This document shows, one piece after another, positions 1 to 64,000 of a stretch of 64,000 nucleotides of DNA. The position numbers and the translations under genes were made by a program. The stretch is taken from NCBI GenBank assembly GCA_963677925.2, contig CAXXYH010000003.1:1632001-1696000 (forward strand), in the 5' to 3' direction. The notes under the pieces are model-generated. The model saw nothing but the letters and a program-made list of their open reading frames with translations, did no database searches and was not told the origin of the DNA. Position 1 is the stretch's first letter. Each line of letters begins with the position of its first letter. This DNA comes from Spirochaetia bacterium. GTDB taxonomy: Bacteria; Spirochaetota; Spirochaetia; UBA9216.

Positions 1-70
1 TTAATAAACAATAGCTAATGATGAAAAATTTAATAAAGTTTGATATGATAACTTACCGGAGATATCAGAA

Positions 71-373
71 ATGCCTAAAGCCGAAGTTCAGATTTATCCG
101 CCTCTTTCCTATCACTTTCAGACAGGAAAACCCGGCCCCTATACTGTAAAAACCAAGTTTAATTCAGGAGACTCAATAGCTGATATTATTACAAGTCTTT
201 ATAAAGAGACTCCGGAACTTTGGGATAAAATATTCGATCATAACAGGAAAATGATGCGGCATCCGATTAAAACCGAGTATATGGGTGAGGTGATCGGCCC
301 CTATGCACTGGACAGGACTGAGGTTTCAGATGGTGAGAAGATAATTTTCAAGGTTCTGCTCGGCGGAGGCTGA
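71..373 (+). CDS. MoaD/ThiS-family ubiquitin-like (beta-grasp) protein
   Basis: 100 aa ending ...DGEKIIFKVLLGGG, i.e. C-terminal Gly-Gly after the typical 'DG-x-x-I-x-F' strand. Confidence 0.75.
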   Translation: MPKAEVQIYPPLSYHFQTGKPGPYTVKTKFNSGDSIADIITSLYKETPELWDKIFDHNRKMMRHPIKTEYMGEVIGPYALDRTEVSDGEKIIFKVLLGGG

Positions 374-375
374 GT

Positions 376-1098
376 TCAGATTATCAAGGCATTCAGTGCC
401 GCAAGGATTTCCTTCTTTTCTCCGCCGGCGGCTGCTGCAGCTTCATCAACGTAGTCACCGACTCCTTCCTTCACATCGCCCTCATACAATACAACATTAT
501 TAAGGATTGATGCCGCCCGAACCCGGCGGATTGATGCAAGCGTAAAGAGTGCAGAGGTTTCCATGTCCGAGGCCATAACTCCCAGACTGTTCCACCTGCG
601 CATCAGCTCAGCCTCATGATCTATATAGAAGGAATCATGGCTGCGTGTAATCCCGGTATGATAAGTATAACCGGCATCGGAACAGGCTTTAACAAGAGCC
701 GATAAAAGTGAGAAGTCAGGAACAGCCGGAAACTCTTTCGGGGCGTACATCACGGAAGCCCCGTCCTCACGTACGGAACCGGTTGAAATAACAAGATCAC
801 CAAGGGCAATCCCCGGCTGACAGGCTCCGCAGCTGCCTATTCTGATGAAGGACTTTGCCCCGCAGGCTGCAAGCTCTTCAACTGCAATAACTGCCGATGC
901 CCCGCCTATACCAGTTGAAGTAACTGTCACAGGCGTCCCCCTGTAGCTTCCGGTTACAGTCCTGAACTCCCTGTTGAATGCAATCTCACGGACATTATCA
1001 AGGAACTCTGCTACCCTGAGCACACGGGCAGGATCTCCGGGCAGAAGAACTCTTTCTGCTACATCTTCTGAATTACATAGTATATGCGGCTGTTTCAT
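376..1098 (-). CDS. udp: uridine/nucleoside phosphorylase (PNP/UDP family)
   Basis: Motifs LLPGDPAR, NREF, STGIGG, IRIGSCG, DMETSA. Confidence 0.85.
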   Translation of the reverse strand: MKQPHILCNSEDVAERVLLPGDPARVLRVAEFLDNVREIAFNREFRTVTGSYRGTPVTVTSTGIGGASAVIAVEELAACGAKSFIRIGSCGACQPGIALGDLVISTGSVREDGASVMYAPKEFPAVPDFSLLSALVKACSDAGYTYHTGITRSHDSFYIDHEAELMRRWNSLGVMASDMETSALFTLASIRRVRAASILNNVVLYEGDVKEGVGDYVDEAAAAAGGEKKEILAALNALII

Positions 1099-1160
1099 GT
1101 TTCACTCCTGAGCTATATTATCATGTAATTCACAGCGGTTTTACAGATTTTATCGAAATT

Positions 1161-3830
1161 TTATTTTTCACTGCCGGGGTTAAATCGAGCGGTAAAGCTG
1201 TATTCGCCGCTGCCCGTTTCATGGCTGGAACCATCGGGGAGGATTACTGTTGCAGTTGTATTGCAGGGAATCTGGATCGACAACCTGAATTCATTACTCT
1301 CCAGTTCCCAGTCTGAACTTACTCTTCCATATTCAGTCATATAGCTTCTTTTCGCCCATGATAACGGGGAGTACTCAGGATGAGGCTGTATGATTATATG
1401 CCTGAACCCAGGTTCGCTGAAATCAATTCCGTTTATGTTTCGAAAGATCCAGTCGACGACAGAGCCGAATGCATAATGGTTGAAACTTATATTCAGAGGT
1501 TCACCGTCACTATTGAAAGCTTCCCAGCTTTCCCACATCGTTGTTGCCCCATTTTCCACAGCATATAACCATGAAGGCTTTTCGGTCTGGAAGAGCAACT
1601 GATATGCACAGTCATATTTTCCGTTTTTTGATAAGGAGTCAAGAATATACGGGGTACCGAGAAACCCCGTATCCAGACAGTTCCCGTTTTCTTCGATTAA
1701 TGCCAGAAGTCTGTCGACAAACCCGGGCTTAAGATTATCAGCAACGAGATCGAAGTAGAGAGGCAGTACATATGCACCCTGCAGAGCCCGGGCTTTCTCA
1801 GAATATCTTGAAATTACTTCGGACTCTATCGCCCCCCTCATATTTTCCTCAATTGTGCAATAATATCCGTAATCTTCTTCATTTTTTAGAATACGACAGA
1901 TTTCCTTCATCAGGGATATTGAGTACCATCCCATAACCGGTGTTGTATATTCAGCCGAGTCCCTGATCTTTTTAAAGGCATGCAAACCTGCTCCTTCTCT
2001 CGACTGGCTTGGGATGAGCCACTCCCCGTAATGAAACCCGGTATTCCAGAGATACCTGTCCTTTTCCTTATCTATCTCCCGGTTCTTCCCACGTCTTGTT
2101 TCGGCTGTATTGATGACATAATCACACCAGCGCTTCATTGAATCATACTGGCGCCTAAGGATGGGGAGGTTGCCGGTAACCTGATACATAGTCCAGGGTA
2201 CGATAACGGAGGCATCGCCCCACCCCGCAACCCCGACGTCTCCCTTGTTTCCAAACAGCAGGCCCATTACCCTGGTCATCGTCCTAAACATTGATGTAAA
2301 AGGAATAACCATCGGTACAGCCCCGTTTGAATGCTGTTCGCAGGATAGGTTATCAAGCCACCGTGTAAGGAAGGCTGTTACATCTTCATTCAATAAGGCT
2401 GTACGGCAGTAAACTTGGATGTCGCCGGTCCAGCCTGCCTTCTCCCGCTGCGGACAGTCGGTCGGAACAGAAAGCATGTTTGCCGACTGAGACCACCTTG
2501 TGTTCAGGTACAGCCTGTTTAACCGCTCATCCGAGCATGAAAAAGTTCCAAGCTGTTCATTCTCTGAACTCAGGACAACCGCAACAAAATCATCAGGATT
2601 AATCTTTTCAAGACCTGTAACCCTTACATACCTAAAACCGTGGTAAGTAAATAACGGCTCATACTCCGCGGGTTTACCCGCTGAAACAAACTCAACTTTC
2701 TGTGCCACTTTCTTACCAAGATTTGAGTAATAATTGCCCTCTTTATCCGTTATCTCCGAATGTTCAAATGTAACAGTATTCCCCTTAGGAATATCCAGCC
2801 TTACCCTCAGCCTTCCGGCTATATTTTGTCCGAAGTCGATCATCATGTCGCCTTTCGGAGACGTATAAACTGAAACAGGTTTCAGGATTTTTACTGCCTT
2901 TACCGGCCCCCCGATCTGGGCTTTTAGATTACCGAACCCGATGTCAGCCGGCACCGCCGTTTTCCAGCCCGAATCATCAAATCCGGGGGTATCCCAGCAG
3001 CAGGCTTCATAATTGGCATTATACTTTTCACCTGAAAAAAGATCGCTGAACATTACGGGCCCATGCAAGGCTTTTACCCTGCCATCGGAACATATACGGG
3101 CGGTGCTCCCGTCACGATACTCAATTTCAATCTGGAACAAAACAGCATGGGAATTCCTGTATCCCCGGAATTTCGGAGCAACCATCATATTCCCACTATA
3201 CCAGCCGTCGCCGACATGCAAGCCAACAGCATTATCTCCGATCTTTAATAGACCGGTAATATCATAGATCTGATAACACAGATACTTTTCATAGCTGGTA
3301 TGCTCCGGTGCGAATTCTCTACTGTCCGCCCTTCTGCCGTTAACCCTTAACTGATAAATTCCATGGCAGGTTGTATAAATTCTTGCTTCTGAGATCTCCC
3401 GTTCAATCCGGAAGTTTCTGCGGAACAACGTACCGCGCCCCTGCTTTCCAAAACCGAGACTACTTTTCACTTTCCGGAACGGAGATAGAACCCATTCAGC
3501 AGCCCATTCTTTCCTGTTGAGAAAGGCGGTTTCAAACGAAGATGAAGCTACTGCTTCACCTCCGTGATTATCAATGACCGTAACACTCCAGTTGTAGCGG
3601 GTTCGGCTTTTCAATGGCCTGCCCGCATATTCAATGAATGTTGATTCCCGGCTCTCAGTTTTCCCGCTTTCCCAGATAGCCTCACCTTTCGAATCTCTCA
3701 CAACCATTTCCCAGGAGGACTGCATCGTATTTTCAATATCGCTGTTCAGCATCCAGGAAAAAAATGGTTTTTCATCTATTCCAACCGGGGTATCCATATT
3801 CAGAGTTCTTAACCTGTCAAGACTTAACAT
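1161..3830 (-). CDS. alpha-L-rhamnosidase, GH78 family
   Basis: 889 aa; DFGQN, FTYHGFRYV, PTDCPQREKAGWTGD, GATTMWESW, SFNHYAFG motifs. Confidence 0.92.
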   Translation of the reverse strand: MLSLDRLRTLNMDTPVGIDEKPFFSWMLNSDIENTMQSSWEMVVRDSKGEAIWESGKTESRESTFIEYAGRPLKSRTRYNWSVTVIDNHGGEAVASSSFETAFLNRKEWAAEWVLSPFRKVKSSLGFGKQGRGTLFRRNFRIEREISEARIYTTCHGIYQLRVNGRRADSREFAPEHTSYEKYLCYQIYDITGLLKIGDNAVGLHVGDGWYSGNMMVAPKFRGYRNSHAVLFQIEIEYRDGSTARICSDGRVKALHGPVMFSDLFSGEKYNANYEACCWDTPGFDDSGWKTAVPADIGFGNLKAQIGGPVKAVKILKPVSVYTSPKGDMMIDFGQNIAGRLRVRLDIPKGNTVTFEHSEITDKEGNYYSNLGKKVAQKVEFVSAGKPAEYEPLFTYHGFRYVRVTGLEKINPDDFVAVVLSSENEQLGTFSCSDERLNRLYLNTRWSQSANMLSVPTDCPQREKAGWTGDIQVYCRTALLNEDVTAFLTRWLDNLSCEQHSNGAVPMVIPFTSMFRTMTRVMGLLFGNKGDVGVAGWGDASVIVPWTMYQVTGNLPILRRQYDSMKRWCDYVINTAETRRGKNREIDKEKDRYLWNTGFHYGEWLIPSQSREGAGLHAFKKIRDSAEYTTPVMGWYSISLMKEICRILKNEEDYGYYCTIEENMRGAIESEVISRYSEKARALQGAYVLPLYFDLVADNLKPGFVDRLLALIEENGNCLDTGFLGTPYILDSLSKNGKYDCAYQLLFQTEKPSWLYAVENGATTMWESWEAFNSDGEPLNISFNHYAFGSVVDWIFRNINGIDFSEPGFRHIIIQPHPEYSPLSWAKRSYMTEYGRVSSDWELESNEFRLSIQIPCNTTATVILPDGSSHETGSGEYSFTARFNPGSEK

Positions 3831-5191
3831 ATACCATCCGAAGCAGCGTTGTGACGTCTGATCAGCTCATCGTTTATCTGAACAAGCTTTTCGCTGGTCA
3901 GATTGTAACCGGAGGCGAATATAAGCCCTCCTGCAAAAACAATAATCGCCGGCAGAATAACACCTGCAATAACGATTCCGGTAATGGTGCTCTGATTCTG
4001 GGCGGAAGCAGATGCTGAGAAACCGGTAGCTGCAAGAATGTAACCCGGAACGGCTCCGCCGATACCCTGGGAAAATTTTGCGGTAAATGAACTCAGAGAT
4101 GCAATTACTGCCTCGGCACGGATATTCTTCGTATACTCTACATAATTAGTATTATCCGCAATCAGCGAATATGTCAGCGGCATGAAAAATCCGATACCGA
4201 ACCCGGAAATTATGGAACCGGTCATTGCAACAGGTATTGAGGTCAATGATATCAGACGTGCAAGAAATCCTATTGTAATTAGAAGGAAACTAATCGTGAA
4301 AAGTCTTTTCTTTCCAAATTTTGCTATCCACAGCTGTGAGGTTCCCATTGCAGGCAGAATTCCAACCATGGATGCGACCATAACCAGTGACATCTTACCA
4401 AGGTCATTAAAGATATAGGTAAAATAGTATGAATTTGAAGCGTTATACATCATCTGTCCTGTTCCACCGATGAATATGGCCAGAAATGTATAAAGAACGG
4501 GTTTTACACTGAAAATCTTAAAAATATCCCTGAATTTATACTTCTCCGAATTGTCTGAGGGAACAGCAATATTTTCCTTCACAAGCAGCGCTCCTGCTAC
4601 AGAGAATGAGATAACGAATACCACGATAACAAAAACCAGGGCATAATAAGCCTTTAGCTCTCCGGTCGAAACAACAATCGGCGCAATAATACTGAAAGCC
4701 ATGGCTCCGAGCATATAGAACAGCCCTTTTAATGTTGATAAGGTATTCCGTTCTTTAAGATCGTCAGTCATTACAGGCAGCAGACTGTTCAGCGATATAT
4801 CCATTACCGGAAAGGTAACCCCAATCAGCAGATATGATATATATGCGATGAACAGTTTTATACCCGGCATCCACACCGGGCCGAACCACAGAAGCAGATA
4901 ATTGAGGCCGCACAGAATAGAACCGATCATAAGGGTTTTCCTGAATTTCCCCATCCTGCCTGCCGGGGTGTGATCGATCAGATACCCTACTATCGGATCA
5001 TTCACGGCATCGATAATCCTCGCAATCAGAAATAATGTTGCAACCTGTACCGGTTTCAAACCTACAACATTTGTATAAAAAAGCATAAGAAAGGAACTGA
5101 CGAATGTGATGATGGGTATGTTACCAAGATTAGCCATTATGTAGCCGATTTTCTCGGAAAATCTCACCTTCCCTGATGTAATACTGAGCAT
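3824..5191 (-). CDS. MFS glycoside-pentoside-hexuronide (GPH):cation symporter
   Basis: ARIIDAVNDPIVGYLIDHT..GKFR signature, about 12 TM; start moved from 5203 to the ATG at 5191 that follows GGAGG. Confidence 0.88.
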   Translation of the reverse strand: MLSITSGKVRFSEKIGYIMANLGNIPIITFVSSFLMLFYTNVVGLKPVQVATLFLIARIIDAVNDPIVGYLIDHTPAGRMGKFRKTLMIGSILCGLNYLLLWFGPVWMPGIKLFIAYISYLLIGVTFPVMDISLNSLLPVMTDDLKERNTLSTLKGLFYMLGAMAFSIIAPIVVSTGELKAYYALVFVIVVFVISFSVAGALLVKENIAVPSDNSEKYKFRDIFKIFSVKPVLYTFLAIFIGGTGQMMYNASNSYYFTYIFNDLGKMSLVMVASMVGILPAMGTSQLWIAKFGKKRLFTISFLLITIGFLARLISLTSIPVAMTGSIISGFGIGFFMPLTYSLIADNTNYVEYTKNIRAEAVIASLSSFTAKFSQGIGGAVPGYILAATGFSASASAQNQSTITGIVIAGVILPAIIVFAGGLIFASGYNLTSEKLVQINDELIRRHNAASDGIC

Positions 5192-5224
5192 AAATACCTC
5201 CATAGTATTAATTGAAATTCTAAT

Positions 5225-5247
5225 TTATGGCAAGCGACTTGTCATAA
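5225..5247. promoter_or_regulatory. imperfect palindrome, candidate TetR operator
   Basis: TTATGGCAAG-CGA-CTTGTCATAA between the divergent symporter and tetR genes. Confidence 0.5.
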
Positions 5248-5305
5248 TAAGCCTTGTTTATACATATGTCAAATTAATTGTATTAATTGCATTCGGACTG
5301 GCATA

Positions 5306-5334
5306 TTGAGTATGAAAGGATTTATGTTTATAGT
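5306..5334 (+). promoter_or_regulatory. sigma70-type promoter of tetR (near-leaderless)
   Basis: TTGAGT-N17-TATAGT, 8 nt before ATG 5343. Confidence 0.5.
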
Positions 5335-5342
5335 TCAGGAAG

Positions 5343-5942
5343 ATGGAGATTCGATATTCAAAAGCAGAAAAAACCCGCACCCTGATAATAAATACAGCTA
5401 GAAAACATTTCTGCATAAAAGGTATAGAGCAGGGAAACGTACACGACATAGTGGATAAACTTGATATCTCTCAAAGGACCTTATATCGTTACTTTCCATC
5501 GAAAGACATACTTTTAAAGGAAATATATCTTGCTACAATCAGCAGATTCAACCAGATGTACAAGATCAATATTCTGCTTGAGATGGTCAACAAGCAGAAT
5601 TCTTCACAGATTTTGAAAACATACTACGATGTGATAAGGCATATTGCTAAAACAGAACCGGAACTGCTGCTTTATGATCTGTTATATAACTGCTATGCCC
5701 TTGAACGTCATGAAGATCCGCTAAATTATCCTGAAATAAGAAGTATTCATAATTATGACACTCACATTGACGCTTCAATTTATAAAAATATAACTGTTGA
5801 GTTTATCAGAGTCATATTTTCCGGTATTCAAAAAGATATTCTGCTGGAATTCCAGAAAGAAGTTCCGGATATGAATGAGCTGATTATCAGATGGGACAAA
5901 ATTGCGGCAAATATGATTAATAATCCGTTCCTCGACTCATAA
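5343..5942 (+). CDS. TetR/AcrR-family transcriptional regulator
   Basis: N-terminal HTH ...DIVDKLDISQRTLYRYFPSKDIL. Confidence 0.9.
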   Translation: MEIRYSKAEKTRTLIINTARKHFCIKGIEQGNVHDIVDKLDISQRTLYRYFPSKDILLKEIYLATISRFNQMYKINILLEMVNKQNSSQILKTYYDVIRHIAKTEPELLLYDLLYNCYALERHEDPLNYPEIRSIHNYDTHIDASIYKNITVEFIRVIFSGIQKDILLEFQKEVPDMNELIIRWDKIAANMINNPFLDS

Positions 5943-5973
5943 TCACTTAAAAAGAAAGCATTAGATAGAAATC

Positions 5974-6855
5974 TCAATGAACCGGACTGGCTGCACTATC
6001 CTTTGCCGGTGTAATTCCAAAAAGCCGTTTATACTCCCTGTTGAACTGGGAGGAACTCTCATAACCCACTCTTACAGCTGCTTCGTATACCTTCTCACCT
6101 TCCTGCTGAATCAGTTCCTTGGCCTTATGCAGCCGGATATTCTTTATATACTGAAGAGGCGAAGTGCTAGTAATATCTTTAAAGTTGCTGTGGAAGGTGG
6201 AAACACTCATTCCCGCTTCCTTTGCCAGAGTCTGAACCTCAAGAGGCTTGGGAAAATCTTCATGAATCCTGTTTATAGCTCTTGAAATCTGGTAAAGGCT
6301 CCTGTTATTGAAAGCAAGTTCCTTCAGAATCTCCCCATGCTCACCGTTAAGAACTTTGAACAGAATTTCTTTCACATAGATCTGACCGAGAATTCTAGTT
6401 TCATTCTTTGATCTGAGAGTCTTTAAAAGCCGTAAAGCAGCATCAATAATCTCATCCGACACTGCAGCCTGGTACATGCTGTTATTCAGCACCGGCTTCT
6501 TCACAGGTTCCACATCCATCTCATAAAGGATCTCTCCGATAATCTGCGGCTCAATTTCAATTACCATTCCAAGCATCGGCTCGCCCTTCTTTATAATTGC
6601 TTCACAGACAACAGGAAGAGGTACTGTCAAAACTATGTAGTTATCAGCATCATAGGTATATTTCCTATCACCAATGTAAAGGTCCTTCCGGCCCTGGGCC
6701 AGGATAATAATCTGAGGCTTATATATAAGGGGCTTCGGATCATAGGGCTCATCACGCCTGAATATTCTGACCCCCCTTATTGCGGTATCAACAGCTTTCT
6801 CTTTTGGAAGATATTCGAGAAGCAGTTTTTTCATTTCTTCGGTTGCTGTACCCAT
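5974..6855 (-). CDS. AraC-family regulator (YqhC-like N-terminal domain)
   Basis: QGRK..IGD..Y.YD N-domain; C-terminal double HTH LAKEAGMSVSTFH...SPLQY...VGYESSSQFNREYKRLFG. Confidence 0.92.
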   Translation of the reverse strand: MGTATEEMKKLLLEYLPKEKAVDTAIRGVRIFRRDEPYDPKPLIYKPQIIILAQGRKDLYIGDRKYTYDADNYIVLTVPLPVVCEAIIKKGEPMLGMVIEIEPQIIGEILYEMDVEPVKKPVLNNSMYQAAVSDEIIDAALRLLKTLRSKNETRILGQIYVKEILFKVLNGEHGEILKELAFNNRSLYQISRAINRIHEDFPKPLEVQTLAKEAGMSVSTFHSNFKDITSTSPLQYIKNIRLHKAKELIQQEGEKVYEAAVRVGYESSSQFNREYKRLFGITPAKDSAASPVH

Positions 6856-7023
6856 ATTTTCACCTCATTAACTGACTGTAATAACATATTAAGCATAAAT
6901 TAAGCTGTTTTAGAAGTAAATAGTCCTAAGTTTCGGAGGAATAGGCAATTTTTAAAGTGAAATAGACATTTTTTCAGGCTTTGATAGCGGTTACATTAGT
7001 TATACAGATAAGGAGATAATATA

Positions 7024-7437
7024 ATGAGTGAAGATTTAACTAATAGCGTCATTTTTGATTTAGGTGAAGTGAATCCTTTCGGGGATTATTTTATCGGGAA
7101 AAGCTATCTGAAACTTCTGACCCGAGACGGACTTATTACTGCAAATGTAACTTTCGAACCGGGATGCAGAAATAACTGGCATATTCACCGGGCCGATGAA
7201 AAAGGCGGACAGATTCTGCTTGTAACCGGCGGCCGCGGATGGTATCAGGAAGAGGGAAAAGAAGCACAGGAACTTCATGCAGGTGATGTTGTGAATATTC
7301 CCCAGGGAGTTAAACACTGGCATGGAGCAGCTAAAGACAGCTGGTTTGTTCATATAGCGGTTGAGGTCCCGGGTGTAAACGGTAAGACAGAATGGCTTGA
7401 AGCTGTTGATGATGAACATTACGGAAAACTGAAATAA
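7024..7437 (+). CDS. cupin domain protein
   Basis: NVTFEPGCRNNWHIH...GQIL...GVKHWHGA cupin metal motifs. Confidence 0.9.
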   Translation: MSEDLTNSVIFDLGEVNPFGDYFIGKSYLKLLTRDGLITANVTFEPGCRNNWHIHRADEKGGQILLVTGGRGWYQEEGKEAQELHAGDVVNIPQGVKHWHGAAKDSWFVHIAVEVPGVNGKTEWLEAVDDEHYGKLK

Positions 7438-7446
7438 GGAATAATT

Positions 7447-8193
7447 ATGTCTATTACAAGTAAAGCTAAAGAATACCATGAAAGAATGCTTCCGGGCATT
7501 ACTCCGGATTTAATGAAAACAGATCCGGAGTTTGTTGAACTGTTTAACAATTTTGCATTTGATGAAGTTGTAAACACTGATGATCTTGATGACAAAACCA
7601 GAATGCTTGCTATTCTGGCAACCCTTCTAGGATGCCAGGGAATTGATGAATTTAAGGTAATGCTGCCGGCTGCGCTCAATTTCGGAGTTACTCCGGTGGA
7701 AGTCAAGGAAACAGTATATCAGGCCGCAGCCTACCTCGGCATAGGACGGGTAAAGCCCTTTCTTACAGCAGTCAATGAAATCCTGTCACAGATCGGAATT
7801 GAGCTGCCTCTTCCTTCTCAGGCTACAACCGACTCTGACACAAGACTCCGCGCCGGCAGTCAGGCTCAGGTTGATATCTTCGGTGAACAGATGAAAGATT
7901 TCTGGAAATCCGGCCCTGAAGAAAGCAGACATATAAACCGCTGGCTTGCAGATAACTGTTTCGGTGATTATTACACAAGAACAGGCCTTGATCTTGCGCA
8001 GAGAGAAATGATCACCTTCTGTTTCCTCGCTGCCCAGGGCGGATGTGAACCTCAGCTTATGGGTCATGTTGCCGGCAACCTGAATGTTGGAAACGATAAA
8101 AACTTTTTAATCAAGGTTCTTTCGCAGTGTCTTCCTTTTATCGGATATCCCCGCAGCCTGAACGCTTTACGATGTATCAACGAGGTTAAATAA
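7447..8193 (+). CDS. carboxymuconolactone decarboxylase (CMD/AhpD-like) family protein, duplicated domain
   Basis: FAFDEV...LDDKTR and CFGDYYTRTGLD..QREMIT...PFIGYPRSLNA. Confidence 0.88.
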   Translation: MSITSKAKEYHERMLPGITPDLMKTDPEFVELFNNFAFDEVVNTDDLDDKTRMLAILATLLGCQGIDEFKVMLPAALNFGVTPVEVKETVYQAAAYLGIGRVKPFLTAVNEILSQIGIELPLPSQATTDSDTRLRAGSQAQVDIFGEQMKDFWKSGPEESRHINRWLADNCFGDYYTRTGLDLAQREMITFCFLAAQGGCEPQLMGHVAGNLNVGNDKNFLIKVLSQCLPFIGYPRSLNALRCINEVK

Positions 8194-9330
8194 TTGATCT
8201 ATAAAAACTTTAAAGACAAGAAACTGTCCCTTCTGGGAATGGGGGCAATGAGGCTGCCGGTAATTGACGGCAATGACGGACAGATAGATGAGCAGACAGC
8301 CGCTGACATGGTTAAATATGCATTTGAGAATGGAGTCAATTACTTTGATACAGCCTGGGGCTATCATGGCGGACAGTCAGAAACAGTAATGGGCCGAATC
8401 CTGGGAAATTATCCAAGGGAAAATTTTTATCTTGCCACAAAATTCCCGGGATATGATCTTTCCAACATGGATAAGGTGGAGGCAATCTTCGAAGAACAGC
8501 TGAAAAAATGCGGGGTTGAATATTTTGATTTCTACCTCTTTCATAATGTCTGCGAAATTAATATCGATGCCTATCTCAATGAAGAATACGGTATTCTTAA
8601 GTACCTGCTTGAGCAGAAAGAAAACGGAAGAATAAAACACCTCGGCTTTTCAGCACATGGAAGTTACGAAGTGATAAAACGTTTTCTTGAAGCCTATGGC
8701 GAACATATGGAATTCGGTCAGCTGCAGCTTAACTATGTTGACTGGTCCTTCCAGGATGCTGAAGCTAAGGTGGAGCTGCTTAAACAGTATAAAATACCTG
8801 TATGGGTAATGGAACCTTTCAGAGGCGGCAAACTTGCTTCGCTCTCAGCTGAAGATTCTCAACAACTGAAATCTCTGCGCCCGGAAGAAACAGATGCCGC
8901 ATGGGCATTCAGATTCCTGCAGAGTCTCCCGCAGGTACATATGATTCTTTCCGGGGCATCAACCTTTGAGCAGATGAAGGAAAACGTTACAACCTTCAGT
9001 GAAAGCAAACCGCTCAATGAAACAGAATTAAAAGCACTTTCATCAATAGCCTCCAACATGGTCAGTAAAATAGCAGTGCCGTGTACAGCCTGCGGCTACT
9101 GTCTCAGTCATTGTCCCCAGCAGCTGGATATACCGAAACTGCTTGGACATTATAACGAGCATTTTTTTACAGGCGGAGGCTTCATTGCGCCAATGGCTTT
9201 GATGGCCATCCCCGAAGACAAAAAACCATCCGCCTGTCTGGGCTGTGGCGATTGTGAAGCTGTATGTCCGCAGCAGATAAAAATATCTGAAATAATGGTA
9301 AAATCACAGGATATCCGCTTTGGATTTTAG
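8194..9330 (+). CDS. aldo/keto reductase with C-terminal 4Fe-4S dicluster
   Basis: GMGAMRLP, NYFDTAWGYH, LATK; CTACGYC..CP and CLGCGDCEAVCPQ; TTG start directly after the upstream TAA. Confidence 0.9.
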   Translation: MIYKNFKDKKLSLLGMGAMRLPVIDGNDGQIDEQTAADMVKYAFENGVNYFDTAWGYHGGQSETVMGRILGNYPRENFYLATKFPGYDLSNMDKVEAIFEEQLKKCGVEYFDFYLFHNVCEINIDAYLNEEYGILKYLLEQKENGRIKHLGFSAHGSYEVIKRFLEAYGEHMEFGQLQLNYVDWSFQDAEAKVELLKQYKIPVWVMEPFRGGKLASLSAEDSQQLKSLRPEETDAAWAFRFLQSLPQVHMILSGASTFEQMKENVTTFSESKPLNETELKALSSIASNMVSKIAVPCTACGYCLSHCPQQLDIPKLLGHYNEHFFTGGGFIAPMALMAIPEDKKPSACLGCGDCEAVCPQQIKISEIMVKSQDIRFGF

Positions 9331-9351
9331 CTATACTGGAAAGGAGCTGTT

Positions 9352-9825
9352 ATGAATAAAAAAGATCTGATTGTATATTACACGTGGTCGGGCAATACCG
9401 GAAAAATTGCCGGCACCATTCATCAGAAAACAGGCGGAAACCTGTTTGAAATAGAGCCGGTAAAACCTTATTCATCAAATTACAGCGACTGCACCAGGCA
9501 GGCCAGGGATGAAATAAAAAACGGCATCCTGCCGGAGCTTGAAGCCCTGCCTGAAAATATTGAAGTCTATGAACGTATATTTGTCGGAACACCGAACTGG
9601 TGGAGCACAATGGCACCGCCTTTACTGTCATTCCTGTCCAACAGCAATCTGACAGAAAAAACTATTGTCCCCTTCTGCACCCACGGCGGCGGCGGTTTGG
9701 GAAGGATATTTGATGATATAAGAAAAGCCTGCCCTGAGTCTGAGGTTAAACCGGGGCTGGTTCTTTATGGTGACGGCGGAAGCAGACTCGACACGGAAGT
9801 ATCAACATGGCTCAGCGAACTTTAA
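9352..9825 (+). CDS. flavodoxin
   Basis: YYTWSGNT, GTPNWW, PFCTHGGGG. Confidence 0.9.
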   Translation: MNKKDLIVYYTWSGNTGKIAGTIHQKTGGNLFEIEPVKPYSSNYSDCTRQARDEIKNGILPELEALPENIEVYERIFVGTPNWWSTMAPPLLSFLSNSNLTEKTIVPFCTHGGGGLGRIFDDIRKACPESEVKPGLVLYGDGGSRLDTEVSTWLSEL

Positions 9826-11024
9826 CCGAGGGTTTCTCCGCTAAAAAGCAGCTCTATATTTTCTTTGTACTCAGCGCCCTGATGTCATTCGCATCAATAT
9901 CCACAGACCTCTATCTTCCGGCTATGCCGACAATGGGCCGTGAACTCTCAGGATTCTTAAGTATTGAATTGACGGTCTCGGGCTTCCTGATAGGTTTCAG
10001 TATCGGCCAGCTTATATGGGGACCTCTGAGTGATCGCTACGGCAGAAAGATCCCGGTGGCAATCGGGATGGTCCTCTATTTTATCGGCTCGGCAGGATGC
10101 GCTCTGTCACAGACAACAGTTCAGATTATCTGCTGGAGAGTCGTTCAGGCTCTTGGAGCCTGTGTAGGACCGGTACTGGCCCGTGCAATGGTCAGCGACC
10201 TATATGAAAGATCAGAAGCAGCAGCAAAGCTATCAATCCTGATAATGATTATGGCAATTGCACCGCTTATCGGACCTCTTCTCGGCGGCCAGATCCTGCT
10301 TTACGGATCATGGAGGTTTATCTTCTGGCTTCTGGCAGCTGTCGGGCTTGTAATGCTTGCATCCCTTTCCGGACTCCCGGAGACGCTTCCACGGACAAAA
10401 AGACTGACCACACCGCTTAGCAGCAGCATGAAGGATTATCTTGAACTTGTCAGAGATCCCCGTATGATGGCTCTGTCCTTTGCAGTATTTTTTTATTACA
10501 TAGGTATGTACGGATATATTACAGGCTCTCCTTTTGTATATATTGAATACTACAATGTGCTTCCGCAGCATTATGGATACCTTTTTGGAATCAATGTAAT
10601 CGGAATAGTACTATGTAATTTCATAAATAACAGAGTAGTAAGAAAACTTGGTGCTGCAAAAATGTTCTATATCGGACTTGCAATTCAGGCTTTCTCCGCT
10701 GCAGCGCTGCTTATTAACAGCCGATCTGGATTCGGAGCTTTGCCCGGACTGGTTATTCCTCTGGCCATATATTTTTCGGTTAACGGATTCATAGTCCCCA
10801 ATGCAATTGCACAGACTCTTGCAATGCATCCGGAAAAAGCCGGAGCCGTATCGGCATTAACCGGGGCTTTGCAGTACGGAGCCGGTATTTTCAGCGGTAT
10901 TCTGGTAAGTTCATTTTTTTCGGGAACGCCCTGGACTATGGGCTGGGTGATAGGCCTTTCCGGTTTTGCAGCACTGATTGCAGGAAACTCTATAAAAATC
11001 AGATCAGGAAAAGGAAATATTTAA
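9807..11024 (+). CDS. Bcr/CflA-family MFS multidrug efflux transporter
   Basis: STDLYLPAMP, GPLSDRYGRK, APLIGPLLGG, LPET motifs. Confidence 0.9.
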   Translation: MAQRTLTEGFSAKKQLYIFFVLSALMSFASISTDLYLPAMPTMGRELSGFLSIELTVSGFLIGFSIGQLIWGPLSDRYGRKIPVAIGMVLYFIGSAGCALSQTTVQIICWRVVQALGACVGPVLARAMVSDLYERSEAAAKLSILIMIMAIAPLIGPLLGGQILLYGSWRFIFWLLAAVGLVMLASLSGLPETLPRTKRLTTPLSSSMKDYLELVRDPRMMALSFAVFFYYIGMYGYITGSPFVYIEYYNVLPQHYGYLFGINVIGIVLCNFINNRVVRKLGAAKMFYIGLAIQAFSAAALLINSRSGFGALPGLVIPLAIYFSVNGFIVPNAIAQTLAMHPEKAGAVSALTGALQYGAGIFSGILVSSFFSGTPWTMGWVIGLSGFAALIAGNSIKIRSGKGNI

Positions 11025-11076
11025 GCATCATTTAAGATTCATATTTTTATAATAGTTAACTTAAAGGAGATAAAAA

Positions 11077-12126
11077 ATGTTTAGAACAAAGTTTAAACAA
11101 ATTTCGGTATTAGTTTTCATCTGTCTTTTACTTGGAACCGGTGTCGTATTACTTTCCAGTGCCGGACAGGCCGAGAAGGGAAAAGAGAATACTGCTGAAG
11201 ACAAAGTACAGCCCGGCAGTATAGAAAGGACTGAGGAAGCACAAAATAAAAATGGTGCACCGGTTGTGTATATGACCAGCGATATCAGCAGCGATGCCCT
11301 TTTAAAGATATATGCAAAGCTTGGACGCGAGCTTCCGGGAAAGGTTGCGGTTAAATTATCTACCGGAGAACCCGGCGGAAACTATTTTCTTAATCCAGAT
11401 CTCATTAAAGCTCTTGTCCATGAGGTAGACGGTACAATCGTTGAATGCAATACCGCCTACGGCGGAGGCAGGGCTTCCACAGCAATGCATAAACAGGTGG
11501 CAATAGATCATGGTTTTGCAGCTATAGCAGAGGTTGATATAATGGATGAAGAAGGTGAAATCAATCTTCCGGTTTCCAAAGGTACAAATATAAGCGAGGA
11601 TATCGTAGGATCACATTTCAGTAATTACGACTCGTTTATGATTCTGTCGCATTTTAAAGGCCATGCGATGGGCGGATTCGGGGGTGCAATCAAAAATATG
11701 TCTATCGGCATTGCTTCTTCCAAAGGCAAAATAAATATCCATACAGCAGGCACTTCAACAGCGAGCTTCCGTGATGCCTTTGCAATAGATCAGGATCTTT
11801 TTCTTGAATCAATGGCTGAAGCAGCAGGCGCTGTAATAGAGGCTGCAGATAACAACATAGTGTACATCAGTGTCATGAATAATCTTTCTGTAGACTGTGA
11901 CTGTTCCAGCAATCCGGCGCCTCCGACAATGGCCGATGTAGGCATCCTTGCATCGCTTGATCCTGTAGCTCTGGATCAGGCCTGTGTAGATCTGGTTTAT
12001 GAAGCCCATGACGGCCATGATCTCATAGAGCGAATGGAATCAAGAAACGGCATTCATACACTCGAACATGCAGCCGAAATAGGAATAGGCTCCAGGGAAT
12101 ACAGTCTGGTATCCATAGACGGATAA
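11077..12126 (+). CDS. DUF362-family Fe-S-associated protein with N-terminal signal segment
   Basis: VAVKLSTGE, VECNTAYGG, SHFKGHAMGGFGGAIKN, DCDC, ASLDPVALDQAC. Confidence 0.8.
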   Translation: MFRTKFKQISVLVFICLLLGTGVVLLSSAGQAEKGKENTAEDKVQPGSIERTEEAQNKNGAPVVYMTSDISSDALLKIYAKLGRELPGKVAVKLSTGEPGGNYFLNPDLIKALVHEVDGTIVECNTAYGGGRASTAMHKQVAIDHGFAAIAEVDIMDEEGEINLPVSKGTNISEDIVGSHFSNYDSFMILSHFKGHAMGGFGGAIKNMSIGIASSKGKINIHTAGTSTASFRDAFAIDQDLFLESMAEAAGAVIEAADNNIVYISVMNNLSVDCDCSSNPAPPTMADVGILASLDPVALDQACVDLVYEAHDGHDLIERMESRNGIHTLEHAAEIGIGSREYSLVSIDG

Positions 12127-12133
12127 TTATTAA

Positions 12134-13039
12134 GTGATACTGGTAATTCTTCAGAGAGAAAGCATTTACATCTGGTACTACCTCAGCCTCCAGCTTCGGC
12201 TGATTGCCCCGTACTGGGGGCTGGGAATTCTGCTCGGTTCTGTAGTTTCTGTTTTCGGAAAAAAAAGAATCAGCCGGCTGTTTCTTTTTCTAAACAGCAG
12301 AAAACTGGGAATTATCGGCATCATTCCCGCCAGCCTGCTCGGAATAGCATCGCCGTTATGTCTTTACGGCACCCTGCCTGTTGCCGCATCGTTTTCAGAA
12401 AAAGGAATGCGGGAAGACTGGCTGGCAGCTTTCATGATGTCTTCAATTCTTCTTAATCCGCAGCTGCTGATGTTCAGTGCCATTCTTGGCAGACAGATGT
12501 TTCTGTATCGCCTTTATTTCAGCTTTACCGGAGGGGTGATCGCAGGCATTCTGATTTATATTTTTTACAGTAAATCAGGTTTCTTTACATTTGAAGAGTT
12601 CGGAGAACGGAAAAGCAAAGATACACACCCGAATCTGCTGTTAAGATTTTTGCTTAATATCTTCAGAAATATAAAGGTAACAGGTCCATATTTTCTTGCC
12701 GGTATAGTACTCACTGCTGTATACCAGCGTTATGTTCCGCAGGACATTATCGGTAATCTTTTCGGCCCGGGAAATAAAGGTTTCGGAGTTCTCTCAGCAG
12801 CAGCCCTCGGGGTTCCTCTCTATGTCTGCGGGGGCGGGACAATTCCCCTGTTACATGACTGGCTGATAAGCGGTATGAGCAAGGGAGCCGGAGTTGCTTT
12901 TATGATTTCAGGCCCTGCAACAAAACTAACCAATCTGAGTGCCTTAAAAAGCGTACTCGGCTTACAAAAGTTTATTCTTTATATTGGATTCATTATTGTA
13001 TATGCAATAATTTCAGGACTCATTGTTAATATAATTTAA
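12134..13039 (+). CDS. predicted permease (ArsP/DUF318 family)
   Basis: ASPLCLYGTLP, ILLNP, GVPLYVCGGGTIP, FMISGPAT; multiple TM. Confidence 0.8.
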   Translation: MILVILQRESIYIWYYLSLQLRLIAPYWGLGILLGSVVSVFGKKRISRLFLFLNSRKLGIIGIIPASLLGIASPLCLYGTLPVAASFSEKGMREDWLAAFMMSSILLNPQLLMFSAILGRQMFLYRLYFSFTGGVIAGILIYIFYSKSGFFTFEEFGERKSKDTHPNLLLRFLLNIFRNIKVTGPYFLAGIVLTAVYQRYVPQDIIGNLFGPGNKGFGVLSAAALGVPLYVCGGGTIPLLHDWLISGMSKGAGVAFMISGPATKLTNLSALKSVLGLQKFILYIGFIIVYAIISGLIVNII

Positions 13040-13053
13040 GAGGGAGAAAAACT

Positions 13054-14202
13054 ATGCAGTACAGAGAATTTGGACAAACAGGAGAGAAGGTTTCATTATT
13101 AGGATTCGGCTGTATGCGGCTTCCGGTCATAAATGGTGTTCATACAGACATTGATTATAATGAGGCAATCAAGATGCTCAGACATGCAGTTGATAAGGGT
13201 GTTAATTATATTGATACAGCCTATCCATATCATGGAACAGGAATGGGCAGCGGCGGAGCCAGCGAACCCTTTGTGGCAAAGGCTTTGAAGGACGGTTACA
13301 GAGAGAAAGTAAACCTTGCCACTAAACTTCCTACCTGGTTGTGCAAATCGAGGGCAGATATGGACAGACTGCTTGATGAACAGCTGCAGAGGCTGGAAAC
13401 AGAGACTATTGACTTCTACCTTATCCATACACTTAACAAGATATTATGGCCTCAGGTTAAAGAATACGTTGGGGACTTCATCAAAGAAGCAAAAAGCAGC
13501 GGAAAAATAAGGTATGCTGGTTTTTCATTTCATGATGATGCAGATACCTTTATTGATGTAGTTGATGCTTATGATTGGGATTTCTGTCAAATCCAGTATA
13601 ACTATCTTGATACTAATTTTCAGGCCGGAAAAAAAGGCCTTGAATATGCTGCCCAAAAAGGTCTCGGCGTTGTAATAATGGAACCTCTGCGTGGCGGAGG
13701 GCTGGCCGGGAATATCCCCGATGACATAATAGATAACTGGAAAAAAATTGATGAACAAAGAACACCTGTTCAATGGGCGCTTCGCTGGGTAATGAACCAC
13801 CCCGAAGTTTCTGTAGTATTAAGCGGAATGACCACGATGGAGCAGGTTGAAGACAACCTTAAAACAACCGAAACCATGATACCTGAATGCCTCACAACGC
13901 CTGAACTTGAATCGATGGAATTCGCAAAATCCTACTTTGAACAGCGGATGAAGATTAACTGCACAGGCTGCAGATACTGTATGCCCTGCCCTTCAGGAGT
14001 GGATATCCCGCAGAACTTTACATTATACAATACCGCCTACCTGTTTGATATGCTTCCTATTTCAAAGGTTAGATACAATGCCATACTACCTGATTCATCA
14101 AAAGCAAGCCGGTGTGTAGAGTGCGGAGCCTGTGAAGAACACTGTCCGCAGAATATTCCCATCATCAGCGAACTCAAAAACGTAGTAAAGGCACTTGCGT
14201 GA
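13054..14202 (+). CDS. aldo/keto reductase with C-terminal 4Fe-4S dicluster
   Basis: GFGCMRLP, NYIDTAYPYH, LATKLP; CTGCRYCMPCP and CVECGACEEHCPQ. Confidence 0.92.
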   Translation: MQYREFGQTGEKVSLLGFGCMRLPVINGVHTDIDYNEAIKMLRHAVDKGVNYIDTAYPYHGTGMGSGGASEPFVAKALKDGYREKVNLATKLPTWLCKSRADMDRLLDEQLQRLETETIDFYLIHTLNKILWPQVKEYVGDFIKEAKSSGKIRYAGFSFHDDADTFIDVVDAYDWDFCQIQYNYLDTNFQAGKKGLEYAAQKGLGVVIMEPLRGGGLAGNIPDDIIDNWKKIDEQRTPVQWALRWVMNHPEVSVVLSGMTTMEQVEDNLKTTETMIPECLTTPELESMEFAKSYFEQRMKINCTGCRYCMPCPSGVDIPQNFTLYNTAYLFDMLPISKVRYNAILPDSSKASRCVECGACEEHCPQNIPIISELKNVVKALA

Positions 14203-14248
14203 ACTCCAAAGCACGTTTGTTCCTGCCGGAATTGCTGGTTGAGAAAGA

Positions 14249-15085
14249 TTAATAATTTCTGACAAGAACCTCTTCAACAGAGCCGCGTTTTGATGCAACC
14301 GAGTTTACCGCCCTTCCGGCTTTGATGATATTAACATCGTAATCAGAGTACAGATCCCTGATGAACGGAGTAGCAGAGTTTGACAGCAAAAATTTCACGC
14401 CGGAATTATTGAGACTGTCGCATACTGATCTAAGACGAATCTGTTCATCCCGGCTAAACCCGGATGTCGTATATGAGGTAAAATTAGCACTTTGTGAAAC
14501 AGGATCATACGGAGGATCAAAATAGACAAAATCACCTGAAGCCGCCTGCTCTACAGCTATTTCAAAATCAGTATTCATAATTTCAATTTCACAGCTGTTA
14601 AGATATGAACTTACAGCTCTAATAACCTTCTCGTTTACAATGTTAGGAGCCTTGTACCGCCCGAATGGTGTATTAAACTGGCCTCTTCTGTTCACCCGGT
14701 ACAGACCGTTGTAGCAGGTTTTGTTTAAATATATAAACCTGGAAGCCCGCTCGACATCGCTGAGCTCTGAAAATTTCCTTGCATCTCGATCGATGCCGCG
14801 CTGGTTATAATAATACTCCTTTTCATTTTTATGCCTTTTCAGATCTTCGATCAGCGAATCCGGCTTAAGTTTGATTGTTCTGTAAAGGTTAACCAGATCA
14901 GGATTTGTATCATTTATCACTGCGGCGTCAGGCTGAAGCTTAAAGAGTACCGCACCGCCCCCGACAAATGGCTCATAGTAGGTTGAGAATGTCACAGGGA
15001 TGTGCTTGATAATTTCTTTGTACAGCTGGCGCTTCCCGCCTACCCATTTAACAAAGGGTGCGGGAGATACCTCAAGTTTTCTCAT
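14249..15085 (-). CDS. dam: Dam-family DNA adenine methyltransferase (orphan)
   Basis: KWVGGK, EPFVGGGAV (motif I), YNGLYRVN..G.FNTPFG, YFDPPY (motif IV); GATC specificity inferred from family. Confidence 0.88.
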   Translation of the reverse strand: MRKLEVSPAPFVKWVGGKRQLYKEIIKHIPVTFSTYYEPFVGGGAVLFKLQPDAAVINDTNPDLVNLYRTIKLKPDSLIEDLKRHKNEKEYYYNQRGIDRDARKFSELSDVERASRFIYLNKTCYNGLYRVNRRGQFNTPFGRYKAPNIVNEKVIRAVSSYLNSCEIEIMNTDFEIAVEQAASGDFVYFDPPYDPVSQSANFTSYTTSGFSRDEQIRLRSVCDSLNNSGVKFLLSNSATPFIRDLYSDYDVNIIKAGRAVNSVASKRGSVEEVLVRNY

Positions 15086-15134
15086 TTATAAATATTCTAT
15101 CTTAAAATAGCTTTTTTTTTAAGCATAAAAGAAT

Positions 15135-15159
15135 CGATCCACCATAACATGGTGGATCG
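15135..15159 (-). terminator. hairpin, likely terminator of the ROK/ABC operon
   Basis: CGATCCACCAT-AAC-ATGGTGGATCG perfect 11-bp stem followed on the minus strand by ATTCTTTT. Confidence 0.6.
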
Positions 15160-15203
15160 TGAAGAAAGATTTTTAAATGACACGTTGCTTTGAATAAAGT
15201 CTG

Positions 15204-16439
15204 TCAATCAGACCCATTACTTAACTTCTCTGTTATCAGGTTATACAAGTTCTCAAGTATAAGTGCATATGCACCTTTAAGATGAATATCATCTCCCAAT
15301 TCGGACATCTCAATCTTTACCTTCTCCGAAATAACCGGATATGCGTGTTTCCTAATATAAAGTTCCATATGTTTGAGCATACTCTTTATCGAAATGCCAT
15401 TAAGATCATTTGTCGATATTATTAATTTCTCGGGACTGAACATATTTATCAAAGAGACAGCACCAATAGCAACTTTTTCAGCATGGAGTTGAATTACATT
15501 TCTGGCTTTCTGCTCACCCTGTTCAGCTTTAATAAAGATTTGACTTAGTCTTTCTATTAGCTCTTCATTGCTCATTTTACTTGAATAGTTTTCATATGAT
15601 TCAATAAGCCGGTTAAACCCGGCAACAGTTTCAAGACACCCGCGATTACCGCAGAAGCATATTTCACCATTGATATCAACAGTAGTATGCCCGACCTCTG
15701 TGGAAACTCCATCATATCCTGAAAAAAGTTCACCATTTATAATAGCCCCGGCACCGATACCAAAACCTATCGAATATAATACAAAATTGCGGACTTCAAG
15801 CCCCTTTCCAAACCAGCTTTCTGCGAGAGTACTAAGATTAGTATTGTTTTCGAGAAATACAGGAATTTGAAAACACTCCTCCAGGAATTCTGCAAGATGG
15901 ACCTTTCCCCAGTTAAAAGGAAGCTCATATTTAGTATCGAATGTAGCAACAGAACGATTGAAAACTGTGCCGCTTTGAGAACTGACAGCTCCAGGGGCCG
16001 CAATACATATAGCAAGTATTTTATTCTTCTCCACGCTGCTTTTCAAAATCAGTGATTCTACAAGCTCTCTGCTGTCTAGAGCAATATTATCGTTACCATA
16101 AAAGGCTATCCCTGTTGGAAGTTTTTCTTTAATAACAATACTACCATCTATATCGAAAACAGCTCCGGTTATTGCAAGCCGGCCCAGATATAATGTAACT
16201 ATATAAAAATTACCTTCACTTAAGAAAAGGCCTTTGTTCCTGCTCGGACTTTTTTTATCTTCTTTTAACACCCGGTTTTCGATAAAATCATTTACGATCT
16301 TTGTTATGGCCGGTTTACTTAAATTAGCCTTTAACGCAAGATCCGCTCTTGTAATACCGGCATGTTGCTTAATGAGTTTCAGAATCAGGTTCCTATTATG
16401 AATTCTGCTGTTATCCTGATTAAGCCCCGAATTAACCAT
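15204..16439 (-). CDS. ROK-family transcriptional regulator (NagC/XylR-like)
   Basis: N-terminal HTH ITRADLA...LSKPAITKIV; GIGAG, EVGH, CFCGNRGCLE. Confidence 0.92.
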   Translation of the reverse strand: MVNSGLNQDNSRIHNRNLILKLIKQHAGITRADLALKANLSKPAITKIVNDFIENRVLKEDKKSPSRNKGLFLSEGNFYIVTLYLGRLAITGAVFDIDGSIVIKEKLPTGIAFYGNDNIALDSRELVESLILKSSVEKNKILAICIAAPGAVSSQSGTVFNRSVATFDTKYELPFNWGKVHLAEFLEECFQIPVFLENNTNLSTLAESWFGKGLEVRNFVLYSIGFGIGAGAIINGELFSGYDGVSTEVGHTTVDINGEICFCGNRGCLETVAGFNRLIESYENYSSKMSNEELIERLSQIFIKAEQGEQKARNVIQLHAEKVAIGAVSLINMFSPEKLIISTNDLNGISIKSMLKHMELYIRKHAYPVISEKVKIEMSELGDDIHLKGAYALILENLYNLITEKLSNGSD

Positions 16440-16441
16440 GT

Positions 16442-17440
16442 TTACTTTTCCTTATGCTTATTCATATCAATCAGAACTGCAATTAGAATTATCATACCTT
16501 TTACTATCTGTTGAAAATAGGCATTCACACCCATAAGATCCATACTATTATTAACAACTCCAATAATTAGAGTCCCAACAACACAAAGAGGGATCGAACC
16601 TATTCCGCCGCTTAAGCTTGTCCCACCGATGACCGTAGAGGCAATTGCATCAAGCTCGTAGCCTATTCCATAGGAAGGGTTTCCCGCAGCGGTTCTTGAA
16701 AGAAGCAGAATCCCTGCAACCCCAGACAGCAGTCCTGCATAAGTATATACTATCACGAGATTCTTTTTAACATTAATTCCACAGAGTCTTGATGCCTGTA
16801 GATTACCGCCAATAGCAAATACATGCCTTCCGAAGGTTGATTTTGAAAGCAATATATAAGAAAACGCAGCAATAATTAAATATACCCATATAGGAACTGG
16901 TATCCCAATGAATGAACCGGTTCCAATTTTGTAAAATAATGGATTTATATGTGCAACAGGACGTCCCGATGTATAAAGCAAAGCACCACCCCTTGCTATA
17001 GTCATCATTCCCAGAGTCGCTATAAAAGCCGGAAGCCGACCATATGCTGTTAGAAATCCATTAATAAACCCCAGTATTGCCCCAATAACCAGTCCAATAG
17101 ATATAGCAACAAAAGGGTTGAGCATCATGCTGACCGGCTGTTCAGCAATAATTTTGGCTTGAGCCAGAGATGCAACTACAACACCTACAAAGGCTACAAC
17201 AGAGCCGGAAGATAGATCTATACCTGTAGTGATGATAATAAATGTAACACCTATAGCAATTACTCCGATGATAGATACCTGCCTAACTACATTCATCAGG
17301 TTTTGAAGCGTAAGAAAAGCCGGTGATACAAAACTCATTATTAAACCGATTCCAAGAAGAATCAGTACTATTCCATTTTTCTTAATAAGGGAGGAAACCC
17401 CAGCTTTATCCAGAGATTTAATACTTTTTAATGTCTTCAT
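16442..17440 (-). CDS. monosaccharide ABC transporter permease (RbsC/MglC-like)
   Basis: GIDLSSGS, FIATLGMM, FGRHVFAIGGN, YELDAIASTVIGGTSLSGG. Confidence 0.92.
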   Translation of the reverse strand: MKTLKSIKSLDKAGVSSLIKKNGIVLILLGIGLIMSFVSPAFLTLQNLMNVVRQVSIIGVIAIGVTFIIITTGIDLSSGSVVAFVGVVVASLAQAKIIAEQPVSMMLNPFVAISIGLVIGAILGFINGFLTAYGRLPAFIATLGMMTIARGGALLYTSGRPVAHINPLFYKIGTGSFIGIPVPIWVYLIIAAFSYILLSKSTFGRHVFAIGGNLQASRLCGINVKKNLVIVYTYAGLLSGVAGILLLSRTAAGNPSYGIGYELDAIASTVIGGTSLSGGIGSIPLCVVGTLIIGVVNNSMDLMGVNAYFQQIVKGMIILIAVLIDMNKHKEK

Positions 17441-18957
17441 AACTCACTCCTGCATGCTGCTGTCTTCTCTCCAGTAGCGTAATTCATAATCATTTCTTGG
17501 GTAGCCTGTTCTTTAGATAATTCACCCGTAATGCAGCCCTCATGCATAACCAGAATACGGTCACTCATGCTAATAATTTCCGGCATTTCAGAGGATATAA
17601 GGATAATAGCTTTTCCTTCCTGTGCCAGTTTTGAGATAAGCATATGAATCTCCGCTTTGGCACCTACATCAATCCCCCGTGTCGGCTCATCAAGAATAAG
17701 AATCTCAGGCTGCATCAAAAGCCACCTCGAAATAAGAACCTTTTGCTGGTTCCCTCCGGAGAGATTTTTGATAAGCTGTTCAAGAGTCGGGGTCTTTATC
17801 CTGAGGGCATCTTTCTGCTCTATACTGCTGGATACAATCTTTCTATCGTCAAGCAGTCCCTTGGTCTTATATGTTTTCAGATCAGGCATAATCATATTGT
17901 CTTTGACACTCATATCCGGGAAGATACCCGAAGCTTTCCTGTCCTCTGTAACAAAACCAATTCTCGCGCGGATAGCCTCAAGAGGACTTTTAAACCTGCA
18001 TTCCTTTCCTTTTAGGATGATACTGCCGCTATCGAACTGTGTCAGTCCGAAAATAGCCTCCATAAGTTCTGTCCTTCCAGCTCCTATCAATCCGGCAAAA
18101 CCCAGAATCTCTCCAGCTCTTAAGTCAAAACTGGCATTATTGAAGTAGTTTTCCCGGCATAAATCTTTCACCGACATTATTACTTCACCCGGAGCAACCG
18201 GCGTCTTTTGAAAGAATTCTTCTATAGTTCGACCGACCATCATATTGATGATATCGGATTTTTTTACATGACTTATTTTTCCGGTTTTAATGCTTTGACC
18301 ATCTCTTAAGACTGTATAGTTATCAGCAATTGCAAACAGTTCATCCAGTTTGTGTGATATGTAAATGACGGTTATTCCCAGATTCTTTTTCAAATTACGA
18401 ATAATATGCAGCAGCTGTAGACTTTCTTTCTCTGTCAGAGCAGAAGTAGGTTCATCCATGATAATTATCTCGGAATTATCAGAGATGGCTGTTGCAATGG
18501 CAATCAGCTGAGCGCTAGCGATACTTAAATTCGACATCGGGAGCCTCGGGTCTATTTCTATACCAAGATCTTTAAGCAGCTCCTCTGCCGCATTGTCTAT
18601 AGCTCTCTGATTAACAAGACTGGGTCCGAACTTAAATTCCTTTCCAAGGTATATATTTGACGCAACACTCAGGTTATTTACCGGGTTAATTTCCTGCGGA
18701 ATCATTGATATACCTTCCGACATCGCCATTCTCGGATTATGGACAGTGTATCTGCTTTTTTTGTGTTCAATAAATCCACCGTCTGGCTGATGAATACCAA
18801 AGAGAATCTTCATCAAGGTAGATTTCCCGGCACCGTTCTCACCTATCAGCGCGTGAACGGTATTTCTTTCAATACTAAAGCAAACATCCTGAAGGGCTGT
18901 TACCCCAGTAAAATACTTAGTCACATTATTGAAAGATAAAATAATATCATTGTTCAT
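17437..18957 (-). CDS. monosaccharide ABC transporter ATP-binding protein (RbsA/MglA-like)
   Basis: GENGAGKST, MDEPT, LSGGNQQK, LDEPTRGIDVGAK; double ABC domain. Confidence 0.95.
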   Translation of the reverse strand: MNNDIILSFNNVTKYFTGVTALQDVCFSIERNTVHALIGENGAGKSTLMKILFGIHQPDGGFIEHKKSRYTVHNPRMAMSEGISMIPQEINPVNNLSVASNIYLGKEFKFGPSLVNQRAIDNAAEELLKDLGIEIDPRLPMSNLSIASAQLIAIATAISDNSEIIIMDEPTSALTEKESLQLLHIIRNLKKNLGITVIYISHKLDELFAIADNYTVLRDGQSIKTGKISHVKKSDIINMMVGRTIEEFFQKTPVAPGEVIMSVKDLCRENYFNNASFDLRAGEILGFAGLIGAGRTELMEAIFGLTQFDSGSIILKGKECRFKSPLEAIRARIGFVTEDRKASGIFPDMSVKDNMIMPDLKTYKTKGLLDDRKIVSSSIEQKDALRIKTPTLEQLIKNLSGGNQQKVLISRWLLMQPEILILDEPTRGIDVGAKAEIHMLISKLAQEGKAIILISSEMPEIISMSDRILVMHEGCITGELSKEQATQEMIMNYATGEKTAACRSEL

Positions 18958-18972
18958 AATAAATCCTTAAAA

Positions 18973-18998
18973 CATCCCTCTCCGTCAGGAGAGGGATG
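18973..18998 (-). other. intercistronic stem-loop after the substrate-binding gene (mRNA stabiliser or partial terminator)
   Basis: CATCCCTCTCC-GTCA-GGAGAGGGATG perfect 11-bp stem. Confidence 0.6.
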
Positions 18999-19005
18999 CT
19001 GACAA

Positions 19006-19971
19006 TCATTTCCACTTGGCTATGTATTCATCTCTCTTTTCCGGAGTTACAAGCTCAAAAGGTATCCAAACCATCTTATCCACATTATCACCTTTGATAA
19101 GTTTATATGCAGTCTCAGCGCTTCCATATCCCTGGCCATATCCGCTCTGATACACAGTAACATCAAGGCCCTGGCCAAGAAATTCCAGAGCATCGGGAGT
19201 AGCATCTATACCGACTATTATTATATCGTCTCGGCCAGCTTGTTGAGCAGCAAAGTAGGCACCTATAGCCATCTCATCATTATTGCAGACGATCGCATTA
19301 AGTTCTTTACTTGTATCAGCCTGAATCCAGTTTTCTGCGATTCGGAGTCCCTGAGCTCTGTCCCACTTGCCTTCTGCTTCTCTGACTACATTTATTCCAG
19401 GATATTTGGCAAAAATGTCTTTGTTACCCTGAGTTCTCATTCTTGCAACTTCAAGTCCGAGATCTCCAATTAATATTCCTACATTTCCTTTTCCGTTTAA
19501 TTCTTCAGCCACCCATTCTGCCTGCATAAGTCCTGCGTCAATTGATTCAGAACCAACATAAGCATCAATATTAGGAAGGTCTTCCTCGTTAGGCAGCAGA
19601 TTAGTGACTATAAGTTTTACTTTGGCTGCCCGGCATTTTTCTATTATCATAGGAAGCGTTGATGGCTCAACGGGTACTATGACAATAGCATCTGCACCTC
19701 TGGTAATTAAAGTTTCAACCTGATTAATCTGCTGGTTTGCATCAGCCTTGCCGTCAGTGAAGGTTATTTCAACATCTGCGGTTGCTTCATCAAACCTTCT
19801 CATACCTTCCTGAATGTAGGTATGAAATTTGTTCGAAAGATCATACATCACACCACCAATCATGTAAGAATCTTTTTCATCAGATTCCTGAGTACCATTG
19901 GACCATGCAACTGTGCTTATCATAAATAGCACTAAAATTCCCAAAATTAAAACACCTGCTCGATTTCTCAT
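19006..19971 (-). CDS. sugar ABC transporter substrate-binding protein (RbsB-like)
   Basis: Signal peptide; QINQVE..I.RGADAIVIVP, WDR..G, CNNDEMAIGA, GIDATPDA. Confidence 0.92.
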   Translation of the reverse strand: MRNRAGVLILGILVLFMISTVAWSNGTQESDEKDSYMIGGVMYDLSNKFHTYIQEGMRRFDEATADVEITFTDGKADANQQINQVETLITRGADAIVIVPVEPSTLPMIIEKCRAAKVKLIVTNLLPNEEDLPNIDAYVGSESIDAGLMQAEWVAEELNGKGNVGILIGDLGLEVARMRTQGNKDIFAKYPGINVVREAEGKWDRAQGLRIAENWIQADTSKELNAIVCNNDEMAIGAYFAAQQAGRDDIIIVGIDATPDALEFLGQGLDVTVYQSGYGQGYGSAETAYKLIKGDNVDKMVWIPFELVTPEKRDEYIAKWK

Positions 19972-20012
19972 AGATATCTCCTTGTTTATTTTATCCGGTA
20001 TACTTACCGGAA

Positions 20013-21263
20013 TTAGCCTTTGTTATAGTCTTTAACCGCGTTCAGCATAGCAATGACATTCTTTACAGGGGTCATTGCCTGAATATTATGAATGGAGCTG
20101 AATACAAAGCCCCCCCCCTTCCCGAAGATTCTGCATGTTTGAAGAACCTCATCATATACTTCTTTTTCAGTTCCGAATGGTAGAGTCCCCTGCGTATCGA
20201 CTCCGCCTCCCCAAAAAACCAGATCCATCCCATATTTTGATTTCAGCTCGGACCTTTCCATCCCAGCAGCTGTCCACTGCACTGGATTTAGAATATCAAA
20301 TCCGGCTTTTATGAAATTACTTATAAAAGGCTCAACAGCTCCGCATGAATGTTTAAATGTCTTCCAGCCGGTATTTTCATGTACCCATTTATTAATACGT
20401 TTATGATATGGCATATAAAGTTCTTCATAAGCAGCCGGAGAACAGATCGGCCCAATCTGTGTACCAAAATCTGTTCCGCAAATATATACGGAGTCGATAT
20501 TATCACCTAACAGTTCATGAATTTCCTTTAAATTCTGGAGAGCAACAGTAGTCTGATAGTCAAAGACCTTATGAAGATAATCAGGATAAAGCAAGGTTGA
20601 AGTATACCAGTCCTCAATACCTCTTATTCCTCGCGGATTCTCAAGCATAGTTGCAGGTACCATTGAAATATCTCCAATGGCGGTTCCGCCGAAGCTTCCT
20701 ACCTGCCATTTTGAGTGATCCTGACTTTCCATAGCATTTTTATAGTAATTGAGGGTGTCATCAGATATAAGCGTAAATTCTTCAACATTGTCCTCCCAAT
20801 TCATATTGCCTTCATCCAGGCTAGCAGACCTGTGGGTAGCGTCAAAGAAGTAGCTATTTTCCGGCATATATCCTGAGGCTGGATAATCTCTATTCCCCTT
20901 TGCATATGAAAGATACCCCCCCCCAGATCTTTCTTCAAAAATTAAATCACCTGAAATCAGGACTTCCTGATCCCAAGGAGTACACCACTGCTTCCAATTA
21001 TCCTGAGAGGTTCCAAACATGTTGTAAGGACTCCAGAATGCTTCTGTATCAATTCCCATTGCATCCTTAAGATCCTCATCAATCATGCCTAGCATCTGGT
21101 AGGGGCAGCTTATCTTGACTGGCCTTCTTTCAAGGCCATAGAATTCACGAAGCCCTTCCACCACTGAGCAGTGTATACCTGTAACCGGATTACCCCCAAA
21201 ATCTATAGGTAATGCGTCTTCAATATGTGAAACCGCCTTTCTGGTTCTTTCTTTAGAATTCAT
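20013..21263 (-). CDS. uroporphyrinogen decarboxylase / MtaA-CmuA-like (URO-D superfamily) protein
   Basis: TDFGTQ, KHSCG, GFDILNPVQ, FWGGGVDTQ.TLPFGT, GGFVF..IHNIQ. Confidence 0.82.
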   Translation of the reverse strand: MNSKERTRKAVSHIEDALPIDFGGNPVTGIHCSVVEGLREFYGLERRPVKISCPYQMLGMIDEDLKDAMGIDTEAFWSPYNMFGTSQDNWKQWCTPWDQEVLISGDLIFEERSGGGYLSYAKGNRDYPASGYMPENSYFFDATHRSASLDEGNMNWEDNVEEFTLISDDTLNYYKNAMESQDHSKWQVGSFGGTAIGDISMVPATMLENPRGIRGIEDWYTSTLLYPDYLHKVFDYQTTVALQNLKEIHELLGDNIDSVYICGTDFGTQIGPICSPAAYEELYMPYHKRINKWVHENTGWKTFKHSCGAVEPFISNFIKAGFDILNPVQWTAAGMERSELKSKYGMDLVFWGGGVDTQGTLPFGTEKEVYDEVLQTCRIFGKGGGFVFSSIHNIQAMTPVKNVIAMLNAVKDYNKG

Positions 21264-21562
21264 GCATTTCTCCGTTAAACGTGTAGTTTCCTGTATATTC
21301 TTAATTGGTTCACGCAGTTTACTTATATTGAGGCCGAAATTTTAATATGTCAAGTTTTTTTGAATAATTTAACTCATTTTTTGTGATATTTAGCGTTTCA
21401 AATCCATATGCTTGAAATTTATATAAAATTTTTCAAATTTTTTGTATTTTTATATCTCAAAATCCCACTGATTGAAAATACTTGACTTACCGATTGTTAA
21501 TGTTATTCTTAAATTACATCCTGATTATACTTGAAATATACCAACTTCCCGGAGACTTGATT

Positions 21563-22648
21563 ATGAGTGATCAGATTAAAAGCGGCAATCCCGGTTCCGG
21601 ACAGAGAAAACCGAGAGTAGCATCAATCGGCGGCGGAATGATTGGCCAGGTTCATGCACGTTCAGCAAAAAAAGCGGCAAACTGCGACTACATTGCTCTC
21701 TGTGATGCGAATCCGGCAAGAAGGGCACTGGCAGACGAACTGGGAATAAAATTCTACACCGATTACCATGAGATGATTCAGAAAGAAAATCTCGATGGAG
21801 TGATTATTGCCCTGCCAAATGATATGCACAGGGAAAGCGGCTGCTACTGCGCCGGGCAGGGACTTCATATCATGATGGAAAAACCGATTGCCTCTGATGT
21901 TGATGATGCAAAGGCCATTGTAGAAAGCGCCAGTAAAAACAGCATCAGACTGATAGTCGCTCATCACCGCAGGTTTAATCCTCTTATTGAGGAAACCAGA
22001 AACATCATTCAGCGGGGAGAACTCGGTAAAATAGTAGGAATCAACATTCTCTGGTGCATGTACAAGCCCGATGAATACTTCGAAACCGGAACATGGCGCC
22101 GACAGAAAGGAGGCGGTCCTCTTCTCATAAATACAATACACGAAGTGGACGTACTCAGATATGTATACGGTGAAGTCGGGCGGGTGTATGCAGAACTCAG
22201 CAACAAGATCCGCGGCTTTGAGGTGGAAGACACAGTAAGCATCTCTCTGCGATTCAAAGACGGAACACCTGCAAGCATACTGATGTCGGATGCAGCCCCC
22301 TCCCTGTGGGGATATGAATCCAATATGGGTGAGAATCCCTTCTTTGCACCGACCAGGGGCAACATCTATCATTTCCTGGGGACAGAAGCCTCGCTCACCT
22401 TTCCCGGAATGCAGAAGGTCTATTATGCAGATCCGGACAAAAAAGGCTGGCAGTACCCGCTTACAACAGAAGTCCTGAATATCCAGAAAGCAGATCCCTA
22501 CCCCAGACAGATCGAACACTTCTGCAGGGTTATCCTGGGCGAAGAGAAACCCAGAACAAGCGGCGAAGACGGACTGAGGACCCTGGAGGTCACGATGGCC
22601 CTTGCAGAATCAGGCAGGACAGGCCTGCCTGTGGAAATACAGTACTGA
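21563..22648 (+). CDS. Gfo/Idh/MocA-family NAD(P)-dependent oxidoreductase
   Basis: IGGGMIG, MEKP, HHRRFNP, GGGPLLINTIHEVD; start moved to ATG 21563 after GGAG. Confidence 0.9.
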   Translation: MSDQIKSGNPGSGQRKPRVASIGGGMIGQVHARSAKKAANCDYIALCDANPARRALADELGIKFYTDYHEMIQKENLDGVIIALPNDMHRESGCYCAGQGLHIMMEKPIASDVDDAKAIVESASKNSIRLIVAHHRRFNPLIEETRNIIQRGELGKIVGINILWCMYKPDEYFETGTWRRQKGGGPLLINTIHEVDVLRYVYGEVGRVYAELSNKIRGFEVEDTVSISLRFKDGTPASILMSDAAPSLWGYESNMGENPFFAPTRGNIYHFLGTEASLTFPGMQKVYYADPDKKGWQYPLTTEVLNIQKADPYPRQIEHFCRVILGEEKPRTSGEDGLRTLEVTMALAESGRTGLPVEIQY

Positions 22649-22753
22649 CCGGAAAACCCATTTTTCTGTTTAATTAGAATTATCTGAAATATAGTTAAAA
22701 TTGAGGACGAAACATTCTCAATTTTAATAATTGATCTAAAGGAAGATTGCTGA

Positions 22754-23395
22754 ATGATCGTAAAAGACAATGTATATATGCTTGAAGCTTGCAGAAAATC
22801 TATACAGTATGGTCAGCTGACAGCAAGCAGCATGGTATATGCTGCGGTTGAAGAAGACAGTATCACCCTTATTGACAGCGGATTCCCTTCATTCGCCGAT
22901 GAGATAATGGGAGAACTTAGCCTGATCGGTGAAGGCAAACCGCTTAAAAGAATTCTTTTAACCCATGCAGATGTTGACCACATAGGGAATGCGCATGAGA
23001 TGCAGCAAAAAACAGGATGTTCAGTATACATATCCAATTATGAACTTCCATATATATACTCAGGTAAGAGACGATTCGGACAAAAGCAGCAGATGTATGA
23101 AGATCTTTTAACAGGAGTACCGGAACTAAGAACATACTCAGATGACAAAGTTGATGATTTTACAGTTATACCTACCCCGGGGCATTCCGGTGGTCATGTC
23201 TGCATATTATATAAAGATTTACTTTTTCCCGGAGACCTTTGTTCCTTTGTTGATGGAACGTTCAAGGGACCAAATCCTATGTGGACCGAAGATATGCCGA
23301 AAGCAATTGAATCCCTTCAGAAATTAAGCGAATATTCATTTTCACTTATATGCCCTGCTCACGGAATCCCCACAGAACGAAAGTCTTATTTATGA
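22754..23395 (+). CDS. MBL-fold metallo-hydrolase
   Basis: LIDSG, THADVDH, PGHSGGH, PGD, PAHG. Confidence 0.85.
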   Translation: MIVKDNVYMLEACRKSIQYGQLTASSMVYAAVEEDSITLIDSGFPSFADEIMGELSLIGEGKPLKRILLTHADVDHIGNAHEMQQKTGCSVYISNYELPYIYSGKRRFGQKQQMYEDLLTGVPELRTYSDDKVDDFTVIPTPGHSGGHVCILYKDLLFPGDLCSFVDGTFKGPNPMWTEDMPKAIESLQKLSEYSFSLICPAHGIPTERKSYL

Positions 23396-23410
23396 TTTAT
23401 TTGAGAAAAT

Positions 23411-23450
23411 AAAAAAGGCTATACCTGCAAATTGAATGCAGATATAGCCT
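23411..23450 (-). terminator. intrinsic terminator between convergent MBL and TRAP genes
   Basis: AGGCTATACCTGCA...TGCAGATATAGCCT stem with A6 on the left (U-tract on the minus strand). Confidence 0.65.
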
Positions 23451-23487
23451 CGTATGAACCGTATTTATATACTTATTTATAGTTTAT

Positions 23488-24774
23488 TTATTTTATTAAA
23501 TTCGTCAAAAGCAGCACACTTTGCGGTACATAGGTGATAATGGCAAGCGCTAATAGCAGCATTCCTATTAACGGCATACTTTCCCGAATCATCTCTTTAA
23601 GAGAGATTTTCCCTACTCCGGCCGTTATAAACAGCAGCATTCCAAAAGGCGGAGTCATAAGTCCGATCATCATGTTAAGCACAATTACAACACCGAAATG
23701 AACAGGATCGATACCATATACCTGCAGAAGAGGCAGAACCATCGGGACAACAACAAGCATTGATACATTCACATCAATTAGACATCCAAGTATCAGAAAA
23801 ACAAGATTTACAATCAGAAGAAATGTAGCCGGACTTGAAATAAAACCGGTCATTGCCTGAACAACATATTTTGAAATGTTTTCACTTGTCACGATAAATG
23901 AGAAACCATATGCACCGGCAATAACAAGAAATATCGAACCTGTTGTCCTGAGTGTGTTAATTATAATTTTCCCAAGAGTTTTAAAACTCAGCGTCCGGTA
24001 AACCAGAAAGGCAATTATAAGTGTATAAGCCGCAGCTATGGCGGCAGCTTCTGTCGGAGTCACTATTCCTGAATATATTCCAACCAGAAGAATCACAGGA
24101 GTCAAAAGTGCCGGCAGTGCTTTAGCCGTACTGCTTAGAAAATGCTTAAACGAAACTCTTTCTCCAACAGGATATTTGCGCTTTTTAGAAATGAAATACA
24201 CATATATTCCTATTACTATGCACAGTATTATTGCGGGAATCATTCCGCCCAGGAACAGCTTTCCAACTGAAGCATTTGAAAGCATCGCATATACAACAAA
24301 TGGTATCGAGGGGGGGAATATCGGCCCTATAACTGAAGTAGCTCCGGTTATCGCACATGAAAACGGAACATCATATCCTTCCTTTTTCATTTGTGATATT
24401 TCCAGGACGCCTAATCCTGAGGCATCAGCAACAGCGCTTCCGGTCATACCGGCAAAAACCAGTGATGCTAAAATATTAACATACCCGGTTGCTCCCGGTC
24501 TTGGACCAATAAGAGCCCTGCAGAAATCAAAAATCTTATCAGTTACCGCACTGGAGTTCATCACATTCGCTGTAAAAACAAAGAGCGGTATTGCTATCAG
24601 AACAAATGTACCTATCAGATTATAACCGATAGTATTAAATAAAGCGCTCAGGCTTAATCCTTTTGCCAGGAAATATGCTACCGAACCGATTATCATGCCG
24701 TAGCCAATTGGCATCCGGATTATAAAGGCTATAATCAAAATTGCAAATGGAATCAGTACATACCAGCTCGTCAT
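23488..24774 (-). CDS. dctM: TRAP transporter large permease (DctM)
   Basis: LIAIPLF, GMTGSAVAD, PPSIP, TPTEAA, GIDPVHFG, IGLMTPPFG. Confidence 0.93.
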   Translation of the reverse strand: MTSWYVLIPFAILIIAFIIRMPIGYGMIIGSVAYFLAKGLSLSALFNTIGYNLIGTFVLIAIPLFVFTANVMNSSAVTDKIFDFCRALIGPRPGATGYVNILASLVFAGMTGSAVADASGLGVLEISQMKKEGYDVPFSCAITGATSVIGPIFPPSIPFVVYAMLSNASVGKLFLGGMIPAIILCIVIGIYVYFISKKRKYPVGERVSFKHFLSSTAKALPALLTPVILLVGIYSGIVTPTEAAAIAAAYTLIIAFLVYRTLSFKTLGKIIINTLRTTGSIFLVIAGAYGFSFIVTSENISKYVVQAMTGFISSPATFLLIVNLVFLILGCLIDVNVSMLVVVPMVLPLLQVYGIDPVHFGVVIVLNMMIGLMTPPFGMLLFITAGVGKISLKEMIRESMPLIGMLLLALAIITYVPQSVLLLTNLIK

Positions 24775-25301
24775 ATTAACATCTCCTGAGTGTCATCGTC
24801 GTTATACCTTTGCAAATAAGTTTTGTCTTTCAATGATATAATGTCCATTACAAACCTGTACCCGGACCTTATAACTGCTGATATAAACAAAATAGGGATA
24901 GATGCAAAAATTATATTTTGGGGTATTTTCATCTCCGGCGTTACTGCAGGAAGATTCCAGACATATCTAACAGCAAATGGTATTGCTATTGATATACCTA
25001 TCACCACAAGTGCATTTGAGATAAGGCGAAGAATATTTTTGCCTTTTCCTCCAAGTGCGCTGTAAAACAAATCAAAGACCACAAGGTCTTCATATTTGTG
25101 TGCCACACAGGCACTTAATAGCCCGATAATCATAAAAGCGTTTGAAATAAATTCCTGTGCCCAATGCTGGGAATTTCGAAATATATAACGCATTACAACA
25201 TTAAAAACAAATATCAGAAACATAACTATAAATAATGTTCCCGGAATAGATATCTCAAAAAAGTCAGCAACCCTGCGGCCGACTTTTTTTAAAAAATTCA
25301 T
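24771..25301 (-). CDS. dctQ: TRAP transporter small permease (DctQ)
   Basis: 4 TM, VVMRYIF...WAQE; lies between dctP and dctM; start moved to ATG 25301 after AGGAG. Confidence 0.85.
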   Translation of the reverse strand: MNFLKKVGRRVADFFEISIPGTLFIVMFLIFVFNVVMRYIFRNSQHWAQEFISNAFMIIGLLSACVAHKYEDLVVFDLFYSALGGKGKNILRLISNALVVIGISIAIPFAVRYVWNLPAVTPEMKIPQNIIFASIPILFISAVIRSGYRFVMDIISLKDKTYLQRYNDDDTQEMLI

Positions 25302-25480
25302 AATTATCTCCTTTATCAACAAAACCCTTTATTGAAAATAAATTAGATGGAGGCCGCTTTGCGGCACACATAAGTTCAGGATTGTTAGTCGGCAGGTTAA
25401 AAAAGAAGGTCAGATGAGAATATTTCATACATCTGTTTATAGCTACCGTAAAACCCATAATCAGCGGTTTTTAATATAGC

Positions 25481-25505
25481 ATGGGTACCGCTAAGCGGCA
25501 CCCAT
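25481..25505 (-). other. stem-loop just after dctP
   Basis: Minus strand ATGGGTGCCGC-TTA-GCGGTACCCAT with one G-U pair. Confidence 0.55.
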
Positions 25506-25518
25506 AATTTTAATTTGT

Positions 25519-26517
25519 TTATTCGGCAAGCTCTACAAGAGCATTATAGAGATCCATATCCCAGTCTTCCATAAGATTGTTGTCTATATAGTACTGATGT
25601 GAATATTCAGCAAATGCGTCGATGTCCGCTTCTGTAACTATCAGGCCGTAATCAGTCATGATTTTAAGGTTGGCTGCTTCTCCGTCGATGGTGGCCTTTG
25701 TTCCCTGTGCTCCGCCATATGCAGCGGCTTCCCTTATCCAGCCCTGCTGCTGTTCATCAAGAGAATTCCACAGTTTATCGGATATACCTATAAGAATTAC
25801 ATTTACCAGGTGATTAGTCTTGGAAATCTGTTTTGTTACTTCATAGAATTTCATAGCCACATCGCCGGCATAGGGGTTATCCTGGCCATCAACAAGACCG
25901 GACTGTAATGCTGCGTACAATTCCGCATATGCTACAGATACAATATTTGCACCAAGAGATTCGCCCATGCTTGTCCATGCTGCGCCGCCAGGCATACGGA
26001 GATTAAAACCTTCAAGGTCGGCCGGGGTAACTATAGGATCTTCAAATCTTGAATTAATAGTTCGCACTCCCTGTGTCATATACCCGATTATGGTTACGCC
26101 GGTCTTTTCTGAAACTTCATCATACCAGGACTGAATAGCCTTTGATGTAAAAATTTTATCCATGTGCTCATAGCTTCTTATAACATAGGGTGCTGTAAAC
26201 ATAGCAGAAGAAGGTACGTATGCGGCAATATCCTGAAATGCAACGTTTGACATTGGAAGATCTCCGCTCATCATGGCAGTGAAAGCTCCATCCTGAGTAA
26301 ACAGTGAGCCGCTTGCATATGTCTCAACGGTGATAGTACCTCCTGAAAGCTCTGCAACTTTATCGGCAAATGCATGCATCGTGATTCCCTGAGGAGTCTG
26401 ATCGTTTTCCAGAATGTTGTACTTGATTACAACCTTTCCGTCGTCCTTCTGACCTCCTGCCATTGCCATTGTCGCTATGACAAGAAGTAATCCGATTGTG
26501 AGTAAGATTTTTTTCAT
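25519..26517 (-). CDS. dctP: TRAP transporter substrate-binding protein (DctP)
   Basis: Signal peptide; DLEGFNLRMP, ELYAALQSGLVDGQDNP, KFYEV. Confidence 0.92.
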   Translation of the reverse strand: MKKILLTIGLLLVIATMAMAGGQKDDGKVVIKYNILENDQTPQGITMHAFADKVAELSGGTITVETYASGSLFTQDGAFTAMMSGDLPMSNVAFQDIAAYVPSSAMFTAPYVIRSYEHMDKIFTSKAIQSWYDEVSEKTGVTIIGYMTQGVRTINSRFEDPIVTPADLEGFNLRMPGGAAWTSMGESLGANIVSVAYAELYAALQSGLVDGQDNPYAGDVAMKFYEVTKQISKTNHLVNVILIGISDKLWNSLDEQQQGWIREAAAYGGAQGTKATIDGEAANLKIMTDYGLIVTEADIDAFAEYSHQYYIDNNLMEDWDMDLYNALVELAE

Positions 26518-26648
26518 TTTTTCCTCCTAAAATAATCCCAATAGAGCAACGCTCTATTTCATTTTAATCAAGACCTGTGATTCGGGATATGGAGAGAAAC
26601 AAAGCGGGTAGAAATAATATATCCTAAATATATTTTCAGCATAATCTC

Positions 26649-26676
26649 AGGATACCATTAATAATAGCGCTGTCAA
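26649..26676 (-). promoter_or_regulatory. sigma70 promoter of the TRAP operon
   Basis: Minus strand TTGACA-N16-TATCCT with TG extended -10 and an A-tract upstream. Confidence 0.55.
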
Positions 26677-26796
26677 GTTTTTTTGATAGGTAGTTTTTTA
26701 TCTATAGTGCATTTTCAGTATATTGCAGTTGCTATTTAAGTGCGGAATATATAATGACAGACGCTCATCGGGAAAAGATTTCTCCAATTTGTAAAG

Positions 26797-27774
26797 CTAC
26801 TTCTTTAGAAATTTATAATCAGCTTCCCTGTATCTAGGACCGGTATTCGGGTATTTTCCCAATATATCCTCTATAAAAGAAAGGTCTTCCTGAGATAATT
26901 CAATATTTACCGCTTCAACGTTCTCTTCGAGATATTTTCGGCGTTTAGTTCCCGGTATCGGTATAATATTATCACCCCTGCTTAAAACCCATGCCAGAGC
27001 AAGTTGTGCGGCTGTACAGTTTTTTGCCGCAGCTAATTCATCTAATTCAGCAGAAAGCTTCCGGTTGTTTTCCCAGTATTCACCGGCATACCGCGGCAGG
27101 TTTTTACGGAAATCATTTGTCGCTAATGATTTATCGTCGATTTTATTCGCAATCAAGCCCCGGCTCAGCGGAGCAAAGGGTATAAAGGCAATGCCCAGTT
27201 CTTTTGTAAGGGGCAGAATCTGTTCTTCTACATCCCGGGATATCAGGGAGTATTCACTTTGTACTGCCGTGATCGGATGAACGCTGTTTGCCTTTTTGAG
27301 GTCATCCGGTATGCATTCGCTGAGCCCGATGTACCTGATTTTGCCTTCCTCAATCAGCTTCGACATCGCGCCTACAGTCTCTTCAATCGGAACATCAGCT
27401 GAAATCCTGTGCACATAATACAAATCGATTGTTTCGATTTTCAGCCGGCGAAGACTATCCTCAACTGCATCTTTTAACCAGAGAGGTGAAGAATCAACAT
27501 ATGTTTGTCCGTCACGGACCCGGAATCCGAATTTGGTAGCAATAAAGATTTTATTGCGGTTCTCAGGAAGAACCCTTGAGAGTATCTGTTCATTTAAACC
27601 ATTTCCATAGATATCGGCAGTATCCCATAGATTAATACCCAGCTCAAGGGATCTATGCAGTGTCGCGATACTCTCTGCTTCATCAGCAGTTCCGTAAAAT
27701 GAACTCATTCCCATACAGCCCAATCCGACTGCAGAGATCTTTTCACCGGAATTTCCCAGCATTCTTGTTTTCAT
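26797..27774 (-). CDS. aldo/keto reductase (YakC/AKR13-like)
   Basis: GLGCMGMS, DTADIYG, IATKFG, IDLYYVHR, PIPGTKR. Confidence 0.92.
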   Translation of the reverse strand: MKTRMLGNSGEKISAVGLGCMGMSSFYGTADEAESIATLHRSLELGINLWDTADIYGNGLNEQILSRVLPENRNKIFIATKFGFRVRDGQTYVDSSPLWLKDAVEDSLRRLKIETIDLYYVHRISADVPIEETVGAMSKLIEEGKIRYIGLSECIPDDLKKANSVHPITAVQSEYSLISRDVEEQILPLTKELGIAFIPFAPLSRGLIANKIDDKSLATNDFRKNLPRYAGEYWENNRKLSAELDELAAAKNCTAAQLALAWVLSRGDNIIPIPGTKRRKYLEENVEAVNIELSQEDLSFIEDILGKYPNTGPRYREADYKFLKK

Positions 27775-27913
27775 ATACGCCTCCGTAATACTATTAATTA
27801 TACATCTTATTATTTAATAATAATATAAAAATAACGGAAGGTTAAAAATGATGGTTTTATCAGGTGTCCACTATAAAATTTCAAATTTTAATTAAGACCA
27901 ATTTTAAATTTCT

Positions 27914-28837
27914 TCAACCCTGACTCTGATTACTTAAACCTTCAAGAATTTCAAGCTGATCCGCTATCATTGAAATAGACGGCAGTTCAATACCGTTTTT
28001 TTCTGCTGCTTTAAGCGGTTTCCGGAACATGTAATCAATTTCCATCGGCCGTCCTGACTCAAAGTCAAGCTTCATACTAGGCTTATATGGAGTCATCACC
28101 CTTGTAAAATCAATCATCGGTTCAATCTGGCTTTCAGTAAGACTGCAGCCGTCAGCCCTGGCTCCCTGAACAACCTCCGACATCAGCTTTCTAACAATTG
28201 TTTCGCCCTGACGGCTGGAAAGAATATCGTTTGTAGTAGCATTCAGAACAACAGAAAGCCCGTTAAACGGAATATTCCAAAGCAGTTTACTCCATCGGGA
28301 GGTTCTCAGATCATCACTGCTTTTAAACTCAATCCCGGCTGCAATAAAATCAGCTTCAATCAGTTTCAGGATCGGCAGGTCAGCAGGATCCAGAGGTGCA
28401 GCCAGTATCGAGCCCTTATCTACATGAACAATATGCCCAGGAGCCTTCCTGAAAGAACATATAAAACACATGCCCCCCATAACTCTGGCCTCTGGGAAGG
28501 CCGTCCGCAGCTCCTCTTCCATATCAAGACCGTTTTGAAGCACAAGAATAACTGTACCGCTGTTTACCAGAGGCCGTATCAGGTCGGGAAGCTTTGAATT
28601 TGCTGTTGTTTTCAAAGAAACCAGAATAACATCGGTTTCCGGAATATCTTCAGCCTTCTTAAAAGCTGCTATTTCTTCTAATTTAAAATCACCATCTATT
28701 GACTCAATGACCATGCCTGAACTCTTAAGTTGTGCATAGTCACTTCTGGCCAGGTAATTAACCGTCAATCCGGACTGCTGCAAGCGTCCGCCGTAGTAGG
28801 AGCCTATCGCTCCGGTGCCTATAACTGTGTATCTCAT
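27914..28837 (-). CDS. panE: ketopantoate reductase (PanE/ApbA) family protein
   Basis: IGTGAIGSYYG, LQNG, WSKLLWNIPFN, SMKLD....RPME. Confidence 0.8.
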   Translation of the reverse strand: MRYTVIGTGAIGSYYGGRLQQSGLTVNYLARSDYAQLKSSGMVIESIDGDFKLEEIAAFKKAEDIPETDVILVSLKTTANSKLPDLIRPLVNSGTVILVLQNGLDMEEELRTAFPEARVMGGMCFICSFRKAPGHIVHVDKGSILAAPLDPADLPILKLIEADFIAAGIEFKSSDDLRTSRWSKLLWNIPFNGLSVVLNATTNDILSSRQGETIVRKLMSEVVQGARADGCSLTESQIEPMIDFTRVMTPYKPSMKLDFESGRPMEIDYMFRKPLKAAEKNGIELPSISMIADQLEILEGLSNQSQG

Positions 28838-28868
28838 AAAAAACCCCTCCTACTATAGCAGAAGGGGC
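28838..28868 (-). terminator. terminator-like hairpin whose 3' arm is the panE Shine-Dalgarno
   Basis: Minus strand GCCCCTTCTGC-TATA-GTAGGAGGGG-TTTTTT-ATG. Confidence 0.55.
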
Positions 28869-28925
28869 TGATTGTTTTAAGAGTATTTCAAAAGAACAGG
28901 TTAACTGCTCAACAGACCAGCAATC

Positions 28926-30158
28926 CTACTTTGCAATAACCATCTTAAAACCGTCTTTCAGCGATTTTGCTTTTCCGGTCATCAGTATGGCCTGCCTGAA
29001 AATCTTTCCTGAAGCTATTGCAACACCTGCAATAGAAACTATCAGGATTAAAACACAGAGTGCAATCTGCCAGACCGGAGGCTGTCCAACCATCAGTCTG
29101 ACGAACATAACCATTGGAGATGTCAGCGGAAAGAGAGAGAAAAACAGTGAAATACCGGAATCGGGATTCATTACGAAGTATGAAATCATAACCATCGGAA
29201 GAATGAGCGGAATAAGCATAGGCATCTGCAGCTGGCCCATACTCTGCTCATCCTCCGCCAGCGCTCCGGTTGCGGCATAGAGACATGAGTAGAGAAAGAA
29301 GGCAAGCAGAAAGAACAGAACAAGGTAGCCAAGCATATCAACTGAAAAGACCGAAGGCATGGATAAGTTAAAAACCGGACCCACGACCTTAATAAGCAGG
29401 AGCGACGCAGCAATCCAAACCACATACTGTGATATCCCTGCAAGACCGAGTCCCAGAATCTTTCCAAGCATCAGTGTGACAGGTTTAACTGAAGAAAGCA
29501 TAACCTCTACTGTTTTGCTGGTTTTCTCCCCTACTACTTCACGGCCGATCATCTGACTGTAAAGAAGGGTTGTCATATACAGAAGCATGATAAATGCAAT
29601 TGCGGAGTATATAAAAGATGTAAAATCCTGAGCTTCTTTTTCCTCTCCGCCCTTTTTAAGCTGAATAACATCAAGCCGCGGTTTTGCCGTAAGCGAGGCA
29701 ACTTTTACCGGATCAAGGCCTTCTCCGCTTATCCGCATTGAGGTGACAATCTGTCCAACAACATTCCGCACAGTCTCTGTAAGCATGATATCGCTGGCAT
29801 TTGATGTATAAAAAACCAGCTCATTTGAACTAAGCGGATCATCGGGAAGAACAAGCAGTCCGTCAATCCCGTTCTCTGCTGCTCTCTGCCTGGATAATTC
29901 AAGATCCTCTGATTTTGACAGGGTCAGAATCTCGGAACTTGAGGCTATAATTGCTTCAACCACAGCCGGATTTCCGCCGTAAATTTCAACCTCTGCACCG
30001 CTGAAACTGTCAAGGCTCTTCTCGGTCAGAATGCTTGGAAGAACCGTCATTGCAAGTATCAGAACCGGTCCGAGAATTGTAATTACAATAAAACTCTTCT
30101 TCATTGCGGTACGCCGGTAATTGAATTTAATCATTGTTAATAATTTACTGCTTTTCAT
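28926..30158 (-). CDS. ABC-2 exporter permease (NatB/YhaP-like)
   Basis: EKTSKTVEVMLSSVKP..LMLGKILG; start moved to ATG 30158, overlapping the ATPase stop. Confidence 0.88.
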   Translation of the reverse strand: MKSSKLLTMIKFNYRRTAMKKSFIVITILGPVLILAMTVLPSILTEKSLDSFSGAEVEIYGGNPAVVEAIIASSSEILTLSKSEDLELSRQRAAENGIDGLLVLPDDPLSSNELVFYTSNASDIMLTETVRNVVGQIVTSMRISGEGLDPVKVASLTAKPRLDVIQLKKGGEEKEAQDFTSFIYSAIAFIMLLYMTTLLYSQMIGREVVGEKTSKTVEVMLSSVKPVTLMLGKILGLGLAGISQYVVWIAASLLLIKVVGPVFNLSMPSVFSVDMLGYLVLFFLLAFFLYSCLYAATGALAEDEQSMGQLQMPMLIPLILPMVMISYFVMNPDSGISLFFSLFPLTSPMVMFVRLMVGQPPVWQIALCVLILIVSIAGVAIASGKIFRQAILMTGKAKSLKDGFKMVIAK

Positions 30159-31056
30159 ATTCATCTCCGTCTCCTGCAAGATCAACAAATATCTTATGCA
30201 GGCTTGGGGCTTGAAGTTCGAACCTCGCAACCTTAAGCTTTCCGGCTACAGCCCTGAAAAGTTCATCCGATGCATTATCATCTTCAATCAGCTCAACCTC
30301 GCATGAGCCGGGCCAGAGGTTTATATCCTTGACAAAGGGCAGTTCTTTCACAAAGGCTGCACTGCCTTCAAAATCTATTCGTACTGTATTCCGCCCGAAC
30401 TGTTTTTTAACCTCAGACAGTGAACCCGATGTTTTAACTTTTCCTTTTTTCATTATGCAGATTCGGTTGCATATCTGTTCGGCATGACTCATAACGTGGG
30501 TGCTGAAAATTATAGTTTTGCCCCTGTCCCTCAGCTCTGCAATAAGAGCGCTGAGCTGATCGGCACTTACGGGATCAAGTCCTGAAAAGGGTTCATCAAG
30601 TACAATAATCTGCGGGTCATGAAGGATGGTGGAAATAAACTGAATTTTCTGAGCCATTCCCTTTGACAGCTCATCCGTCTTCTTATTCTTCCAATCAAGC
30701 AGATCGAATCTTTTTAGAAGCGGAACCATATCGCTTTTGGCCTTAGATAGACTGGCACCTTTCAGCTCTGCCAGATATAGAAGAAGGTCCTCAACAACAA
30801 CCTTTTTATACAGACCTCGTTCTTCAGGAAGATACCCGATACGATCCTTATCCCCTTCATTTATCGGGGTTCCGTCGAATAGAATCTCACCAGTATCAGG
30901 GCTGATAATATTCATGATCATCCTGATTGTGGTGGATTTTCCAGCGCCATTGGGTCCGAGCAAACCGTAAATCTGTCCGGGTTCAATTGAAAATGAAAGC
31001 TCATCAACGGCTTTCAGACTGCCGTAACTTTTTGAAACCTGTTTTACCTCAACCAC
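30145..31056 (-). CDS. ABC exporter ATP-binding protein (NatA/YhaQ-like)
   Basis: GPNGAGKST, YLPEERGLY, LSKGMAQK, LDEPFSGLDP. Confidence 0.92.
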   Translation of the reverse strand: MVEVKQVSKSYGSLKAVDELSFSIEPGQIYGLLGPNGAGKSTTIRMIMNIISPDTGEILFDGTPINEGDKDRIGYLPEERGLYKKVVVEDLLLYLAELKGASLSKAKSDMVPLLKRFDLLDWKNKKTDELSKGMAQKIQFISTILHDPQIIVLDEPFSGLDPVSADQLSALIAELRDRGKTIIFSTHVMSHAEQICNRICIMKKGKVKTSGSLSEVKKQFGRNTVRIDFEGSAAFVKELPFVKDINLWPGSCEVELIEDDNASDELFRAVAGKLKVARFELQAPSLHKIFVDLAGDGDEYEKQ

Positions 31057-31150
31057 TGTTTTTACTCCATATTTGATACTATAAATACTACCATATTCAA
31101 CACAAAATATTCACTTTAATGTTGCCGGGTGTATAATAATTAAATATATT

Positions 31151-32065
31151 TTGTTACAGATGTCAGGTTTAAAAATCTCCAAGCAATTCTTTCTCGAAGA
31201 AGGACTTCCAGCCCTTAAAGATATATTTCCTGATATTGATCATATGGCTGCTTTCGGAATGGCCGGAGAAGGCTCGGACTGCTTCGGGTATGACGATGAG
31301 ATATCAAGGGATCATGACTGGGGGCCGGGTTTCTGTATCTGGATTGAGTCTGCCGCGGATGATAACCTGAATACAGAACTGAAAAAAGTATATGAAAATC
31401 TTCCCCGGAAATGGAAGGGGTTAAAAACACGCCTTACAGGCGCACCTGCCCGCACCGGTGTATTTGAAATCAGCGCTTTCTTTAAGCAGTTCACCGGCAT
31501 GGACAGAATCCCTGAATCGGTGCTTGAGTGGTGGGCCATCCCCGATTTCATGCTTGCCGCGGCCACCAATGGTGAGGTTTTTTCTGATTATCCCGGAGTA
31601 TTCTCTGCCGACCGGGCATATCTTTCAGCCATACCTGAGGATGTAAGAGTCAAACATATTGCCCAATATGCATTCCAAGCCGGACAGTCCGGCCAGTATA
31701 ATTATCTGCGAGCCCTCAGGCGCGGTGATATACCGGCGCAGAATCTTGCGCTTTCACGTTTCGGCGAATCTGCCATGAAGATGCTCTACCACCTTGGCTG
31801 CAGATATCCGCCTTACTATAAATGGCTCCACCGGGGACTCATTGACACCGGCGAAGCCGGAAAACAGCTTTCACCGCTGTTCATAAAGCTTTTTGAAAAG
31901 AAAGAAGTTATCGACATCATCGAAACGATAAGCAGCAGACTTATTGAGGAGATTAAAAATCAGGATCTTTCAGACGGCGGCAGCGACTTTCTAATTGATC
32001 ATCTAGCAGATATCCATGATAGAATAAGCAGCAAAGAGCTTGCTATATTAAAAATCGAACCTTAG
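31151..32065 (+). CDS. DUF4037-family protein with nucleotidyltransferase-like motif
   Basis: GEGSDCFGYDDEISRDHDWGPGF, ATNGEVF.D, QSGQYNY.R...RGD, PYYKW; true start may be ATG 31160. Confidence 0.78.
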   Translation: MLQMSGLKISKQFFLEEGLPALKDIFPDIDHMAAFGMAGEGSDCFGYDDEISRDHDWGPGFCIWIESAADDNLNTELKKVYENLPRKWKGLKTRLTGAPARTGVFEISAFFKQFTGMDRIPESVLEWWAIPDFMLAAATNGEVFSDYPGVFSADRAYLSAIPEDVRVKHIAQYAFQAGQSGQYNYLRALRRGDIPAQNLALSRFGESAMKMLYHLGCRYPPYYKWLHRGLIDTGEAGKQLSPLFIKLFEKKEVIDIIETISSRLIEEIKNQDLSDGGSDFLIDHLADIHDRISSKELAILKIEP

Positions 32066-32075
32066 AGGAACTTAT

Positions 32076-32696
32076 ATGAATGCTGGATTAATAGAGAAAA
32101 TAATCGATATTGAGTTTGAGATGTTTACAGCTGTGAATAACCAGGGAGGAAAAGCAACCTGTCAGGACGACAGAAAAACCTTTGAAATAATGAGGATCAG
32201 CCAGTTTGAGATCTACAATGATGAAATTCTGCAGAGCTGGCTTGAAGATCTCAGAAGAGCAGAGGCTGCCAAAAGAAACCTGATGACAGAGAAATACGCC
32301 AGAATGATGGAATATACCTTCCCGGCGGAATATGAGCAGATAAAGGACAGCCTTCCTGAAGTTTCTGATCCTGCAAAACAGGCAGTTGAAGAAATTGCAG
32401 CAATTTACCTGCAATGGGATACTGAGCTTGAAGCTGAATATCCTGCCATAACATCAAGGGGAAGAGGAAGCCAGGACACAGAATATGTAACATCAAAGCA
32501 GACATATCTGAAAGGCGAGCTTTCAACCTACTCTGAGAGAACACTTTATCTGATTCTTAAATGGCTCCGTGATCATGAAAAGAAAAATGAAAACCTAGCC
32601 GCAAAGCTTCTTCTCAATACCGTTAACATGTATGGCTATGAAAACCTTAAGGATGCCGAAGCCGCAATCAAGGCGGGCAAAGAGCAACAAACGTAA
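32076..32696 (+). CDS. DUF4125-family protein
   Basis: EFEMF..VNN.GG.A.CQDD..TF.IMR.SQF, NL.TEKYARMM, TYLKGELSTYS. Confidence 0.8.
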   Translation: MNAGLIEKIIDIEFEMFTAVNNQGGKATCQDDRKTFEIMRISQFEIYNDEILQSWLEDLRRAEAAKRNLMTEKYARMMEYTFPAEYEQIKDSLPEVSDPAKQAVEEIAAIYLQWDTELEAEYPAITSRGRGSQDTEYVTSKQTYLKGELSTYSERTLYLILKWLRDHEKKNENLAAKLLLNTVNMYGYENLKDAEAAIKAGKEQQT

Positions 32697-32722
32697 AAAG
32701 TTAATACATTTACTTTTTTCAG

Positions 32723-32751
32723 TTGCAAGATGTCACCTCTATTATTACTAT
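32723..32751 (+). promoter_or_regulatory. sigma70 promoter of ferritin
   Basis: TTGCAA-N17-TACTAT upstream of AAGGAG SD. Confidence 0.55.
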
Positions 32752-32784
32752 TAATATAAGTTTTTATTAATAAAGGAGAATCCA

Positions 32785-33333
32785 ATGAGTATCAAAAAAG
32801 AAATGCAGGATGCTATCAATGATCAGATAAATGCGGAGATGTTCTCAGCAAACCTTTACCTTTCCATGGCAACATGGTTTGACAGCGAAGACCTTCCCGG
32901 TTTTTCCAACTGGATGAGATGCCAGTATATGGAAGAAACAATGCATGCAATGAAATTCTACAACTTTGTAGACGAACGCGGCGGAAAAGGAGAAATAAAG
33001 GCTCTGGAAGCACCTGACACAACATGGAATTCATATGTTGAAGCATTTGAAGCTGTTGTGAAGCATGAAGAATACATAAGCGACCGGATCAATAAACTGG
33101 TTACACTTTCCAGAAAGATTGAAGATTATGCAACAGAGAATTTCCTGATGTGGTATGTTACTGAACAGGTTGAAGAAGAAGATACAGCAAACCAGATTCT
33201 GGTTAAACTTAAAAGGCTCAAGGATGATTCAAACGGTCTTTTAAGATACGACACCGAAATGGGCGCACGTACACTTAATGCACAGGCAGTACCGACAATA
33301 CTTAATCAGGCAGCAGACACAGCTGCAGGCTGA
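32785..33333 (+). CDS. ftnA: non-heme ferritin
   Basis: INDQINAEMFSANLYLSM, EETMHAMK, HE, FLMWYVTEQVEEE ferroxidase residues. Confidence 0.92.
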   Translation: MSIKKEMQDAINDQINAEMFSANLYLSMATWFDSEDLPGFSNWMRCQYMEETMHAMKFYNFVDERGGKGEIKALEAPDTTWNSYVEAFEAVVKHEEYISDRINKLVTLSRKIEDYATENFLMWYVTEQVEEEDTANQILVKLKRLKDDSNGLLRYDTEMGARTLNAQAVPTILNQAADTAAG

Positions 33334-33365
33334 TCAATCGATCTGATAATAAAAAAGCATGTTTG

Positions 33366-33404
33366 CGGCTGACCGGGTTCAATATCCTGTCAGCCGTTTT
33401 TTTT
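33366..33404 (+). terminator. intrinsic terminator after ferritin
   Basis: CGGCTGAC...GTCAGCCG stem followed by T8. Confidence 0.7.
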
Positions 33405-33873
33405 ATATACGCATCAGGAGCCTCGCGGTTGACCACATACACATCAGAATCCAGAAAATAACAAATGACCAGGGCCCGTAGACAGAGAAAGCAAGACTGC
33501 CCTTGTAAAGTTTATCTTTTGAGGGATCATCTCCTGCGCCGGGTATATAATCACGGCCGATTGCAAGATCGGACATATCCGGATTATTCTGAAGAAGCTT
33601 TCTCTGCTTTACCAGCCATTTATCTATTGTTTTATGAGCGGCGTTCAGGGGCTGTATCAGTACAACCGATGTAAAAATACCCAGCGCCGCAACAATATAG
33701 ACATAAACAGCTACGCTTGCATAGACTGCAGCAGTCTGAAGCAGAGCAAAGGGAACAACAAGAAAGGACTGGCAGGTAACAAGGATGGTGGATCTCATTG
33801 CAATAAGATTAAACTCGGTCCTTATTTCTTCCTTGTAATACTGAAGTTTCTGAAAATTGGATATTTCATTCAT
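33403..33873 (-). CDS. hypothetical membrane protein (3 hydrophobic segments)
   Basis: 156 aa ORF filling the gap, with TGn-TATAAA 8 nt before the ATG; no catalytic motif recognised. Confidence 0.65.
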   Translation of the reverse strand: MNEISNFQKLQYYKEEIRTEFNLIAMRSTILVTCQSFLVVPFALLQTAAVYASVAVYVYIVAALGIFTSVVLIQPLNAAHKTIDKWLVKQRKLLQNNPDMSDLAIGRDYIPGAGDDPSKDKLYKGSLAFSVYGPWSFVIFWILMCMWSTARLLMRI

Positions 33874-33926
33874 GATCGGAGTTTATATCAGCCAGATGAT
33901 TAGGTAAAGAGAATTAAACTTCAGCT

Positions 33927-33955
33927 TTTACATGAAGTTTTAAAAATGATACTAT
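33927..33955 (+). promoter_or_regulatory. sigma70 promoter of the methyltransferase gene
   Basis: TTTACA-N17-TACTAT with TG extended -10. Confidence 0.55.
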
Positions 33956-33970
33956 CAGATACGTTAACTT

Positions 33971-35818
33971 ATGGATGAAGAACTTATTTCCGCCGGAAAA
34001 ACAGCTGAAATACTCGGGATTACAAAAGCCAGTATAAAAAACTGGGAAAGACATGGTCTTCTGGTTAGTTTAAATGGAAAGTTCGCGGCGGCTGATGTGA
34101 ATACTCTTCTTGAGAATATCAGAAAAGGAAACATCAGCAGGCTCAACAGCAGGGCTAATAAAAAACAGGCTTCCGGAACTATGAATTCCTCAGGACATCT
34201 TCTGCAGAAAACTGACGCAGCTGCACTGAAGGCTTTTTTAAAGAAGTGCCCCCCTGATGAGACAGATCTTAACACAGTTATTTTTACTTCAGTACTGCAA
34301 CAGCTTCAAAAAGCCGGTCTTATTATTAAAGCTGCAGACGGAAAGATTCAGGCCTTGAGTGAGGCGGATTTCAGATACCCTGCTGTAAAGACATTCATAT
34401 CAGCCTGGCATGCTGAAACAGCCCTGGGCACAATCCCTCACCCCCTCTACCTTCAGCAAATCCCGGAACTGCAGATAGAAGACCCGGCAGGCTGTATCTA
34501 TCAGGCACTGCTGCAGCGTGGGGAAAAGGCTGTAAAAGGCTCATTCTATACTCCCGAAATCACTGCAAAAGAAATGACATCCTCGGCAATTTCGGGGATC
34601 AGGGCCGCCGGAGGTAATCCGGCAGAGAAGCTTCTGTTTCTGGACCCATGCTGCGGTTCCGGACAGTTTCTGCTGTCGTTTGCAGATGCTGGAGCATCAC
34701 CTGAAAATATAATCGGATTTGATTCAGACCCGATTGCCGTCAGGATAGCAACAGCCAATTTGATGACAAGATTTCCTGAAATTGAGTTCTCTCCCAGGAT
34801 TATCTGTACTGATGCTCTTGATATGACACCTGAAAAAATGCATGAGCTTATCGGCAGCAAACCGGATGTTATAGTAACAAACCCGCCCTGGGGCGCCGAG
34901 CTTAAACAGAACAAAGGCGAAGACAGTTTTTCGAGTTTCCTTAAATTAGGCTGCCGCCTTACAGGTGAGGGAGGCATGGTCTCAATGCTGCTGCCCGAAT
35001 CTGTTACCAATATAAAAAAACATAAAACTGCCAGAAAAGAAATACTTGAGAATGCAGAAATAACCTCAATAATACATCACGGCCGGATATTTAAAAATGT
35101 GTTCACCCCGGTCGTGAGCCTTGAATTCAGAAAAAAAACAGATCCGGAAAGGAATGCTCAAAGCAGCAGATATATAGGGAACACAGATTATATCTTTGAC
35201 TTCTATCTGAAATCAGAAGACTCAGAAATAATCGAAAAGATTGAGAAAATGGCTCCAGCGGCTCTTACCGGAAATGCGGAATGGGCTCTTGGTATTGTTA
35301 CCGGTGATAATCGAAAGTATCTTCGAAGCAGAAAAACAGATAGGACAGAACCGGTAATAACAGGCTCTGATATTTATCCCGGATTTTTAAAACCAGCTTC
35401 CAAATTTATAGTTTTTGAAAAGGACAGGCTTCAGCAGGCCGCCTCAGAAGAGCTCTACAGGAAGCCGGAAAAAATTGTTTACCGCTTCATTTCAAAAAAA
35501 CTAATCTGTGCAGTTGATACAGGCGGCAGCCTGACACTTAACAGTGCAAATATTATCATCCCGAATGAGTCTTTTATCAACTGCAGATTACTGGCTGAAT
35601 TATTTAATACAGACCTGTATAATTTCATCTATCAGAAGCGTTTTAATGCCCTGAAAGTCCTTCGTAAAAACCTGGAAGAATTGCCGTTACCGGAAACGGA
35701 AGCTATTGAACAGGTCAGGAAACTTCAGGCTATGCCTGGTAATATTGAATATTTACTTTATAATTATTTCGGTATTTCTGAGAAAGAAGCCGCATATATC
35801 CGTTCAGAAATCAGATAA
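33971..35818 (+). CDS. N6-adenine DNA methyltransferase (gamma class, TaqI-like C-terminal TRD) with N-terminal HTH
   Basis: GSFYTP, FLDPCCGSGQF (motif I), VTNPPW (motif IV), LGIVTGDN, EKIVYRFI; N-terminus TAEILGITKASIKNWERHG. Confidence 0.85.
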   Translation: MDEELISAGKTAEILGITKASIKNWERHGLLVSLNGKFAAADVNTLLENIRKGNISRLNSRANKKQASGTMNSSGHLLQKTDAAALKAFLKKCPPDETDLNTVIFTSVLQQLQKAGLIIKAADGKIQALSEADFRYPAVKTFISAWHAETALGTIPHPLYLQQIPELQIEDPAGCIYQALLQRGEKAVKGSFYTPEITAKEMTSSAISGIRAAGGNPAEKLLFLDPCCGSGQFLLSFADAGASPENIIGFDSDPIAVRIATANLMTRFPEIEFSPRIICTDALDMTPEKMHELIGSKPDVIVTNPPWGAELKQNKGEDSFSSFLKLGCRLTGEGGMVSMLLPESVTNIKKHKTARKEILENAEITSIIHHGRIFKNVFTPVVSLEFRKKTDPERNAQSSRYIGNTDYIFDFYLKSEDSEIIEKIEKMAPAALTGNAEWALGIVTGDNRKYLRSRKTDRTEPVITGSDIYPGFLKPASKFIVFEKDRLQQAASEELYRKPEKIVYRFISKKLICAVDTGGSLTLNSANIIIPNESFINCRLLAELFNTDLYNFIYQKRFNALKVLRKNLEELPLPETEAIEQVRKLQAMPGNIEYLLYNYFGISEKEAAYIRSEIR

Positions 35819-35843
35819 GACTATTAGTGCAGGAGGTTTGTTT

Positions 35844-36881
35844 TTGCCCAAGGAATCATCTCATATTTATCTTAACTTCAGACTGAGAGAATATCTGAAA
35901 TCGCGTAAGGAACTTAAACAGCTCTCGAAACTTATTGAATCGAGCCCGAATCTTTTTATGACCGGAGCAATGGCTCCTGATTCCGTGTTCAATTACATGC
36001 ATGGTGCCGAAAAGAAAACAGTTAAAAGCATTGAAGGCTGGGCTCATGGAGAATCAGGTGAAGACCTGTTCGGATATTTCCGCAGATTTCAAAAACTTGG
36101 TATCCCGACAGCATACGGTCTGCCCTTCGGTCTGGGCGTGCTATGCCACCTCTGTGCGGATATGGCCTTTCATCCCTTTGTTTTTTATTTCTGCGGTGAA
36201 GATCTGCCTGGTTCGAAAGAGGCTACCTACAGGCACCTGGCGCTGGAGACTGAAATAGACATCCATCTAAGATGGTTTTATCCTGAACTCATCCCCGTTC
36301 ACATGCAGGATTTTTATTCACAAATTGAGTGTACGCGCGAAACATTTGCACAGATGCTGAAATCAGTCCATTTATCGGATGAAAATATTGATATTCTTGA
36401 TGCTTCAGTATTTTCATCGATGTACAGGCAGCACTGTTCTCATGACATGCTTTACGGGAAGAAGGCTGCGGATCTCTTCGCTAATTTCCTTACAATGCTG
36501 ACACTTGGAAAAAGAAAAGAACCTGCTCTGCTTTTTTATACCGATCGAAGACTTCCGCCTGCGGAGGGTATGAAAGACGCTTTTGAGAATGAACTCATCA
36601 TTTATAAAAACCCGGTCACAGGAGAGGCACTTGAGACAAGCTTTAATCAGATGGTTGATAAGTTTTTCAGCTTATTTCATGAATATACTCAGCCGCTGGG
36701 AAACCTTCTTGAAGGCAGCCGTCCGGACTGGGACGATATCCTCCCGGAAGTAAACCTGTTGCTAGCCAGGAGCCCTCACAGCGGACGTCCAATGGCTGAC
36801 GGAAAAGAGCCTGAGATGTCGTACTTTGAAATAAAAACTTTCAATGAAATCTGGGGAGCCTTGCCCGTATCAGCCCGCTGA
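35844..36881 (+). CDS. zinc-dependent phospholipase C / P1-nuclease-fold family protein
   Basis: Start moved to TTG 35844 after AGGAGG, giving MPKESSH; GAMAPD, GVLCHLCADMAFHPFV, HLALETEID. Confidence 0.78.
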   Translation: MPKESSHIYLNFRLREYLKSRKELKQLSKLIESSPNLFMTGAMAPDSVFNYMHGAEKKTVKSIEGWAHGESGEDLFGYFRRFQKLGIPTAYGLPFGLGVLCHLCADMAFHPFVFYFCGEDLPGSKEATYRHLALETEIDIHLRWFYPELIPVHMQDFYSQIECTRETFAQMLKSVHLSDENIDILDASVFSSMYRQHCSHDMLYGKKAADLFANFLTMLTLGKRKEPALLFYTDRRLPPAEGMKDAFENELIIYKNPVTGEALETSFNQMVDKFFSLFHEYTQPLGNLLEGSRPDWDDILPEVNLLLARSPHSGRPMADGKEPEMSYFEIKTFNEIWGALPVSAR

Positions 36882-36882
36882 C

Positions 36883-37806
36883 TCAGATTAAAACTGCGAT
36901 CCACAGCGACATTGTAATAATTGAAAAAATAGTTGTCACCGATATTATTTCGCCGGCAAGCCTTGTATCAGCGCCGAATCCGTCTGCCATTGCAAAGGTT
37001 GAAACAGCAGTCGGATTACCTGCAAGCAGGACAAGAACAGCGGTCATCTCGTTCGAATAGTTCAAAAGCCTGCAGGCAGCAAATACCAATAATGGAAGCA
37101 GAACAAGCTTCATTAATGAACTTACACCCCATAAAACCCTTCCGTGTATAAGGCTTGAAAGCTGAAGAGATCCTCCTACACAGAGCAGTGCAAGCGGCAG
37201 AGTCATTCTGGAAAGGTAATTAAGTGACGAATCTATCACCGAATGTACAGGAATTTTTATCAGTGAAAACAATAAGCCTGCTGCAAGACTCAGAAACAGC
37301 GGATTTTTTATCAGTTTAATAATTACATTCAGTAAAACCTGATGCGGTTTCTGTTCTGAGTGATCCCCTAGAACAATAATACACAGGATATTATAGACAG
37401 GCATTGTAAATGCGATAACAACAATAGCTACGGCAACTCCGGAATCAGACAGCAAATTCTGTACAACCGCAAGACCGACAATCGCAACATTGCTTCGGAA
37501 GGAACCCTGAAGTGCACTGGCCCGCATTGGATGCTCGTATTTACGGAGAATAATCCATGTCACAAAAACTGTGATTATGGTTGCAGCAAGGAAGACACCT
37601 ATGCCTCCGAACAGTTCAGACGGTACTGATTCAATAGAGCGCATCTTCTGAAACAGGGTCGCAGGCAGCGCAAAGGTAAAAATGATCTTGTTGGATTTTT
37701 TTATAAAATCATCATTCAGGAAATTGAAACGCCGAAGAATTATCCCGAAAATTATCAGGATAAAAATCGGCACAACGCTGAAAACAGATGACAGAATATT
37801 GCTCAT
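36883..37806 (-). CDS. AEC (auxin efflux carrier) family transporter
   Basis: VVPIF, FALPATLF, FRSNVAIVG, KNPL, PLALLCVG, PTAV; start ATG 37806 or GTG 37818. Confidence 0.88.
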   Translation of the reverse strand: MSNILSSVFSVVPIFILIIFGIILRRFNFLNDDFIKKSNKIIFTFALPATLFQKMRSIESVPSELFGGIGVFLAATIITVFVTWIILRKYEHPMRASALQGSFRSNVAIVGLAVVQNLLSDSGVAVAIVVIAFTMPVYNILCIIVLGDHSEQKPHQVLLNVIIKLIKNPLFLSLAAGLLFSLIKIPVHSVIDSSLNYLSRMTLPLALLCVGGSLQLSSLIHGRVLWGVSSLMKLVLLPLLVFAACRLLNYSNEMTAVLVLLAGNPTAVSTFAMADGFGADTRLAGEIISVTTIFSIITMSLWIAVLI

Positions 37807-38067
37807 TGCCTGCCTCACATATATCTTCTTGTTTAGCAGTTTATAATATTTTCAGTAGGATTACTATAAAATATATCGTTCATTTATGTATCCAATATTA
37901 TTTATACATATGTTATCATTTCAATTATCAGGTTTCGAATATTAGCATTACCGTTTATTATTGGTTAAAAATTGTAATTTTTAAATCCACAGAACCTGAA
38001 CTTGCTGAAGACAGCACAAGAATTTCTATAATTTTTTTTGATTTTCAGAATTCTTTTTATTGGCAAC

Positions 38068-38592
38068 TTACTTCAGATAATAAGCATCATAAATCACTCC
38101 AGGCCCACCCTGAAATTTCGACATAACTATTCCGAATGCAACAACAGAATTAAGCCATTCATATTTCTTTGAAGCTGTTTCAAAAAAGAGATGTTGTCTG
38201 AAATAATATGATGCCGGATCAATTCTTTCACCAGAATCTCGCGCGGCAAGAACTTCAGAGGACCGATGACTTAAACCTATTGTTGAGAGGCTTATCATTT
38301 CACCACTATCGGTTTGAAGCACATAGCGGGTGTCTACCTTGCGCTTACCCTGATCACTAATCATTGAGCTATTCCAATCCGCCCCTAGAGGCAATACTGT
38401 ACCTCTAAGCTTAGGGCCCTCAAACCGGCCTCCGGTAATTGGGATAACCCTCTTTATAGTAAATCCAACTGGACCAATCTCAATTGGAGGATCGCAATGC
38501 ACTACAATCCGATACAAAAATTCCGCAGCAAGGGGCACAGGCAGATAGCCGCCGCCAAGATTCTTCAGCTCAGTATCAAATTGAGTTCTCAT
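38068..38592 (-). CDS. DUF3237-family protein
   Basis: RVIPITGGRFEGPKLRGTVLP.GADW, DTRYVLQTD.G, YYFR....FET....YEWLN. Confidence 0.88.
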   Translation of the reverse strand: MRTQFDTELKNLGGGYLPVPLAAEFLYRIVVHCDPPIEIGPVGFTIKRVIPITGGRFEGPKLRGTVLPLGADWNSSMISDQGKRKVDTRYVLQTDSGEMISLSTIGLSHRSSEVLAARDSGERIDPASYYFRQHLFFETASKKYEWLNSVVAFGIVMSKFQGGPGVIYDAYYLK

Positions 38593-39461
38593 ATTTCCGC
38601 CTCCCGCTCAAGAAGTTCACCAAAACGCAACTTGTAATCTTCAAGATTCTTATCCCATGCAGAGTTATCAATAAACGGATTTAAACTGGAATTCTCTTCC
38701 ATCTTTTTACGCCTGTCGAGTACCCCATTTGGACGGGGATGGGTATCGAGTGTAATATCGATTTCTATCCCTTTTAGCTGCTCAATTGATTCAAGATACT
38801 GGTCCCTTGTCGAAAGATCTATTCCATACTTTAAAAGTCTTCCAATATGCAGAGGGAGGTTTCCATTTACTCCGCACAATCCAGCTTTAAGCGTTTTTAC
38901 GCTATCGGGTATCTCAAATAAAAAGGTTGTAGCGCCCGCTGAATGTCCGGGACTGTGTACACACTTTATATCAAACCCACCGAGTGACAATATTTCGCCA
39001 TCTGAGAACTCTACATCCGGCGAAAACATAGCTGCATCAGGACTGTATGATGATTGCAGCTCGGTGTGGTGAGGGAACACCCTCATCGTATGGGCAGCCT
39101 TAGCATGAATAAATGTCTTGCACCCATACCTCCGCTGCAGAAAATAAGTACTTCCAAAATGATCAAGATGCTCATGAGTGTGAATTATATATTTCAACTG
39201 TTCAGGTTTAAAACCCAGACACTCTATTCTTTTACACAGAAGATCTGCAGTATGGGCAAACCCGGTATCAAAAAGGATCAAGCCCTCATTTGTATTGAGA
39301 AGGTGACAGCTAACAACCTTGTCCCCCACCCAATACAGCTCTCCAAAAATACGAAATGGCTCGATCCACATACTCATTGGATCCTTAACATATGAAATAG
39401 TTCGTTTATCCAACCCGAGTTCTATTTCGTCCCAGGCTGCTATTGCTTTAAATTTGTCCAT
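38589..39461 (-). CDS. subclass-B3-like MBL-fold metallo-hydrolase
   Basis: PFRIFGELYWVG, GLILFDTG, THEHLDH, PGHSAG, DTHP. Confidence 0.8.
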   Translation of the reverse strand: MDKFKAIAAWDEIELGLDKRTISYVKDPMSMWIEPFRIFGELYWVGDKVVSCHLLNTNEGLILFDTGFAHTADLLCKRIECLGFKPEQLKYIIHTHEHLDHFGSTYFLQRRYGCKTFIHAKAAHTMRVFPHHTELQSSYSPDAAMFSPDVEFSDGEILSLGGFDIKCVHSPGHSAGATTFLFEIPDSVKTLKAGLCGVNGNLPLHIGRLLKYGIDLSTRDQYLESIEQLKGIEIDITLDTHPRPNGVLDRRKKMEENSSLNPFIDNSAWDKNLEDYKLRFGELLEREAEI

Positions 39462-39469
39462 AAGTTTCT

Positions 39470-40618
39470 CTATATATCCTTAACCGAACCGTCAAAAGCT
39501 CTCTGTCCCCAGAAATCCTGACGTTCCGAACTTGGCGGAAAATGTGTTTCAATATCTGGAATAAGTTCAATACCAATCCCGGGAGTATCAGGAATCATAA
39601 GACACCCGTCCACAACTTCAAAAGGCTCTACCATCATTTCATTCTCACCGCTGCCCTCATAGAAAGAGGGAAACTCCTGTATACCGAAGTTTGGAATACA
39701 GGCATCAAGCTGCAGGCATGCCGCAGTTGAAACCGGGCCAAGAGGGTTATGCGGTACAATACCTGCATAATGCGCCTCTGCTATTGAAGCAATCTTTTTT
39801 GAAGCAGTTATACCGCCCACTACGCATAGATCGGGCCTAACATATTTCGCCCCGTCTTTGGCAAGCAGCAACTCAAACTCATGTATGTTAATAAAGCGCT
39901 CACCAGTTGCCAACGGAACAGAAGTCTTAAGTGCCATATCAGCCATTGCATTGCAGTTATCGGGCGGAATCGGGTCTTCAATAAACATTGGCCTGTAAGG
40001 TTCAACTCCTTGCGCAAATAAAGCGGCTTCCGCGGGACTCATACTACGGTGAACCTCAAGGCAGAGATCAAAATCATTTCCCACAGCCTCACGGCAAAGC
40101 CTGACTTTTTCTACCGCAATCTGGACCCGGTTAGAAAATATAGATGCGCTCATTTCGGACAGACCGTTTTTTACCCCATCAGTTATCATGAGTCTGGCTG
40201 CTGTAAACCCATTTTCCTTAAGCTTTTTACAGCCTTCAGCCATCCTTTCAGCTGTAAACTCAAAAACCGGAGCATAGGATCTTACACGATCACGGCACTT
40301 ACCACCAAGAAGCTCATATACCGGAACATCAAGAGCTTTCCCCTTTATATCCCAAAGGGCAATATCGATAGCAGATATAGCGCTCATTATTACAGCTCCC
40401 CTGAAATATGTACTTCGATACATTGCCTGCCAGTGATGTTCAACTGTAAGTGGATTTTTCCCTATCAGCTGTTTCCTGAACTTTTCGATAGCACCAATTG
40501 TAGCATCGGGAAAGCTCCAGGCTCCGGCTTCTCCAGTCCCACTGATTCCCGCGTCAGTCTCAATCTTAATAAAAAGATACCTGCTGGCTCTGATTATTTT
40601 TATGTCTGAAATTTTCAT
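39470..40618 (-). CDS. mandelate racemase/enolase-superfamily acid-sugar dehydratase (DgoD-like)
   Basis: SAISAIDIALWDIKGK, LGGKCRD, EVH, FIEDP, TGER, PHNPLGP, IQE; start moved to ATG 40618. Confidence 0.85.
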   Translation of the reverse strand: MKISDIKIIRASRYLFIKIETDAGISGTGEAGAWSFPDATIGAIEKFRKQLIGKNPLTVEHHWQAMYRSTYFRGAVIMSAISAIDIALWDIKGKALDVPVYELLGGKCRDRVRSYAPVFEFTAERMAEGCKKLKENGFTAARLMITDGVKNGLSEMSASIFSNRVQIAVEKVRLCREAVGNDFDLCLEVHRSMSPAEAALFAQGVEPYRPMFIEDPIPPDNCNAMADMALKTSVPLATGERFINIHEFELLLAKDGAKYVRPDLCVVGGITASKKIASIAEAHYAGIVPHNPLGPVSTAACLQLDACIPNFGIQEFPSFYEGSGENEMMVEPFEVVDGCLMIPDTPGIGIELIPDIETHFPPSSERQDFWGQRAFDGSVKDI

Positions 40619-40639
40619 AGTATCTCTCCCGGCCATCTC

Positions 40640-42151
40640 TTATTCTCCTGTTTTATTTGCCGCTCTCGCCTGTTTTCTTGCCTGCAAGGTCGGTTTCAGA
40701 AAGGCATAAACAATACTCAGAATAGAAATAACGAGAAGAGCTGCTGAGATTGGCCTGGTAAAAAACACTAAAACCCCGGTTCGCGAATACTGGATCCCGC
40801 GTCGGAGGTATGTCTCCAACATCGGAGCCAGAATATATGCAAGGATAAGCGGAACTATCGGAAAATCACCCCAGGCCAGAAGAAAAGCTATCAGACCGCA
40901 AATTAAAAGAAGAATAATTGTAAAAATACTATTTGTATCTGAGTAGGCCCCTACAAAACAGATAAGCATGATAATCGGAAGCAGAAAATGAAACTTCACC
41001 TGAAGAAGTTTTGGAAAAAGCCTCATCCCGAAATACTGCACAAACATAGTCAGTACCGCAGCAAGAAGAAGCGCTCCAAACATTACATAGGAAAAATGAG
41101 GATTATTCTCCATGAGCAGTGGTCCTGGAGTAAGGCCTTGAATTGTGAGAGCACCGAGTAGCAGGGCAGTTGTCGAATCACCCGGAATTCCAAGAGACAT
41201 CATCGGGATTATCGCCCCGCCTATCGTAGCATTATTCGCAGTCTCTGTTGCGAATAATCCTTCAATCGTACCCTTTCCGTACTCTTCAGGGTGCTTCGAT
41301 GAATCTTTGGCTTTTGCATATGCAACCACCGCTGAAATACCGGAGCCCATCCCTGGAAGAAACCCGATTCCAAGACCGATAAAAAATGATCTTACCATGT
41401 TCCAAATATTGGAAGTAAATTCCCGAAGAGTGAATCCGAGTCCTCTTATCTTGCTGTCCTTTACCTTCGGTAATGTAACATCCCCCTTTCCAAAATCGAC
41501 AAGTATCTGTCTGACAGCAAAAAATCCTATCATGGTAGCTGCAAGTGGTACGCCGCCATAAAGCCGCATTGTACCAAAGTTGAATCTTACCGTACCGCAT
41601 ATCGGAGCTGAACCAACGCTGCCGATAAGAAAACCGATTGCAGCAGCCGCAAGCCCTTTGAGAACTTTACCGTCGGATAAGGACACAATCAGAGAAATAG
41701 CTAGCATACATAATCCAAAAAGTTCCCAGGGCCCGAGTTTTACAGCCAGCGATGCAATAAGAGGACTCAAAAACAGAGCTATCAGAACACTGAAAAAAGT
41801 TCCAATAAATGATGCAACGATTCCGATCCCCAAGGCCTTGACCGCCTCACCTTTTTTTGCCAAAGGCCAGGCTTCAAATGTGGTGGGAACTGCCGCAGGG
41901 GCACCGGGTATACCTATGAGGGTAGACGCAATAAAACCGCCGGAGATACCTCCAATATATATACTTACAAGCAGTGCAATTGCAGGTTCCGCCTGCATTG
42001 CAAAGGTGAATGGAAGCAAAATAACGATTGCAAGAGCCCCGGCAAGCCCGGGAATCGCTCCAAAAATAATGCCGATTATTACACCAGCCAGAATCAGTAA
42101 AAAAGTAGTCGGCGTAAATAAGGAGCCGGCAACATATAACAGATATTCCAT
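40640..42151 (-). CDS. tctA: tripartite tricarboxylate transporter permease TctA
   Basis: GAIPGL, IPGAPAA, GFLPGMG, ETANNA..GG..IP...LGIPGD, PGPLL. Confidence 0.92.
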   Translation of the reverse strand: MEYLLYVAGSLFTPTTFLLILAGVIIGIIFGAIPGLAGALAIVILLPFTFAMQAEPAIALLVSIYIGGISGGFIASTLIGIPGAPAAVPTTFEAWPLAKKGEAVKALGIGIVASFIGTFFSVLIALFLSPLIASLAVKLGPWELFGLCMLAISLIVSLSDGKVLKGLAAAAIGFLIGSVGSAPICGTVRFNFGTMRLYGGVPLAATMIGFFAVRQILVDFGKGDVTLPKVKDSKIRGLGFTLREFTSNIWNMVRSFFIGLGIGFLPGMGSGISAVVAYAKAKDSSKHPEEYGKGTIEGLFATETANNATIGGAIIPMMSLGIPGDSTTALLLGALTIQGLTPGPLLMENNPHFSYVMFGALLLAAVLTMFVQYFGMRLFPKLLQVKFHFLLPIIMLICFVGAYSDTNSIFTIILLLICGLIAFLLAWGDFPIVPLILAYILAPMLETYLRRGIQYSRTGVLVFFTRPISAALLVISILSIVYAFLKPTLQARKQARAANKTGE

Positions 42152-42162
42152 TTATCCTCTCC

Positions 42163-42645
42163 TTAATTAATCAGCATTCTAATAAGGTCACCGGTCGGCA
42201 GCTTTATTTTGATAATATAAATAAACACAACATAGAGTATTACAGTGACTGAAACAGTTATAAAAATCTTTTTCCAGATAGACTCTGTTTTTGATAGGTC
42301 AAACATTGAGATCATAATAAACAGCAAAATTAAGGCTGAAATAATGAAACCAAGATACTTGAACATGACAGGAAACATAGCCAGCAGGATTACAAGTTTC
42401 AGAACTCTGAGCCATCCCGCTTTATCCAGAAAAGGACCCTTGCCTTTTTCTTTCTCTGTCTCTTTTTTAAAAAATAGCGCAACAGCGCAAAGCAGCAGCC
42501 CGCCCGAAGCTATATACGGAAAAACTTTCGGCCCGACCATGCCTGAATATCGTGATGTGGGAAGCTGGCTGGTTAAAATGAGGAATAACAAACTGACCAG
42601 GGTCAGTACTATCCCTATTACTCTATTCTTATTCAAGAAAATCAC
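42163..42645 (-). CDS. tctB: tripartite tricarboxylate transporter small subunit TctB
   Basis: 4 TM, GPKVFP, LGF, LP.G; lies between tctC and tctA. Confidence 0.85.
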   Translation of the reverse strand: MIFLNKNRVIGIVLTLVSLLFLILTSQLPTSRYSGMVGPKVFPYIASGGLLLCAVALFFKKETEKEKGKGPFLDKAGWLRVLKLVILLAMFPVMFKYLGFIISALILLFIMISMFDLSKTESIWKKIFITVSVTVILYVVFIYIIKIKLPTGDLIRMLIN

Positions 42646-42655
42646 CCCTTATAGT

Positions 42656-42693
42656 AATTGCCCCAACTCCCCGTGCCGGGAATTGGGGCAATT
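42656..42693 (-). other. intercistronic stem-loop after tctC
   Basis: AATTGCCCCAA...TTGGGGCAATT inverted repeat. Confidence 0.6.
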
Positions 42694-42708
42694 TAAAATC
42701 AAATGTGC

Positions 42709-43704
42709 CTATAGACCAAGCTCTGCCGCAAGCTTCTTCAGCATGGCATGTGTATCATGCATGAATTGAACCGATTCTTCTGTTGTTCTTTCAATTACAT
42801 ACCCGCCGCGCTTTTCAATTGCTTCTTTTGATGCCGCATCAGTTGTACCAAAGCCGTCGAGAACTGTATTTATCCTGTCAACAAGTTCAGCAGACATTCC
42901 ATTTGGACCGTAAAGCATAAACTCGCCTTCCCACACAACATCGTACCCCTGTTCTACTGCAGTAGGGAACTGCGTAAAAGCGAAATCACGTTCGCGTCCG
43001 GTAATACCCAGAACTTTCATTTTACCTGCTTTTACATACTGATCTGCATTTCCCATACCTACATTACATATATCAATATGACCTCCGAGAAGTGCAGTAA
43101 TTTTTTCCGCCTCGCTGCCGGCATCTACCATCTTAAAAGTTGCTCCGGATTCCTGCTCAAAAATTGCCATAACAAAGTGAGATGTCAAGCCTGCAGCCGC
43201 TCCCCATATAATGTCCCCGGGACGAGACTTCGCATCTGCTACAAGGTCATCAAAAGTATTCCAAGGGGCATCCGCACTGACTACCAGGGCGTTATTTCCT
43301 GCGTTCACAACCGAAGAAATACAGGTAAAATCTGTATCAGGATCTTTATTGTACACACCGGTATAGCTTGAAATTGGAAAAGATGTATGGAAATAGTAAA
43401 GGGTAAGGCCATCGGGCTCAGAAGTCCGCACCTGCTCAGCTCCTACAGAACCGCCACCCTCGGTTACATTCATAACAGCACATGGGGTGCCTGTTATCCT
43501 CTGAACATAATCAGCAAAAATCCTTGCATGATAGTCGGCGAAACCACCTGCTCTTGATGAACAGATAATCGTAATTGGTCCAGACGGCCAATCTTCAGCT
43601 GTTACAGGGGCGGAAGTGGAACCAGATTCCTGCTGACCTCCTGCAAAGACTGCTGTACCAAAAACTGTAATAAGAATTACAGCTAAAATTAACAGCTTTT
43701 TCAT
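42709..43704 (-). CDS. tctC: tripartite tricarboxylate transporter substrate-binding protein TctC
   Basis: WPSGPITII....AGG..D..AR, NV.EGGG.VG, PDGLTL, ALLGGHID, PT..EQG. Confidence 0.9.
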   Translation of the reverse strand: MKKLLILAVILITVFGTAVFAGGQQESGSTSAPVTAEDWPSGPITIICSSRAGGFADYHARIFADYVQRITGTPCAVMNVTEGGGSVGAEQVRTSEPDGLTLYYFHTSFPISSYTGVYNKDPDTDFTCISSVVNAGNNALVVSADAPWNTFDDLVADAKSRPGDIIWGAAAGLTSHFVMAIFEQESGATFKMVDAGSEAEKITALLGGHIDICNVGMGNADQYVKAGKMKVLGITGRERDFAFTQFPTAVEQGYDVVWEGEFMLYGPNGMSAELVDRINTVLDGFGTTDAASKEAIEKRGGYVIERTTEESVQFMHDTHAMLKKLAAELGL

Positions 43705-43824
43705 AAACTCTCCTTTTGCTCTAAAGATATTTTAAAGTGAAATAATTATTCTTGATAATTATTCTTAATCACGATTATAATGTAGGCCTATTGATAAGTA
43801 AAATTAAATGTTTTTCACTACATA

Positions 43825-43839
43825 TTAAGTTTTACTTAA
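43825..43839. promoter_or_regulatory. LysR-type T-N11-A palindromic box
   Basis: TTAAG-TTTTA-CTTAA between the divergent tctC and lysR genes. Confidence 0.5.
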
Positions 43840-43860
43840 CATCAAGTAAGGGGAAAGTAT

Positions 43861-44811
43861 GTGGATATGACATTTTTAAAATATATAATCACAGTAGCCG
43901 AAGAAAAAAAACTCTCTAAAGCTTCTGAACGGCTGTTCATAACCTCATCAGCACTAAGCCAATGTATAAAGAAGCTTGAAGGAGAGCTTGGTATTCCGAT
44001 ATTTGAAAAGATAAATAATCAAACCTTCCACCTCACCGAAGGGGGACGAATATATGTTGAGGCGGCAAAAGAGATCCTTGATAAAAAAGAACATACTTAT
44101 CGAATACTTAAGGATGTACAACATGCAAACCGTGGAAACTTCACATTTGGTTGTTCACCAAAACGCGGTTTGGCAATGCTTTCCAATATCTATCCAAAAT
44201 TTTATAAGGCATTTCCAGATGTCAAAATCGATCTACAAGAAGCTAACCTGAATACTCTCAGGGATTCTGTCTTGAAAGGCTCTGTTGATATAGCTATCCT
44301 CACCCCGCTGAATGAAGAACATAAACAATTAAACCTTGAGCCTATAGATCAAGAGGAGGTGATACTAGCTATCCCCTATACTCACCCTCTTGCACATCTT
44401 GCTGGTAATAATGGAACTGGAACTATCCCTCTTGCTAATCTAAAATTATTCAAATCGGACAACTGGATGCTCGCAAATAAAAACTCCATGCACCGCAACC
44501 TTACAGACCAGCTCTTCCAACAAGCCAGCTTCGTTCCAGATAAAGTACTTTTGGAAACATCTACAACCGGGGTTCACCTCTCAGCTATCGAAGAAGGTAT
44601 TGCTGTCAGCCTTGTTCCAATGCCGCGTAATCCGGATGAAGTTAAGATAATCAAGCTGCACCTTGAACCTAGGCCATATAGAAAACTCTATGCCGCATAT
44701 CGGAAGAGCTATCTTTTGTCTAAAAACCAGCGGTACTTTATTGACCTAATGGCTGAGTTTTACCGTACTGCACGAAATCAAACCCTACCACCCCACAGGA
44801 CTGGTTGGTGA
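43861..44811 (+). CDS. LysR-family transcriptional regulator
   Basis: SKASERLFITSSALSQCIKKLEGELG..IFE...LTEGG HTH plus substrate-binding domain. Confidence 0.93.
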   Translation: MDMTFLKYIITVAEEKKLSKASERLFITSSALSQCIKKLEGELGIPIFEKINNQTFHLTEGGRIYVEAAKEILDKKEHTYRILKDVQHANRGNFTFGCSPKRGLAMLSNIYPKFYKAFPDVKIDLQEANLNTLRDSVLKGSVDIAILTPLNEEHKQLNLEPIDQEEVILAIPYTHPLAHLAGNNGTGTIPLANLKLFKSDNWMLANKNSMHRNLTDQLFQQASFVPDKVLLETSTTGVHLSAIEEGIAVSLVPMPRNPDEVKIIKLHLEPRPYRKLYAAYRKSYLLSKNQRYFIDLMAEFYRTARNQTLPPHRTGW

Positions 44812-45302
44812 TCTTCACAATGTTCGACAGAGTCATATACAGACCGGATATGGACCTCAGAGATATCGAGATTGAACTGAAACCGGAGAATACTGCCAAC
44901 ATTGACGGAACAGACATGGTGAAGCTGTCCTATCTTGAAGAGGTTTTCGACACAGAGATGTCGGTATTTGAAATCAGAGCCAAAGCTACAAAACAGGGAT
45001 CCAATGAAATAACCGCACAGACCACAGCGACGAACATAGTACTCGGCTATGAAAATATCAATATTGTAGTGGACAAGAAAATCTACCGCATCAACCAGGA
45101 GCGTTATTACGAAGGTGCCTTCCATATGGAAACAGAAGATGAGAGCTTCCTGAACCCAGCATCGCAGTTCTCTGTCGCTCCCTACATGGACAATCACGAA
45201 ATCTTTATTCCGGTCTTTGAAGTATTGGAGGCTCTCGGATGTACACTTGAAAAGCTTAGCGGCTCTGATCCAAACACCGTTTACAAAGTTGTTATTAACT
45301 AA
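44805..45302 (+). CDS. hypothetical protein with stalk / copper-amine-oxidase N-terminal-like segment; possibly a 5'-truncated remnant
   Basis: C-terminal APYMDNHEIFIPVFEVLEALG resembles stalk domains; no signal peptide, weak start overlapping lysR. Confidence 0.5.
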   Translation: MVIFTMFDRVIYRPDMDLRDIEIELKPENTANIDGTDMVKLSYLEEVFDTEMSVFEIRAKATKQGSNEITAQTTATNIVLGYENINIVVDKKIYRINQERYYEGAFHMETEDESFLNPASQFSVAPYMDNHEIFIPVFEVLEALGCTLEKLSGSDPNTVYKVVIN

Positions 45303-45475
45303 TTATTCAAATAAAAGATCCATAATATTGGTGGGGCGGGGACATAGAAAGGAACGCCCCTCCCTTATTACAGACTGCTCTGCATTATTCAAGTTTGAGT
45401 GATACCTGAGGCTCTCGCTATCCATCCTCCATGACAGTTTGACAGCTCAGACCAGTCTTTTTTGCTCCTGCCCTG

Positions 45476-46027
45476 CTATCTGCCCGGGCTGTAACTCAGA
45501 CATCCTGATGGACAGGCTTCTACGCATTTAAGGCATTTCGAACACGCAAAGGCCTCTCCGGGAATCTTTTTATCTTCTTTATATAGACTGAAAGTCTCAG
45601 ACTCAAGGGTAGACAGGTAGCAGGCATTATCGCAGACTCCGCAGCTTTTGCAAGAATCTCTGTCCAGTTTTATCCTGAACAATGAGAATCTGTTAAGAAA
45701 ACCTGAAACCCAGGCAATCGGACATCCCATTTTATGATACTGGTATGTCTGTATGAACTTATCTTCATCGGGAACTGATCCGGTCAGAAGTTCCTTGATA
45801 AATCCCATAGGGCAAATCCAGCGGCAGAAAACCTTTCCAAATATTATTCCTGCTAAAGCCCCGGCGCCTAGAACATACCACAGGCCGATATGCAGATAAA
45901 AGACTGCGGCAAACATCCCTGCCCCGGCAAGCAGCTGTATCCATCTCCTCTTTGATGTAAAAAATGAGGTGATTTGTTTTCCTGATTTCACTATGACTTC
46001 TCCCTTTGGTTTACAAAGAGGATACAT
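45476..46027 (-). CDS. membrane 4Fe-4S binding protein (NapH/YccM-like, short)
   Basis: FGKVFCRWICPMG, CKSCGVCDNAC, CSKCLKCVEACP; true start probably GTG 45991 after GGAGA. Confidence 0.82.
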   Translation of the reverse strand: MYPLCKPKGEVIVKSGKQITSFFTSKRRWIQLLAGAGMFAAVFYLHIGLWYVLGAGALAGIIFGKVFCRWICPMGFIKELLTGSVPDEDKFIQTYQYHKMGCPIAWVSGFLNRFSLFRIKLDRDSCKSCGVCDNACYLSTLESETFSLYKEDKKIPGEAFACSKCLKCVEACPSGCLSYSPGR

Positions 46028-46081
46028 TCTTTATGGTCTTTTGTCTATATATAATTTTATATACATTGTTTTGTATCTGAT

Positions 46082-46109
46082 AAAAAAAGACCGGCATCGG
46101 CTGCCGGCC
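46082..46109 (-). terminator. intrinsic terminator downstream of the DeoR sugar operon
   Basis: Minus strand GGCCGGCA-GCCGA-TGCCGGTC-TTTTTTT. Confidence 0.7.
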
Positions 46110-46267
46110 AAAAGAAATCTCCACCCGCTTCTTGATGGATGAAACACCGGAACGCCTGGGTAGGGGCTTCCCGGTGTTTTTGCATAATATTTTTTTTCAT
46201 AAAAATATTATGCGTGTAAATCTATGGTAAGAATTAAAAAACTGAAGTTATTTAATTCTATTATACT

Positions 46268-47683
46268 TTAGTACTCTCTGATTTCGAAGTTCTGAGCTAT
46301 CAGTTTCCGGCCTTCCTCGTATGAGGAAACTTCACCGGCTGATACAGCCTGAATCAGAATATTTCCGAGGGCTGTTGCTTCTACAGGCCCGGCAAGAACA
46401 GGGCGTTTGAGAGCCTCAGCCGTCCATGTGTTTATAAGATCATTCTGACAGCCTCCGCCGATAATGTTCAGCTGCTCTACCCTCTTTCCGGTAATCTCCT
46501 CAAGTTTTCCGACTGTTTTCGCATATTTGTCGGCAAGGTTTCTGAATACGCATGCGGCAACCTCACCGGGGTTTGAAGGAACATCAGTTCCGGCATCTCT
46601 GCAGTACTGAATTATTCTGTCCGGCATGCTTCCGTCTGTAAGGCTTGATTTTAAAAACAGCGGATCATCAAGATCCACAGGCCAGTCCGCTGTACGAGCC
46701 TTCTCTGCCAGGCTTACTATCTCACCCCAGCCGAGTTCGTTGCCGCTCTTGTCCCAGTCGGCCTTGCATTCCTGAATAACCCAGAGGCCCATAATATTCT
46801 TAAGGTAGGTAATAAGCCCCTCTCGGCCGCCTTCATTGGTAAAATTGTACTTGAAACTGAGATCATTGATGATAGGCTTCTCAAGCTCAACACCAAGCAG
46901 CGACCAGGTGCCCGAACTCAGGTATGCGGCGTTTCCGCTGCCGGTATACGGCATTGCCGCAACCGCAGATGCCGTATCGTGGCAGGCCGGAGCGGTCACA
47001 ACAACATCGGAAGGCGCACCTATTTCGGCAGCTTCCTCAGGCAGGAGCTTTCCTATTACCGCGCCCGGAAGGACAACATCGCTGAAAATCTCCGGTTTAA
47101 ACCCGGCTGCGGTAATCAGGCTTTCAGACCACTTGCGGGTTTCAGGATTAAGAAGCTGAGTCGTTGATGCCTCTGAAAACTCGTTGCTTATTACGCCTGT
47201 AAGCCAGTAGTTGAGCAGATCCGGTACGGTCAGAAAATGCCTTGCAGCGGCAACCGTTTCAGGAGATTTTCTACTGTGGGCCAGCAGCTGAAAAATGGTA
47301 TTGAGCTGCATGAACTGAATACCGGTTTCCTTGTATATATCCTCTTTGGGAACAAGCTTAAAAAACTCTTCCTCCATACCGTCAGTCCTGCTGTCGCGGT
47401 AGTGGTATGGGTTGGAGATGAGGTCTCCGTTTTTATCAAGCAGGGCATAATCAACACCCCAGGTATCAATTCCAATACTTTTTATCTGATTTCCGTATTT
47501 ATCAAAGGCTTCCTTAAGTCCCTTCTTGATGTCCGTAAACAGGGCAAGAAAATCCCAGTATATTGTATCTTTGATCCTGACAACACGGCTTGGAAACCTT
47601 GTCATGATCTCTATCCCGTAGAGATCACCGACAATCACCCTGCCGCTTGATGCCCCCAGGTCTACAGCTATAAACTTCCTCAT
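46268..47683 (-). CDS. rhaB: rhamnulokinase-like FGGY sugar kinase
   Basis: AVDLGASSGR, SIGIDTWGVDY, YRDSRT, HDTASAV, SSGTWSLLG, FTNEGG, KNIMGLW, GPVEATALGN. Confidence 0.82.
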   Translation of the reverse strand: MRKFIAVDLGASSGRVIVGDLYGIEIMTRFPSRVVRIKDTIYWDFLALFTDIKKGLKEAFDKYGNQIKSIGIDTWGVDYALLDKNGDLISNPYHYRDSRTDGMEEEFFKLVPKEDIYKETGIQFMQLNTIFQLLAHSRKSPETVAAARHFLTVPDLLNYWLTGVISNEFSEASTTQLLNPETRKWSESLITAAGFKPEIFSDVVLPGAVIGKLLPEEAAEIGAPSDVVVTAPACHDTASAVAAMPYTGSGNAAYLSSGTWSLLGVELEKPIINDLSFKYNFTNEGGREGLITYLKNIMGLWVIQECKADWDKSGNELGWGEIVSLAEKARTADWPVDLDDPLFLKSSLTDGSMPDRIIQYCRDAGTDVPSNPGEVAACVFRNLADKYAKTVGKLEEITGKRVEQLNIIGGGCQNDLINTWTAEALKRPVLAGPVEATALGNILIQAVSAGEVSSYEEGRKLIAQNFEIREY

Positions 47684-47698
47684 AAATCAACCGCTCCC

Positions 47699-48796
47699 TT
47701 ATTTTAACATTATCTGGCCGCCGGTTACCGGGAGGGCCTGTCCTGTTTCGTATTTCTGTTCTACAAGATAGAAAACAGCCTTTGACACATCAACAGGATT
47801 ACAGCCCCGGCCCATGGGAACCTTTGCCTCGTAGAATTCTTTTACATCCGCAATTGTCTTCGCACCAGGCACCTTTCCTGCGTTCAAATACTGAACAAAA
47901 AGTCCCCTTTCCGGATCCGACCAGAGAGGGCCTTCGAAGAAGTTCCCCGGACATATTGAGTTGACCTTGATATTGTCTGTTATCAGTTCCAGAGCAAAAC
48001 TCTGGGTAAGGCCGATTCCGCCGAACTTGCCGCCGGCATAGGCGCCGTTCTTGTTTGAACCTTCAAGCCCTGACTTTGAGTTTATCTGAATAACATCGGA
48101 GTAATAGTTTTTGCCGATTGATTCCGCACCCCGGTTCTGCTCAGCCATCAGGCGTGAGGCGAACTTGGTGCAGATGAAGTAGCCGGTGTAGTTTACCTTT
48201 GTCACAAACTCAAAATCTCCGAGATTCATCTCTTTAACGCTCCCGGCCTTAAGAACTCCGGCGTTGTTGATGAAAATATCAATTCCGCCCTTTTTCAGAG
48301 CAATGGTATTCATCATCTGTTCAACAGAAGCTTCATCAGCAACATTGACCTCGACGGCATCGCAGCATTCCCTGCCAATGGCCTTATTAGTCTGTGCGGC
48401 AAACTCCTGTGCACCCTTAAGGTTCATGTCGGCAACAAATACAAAGATATCCTTCTTTACCAGCTGTTCTACAATGCCTGCACCGAAACCCTGGGCGCCT
48501 CCGGTAACTACTGCGATCTTGCCTGCAAGGCCTGAAGGCCATCCGTCGCGCAGGGATGTGCTGATAGCAAAAGAACCCAGCCCGTCAACTGAAACAGCCT
48601 CAGGGACAGTATTATTGGCGGTAATATAGTCATTGTAGAGCTTACCGGGATTCTCAAAAAATGCGTCCGCATCCTTTACCGAAAGAACACCCGTTCCTGA
48701 TTTTACTTCCGGGCTGAAAGTAACAGCAGCTCCTGTTTCACCGTTATATGTAAGCCCGCGGATCAGCGGTGCTATAGCTTCTGCTTTTATGCTCAT
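47699..48796 (-). CDS. sorbitol-6-phosphate dehydrogenase-like SDR with about 90-aa N-terminal extension
   Basis: TGGAQGFG, NNAG, QINSKSG, YAGGKFGGIGLTQSFALEL, CPGN, TGQ...VTGGQ (SrlD/SorD-like). Confidence 0.82.
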   Translation of the reverse strand: MSIKAEAIAPLIRGLTYNGETGAAVTFSPEVKSGTGVLSVKDADAFFENPGKLYNDYITANNTVPEAVSVDGLGSFAISTSLRDGWPSGLAGKIAVVTGGAQGFGAGIVEQLVKKDIFVFVADMNLKGAQEFAAQTNKAIGRECCDAVEVNVADEASVEQMMNTIALKKGGIDIFINNAGVLKAGSVKEMNLGDFEFVTKVNYTGYFICTKFASRLMAEQNRGAESIGKNYYSDVIQINSKSGLEGSNKNGAYAGGKFGGIGLTQSFALELITDNIKVNSICPGNFFEGPLWSDPERGLFVQYLNAGKVPGAKTIADVKEFYEAKVPMGRGCNPVDVSKAVFYLVEQKYETGQALPVTGGQIMLK

Positions 48797-48797
48797 T

Positions 48798-50135
48798 TTA
48801 TGCTCCTATTAAATCGATTATATTTTCAGGATTAAAAAGATCCATCTTTTTTCCGGCCGCAGCATAGAACTCCATTCTTTCGGAAAGCGGCTTTGATGCG
48901 AATTCCCCTTCAGGATTGAATAGCGCATAAGATTCGTCGGCAGAGGCAAGATGCTCGTGAGCAATAAGAGTCCATGTTGCATCGATAAGATGTGTGAACT
49001 CGGGCTGAAGAATTTCAGGGCATCTGAAAACCTGTCTTGACGAGTTGATATCAACACCGCTGATCTGCATGAACTCATGATTATCGCAGAGAGCCTGTAC
49101 CCGAAGAAGCTGCTTAACAGTGTTTCTCGGCGGCATGTATGTTACAGCCTTGAAGCCTGTTTTTTTCAGTATTTCAAACAGTTCATCAAGATAATCATCT
49201 TCAAACTTTTCAGCCTTCTTGTCACCGGTAGGGCTTTCGGCAACATCGCCGAGGTAGGCATACGAAGGAATAGCATTAATACTGTTGGCAAATGCCACAA
49301 CCTTATCTGCGGCCGGACATTCAGCCTCATTAGGCTGGATAAAAAAAGACGGAACAAGATTGCTCTTTAGAATTCCCAGCAGATCATAAACATAGTGGGG
49401 ATTTTCCTGGTCGAGAAGGAAGCCTTTGATTTTATCAGTCAGCGGTATTCCCAGCTTATCAGCTACAAAATCGACAGTTCCCTGTCCTTTTCCGGCAGCT
49501 TCAATAATTTTGAGACTTAATGCATAAAGGATATGACGCTCGGTAACACCTCCGCCGTCTGCAGATTCGGAAATTGCAAGCACATCCTTCTCAAAATCCA
49601 GGGGTTCAAGAACTCCCTGAGGCAGGATGCTGTTGAGTTTTTCAACCTCCGCCCGGTTTCTGAGATTCCTCTCTTCCCTTATAGGCTTGATAAATTCCGC
49701 TACTTCCGCAAAGCGGCTGTGGGGAACGCCGTGAATACAGATGTATGCGCTGTTTATTGTGTCCGGGTTGTTAATCTTCCTGGTTTCAAGTGAAGTGCCT
49801 GAAAAGTTGACCCGAAGTTCAAATCCGGTTGTCGAACCGATGCCTATGGATTTACAGGCTTCAACCATCTCTGCGGCCGCTCCGATACTGTCATGATCAA
49901 CACTGCCGGCAGCCTTCAGCCCTGATGCCCAGGCCATGAATGCAGCTTTTGAGGGTGAGTAGGGACTGAATGAATAGATTGTATGAATATGATTATTCAC
50001 CTCATCGGTCTTTTCGTTTGCAAGCTTTCCGCTTTTAATCATATCCCCTATTGCAGAAGCAGCAGCCAGACGCTCGGTCCGGCTGCTGCTGTTGAGTTGC
50101 TCTAATAATACTTTTCCGGGATCGGTATTTATCAT
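48798..50135 (-). CDS. PHP-domain metallo-phosphoesterase-like protein
   Basis: [18 protein letters not shown] motifs of the PHP fold. Confidence 0.72.
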
Positions 50136-52591
50136 ACACCTTCCCTCTGGGATCTGAGGAGCTCTCCGTTGGTCTGAACAGATGAAGAGCTGTGACCTGA
50201 AAGCGGAATTATGTTTTCATCAATAGCATCGATGATCCACTTTGATGTCGGGAAGAAGTAGTCTTCCATCTCTGCCGGCGGTGTGATCCAGTTCTTTGAA
50301 CCGACAACTACCGGAGGAGCATCAAGGTAATCAAATGCAAGTCTGCTGATATTTGATGCAATGTTGTGGAGGTATGAACCTCTCTCGCTTGCGTCTGATG
50401 AAAGAACAACCTTACCGGTCTTCTTAACAGACTCGATGATCTTGTCATAGTTAAGCGGATTGATAAATCTGAGGTCGATAACCTCTGCACTCATTCCGTA
50501 TTTTTCCTGAAGCTCATCGGCAGCCTTGACTGCTTCATACAGTGTGGCACCGATAGTGATAATAGTTAAATCGCTTCCGGTTCTTCTGACTGCCGGTTCG
50601 CCTTCTTCAATTTCATAGTAGCCTTCAGGAACACCGGCTTTTTCAAACTCTTCTCCTACGCCGTAGAGTTTCTGGCTTTCAAAGAAGATAACAGGGTCTG
50701 TTCCGCTGAGTGCCAGGTTAAGCATACCCTTTGCGTCATAAGGAGTTGCGGGAAACATTGCCTTGAGTCCCGGAATGTGGGCTACAAGGGCCGACCAGTC
50801 CTGTGAGTGCTGTGCGCCGTACTTGTTTCCGACAGAAACGCGGAGGACAAGCGGCATTCTCAGCTCTCCGCCGGACATTGACTGCCACTTGGGCATCTGG
50901 TTGAAGACCTCGTCACCTGATCTTCCGAGGAAGTCGCAGTACATAAGTTCAACCATTGCACGTCCGCCGCTCATAGCGTAGCCTACTGCAGAACCGACTA
51001 TTGCACCCTCTGAGATGGGTGAATTGAACAGTCTGTGGTACGGAAGCGCTTCTGTAAGACCGCGGTATACGGCAAAGGCTCCGCCCCAGTCACGGTTTTC
51101 TTCACCGTATGCGACCAGTGTAGGGTCGGTATAGAAGCCGTGAACTGCTGCTTCAAAAAGCGCGTCACGGTACACAAACTGCTTTGATGCGGGAATCTTG
51201 TTTCCGGCTTCATCGAAGGCGTACCTGATCTTTTTCGCGTTAGCCTTTACTCTCGGGTTCTCTTCAAGAGGCATAAGAACTTCAGGCTCACGGTCATCTA
51301 GCTTTTCCATCTTTGTGTTTGAGAACATTACAGACTCTATGAACTTTCCGTCGACAAATCTTGAGATATTGTCGTCTATAGCAATCTTCATTGTGTTTGT
51401 TATTTTGCCGACAACCTTCTCTTTCAGGCTGTCTGAAGCCTTCTGATCAAAAACACCGTTTTCAATAAGGTACTTTTCAAAATTCTGAATTACATCAGCA
51501 TCCCTGAAAGCATCCATCTCTTCCTTGCTTCTGTAGGATGACGCATCAGAAGGTGAATGACCTGAGAGCCTGTAGGTAATTGTATCCATAAGAACAGGGC
51601 CCTTGCCTTCAAGCAGGAGTTTTTTCTTTCTGGACATTGCATCTGCAACTGCAAGAGGGTTGAATCCGTCTACACGTTCTGCATGCATATTGTCCGGGTT
51701 GACACCGGCGCCGATTCTCGCAGGCTCCTTGTAACCCATGGTTTCACCGTTTGTCTGGCCGCCCATCGCGTAGAAGTTATTGAAAATATTGAGCATGAAG
51801 GGAGGTGCACCGCCCAGGTCCTTGTCCCAGAGATTATTGTACTGGTCCATCGCGGCCAGCATCAGGCCTTCCCATACAGGGCCGCAGCCCATTGAGCCGT
51901 CGCCTATGTTGGCAATTACGATACCGGGCTTACGGTTGATTCTCTTGTAAAGGGCTGAACCGACGCTGATGTCGGCACTTCCGCCTACGATTGCGTTATT
52001 GGGCATGCTGCCGAAGGGGGCAAAGAAGGTGTGCATTGAACCGCCGAGGCCTCTGTTGAAACCGGGGGCTCTTGCGAAAATCTCTGCGAGTGCTCCGTAG
52101 AGAACAAAGTTCTCTGCAAGGTCTTTTACGTTATCGCCCTTGTGGTGCTTATCAACGATGCCTAAAGCTTCACCGTTCATGAAGCCTTCCATTGTTGATT
52201 TCAGGCTTGCTTCATCAAGCTTCTTGATAGCGGAAAAACACTTTGCAAGTATTTCACCGTGGCTTCGGTGTGAACCGAAGATAAAGTCGTCTGTATCAAG
52301 GACGGCGCACTGACCGACCGATGCGGATTCCTGACCGGCTGAAAGGTGTGCAGGGCCCTTGTGGTTGTATTCAAGACCGTTGTAGGAACCTTCCTTCTTG
52401 ATGAGATCGAGCATGGTTTCAAACTCGCGGATAATAAGCATGTCGTAGTACATGCCGATAAGGCCGTCTTTTCCGTACAGCTTAAGTTCTTTCTTGATAT
52501 CAGGCTTATACTGGTTAACCGGTATATCCTTTATTTTGATGGTGCCGGGTTTTCTTACCTCTTCCGGCCTTATTTCAAGTATTTTAGGCAT
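50132..52591 (-). CDS. fused E1 alpha/beta subunit of a 2-oxoacid/acetoin dehydrogenase-type complex
   Basis: HLSAGQE, HRSHG, GGSMH, GDG...[11 protein letters not shown] (alpha); [30 protein letters not shown] (beta). Confidence 0.9.
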
Positions 52592-52620
52592 TTGATAACT
52601 CCTTATAACTTAGCACCGGA

Positions 52621-53946
52621 TTAAAGCATCCAGCATACATCTTTGATAATTTCCGACACACTCGGGTGCGGGAAGATAATTTCTCTCATATCCTTTGTAC
52701 GAAGTTCCGCTTCAATTGCTGCAGCGGCTGTACCTATCATCTCTGAACAGACGGCGCCGATCATGTGAACGCCGAGAATCATGTCGGTATCGGCATCGGC
52801 TATAACCTTGCACATACCGGCTTCCTTTCCGTGTTCGGCGAGAAAGCGTCCGTTTGCCCTCATCTGCATGGCGGCAGATTTCACGTTGTATCCGGCGGCC
52901 TTTGCATCCTTTTCTGTGTATCCGCATCCGGCAACTTCAGGCAGTGAGTAGACAGCCCAGGGAACGGCGTTGTATCTCATTATTCCGCCTGCTCCGAACA
53001 TGTTCATCACGGCAACCTCACCCATTCTTGATGCCGAGTGGGCAAGCAGTGATTTTCCGGTAACATCGCCTACAGCATAAATGCCCGGGATATTGGTCCG
53101 CATGTGCTCGTCAACGGCAACGCCCTTCGGGCTGTAATCTATTCCAAGATTTTCGAAACCGCCTGTATTCGGGCGTCTTCCTACCGACATCAGGACAAGA
53201 TCAGCTTTTACGCTTTCCTTCTTTCCGTCCTTTTCATATTCAACGCCGTCGGCAGTAATAGCAGTAACCTTTGATGAAAGCAGGAAGTTAACCGCGCCCA
53301 TTTCCTTTCGCAGGAGCTTGGCGGTTTCTCCGTCCATCATCGGACATATCTCATCCATCATCTCAATAACGCTTACTTCAACGCCTACATTACTGAAGAA
53401 GGAAGCAAACTCAACGCCGATAACACCGCCGCCGATAACCGCCAGCTTTTTCGGCAGTTCTTCAAGCGCCAGAATTTCACGGTTTGTAACTACATTCGGT
53501 CCGTCAAATCCGGGAATAGGAGGAACGAAGGCAGAAGACCCGGTAGCGATAATCAGGTTCTCACCCTCGTATACAGTTTCGCCGACCTTCACCTTTTTCC
53601 CTCCGGGAAAAACGGCCTCACCGTAAACAACTTCAACCTTGCCCTGCTTCATCAGAAAGGCAATACCCTTGCGGAGGCTGTCAATGGTTTCATTCTTCCA
53701 GGCCATTGCCTCGGAAAAATTAAAGACCGGATTATCAAAATGAACGCCGAACTTTGCGGCTTCCTTTCCGTATGTAAAATGCTTTGCGGCATTCAGAAGA
53801 CTCTTTGTAGGAATACAGCCGTGGTTTGTGCAGACACCGCCAAGGTTCTCCTTTTCAACAAGCAGAACCTTCTTTCCCATATGGCCGGCACGCTCAGCGG
53901 CAACATAGCCTCCGGGACCGGCTCCAACAACTATCAAATCAAACAT
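52621..53946 (-). CDS. lpdA: dihydrolipoyl dehydrogenase (E3)
   Basis: GAGPGGYVAA, GGVCTNHGCIPTK, GGGVIGVE, LAH.A, HPSVSE. Confidence 0.95.
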   Translation of the reverse strand: MFDLIVVGAGPGGYVAAERAGHMGKKVLLVEKENLGGVCTNHGCIPTKSLLNAAKHFTYGKEAAKFGVHFDNPVFNFSEAMAWKNETIDSLRKGIAFLMKQGKVEVVYGEAVFPGGKKVKVGETVYEGENLIIATGSSAFVPPIPGFDGPNVVTNREILALEELPKKLAVIGGGVIGVEFASFFSNVGVEVSVIEMMDEICPMMDGETAKLLRKEMGAVNFLLSSKVTAITADGVEYEKDGKKESVKADLVLMSVGRRPNTGGFENLGIDYSPKGVAVDEHMRTNIPGIYAVGDVTGKSLLAHSASRMGEVAVMNMFGAGGIMRYNAVPWAVYSLPEVAGCGYTEKDAKAAGYNVKSAAMQMRANGRFLAEHGKEAGMCKVIADADTDMILGVHMIGAVCSEMIGTAAAAIEAELRTKDMREIIFPHPSVSEIIKDVCWML

Positions 53947-53966
53947 AATTCAAACTCCAGTAATTT

Positions 53967-55310
53967 CTACAGTGCGAGGTAGATCCCGATATTCTCAACC
54001 GCGGTCCTGATATCGGCACAGAACTTTGATGCCGGAGCACCGTCTGCAGCCTGATGATCATAGGTCAGTGAGAAGCCGATGTGATCACGGTACTCAACTC
54101 CGTTCGCTGTTCTCACAGGCTTAAGCTGGGTTGAGCAGACACCGAGTATTCCTATCTCCGGCGGATTAATAATCGGAGTAAAGCTGTCAATTCCAAAAGC
54201 GCCTACATTGCTGAGAGTGAAGGTGGCTCCTGTAAGTTCATCGGGCTGGGCCTTTCCTTCACGGCAGGCTGCAATAAGTCTTGCCGCTTCTGCGGAAAGC
54301 TCCTTCAGGCTGAGGCTGTCGGCATTCTTTATTACCGGAACAAGCAGACCCTTGGGAGTATCACATGCGAAACCGAGATGGACACTGTCAAAATATCTCA
54401 TTGTGTCGCCGAGCCAGTGGCAGTTGAACTCAGGATGAAGCTTCAGAACCCTAGAAGCGGCAAACATTACGATATCGTTTATGCTGACCTTTCCAAGACC
54501 GAGTTCTTCAGGAGAGTTCTTGAACTTTGCACGGTAGGCAAGAAGTTCGGTAGCATCTGCTGTAAAATTGTGTGTGAGCTGGGCTGTCATTGAAAGCGAT
54601 TCCATCATCCTCGCGGCGGTAATCTTTCTTACACCCTTAACCTTTTCATCCCTGAAAGCGCCCGGGAACGGCAGGGCTGCCGATGCGGAAGCTGCAGTAC
54701 CAGCTGCCGTAGAAGCAGCTGGTGCAGAGGAAAGGTCCTGAAGTCTGACCCTTCCGCCGATTCCAGTACCCTCTGCGGGTGCAGTAAGCCCCTGCTCTAT
54801 TGCAGCAGCAACAGCTGCAGGAGTAAGGGGTTCCTTTCCGGCAAGAGCACCTAAAACATCACGCTCAATTACACGTCCTCCGGGTCCGCTTCCTGCAAGG
54901 CCTGAAGCATCAAAGCCCTTTCCGGCAGCGAGGTTTCTTGCCCTGGGAGATACGAAGCTGTCTCCGCCGGTTGAGTTCACCGCAGGTGCAGCCTGGGCTG
55001 CCGCAGGTGCGGATGCGGAAGCACCGTCACCTGAGGCTGCAAACTCGGCTTCAAAGCTGCTTATATCTTCACCGGGTTCACCGATAACCGCCATCATTTT
55101 CTGTACAGGCACTTCGGTATCCGGTCCGTAAAAAATCTTTAGAATGGTACCTTCAGCAGTAGATTCAACCTCTATGGTTGCCTTGTCGGTCTCTGCCTCG
55201 CAGACTACATCACCGACATTAACCCGGTCGCCTTCCTTCTTCATCCATTCAAGAATGAGACAGGACTCTACCGAGTTACCCTGCTTTGGCATCAATAACG
55301 CTGTTGCCAT
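53967..55310 (-). CDS. dihydrolipoamide acyltransferase (E2)
   Basis: Lipoyl domain ETDKA, SPRAR...GSGPGGRV..RDV, TFTLSNVG, PIINPP, TYDHQAADG. Confidence 0.92.
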   Translation of the reverse strand: MATALLMPKQGNSVESCLILEWMKKEGDRVNVGDVVCEAETDKATIEVESTAEGTILKIFYGPDTEVPVQKMMAVIGEPGEDISSFEAEFAASGDGASASAPAAAQAAPAVNSTGGDSFVSPRARNLAAGKGFDASGLAGSGPGGRVIERDVLGALAGKEPLTPAAVAAAIEQGLTAPAEGTGIGGRVRLQDLSSAPAASTAAGTAASASAALPFPGAFRDEKVKGVRKITAARMMESLSMTAQLTHNFTADATELLAYRAKFKNSPEELGLGKVSINDIVMFAASRVLKLHPEFNCHWLGDTMRYFDSVHLGFACDTPKGLLVPVIKNADSLSLKELSAEAARLIAACREGKAQPDELTGATFTLSNVGAFGIDSFTPIINPPEIGILGVCSTQLKPVRTANGVEYRDHIGFSLTYDHQAADGAPASKFCADIRTAVENIGIYLAL

Positions 55311-55427
55311 ATTTCTCTCCTAATAATACATCAATCATTCTGCCGTGACGGCAGGTTCAAAAATGAAGTTTTAAAGCATAGCTTTCAAACTTCTGAAAAT
55401 CGAAAATACACGGATGTGTTCTCGATT

Positions 55428-56180
55428 TTAAACGATCTTCAGGTTAAGTCCTTTTTCTTCCATTTCAGCTCTGACCGTCTGGTCCAATCCCTCATCCGAA
55501 ATAATCAGGTCTGTACTCTCAAGCGGCAGGATTTTCACAAATCCCACCTTGTTGTATTTTCCCGAGTCAGCAAGAAGAACGGTCTTTTCCGACTGTCTGA
55601 CCATCTTTTTAATAATTTCGGAATTCTCAACAAGCTGGGTGGTCATCCCGCTTTGATAAGAGAATCCTTCCGTTCCGATAAAAGCAATTTTCACATGGTA
55701 GGCATCCAGCTGTCTGATTGGCTCCGGGCCCACAACAGCTTCAGCCATCGGACGGAATTCTCCGCCTACAAGCGTAAGGTTTATTGAAGGGTTCATCCTT
55801 GCATACGGAAGAAGCAGGGTTGAATTTGTTACTATTCTGATATCTCTTTTACCCAGGAGATAATTCCCGATATACGCAGTTGTCGTACCTGCACATATCA
55901 TAATGGAATCGCCGTCTTCAACCATTGAAGCAGCTTCCTTTGCAATCCTTCTTTTTACATCAGTCATATCCCTCTGACGCTCAAGAATCTCCGGATGCAT
56001 TGCCGGAACAGCCCCGCCCCGGGTTTTCACGAGCACGCCTTTTTCAACCAGACTGTTAAAATCGCTTCTGACAGTCACGGTTGAAACATTCAGCCGCTCG
56101 CTTATCTCCGAGACGCTGACCCTGCCCTCTTCAGACAGGATCTCAACTATCCGCCTTTCTCTTTCGGTTAAACTATGCAT
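55428..56180 (-). CDS. DeoR/GlpR-family transcriptional regulator
   Basis: VSTVTVRSDF..L...G...KTRGGA, KRRIAKEAA, AGTTT, LADSGK. Confidence 0.93.
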   Translation of the reverse strand: MHSLTERERRIVEILSEEGRVSVSEISERLNVSTVTVRSDFNSLVEKGVLVKTRGGAVPAMHPEILERQRDMTDVKRRIAKEAASMVEDGDSIMICAGTTTAYIGNYLLGKRDIRIVTNSTLLLPYARMNPSINLTLVGGEFRPMAEAVVGPEPIRQLDAYHVKIAFIGTEGFSYQSGMTTQLVENSEIIKKMVRQSEKTVLLADSGKYNKVGFVKILPLESTDLIISDEGLDQTVRAEMEEKGLNLKIV

Positions 56181-56189
56181 GCCTTACCG

Positions 56190-57452
56190 CTAAATTGAGG
56201 TACTGTGAGCAAGAAGATATTTTTCAGCTTCAAGGTTCCACAAGCCGTTATGTTTCTTTACGAGCTTATCAAGTTCGGCAAAAACAGGGTCTGACTTGCC
56301 GAGTTCTTCAAAATCGGCAATTGCTGTAAGCGGCATGCTCTTCTGAACATAAATCAGTTTTTTGCCGCCGGGAATCTTGGGCAGATTGAGTGTTGTCTCG
56401 ACAACTGAATCAAGTCCGCCGATATGGGTTATCATCGATGCCGGATTAAGCTCTCCGCGTCCCATCATCTCAAGAGATTCACGCATATCGGCTGTGTTTC
56501 CGCCGCTTGTTCCTACAAGGTGATGGAACTCATAATGTACATTGTAAAAATTGAGTTCAGCTTTGAACTCTGTATTTGAAGGTCCTGCAAAGAAGTTCAG
56601 ACATCCGTCTTTTGTAAGGATTGAGTCTCCCTGTTCAATAAGAGGTTTCACAGGAGCCATAACCAGTACATCGTCGTAGCCTGCTCCGCCTGTCTGATCC
56701 ATAAGAAGCTTAACAGGATCTGATGTATCCTTTGTATTCAGATAGATGAGCTTTACACCGTTTTTGGCAGCCTCTTCGACGCTGTAGACTTCGGCTGCCC
56801 GTTTAAGTCGGGTGTCATCAATATCAGTGACAACAAGAAGCCCGGGTTTAACCGGATTATGTATGGCGTAATCTATTGCGCCAAGTCCCATCGGACCTAC
56901 ACCGGCGATAATTGCGAGATTTCCGCCTTCCTTGATACCCATGTTATGGATATAAGTGCCCTGGGGAATGTGATACATGGCATGATATGTCCCGACAATA
57001 CAGGAAACAGGTTCACTCAGTGATCCCATGAAGTAGGCATCTCCCTCATAAGGAAGAAGACAGTCCATTTCCATTACTTCGTTGGGAATCAGTATATTTG
57101 TCGCATCACCGCCGATGTAATGGAATGAATAGCCCGGAGCATCAAGGCTTCCCTTATAATTTAGTGCCGGCTGAATTGAAAACTTCTGGCCTGGTTTGAA
57201 CTTATCAGCCCATTTTGAACCTACTTCAAGAATCTCTCCGCAGAATTCATGGCCGATCATTGTAGGATTCTGCGCAACATCATCGGGAACCCTTTTATGT
57301 TCCGGCCCCTGGATAGCAGCCTTATATGAAGACATACAGATACTGTCTGAAATTACTGTTGCGAGTATTTCATCGTCTTTCATTGCCGGAAGCTCAAACT
57401 CCTCGAGCCTGAGGTCGTTCTTTCCGTATATTCGTACAGCTTTGGTTTTCAT
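56190..57452 (-). CDS. L-sorbose-1-phosphate reductase-like zinc-binding (MDR) dehydrogenase
   Basis: MKTKAVRIYGKNDLRLEEF, DSICMSSYKA..QG..HKRVP, GHE, DGCLNFFAGP, NFYNVHY, GTSGG (SorE-like). Confidence 0.85.
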   Translation of the reverse strand: MKTKAVRIYGKNDLRLEEFELPAMKDDEILATVISDSICMSSYKAAIQGPEHKRVPDDVAQNPTMIGHEFCGEILEVGSKWADKFKPGQKFSIQPALNYKGSLDAPGYSFHYIGGDATNILIPNEVMEMDCLLPYEGDAYFMGSLSEPVSCIVGTYHAMYHIPQGTYIHNMGIKEGGNLAIIAGVGPMGLGAIDYAIHNPVKPGLLVVTDIDDTRLKRAAEVYSVEEAAKNGVKLIYLNTKDTSDPVKLLMDQTGGAGYDDVLVMAPVKPLIEQGDSILTKDGCLNFFAGPSNTEFKAELNFYNVHYEFHHLVGTSGGNTADMRESLEMMGRGELNPASMITHIGGLDSVVETTLNLPKIPGGKKLIYVQKSMPLTAIADFEELGKSDPVFAELDKLVKKHNGLWNLEAEKYLLAHSTSI

Positions 57453-57484
57453 AATTCCTCCTTAAGGTTTCTAAAAACACCATA

Positions 57485-57546
57485 TTTACTTTCTATTTAC
57501 TTTCTTTTACCTTTCTATAATATTTACATTGGGTTTACATTGTCAA
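57485..57546 (-). promoter_or_regulatory. promoter of the DeoR operon overlapped by about 11-bp periodic direct repeats (candidate DeoR operator)
   Basis: Minus strand TTGACA (57541-57546)-N18-TATTAT; TTTAC repeats at 57485, 57496, 57506, 57523, 57534. Confidence 0.55.
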
Positions 57547-57626
57547 GTAAATCGCTATCACTTTTATATACATTGATGATTTTTTTAACTCCTTGACAAC
57601 CTTTTTATTCCTAGAATAATAAGTAT

Positions 57627-58055
57627 ATGCACAGACAACACGAATTCAAATGCAAAGCCCCCGTTCAGATACGTTTTGGGGATATTGACGGCCAGGGCCA
57701 TGTAAACAACGCTGTATACCAGAATTATTATGATATCGGGAGGGTAAAATACCTTTCCGAAATGCTTGGTGAACCATATATGCCCGGCGGCAAATCCCTG
57801 GTGGTGGCTTCGGTAAAAACTGATTTTCTTGCACCGGTTTTCCTGCATGATGATATAATAGTAGAATCTGCGGTGATCAAGATCGGCAATAAATCACTCA
57901 CAATGCTGCAGAGAATCAGGGAAAATCATACCGGTGAGATAAAATCCGACTGCACGACAATTTTTGCCGGCTACGATTATGACCGGGCTGAAACTATTGT
58001 AATACCGGACAGATACCGAAACGCAATAAAAGAGTACCAGAACAAGGAAGTGTAA
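57627..58055 (+). CDS. acyl-CoA thioesterase (4HBT/YbgC hot-dog family)
   Basis: RFGDIDGQGHVNNAVY..Y.D.GR. Confidence 0.9.
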   Translation: MHRQHEFKCKAPVQIRFGDIDGQGHVNNAVYQNYYDIGRVKYLSEMLGEPYMPGGKSLVVASVKTDFLAPVFLHDDIIVESAVIKIGNKSLTMLQRIRENHTGEIKSDCTTIFAGYDYDRAETIVIPDRYRNAIKEYQNKEV

Positions 58056-58056
58056 A

Positions 58057-59775
58057 ATGTTTGAAAAGGCAATGTTTGAAGCTGAATATTCCGCTGACGG
58101 AGTCAGACATACGGTTGTAATGCCGTTTCAGGCTCTTGTCAACTCAGAAGCTGTAGGCTTCAACCTGAGCCATTCAAATGACGGGAAACGGGAAAGCATA
58201 AAGGTATCAGTCATTCCCAGAGCGGAAATAAAGATTCACCGGCTTGAGCTGGTTGCTGAGTATGAATTCCATCAGGATGAAAAAATATTCCTCAACGGCT
58301 ACCAGAGCTGGACTGACAGTGCAGAACACGGCCTTCAGGACAGACAGAAGGGAATTCCCCTTTTAGGAAGAATAGTAAACCCCTACTTTCAGCTGCGGAA
58401 ATACGGAGACTATGATTTCATCCGTCAACCCTCTGCTCCCGGCGAGTTTCACGGTTTTTCGTATGGATATATTAAAAAGCAGGGCTCAAACCAGATTACT
58501 CTTCTTGGTTCTCTGAATGAACAGAACGCCTTCACTGTAATACGTTTTACAGCTGCTGCAAAAGAAATCCGTGTGAGCATGGAATGCAACAACCTTGCCA
58601 CCGACAAACCGGTAACAGCACTTCAACTCCTCTGTGTAACTGATGAGGAAAATAAGGCTTTCGATCAGTGGTTTTCAGCAATGGAGCTGCCGGCGGTAAA
58701 AACTCCCGAAATTACCGGATGGACCTCATGGTACGACCACTATGAAAATATCAGCAGTGACATAATCAATCAGAATCTCGAAGCCTTTACCAACACGAAT
58801 CTCCCTATAGAAATATTCCAGATAGATGACGGTTTTCAGACCGCAACAGGAGACTGGCTGAGCATTGACAAAGCAAAATTCCCCGAAGGGCTTGCCCCGG
58901 TGGTAGACCGTATTCATAAAAGCGGGTATAAGGCCGGATTATGGCTCGCTCCCTTTTCAGCCCAGAAGAACTCAGAGCTTGCAAAACAGCACCCGGAATG
59001 GCTCCTGAGGGATGGCAAAGGGAAGCCGGTTCAGGCAGGCATCAACTGGGGCGGTTTTTACGCTCTTGATATATACAATCAGGAGTTCAGGGACCATCTT
59101 GCTGAAGTTTTCAATACAGTTCTGAATGAGTGGGGCTTTGATATGGTCAAGCTTGACTTCCTCTACGGAGCCTGCCTTGCGCCGGAAACTCAGGGAAGAA
59201 CAAGAGGCGCGGTTATGCATGACGGTATGAAACTTCTGCGGGAACTCACCGGCAGTAAGCTGATTCTCGGCTGCGGAGTTCCGCTTGCTTCGGCATTCGG
59301 ATTGGTCGACTACTGCAGAATCGGCTGCGATGTCAGCCTTGACTGGGACGACGGGTTCAGGGGCAGCCAGATTCACCGGGAGAGACCCTCAACACTGAAC
59401 TCACTTGCAAATGCAATAGGCCGGAGGCATCTTGACGGCAGGGCCTTCAGAAACGATCCGGATGTATTCATATTAAGAGACAGAAATACAAAACTAAGCG
59501 GCGCCGAAAAAGAAACCCTGTTCAGAATCAACGCAGTTACCGGTGCTCTTGTTTTTACATCCGACAATGTTGCGGAATACAGTGACACAAGAAAGAAGAT
59601 GTTTGAATCTCTGAAGGCAAAAAAGAAAATTGAATCTGTCGAGTCTGACAGCGGAACCTATACGATCAGCTATACTGAGGGTGGAAAAGAACATATTCTA
59701 TTCGCAAACCTCTCAGATAAGACCATTTTCTACAGCGGTCTCGAGGTTCCCGCTCACTCCTCAGTTATTTTGTAG
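58057..59775 (+). CDS. GH36-family alpha-galactosidase
   Basis: NGYQSW, GWTSWY, FQIDDGFQ, KFPEG, GLWLAPF, VKLDFLY, LGCG, CRIGCD, NDPD. Confidence 0.88.
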   Translation: MFEKAMFEAEYSADGVRHTVVMPFQALVNSEAVGFNLSHSNDGKRESIKVSVIPRAEIKIHRLELVAEYEFHQDEKIFLNGYQSWTDSAEHGLQDRQKGIPLLGRIVNPYFQLRKYGDYDFIRQPSAPGEFHGFSYGYIKKQGSNQITLLGSLNEQNAFTVIRFTAAAKEIRVSMECNNLATDKPVTALQLLCVTDEENKAFDQWFSAMELPAVKTPEITGWTSWYDHYENISSDIINQNLEAFTNTNLPIEIFQIDDGFQTATGDWLSIDKAKFPEGLAPVVDRIHKSGYKAGLWLAPFSAQKNSELAKQHPEWLLRDGKGKPVQAGINWGGFYALDIYNQEFRDHLAEVFNTVLNEWGFDMVKLDFLYGACLAPETQGRTRGAVMHDGMKLLRELTGSKLILGCGVPLASAFGLVDYCRIGCDVSLDWDDGFRGSQIHRERPSTLNSLANAIGRRHLDGRAFRNDPDVFILRDRNTKLSGAEKETLFRINAVTGALVFTSDNVAEYSDTRKKMFESLKAKKKIESVESDSGTYTISYTEGGKEHILFANLSDKTIFYSGLEVPAHSSVIL

Positions 59776-59781
59776 GTAATT

Positions 59782-60504
59782 ATGGAAGTAACCTTTATAG
59801 GATCCGGAGATGCATTCGGAAGCGGAGGACGGCTGCAGCCCTGCATCATGGTAAAAAATGGAGAGCATTGCTTCACTTTCGATTTCGGGCTGTCTGCACT
59901 TATAGGCCTGAAACAGCAGCAGCTCTCTCCCAATGCTGTAGACACGATAATTCTTTCGCATCTGCATGGAGATCATTGCGGAGGAATCCCGTTTCTTCTG
60001 ATGGATGCGATGCTTGGCGCAAAACGGGAAGCTCCTCTGAGAATTTTGGGTCCTGAAGGGACCGAACATCACCTCAGCAAAATGCATGAAATACTTTTCC
60101 CCGGAAGCAGTGTCATGACTCCGAAATTCAGTGTTGACTATATTGAACTCAGTCCCGGTGATTCAATCCGCCAGGGTGATTTAACAATAACTGCAATAGA
60201 AGCAATGCATACATTAGAAACAAAGCCTCTTGCGACCAGGGTCGAAAGCAACGGGAAAAGTATTGTATATACCGGTGACGGCGCATGTACTGAAGAGCTT
60301 GTAAATCTGACGGCAGGAGCTGATCTTCTTATCGCAGAATCATATTTCTTTGATAAGCCGGTTAAATGGCACCTGAACTATCCGGATATATCGCTGCTGA
60401 AAGCAAAAAAAACTGTTTTAACACACATGAGCGATAATATGCTGAGACAAAAAGACAATATCCCGGAATTGTGCGCATATGACGGCATGAAAATAAAAAT
60501 ATAG
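59782..60504 (+). CDS. MBL-fold metallo-hydrolase (RNase Z/phosphodiesterase-like)
   Basis: GSGDAFGSGGR, SHLHGDHCGG, YTGD, LTH. Confidence 0.85.
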   Translation: MEVTFIGSGDAFGSGGRLQPCIMVKNGEHCFTFDFGLSALIGLKQQQLSPNAVDTIILSHLHGDHCGGIPFLLMDAMLGAKREAPLRILGPEGTEHHLSKMHEILFPGSSVMTPKFSVDYIELSPGDSIRQGDLTITAIEAMHTLETKPLATRVESNGKSIVYTGDGACTEELVNLTAGADLLIAESYFFDKPVKWHLNYPDISLLKAKKTVLTHMSDNMLRQKDNIPELCAYDGMKIKI

Positions 60505-60528
60505 AAAAAACCGGAAGATATATCCATG

Positions 60529-60566
60529 TTAATTGAAATCTCATAAACCCGTCATAATTTCCTAAT
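60529..60566 (+). promoter_or_regulatory. Pho-box-like 11-bp periodic direct repeats
   Basis: TTAAT (60529), CTCAT (60540), GTCAT (60551), CTAAT (60562), exactly 11 bp apart, upstream of alkaline phosphatase. Confidence 0.55.
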
Positions 60567-60617
60567 CAAACAGGCGCAGGATCTCTCTGAATTCTAAAAA
60601 ATATTTTGGAGAGAGAA

Positions 60618-62075
60618 ATGAAAAAATTAGTATCAATTCTTTTACTGGCAGTAATTCCATTCTGTCTTTTCGCGGAAGGACAGCAGGAAACCGCCGCCGC
60701 AGAAACTTCAGCCCCTGAAGTGAGCGCAAAGTACGTATTCCTTTTTATCGGAGACGGTATGGCAATGCCCCAGATCAATGCTGCAGAAGCCTACCTCAAT
60801 GCACAGAATGGCACCGCCCCCGGAGTAACAAAACTCGGCTTTACTCAGTTCCCGGCTCAGGGACTTACAACAACCTATGATGCAGGTTCTTTCATAACCG
60901 ACTCAGCATCAGCCGGAACTGCAATTGCATCGGGAAACAAAACCCTTTCCGGTGTAATCAACTACGATGCAACAAAAACAAAAACCTTCAAGACGATAGC
61001 TGAATATGCAAAGGAAGCCGGTATGAAGGTTGGTATTCTTTCAAGCGTAAACCTTGACCACGCTACTCCCGCAGCCTTCTACGCAAAACAGCAGAGCAGA
61101 AACAGCTATTACGAAATTAACATGCAGATGGCAAACAGCAATTTCGACTACTTTGCCGGCGGAATGGTACGCCTGGACAAGACTCCCGAAGGAGAAAAGT
61201 CAGCTCTTGATGTGATGAACGAAAGAGGCTGGAATGTAACCACAACAAGGGATGAGCTCAATGCCCTTACACAGGACGGAAAGCAGGTTTACGCATACTA
61301 TGCAACAAGCTTTACAAGAAACTCTCTTGACTATGCAATGGATCAGGAAGCAGATGATATCTCCCTGGTGGAATATGTCGCAAAGGGAATCGAACTTCTC
61401 GACAACGAAAACGGCTTCTTCATGATGGTTGAAGGCGGAAAGATTGACTGGGCCTGTCATGCAAATGATGCAGCAGCTTCAATCCACAACACTATTGAGT
61501 TCGACAAGTCTATTGCCGAAGCAGTGAAATTTTACAATGCACATCCCGATGAGACACTCATAGTTGTAACAGGTGACCATGAAACAGGCGGTCTTGCCCT
61601 CGGTTTCGCAGGAACAAAATACGCTTCCGCTTTCAATGAAATTGACAAGCAGAAAATGTCCTATGAAGCATTCGATAAATATGTATTCGGCCCCTACAAG
61701 GAAGCTCATGCCAACGGCGGTTCACTTGCGGACCTTATGCCGGAAATTGAAAAGAACTTCGGTCTTACAGATCTCTCAGACTACGAAAAAGAACAGCTTA
61801 CAATGGCATTCGACCAGGCTATGGGAAATGTAAAAGTAAAATCCTCTGATGAGCAGACCTACCTTCTTTACGGTGGTTATAACCCGCTTTCAATGACTCT
61901 TACACATATCCTCAACCAGAGAGCAGGTCTCGGATGGACATCATACTCGCATACAGGAGTTCCTGTTGCAACATTTGCCGAGGGTGCAGGTTCCGAAGCT
62001 TTCAACGGCTACTATGACAATACAGACATCTTCAGAAAAATGACTGCAATCATGGGACTTCAGTCAGCTAGGTAA
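60618..62075 (+). CDS. phoA: alkaline phosphatase
   Basis: FIGDGM, TDSASAGTA, HATPA, EGGKIDWACH, TGDHETGG, HTG, DNTD; signal peptide; start ATG 60618. Confidence 0.92.
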   Translation: MKKLVSILLLAVIPFCLFAEGQQETAAAETSAPEVSAKYVFLFIGDGMAMPQINAAEAYLNAQNGTAPGVTKLGFTQFPAQGLTTTYDAGSFITDSASAGTAIASGNKTLSGVINYDATKTKTFKTIAEYAKEAGMKVGILSSVNLDHATPAAFYAKQQSRNSYYEINMQMANSNFDYFAGGMVRLDKTPEGEKSALDVMNERGWNVTTTRDELNALTQDGKQVYAYYATSFTRNSLDYAMDQEADDISLVEYVAKGIELLDNENGFFMMVEGGKIDWACHANDAAASIHNTIEFDKSIAEAVKFYNAHPDETLIVVTGDHETGGLALGFAGTKYASAFNEIDKQKMSYEAFDKYVFGPYKEAHANGGSLADLMPEIEKNFGLTDLSDYEKEQLTMAFDQAMGNVKVKSSDEQTYLLYGGYNPLSMTLTHILNQRAGLGWTSYSHTGVPVATFAEGAGSEAFNGYYDNTDIFRKMTAIMGLQSAR

Positions 62076-62121
62076 AAATTACATCTAAAAATAGATTTAA
62101 AAAGAACCAGTTAATAATCAT

Positions 62122-62164
62122 GAGAGAAGTTTTGACTGCCCGGCAGTCAGAACCTTCTCTCTTT
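62122..62164 (+). terminator. stem-loop between phoA and yibE/F (partial terminator or stabiliser)
   Basis: GAGAGAAG-TTTTGACTGC-CCG-GCAGTCAGAA-C-CTTCTCTC-TTT. Confidence 0.55.
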
Positions 62165-62197
62165 AATCTGGCGAATCGGCGAAAAAAAGGGAATTAT

Positions 62198-63436
62198 ATG
62201 ATATTTGCAGATAAGACCAAAAAGAGGGATATTATTTTCAGCCTTTTCATAATACTGCTCTCAACGGTAATAATATTACTGCCTACAACCCCCGAACCAA
62301 GGACTGCAGGTAATTCTTCCAGAGCAAAGGCCGAGGTAATTTCAACTGACAACTCAGAGCTGGAACAGTACGGAATTGTAAAAACCGGGAACCAGCAGGT
62401 TGAACTTAGGATTCTGAACGGCAGATTCAGGGGAATGGAAGTATCATCTACTAACATACTTATGGGCAAACTTGAACTTGATAAAATGTTCGCCCCCGGA
62501 GACAAGGCTCTGATGGTCATCGACATGGATGAAAACAATAATTTTGTTTATGCAAATATCATTGACCACTACCGGATAAATGTAGAACTTATTCTGCTGC
62601 TTCTTTTTGTGCTGATACTGATAGGTTATGCTGGATGGACCGGTTTCAATGCTGTTTTATCATTCACATTTACAGGCATTGTAATATGGAAGATTCTGAT
62701 ACCGGGATTTCTTTCCGGAATAAATCCGGTCCTCATATCCTTCGGAACCGTGTTAATTCTGTCAGCCGCAATTATTTTTCTTATCGGAGGATTCACAAAG
62801 AAGGGTCTGACAGCCTTCACAGGAACTATTGCCGGAATACTGTTCACTTCGCTTTTTTCTATGATATTCGGTCACGCATTTCATGTTCATGGAGCAGTGA
62901 AACCCTTTTCGGAAACTCTGCTGTATTCCGGTTACGCCTACCTTGATCTCAACCTCATCTTCCTTTCGGGAATCTTCATTGCTTCTTCGGGTGCCGTCAT
63001 GGATATTGCAATGGATATTGCAGCATCGATGCATGAGATCAAACATAAACGCCCCGATATAAGCTTCAGAGAACTTCTGAAATCAGGTTTCAAGGTTGGA
63101 AGGTCTGTGATAGGAACAATGACGACGACCCTGCTGCTCGCTTATTCCGGCGGATTCACCGCACTTCTCATGGTCTTTATGGCTCAGGGAACACCGCTTA
63201 TGAACATACTCAACCTCAGTTATGTAAGTGCAGAGATTCTTCATACTCTTGTGGGAAGCTTCGGTCTTGTACTGGTTGCCCCGCTGACGGCAATCACCGG
63301 GGCACTCATATTCTCACATAAAGATACAGGCTCTTATGATAAATCTTCAGGATTATCAGACACAGCGGCACCGGACACCGTCGTATCAGAAGTCTCATTG
63401 GACAAAGTACCCGTGCTATCAGGACTGTCACAGTAG
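62198..63436 (+). CDS. YibE/F-family membrane protein
   Basis: GAVMDIAMDIAAS, SGF.VGR..IGTMTTTLLLAYSG, LVGSFGLVL..PLT; start moved to ATG 62198. Confidence 0.88.
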   Translation: MIFADKTKKRDIIFSLFIILLSTVIILLPTTPEPRTAGNSSRAKAEVISTDNSELEQYGIVKTGNQQVELRILNGRFRGMEVSSTNILMGKLELDKMFAPGDKALMVIDMDENNNFVYANIIDHYRINVELILLLLFVLILIGYAGWTGFNAVLSFTFTGIVIWKILIPGFLSGINPVLISFGTVLILSAAIIFLIGGFTKKGLTAFTGTIAGILFTSLFSMIFGHAFHVHGAVKPFSETLLYSGYAYLDLNLIFLSGIFIASSGAVMDIAMDIAASMHEIKHKRPDISFRELLKSGFKVGRSVIGTMTTTLLLAYSGGFTALLMVFMAQGTPLMNILNLSYVSAEILHTLVGSFGLVLVAPLTAITGALIFSHKDTGSYDKSSGLSDTAAPDTVVSEVSLDKVPVLSGLSQ

Positions 63437-64000
63437 TCGTCGACTATTTCCTCAGGATTCTCAAAATCCTCAGGACAGCCTTCAGTTTTAAAACGGCTTA
63501 TCTGCGAATTAAGGGTATCGGCTTCGTCGCTTAGACGTGAGCTGATATCAGAAACTATCTCTACACTTGATTTAATTTCATTTACACCCTGTGTTATACC
63601 GCCCATTCTGGAAATAACATCCCGGGTCACACGTTCTACCATACTGTAGGCGACCTCAAGCTGGCTGGAGGCTTCCTCCATTTCCCTGCCGCCGTTCTCT
63701 ACATTTGAAGCGGTACCTCTAAGGCTTGTCATTGCATCAAGTATCTGCTTGCCGCCAATTGAAAGCTCATCCATGCTTCCGGAAATCTCATCCAGTGCGC
63801 GGGCTACTCCCACTACCTCACGATTTATATCAACAAACGAACCCTTTGTATCCTCACCGGCAGAAGCAGCTTTTTCTATATTCTCAATCACCGACTTAAT
63901 AACAGCGCTGATCCGTTTGGAACTTTGTCCTGATGCATCGGAAAGCTTCCTTATCTCTTCAGCTACGACAGCAAAACCTGCGCCGTATTCGCCGGCATGT
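63334..64000 (-). CDS. methyl-accepting chemotaxis protein, C-terminal part (5' end outside window)
   Basis: Frame stays open to the window edge and reads HAGEYGAGFAVVAEEIRKLS, the MCP signalling-tip signature. Confidence 0.92.
   Translation of the reverse strand, partial: HAGEYGAGFAVVAEEIRKLSDASGQSSKRISAVIKSVIENIEKAASAGEDTKGSFVDINREVVGVARALDEISGSMDELSIGGKQILDAMTSLRGTASNVENGGREMEEASSQLEVAYSMVERVTRDVISRMGGITQGVNEIKSSVEIVSDISSRLSDEADTLNSQISRFKTEGCPEDFENPEEIVDDYCDSPDSTGTLSNETSDTTVSGAAVSDNPEDLS

Follow-up and report, generated by a model that had tools for sequence, protein, structure and literature searches.

A conserved gene cluster with an atypical fused E1 in a Spirochaetia bacterium, and its possible role in an aldolase-independent L-rhamnose/L-fucose pathway

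RESULTS

We analyzed a 64,000-nucleotide stretch (here called the window) of contig CAXXYH010000003.1 from a Spirochaetia bacterium (assembly GCA_963677925.2). Judged by gene content and order across related loci, the window's genes for a DeoR regulator, E2, E3, fused E1, PHP protein, SDR, SorE-like reductase, and FGGY kinase form a conserved module. The first-pass view of a sugar-catabolic operon with an E1E2E3 complex of its own is supported. We tentatively propose, with a confidence somewhat short of even, that this cluster encodes the lower steps, common to both sugars, of an aldolase-independent L-rhamnose/L-fucose pathway, in which the E1E2E3 complex would cut a 1-deoxyketose-6-phosphate into acetyl-CoA and a tetrose-4-phosphate. 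No published description of such a route was found in the literature searched, in agreement with the first-pass annotation, which had called the pathway a candidate undescribed one.

Layout and conservation of the cluster

All eight genes lie on the minus strand between positions 46268 and 57452, exactly where they had first been placed (Table 1). The intergenic spacers, in gene order, are 9, 117, 20, and 29 nt, a 4-nt overlap (between the start of the PHP gene and the stop of E1), 1, and 15 nt; since most are short, the earlier description of the genes as co-directional and mostly abutting holds. The single promoter and single terminator that had been claimed are found as a promoter-like and a terminator-like site flanking the genes, both consensus matches only, and the promoter scan gave 22 promoter-like sites versus 14.2 expected from shuffles. 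No gene for a PTS, an aldolase, or a transketolase is present in the cluster or its flanks. The DeoR protein probably senses a sugar phosphate.

Table 1. Features of the cluster in the window
Feature	Position	Strand	Details
SorE/YggP-family Zn-dependent MDR reductase	56190-57452	-	420 aa; Pfam ADH_N + ADH_zinc_N
DeoR-family regulator	55428-56180	-	Pfam HTH_DeoR + DeoRC
E2 dihydrolipoamide acyltransferase	53967-55310	-	Pfam Biotin_lipoyl, E3_binding, 2-oxoacid_dh
E3 dihydrolipoyl dehydrogenase	52621-53946	-	TIGR01350, CTNHGC motif
Fused E1 alpha-beta, TPP-dependent	50132-52591	-	819 aa; Pfam E1_dh, Transket_pyr, Transketolase_C
PHP-fold metal-dependent hydrolase-like protein	48798-50135	-	445 aa; AlphaFold model fold match
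SDR, SrlD-like	47699-48796	-	365 aa; 90-aa N-terminal extension; nearest sorbitol-6-phosphate dehydrogenase
FGGY kinase, rhamnulokinase-like	46268-47683	-	TIGR02627, below cut-off
Promoter-like site TTGACA-18-TATTAT	57517-57546	-	11/12 consensus match only; 5' of first gene
Terminator-like hairpin + T-run	46089-46109	-	Consensus match only; 3' of last gene

The same arrangement recurs widely among relatives. The PHP gene lies directly 3' of E1 in 59 of 68 related loci, E2 and E3 precede E1 in 55 of 59, and DeoR is upstream of E2 in 47 of the 56 loci with enough sequence. The supposed linkage of E1 with sorE-like, srlD-like, and PHP genes is borne out by 45 of 52 loci with enough sequence, in which PHP, SDR, and MDR reductase genes occur together; in 35 of the 52, a kinase is present besides these three. 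The reductase gene follows the SDR gene in most relatives and is not first as in the window. Among metagenome loci centered on the PHP gene, the immediate upstream neighbor is E1 in 31 of 49 cases, and the SDR gene comes next in 46 of 54. The parts of the module are separable, a point that we counted against the proposed pathway: DeoR-E2-E3-E1 stands without the PHP gene and sugar genes in 6 of the 52 loci, and in many termite-gut loci a PHP-SDR pair occurs with no E1 nearby.

The E1E2E3 complex

The fused E1 fails both NCBIfam PDH models against which it was scored (169 versus a cut-off of 394 and 229 versus a cut-off of 321), whereas another E1 of the same genome passes them with 449 and 490. 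By HMM cut-offs and pairwise identities, on which its grouping was judged, the fused E1 is not a canonical PDH, and the first-pass annotation was right to call it atypical. Nonetheless, E1 alpha, E1 beta, and E2 all have PDH models as their nearest NCBIfam matches. Across related loci, the fused E1 shows 64 to 97% identity in 78 of 80 cases, and the figure drops to 54% in L019 and L020. Alphaproteobacterial fused E1s found on three plasmids are 52 to 54% identical to it, and each plasmid also encodes a split acetoin-type (AcoC-like) E2 (153 to 159 bits on NF011457), together with a sugar-binding regulator and genes for a ketose kinase, an epimerase, or a polyol dehydrogenase. Identity to split E1s in the plasmid collection is at most 34%. 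The E2 has lipoyl, E3-binding, and catalytic domains with the motifs ETDKAT and DHQAADG and scores under every NCBIfam equivalog cut-off. The E3 reaches 489 bits on TIGR01350 (cut-off, 409). Several relatives have genes for lipoylation (LipA/LipB or LplA) next to the cluster.

Reductase, SDR, kinase, and PHP protein

The MDR reductase had been called SorE-like, and a full-length comparison with SorE from a genuine sor operon of Klebsiella pneumoniae gives 52% identity; the enzyme is probably a ketose-1-phosphate reductase. The wider analogy with SorE and SorD stands for this enzyme. The SDR shows only 27% identity to SorD of the Klebsiella sor operon and is nearer SrlD. The top match of the SDR is sorbitol-6-phosphate dehydrogenase, and it scores 223 bits on NCBIfam PRK12384 (cut-off, 307) and 152 bits against PDB entry 5o3z. 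In some relatives, RhaE-SDR fusions fill its slot, and their SDR half shares 59% identity with it. On the RhaEW equivalog model, with a cut-off of 568, the window SDR scores 131 bits and the fusions 213 bits, and both score higher on sorbitol-6-phosphate dehydrogenase. The FGGY kinase scores 463 bits on TIGR02627 (cut-off, 528); the genome has no second strong rhamnulokinase homologue, with the runner-up at 74 bits. We counted it against the proposed pathway that the SDR and the kinase both lie under their NCBIfam equivalog cut-offs.

A Pfam search with the 445-aa protein gave no match. Its AlphaFold (AF2) model, with a pLDDT of 93, matched 3o0f, 2yb1, and 9etk in Foldseek at a target TM of about 0.70, and these structural neighbors are TrpH-type PHP phosphoesterases. 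The earlier label of PHP protein is thus upheld by the predicted fold rather than by Pfam, and the modeled protein is a PHP-fold, metal-dependent hydrolase-like one. It probably acts as a phosphohydrolase or an isomerase, on a phosphorylated intermediate or on the C4 product. That the proposed pathway gives it no definite role was also counted against that pathway.

Link to L-rhamnose and L-fucose

Gene neighborhoods tie the cluster to rhaA or fucI and their transporters. This genome has a rhaA-rhaE-like operon and a lacI-fucI pair without a kinase of their own. In six loci (L025, L029, L030, L032, L038, and L098), the cluster is followed by RhaA with a RhaE-like gene; FucI is present in 8 of 80 loci; and three species within a single genus encode FucU, an ABC transporter, LacI, and FucI divergently from the cluster. 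Direct adjacency of the cluster to rhaA, fucI, fucU, or a rhamnose-binding protein gene is seen repeatedly. In a 301-genome sample of the phylum, all 13 genomes with the PHP gene have RhaA and/or FucI (RhaA in 9, FucI in 9), while among the 288 PHP-free genomes RhaA occurs in 17 and FucI in 44. The first-pass annotation had favored an L-ketose; the linkage to RhaA, FucI, and transporters, together with the sole rhamnulokinase homologue being in the cluster, makes L-rhamnose or L-fucose, and not an L-sorbose-like ketose, probably the substrate.

That no full aldolase is present, as had also been claimed, is true of the cluster and its flanks but must be qualified elsewhere. This genome has a RhaE-type class II aldolase gene next to rhaA on a different contig, 10 of 80 loci have a RhaE-like gene of the class II aldolase family adjacent to the cluster, and such a gene is fused to the SDR in others (G264, G244, G078, L101, L118, and L119). 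All three cluster-bearing genomes in one genus (99, 99, and 94% complete) lack a PF00596 (class II aldolase) match; coming from that genus alone, they count as a single independent case. In the part of the source that treats this enzyme, RhaEW converts rhamnulose-1-phosphate and NAD+ to DHAP and lactate (PMC3870299). We counted it against the proposed pathway that this reaction fits a classical aldolase route and that the RhaE-like protein is given no firm role in ours.

DISCUSSION

In the proposed pathway, RhaA or FucI, encoded elsewhere in the genome, would yield L-rhamnulose or L-fuculose, which the cluster kinase would convert to the ketose-1-phosphate. The SorE-like reductase would then reduce C2 to give a 6-deoxyhexitol-1-phosphate, and the SrlD-like SDR would oxidize C5 to give a 1-deoxy-2-ketohexose-6-phosphate, a methyl-ketone acyloin, so that the two enzymes together would bring the carbonyl, at C2 in the deoxyketose-1-phosphate, to the carbon beside the methyl group. 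The TPP-dependent E1 could cleave this acyloin as acetoin dehydrogenase does acetoin, with the acetyl group passing from E1 to lipoyl-E2 and on to CoA, NADH being made by E3, and a tetrose-4-phosphate being released. Stereochemical reasoning would make this D-threose-4-phosphate if the reductase shares the facial selectivity of SorE. D-Threose-4-phosphate lies outside central metabolism and would have to be converted further, a step for which the model makes no provision; we counted this against the pathway.

The RhaE-like genes lend themselves to a classical aldolase route, which we consider unlikely. There DHAP and L-lactaldehyde would arise from the ketose-1-phosphate by the action of the RhaE-like protein, oxidation of lactaldehyde to pyruvate via lactate or methylglyoxal would fall to the MDR and to the SDR as a RhaW-like enzyme, and E1E2E3 would be a sugar-induced pyruvate dehydrogenase complex. 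Such a route is consistent with the RhaE-like gene adjoining rhaA in this genome, with the RhaE-SDR fusions in the SDR slot and their 59% identity to the window SDR, with PDH models being nearest to E1 alpha, E1 beta, and E2, and, in the relevant part of PMC3870299, with the RhaEW products DHAP and L-lactate and with lactate dehydrogenase genes within the rha regulons of some bacteria. Lactaldehyde from both fucose and rhamnose would also explain one module for both sugars. However, a class II aldolase was not found in the three genomes of one genus with FucI beside the cluster, and the MDR belongs to the SorE family (52%) of ketose-1-phosphate reductases, which are not known to work as lactate or lactaldehyde dehydrogenases. 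Besides the fused E1, which fails the PDH cut-offs, the genome already encodes a canonical PDH E1 that reaches them. The fusions and the SDR (213 and 131 bits versus 568) fit sorbitol-6-phosphate dehydrogenase better than RhaEW, and the PHP protein is left without explanation.

The first-pass annotation expected an acyl-CoA such as glycolyl-CoA; we now regard glycolyl-CoA as improbable. E1 would act like a transketolase on a ketose or its phosphate, whose C1-C2 ketol is either free or phosphorylated, and would oxidize the two-carbon unit to glycolyl-CoA or to a phosphoglycolyl thioester from which the PHP protein may remove the phosphate. The transketolase-like fold of E1 and a natural role for a PHP phosphoesterase speak for this, as do two neighborhoods: a xylulokinase (463 bits versus an equivalog cut-off of 380) adjoins the alphaproteobacterial E1 relatives and could mean xylulose-5-phosphate-type donors, and a split transketolase half adjoins RhaE-SDR and PHP in G078. 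That transketolase is a single case, with none other in 80 metagenome loci; an acetoin-type E2 partners the alphaproteobacterial E1s; and no conserved gene for using glycolyl-CoA is seen. The SorE-like and SrlD-like enzymes, whose known relatives act on sugar phosphates, would be left to nonphosphorylated four-carbon fragments or to no role. A SorE/SrlD-type carbonyl shift on a 6-deoxy substrate would give a methyl ketone, so acetyl-CoA would be the simpler product and the one expected here. Slightly more improbable still is that the substrate is some other ketose or polyol, an L-sorbose-like sugar or a hexitol, and that the rhamnose and fucose link is mere co-location of sugar operons. The nearest relatives of the MDR and SDR (SorE and SrlD) would fit this, as would the 6 of 52 loci without PHP, several of them flanked by other sugar genes such as those for Fe-ADH, a DeoC/LacD aldolase, and ABC transporters, and the arabinofuranosidase genes adjoining termite-gut PHP-SDR pairs. 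Against it stand RhaA and/or FucI in 13 of 13 PHP-bearing genomes (17 and 44 of 288 others), the sole rhamnulokinase homologue lying in the cluster while the rhaA operon of the genome lacks a kinase, and the recurrent adjacency to rhaA, fucI, fucU, and the rhamnose-binding protein gene.

The enterobacterial L-sorbose pathway, in which SorE is L-sorbose-1-phosphate reductase and SorD is glucitol-6-phosphate dehydrogenase, likewise reduces a ketose-1-phosphate to a hexitol phosphate that is reoxidized at the other end, moving the carbonyl. The window cluster differs in having an FGGY kinase in place of a PTS as the source of phosphate and an SDR nearer SrlD than SorD (27%); the probable 6-deoxy nature of the substrate would make the product a 1-deoxyketose phosphate, which would then be cleaved, rather than fructose-6-phosphate. 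The chemistry proposed for that cleavage is that of acetoin dehydrogenase (AcoA, AcoB, AcoC, and AcoL), whose TPP-E1, lipoyl-E2, and E3 convert a methyl-ketone acyloin to acetyl-CoA and an aldehyde, and the pairing of AcoC-like E2s with alphaproteobacterial relatives of the fused E1 is a further likeness. In the window, however, E1 alpha and beta are fused (at most 34% identity to split E1s of the plasmid collection), E2 has a classical 2-oxoacid_dh domain and not the AcoC alpha/beta-hydrolase type, and the proposed substrate is a sugar phosphate. Members of the E1/transketolase superfamily act on ketose phosphates in transketolase-dependent sugar routes and in DXP synthase, where TPP serves to break or make the C2-C3 bond; in the cluster, the two-carbon unit would be oxidized onto lipoamide and leave as an acyl-CoA instead of being transferred to an aldose. 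Classical FucIKA and RhaBAD share the entry by isomerase (FucI or RhaA) and FGGY kinase, but their class II aldolase step and lactaldehyde/1,2-propanediol branch appear to be bypassed (PF00596 in 0 of 3 genomes, one genus). The RhaEW pathway of Rodionova et al. 2013 (PMC3870299) also uses, in the part of that account concerned, an SDR akin to sorbitol-6-phosphate dehydrogenase and a RhaE-type class II aldolase-family domain for rhamnose, which the RhaE-SDR fusions within the cluster of some relatives recall. The window SDR and the fusions nevertheless score only 131 and 213 bits against its equivalog cut-off of 568, and the same part of the account gives the pathway without a SorE-like reductase, a PHP protein, or E1E2E3. 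If the proposed pathway is true, a PDH-like complex, rather than an aldolase, would cut a deoxy-sugar phosphate in these bacteria.

Gene content of the cluster

The eight genes run head to tail on one strand with intergenic spacers of 1 to 29 nt, except for 117 nt after deoR, and the E1 gene overlaps the gene for a 445-aa protein by 4 nt. A promoter-like site and a terminator-like hairpin, each recognized by consensus match only, bracket the set. The first-pass annotation had described a co-directional eight-gene cluster here, and this observation was correct, since gene calls, Pfam and NCBIfam domain matches, spacing, and bracketing sites all agree.

The surrounding genes are less constant. 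The tripartite tricarboxylate transporter operon beside the cluster is not kept in relatives, and a ferredoxin-like gene just past the hairpin recurs only in a 97%-identical genome (L009). The genes divergent from the cluster promoter likewise recur only in L009, and the metallo-beta-lactamase gene went undetected even there. An acyl-CoA thioesterase adjoining an acyl-CoA-forming complex is suggestive; the thioesterase was dropped as a pathway member because of its restriction to that one close relative.

Positions and matches of the cluster genes, their surroundings, and features of other loci
Feature	Position	Strand	Length	Match or remark
Promoter-like site	57546-57517
Eight-gene cluster	57452-46268	minus
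Zn-dependent MDR dehydrogenase		minus	420 aa	Pfam/NCBIfam
DeoR regulator		minus		Pfam/NCBIfam
E2		minus		Pfam Biotin_lipoyl, E3_binding, 2-oxoacid_dh (lipoyl, E3-binding, acyltransferase domains)
E3 dihydrolipoyl dehydrogenase		minus		TIGR01350, 489 bits (cut-off 409)
Fused E1 alpha-beta		minus	819 aa	Pfam/NCBIfam
PHP protein		minus	445 aa	no Pfam match
SDR		minus	365 aa	best match sorbitol-6-phosphate dehydrogenase
FGGY kinase		minus		rhamnulokinase model, aligned end to end, 463 bits (cut-off 528)
Terminator-like hairpin	46109-46089
4Fe-4S ferredoxin-like gene	45476-46027	minus	183 aa
TctC-TctB-TctA operon	40640-44811	minus
LysR regulator	43861-44811	divergent from Tct
4HBT-type thioesterase, melibiase/GH31-like glycosidase, metallo-beta-lactamase-fold protein, alkaline phosphatase	57627-62075	divergent from cluster		thioesterase at 57627-58055
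Second SorE-like paralogue, own genome	G000:C3:483633-484889 (L183:7631-8890)
E1 alpha of second split PDH-like set, own genome	G000:C3:1583367-1584172 (L002)
IolD homologue, own genome	L090 437-2509			TIGR04377, 964 bits
LipB and LipA, genome G264	L091 (G264:C10) 8325-9915
LplA, fucose-type genus	L097 39-1046
C-terminal transketolase half and hexapeptide-repeat transferase, genome G078	L093 (G078:C104) 8030-9514
Fused E1, Hydrogenedentota genome	L019 6104-8734
Fused E1, Nitrospirales genome	L020 5865-8402

Conservation of the cluster

Among 80 loci from genome contigs, 78 carry E1 homologues 64 to 97% identical to that of the window, nearly all from Spirochaetota. The other two, from a Hydrogenedentota and a Nitrospirales genome, are 54% identical and also fused; there, E1 stands alone after rplI, dnaB, and a DHDPS-family gene, with E2, E3, and sugar genes absent from the locus. 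Neighbors were counted only in loci with enough sequence, and only for matches with a query coverage of 40% or more and an identity above set thresholds. On this basis, 59 of 68 loci have the PHP gene directly after E1, and PHP, SDR, and MDR occur together in 45 of 52 (35 with the kinase as well); PHP is missing in 6 of 52. Upstream of E1, E2 and E3 are present in 55/59 loci and DeoR in 47/56. The linkage of E1 to PHP, SDR, and MDR that the first-pass annotation had seen in a single genome is thus kept in others. The genes are usually arranged as DeoR-E2-E3-E1-PHP-SDR-MDR-kinase; the window departs from this arrangement in having MDR shifted to the front.

In 80 PHP-centered metagenome loci, E1 lies directly upstream in 31 of 49 countable cases and the SDR comes next in 46 of 54. 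Many termite-gut loci show the PHP-SDR pair with E1 not within reach, and in some loci DeoR-E2-E3-E1 adjoins other sugar genes, so that the parts of the module are separable. The E1 and PHP queries each match more than 7,800 proteins at an E value of 0.001 or lower, of which many of the E1 matches may be ordinary E1s. Cultured carriers of the cluster are Pleomorphochaeta sp. DL1XJH-081, Treponema sp. OMZ 840, Treponema sp. TIM-1, and Sphaerochaeta sp. S2.

Association with L-rhamnose and L-fucose

No isomerase gene was found in the window. Elsewhere in the same genome, AraC, RhaA, and a RhaE-type class II aldolase-family gene lie beside a rhamnose-type binding protein and ABC transporter, and a LacI-FucI pair lies near an L-rhamnose mutarotase (RhaM) gene; neither set includes a kinase. 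The cluster kinase is the sole strong rhamnulokinase homologue in the genome, the next scoring 74 bits, and falls below the RhaB (TIGR02627) cut-off despite its end-to-end alignment. Treponema-type clusters have a different FGGY kinase in its place. About 8 kb upstream of the rhaA operon, the IolD homologue is accompanied by KduI/IolB, an SDR, a TRAP transporter, and IclR, which form a separate inositol- or uronate-type cluster.

RhaA and a RhaE-like gene directly follow the cluster in six loci (L025, L029, L030, L032, L038, and L098), and FucI occurs within 8 of the 80 loci. One genus has three species in which DeoR-E2-E3-E1-PHP-SDR-kinase-MDR is transcribed divergently from genes for FucU, an ABC transporter, LacI, and FucI, with a lipoate ligase gene adjoining. 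Across a 301-genome sample of the phylum, 26 genomes contain RhaA, 53 contain FucI, and 13 contain PHP. Each of the 13 also has RhaA (9), FucI (9), or both, one of them (G077) counting only via fragmented matches; the 288 genomes without PHP include 17 with RhaA and 44 with FucI. This co-occurrence is a pattern and not a statistic, because related genomes are not independent. Taken together, the gene sets of the own genome, the adjacency in relatives, and the co-occurrence indicate on genomic grounds that the cluster is tied to the 6-deoxyhexoses L-rhamnose and L-fucose.

The E1-E2-E3 complex

The fused E1 matches Pfam E1_dh (141 bits), Transket_pyr (97 bits), and Transketolase_C (98 bits), and, like E2 and E3, it has the domains of a member of such a complex. 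The TPP-binding motif of E1 proteins is GDG...NN with a characteristic spacer; the window protein has GDG...NIFNN, an insertion inside the motif making the spacer longer than the norm. E2 contains ETDKAT and the catalytic His-Asp motif DHQAADG. Judged by sequence, all three proteins retain the motifs regarded as catalytic.

Placement of the E1 is by HMM cut-offs and pairwise identities. It is far from solved E1s (199 bits for the beta part and only 50 to 67 bits for the alpha part), and on the pyruvate dehydrogenase (PDH) E1 models TIGR03182/NF006667 it fails both cut-offs (alpha, 169 versus 394 bits; beta, 229 versus 321 bits). The genome encodes two further, split E1 sets, one of which passes the PDH cut-offs with 449 and 490 bits. 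Because the fused E1 fails where a split E1 passes, the organism is predicted to have a canonical PDH already and the cluster complex to be something else, which bears out the description of this complex as atypical in the first-pass annotation. In the second split set, the alpha subunit reads as two open frames of 239 aa and about 87 aa, which may be a frameshift or an assembly error.

Nor is the complex a textbook acetoin system: its E2 has a classical 2-oxoacid_dh domain and is not of the AcoC type (lipoyl plus alpha/beta-hydrolase fold), and NF011457 aligns to its lipoyl end only (79 versus 307 bits). Lipoylation genes adjoin the cluster in several genomes, namely, LipB and LipA in one (G264) and lipoate ligase (LplA) in the fucose-type genus and in two further loci (L135 and L151). 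The complex may be a main, or even the sole, lipoylated enzyme in these anaerobes.

Fused E1s 52 to 54% identical to that of the window also occur on three alphaproteobacterial plasmids, pRL8 (L184), pAt15955 (L185), and pSM30-1 (L186); split E1s in the plasmid collection are at most 34% identical. Whereas the window E2 is not of the AcoC type, these plasmid loci pair the fused E1 with a split AcoC-like E2, in which a lipoyl protein of 78 aa and an alpha/beta-hydrolase jointly score 153 to 159 bits on the AcoC model. Their neighbors are a sugar-binding regulator, ABC transporter genes, and genes for a ketose kinase, a psicose-epimerase-like protein, or an arabinitol-dehydrogenase-like protein; on pAt15955, lipA is also nearby. 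This appears to be an uncharacterized sugar-linked acetoin-type system, and its gene content lends support, from outside the phylum, to the proposal of an acetoin-type cleavage.

Reductase, SDR, and PHP proteins

The MDR protein is 52% identical to SorE of Klebsiella pneumoniae over its whole length (residues 3 to 420), the Klebsiella gene lying in a recognizable sor operon with a sorC-like regulator, an SDR, and PTS IIA-IID, and 54% identical to Escherichia coli YggP. An independent feature search placed it beside a cluster named L-sorbose-1-phosphate reductase. By homology it belongs to the SorE/YggP ketose-1-phosphate reductase family, with the activity predicted. A second SorE-like paralogue in the genome, 54% identical to the first, sits in a PTS cluster (EIIC-IIB, EIIA, PfkB kinase, and enzyme I) and appears to carry out the reductase step in a sorbose-type setting fed by a PTS.

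The SDR scores below the cut-off of the SrlD model PRK12384 (223 versus 307 bits), yet this is its best family match, and its nearest solved relative is SrlD (5o3z, 152 bits; next, 97 bits). Its identity to the SDR of the Klebsiella sor operon is only 27%. The 90-aa N-terminal extension of the protein, in which 20 sequences share no invariant residues beyond an R-G motif and one proline, was considered as a remnant of a RhaE aldolase domain. This reading was rejected, because the extension neither aligned significantly with the aldolase half of a RhaE-SDR fusion nor matched any NCBIfam model.

The 445-aa protein is translationally coupled to E1 and is the most constant neighbor of the SDR. Its AF2 model (pLDDT 93) retrieved the TrpH-type phosphoesterases 3o0f, 2yb1, and 9etk in Foldseek (E values of 3e-10 to 5e-8; target TM, 0.70 to 0.72), with about 150 mostly helical residues outside the matches. 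The model thus predicts a PHP fold of the TrpH/YciV type; PF02811 stays below threshold on the window protein and is recorded for many homologues. A xylose-isomerase- or RhaA-type isomerase was rejected because the fold search gave PHP phosphoesterases, an L-rhamnose isomerase structure ranking only 43rd (E value, 0.13). Compared at the sequence level only, 28 family members share invariant H49, H51, D80, H81, E106, H201, D362, and H393. PHP phosphoesterases carry a D-x-H metal-ligand motif; where it would be expected, this family has an invariant D362-I-N364, the position being assigned from the motif.

Proposed pathway and alternatives

Each enzyme was assigned the reaction of its nearest characterized relative, on the basis of homology, gene order, and co-occurrence. 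The kinase would yield a deoxyketose-1-phosphate, the SorE-like reductase would reduce C2 to give a 6-deoxyhexitol-1-phosphate, and the SrlD-like SDR would oxidize the carbon adjoining the methyl group to give a 1-deoxy-2-ketohexose-6-phosphate. Worked on paper, and if the reductase has the facial selectivity of SorE, fucose would give 1-deoxy-D-tagatose-6-phosphate and rhamnose 1-deoxy-D-sorbose-6-phosphate. Such a product would be a methyl-ketone acyloin of the kind that acetoin dehydrogenase uses, and shifting the carbonyl would be pointless unless the methyl end leaves as acetyl. E1 would cut C2-C3 and place acetyl on lipoyl-E2, E2 would release acetyl-CoA, and E3 would form NADH. The remainder would be a tetrose-4-phosphate, the same from both sugars because their differing center becomes the aldehyde carbon; identical stereochemical reasoning suggests D-threose-4-phosphate, which would need further conversion to reach central metabolism. 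As a guess, the PHP protein would serve as a phosphatase or metal-dependent isomerase whose substrate is either a phosphorylated intermediate or the C4 product.

The classical alternative is aldol cleavage, with lactate and pyruvate leading to acetyl-CoA and the cluster complex serving as PDH. It would explain the link to RhaE, which extends to a RhaE-SDR fusion of 650 to 660 aa in the slot of the SDR at G264, G244, G078, L101, L118, and L119. The SDR half of one fusion shares 59% identity with the window SDR, and its aldolase half shares 37% identity with the separate RhaE-like protein of the own genome. As described in the RhaEW report, this enzyme converts rhamnulose-1-phosphate and NAD+ to DHAP and lactate, and neither product forms without NAD+ (PMC3870299). 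RhaEW fuses a class II aldolase to an SDR, whereas the window SDR stands without an aldolase domain and falls short of the RhaEW model TIGR02632 (131 versus 568 bits); the fusions score 213 bits there and 236 bits on sorbitol-6-phosphate dehydrogenase. Moreover, the Pfam class II aldolase family has no match in any of the three cluster-bearing genomes of the fucose-type genus (99, 99, and 94% complete), and it matches in 10 of 12 other cluster-bearing genomes tested, the two without being 81% and 51% complete. Judged from gene content, fucose catabolism via the cluster in that genus cannot use a known fuculose-phosphate aldolase, which counts as one independent case since it is a single lineage. 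The aldolase-PDH route is at odds with the aldolase-free genus, the SorE-family reductase, and the separate canonical PDH. For the RhaE-like protein, possible roles are those of a classical aldolase acting in parallel or of an epimerase adapting the rhamnose-derived stereoisomer. At a contig end in G078, the RhaE-SDR fusion and PHP are directly preceded by the C-terminal half of a transketolase together with a hexapeptide-repeat transferase, the only case seen of a transketolase in the usual place of the complex; a regular transketolase alternative was rejected, as the same query found none in the 80 metagenome loci.

A cleavage by E1 to glycolyl-CoA, as proposed in the first-pass annotation, would give the PHP protein a role; the reductase and SDR would then lack plausible substrates. 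The co-occurrence data and the sole kinase are difficult to reconcile with a function outside deoxyhexose metabolism. Returning to the release of the methyl end as acetyl-CoA, we propose, as a reading that we hold at somewhat below even chances, that a 2-oxoacid-dehydrogenase-type complex was recruited, after a SorE/SrlD-type carbonyl shift, to cut a 1-deoxyketohexose-6-phosphate into acetyl-CoA and tetrose-4-phosphate. Anaerobic spirochaetes, and other phyla to judge from the distribution of homologues, would thereby gain an aldolase-free fucose and rhamnose pathway that recovers all six carbons without lactaldehyde or 1,2-propanediol, and the E1 family, with an acetoin-type E2 in Alphaproteobacteria, would point to a wider and so far unrecognized class of oxidative ketose-phosphate lyases.

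Biological significance

The component families are known. A full-text literature search that did not extend to author manuscripts or subscription papers returned no description of the gene set; from this search and to our knowledge, neither the whole module nor a lipoamide complex acting on a sugar phosphate has a precedent. If the proposal is true, it would be a new reaction type for the E1/transketolase superfamily. The module is common, and the cultured carriers make the question directly testable.

Fucose and rhamnose rank among the main sugars in the glycans of algae, plants, and mucin, and the textbook route of anaerobes is aldol cleavage, in which half of the carbon is lost as 1,2-propanediol. 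If the methyl end instead becomes acetyl-CoA, predictions of fermentation products and ATP would change, rough arithmetic giving about 3.3 versus 2 ATP per rhamnose, and less propanediol would be released, altering cross-feeding in sediments, guts, and termite hindguts.
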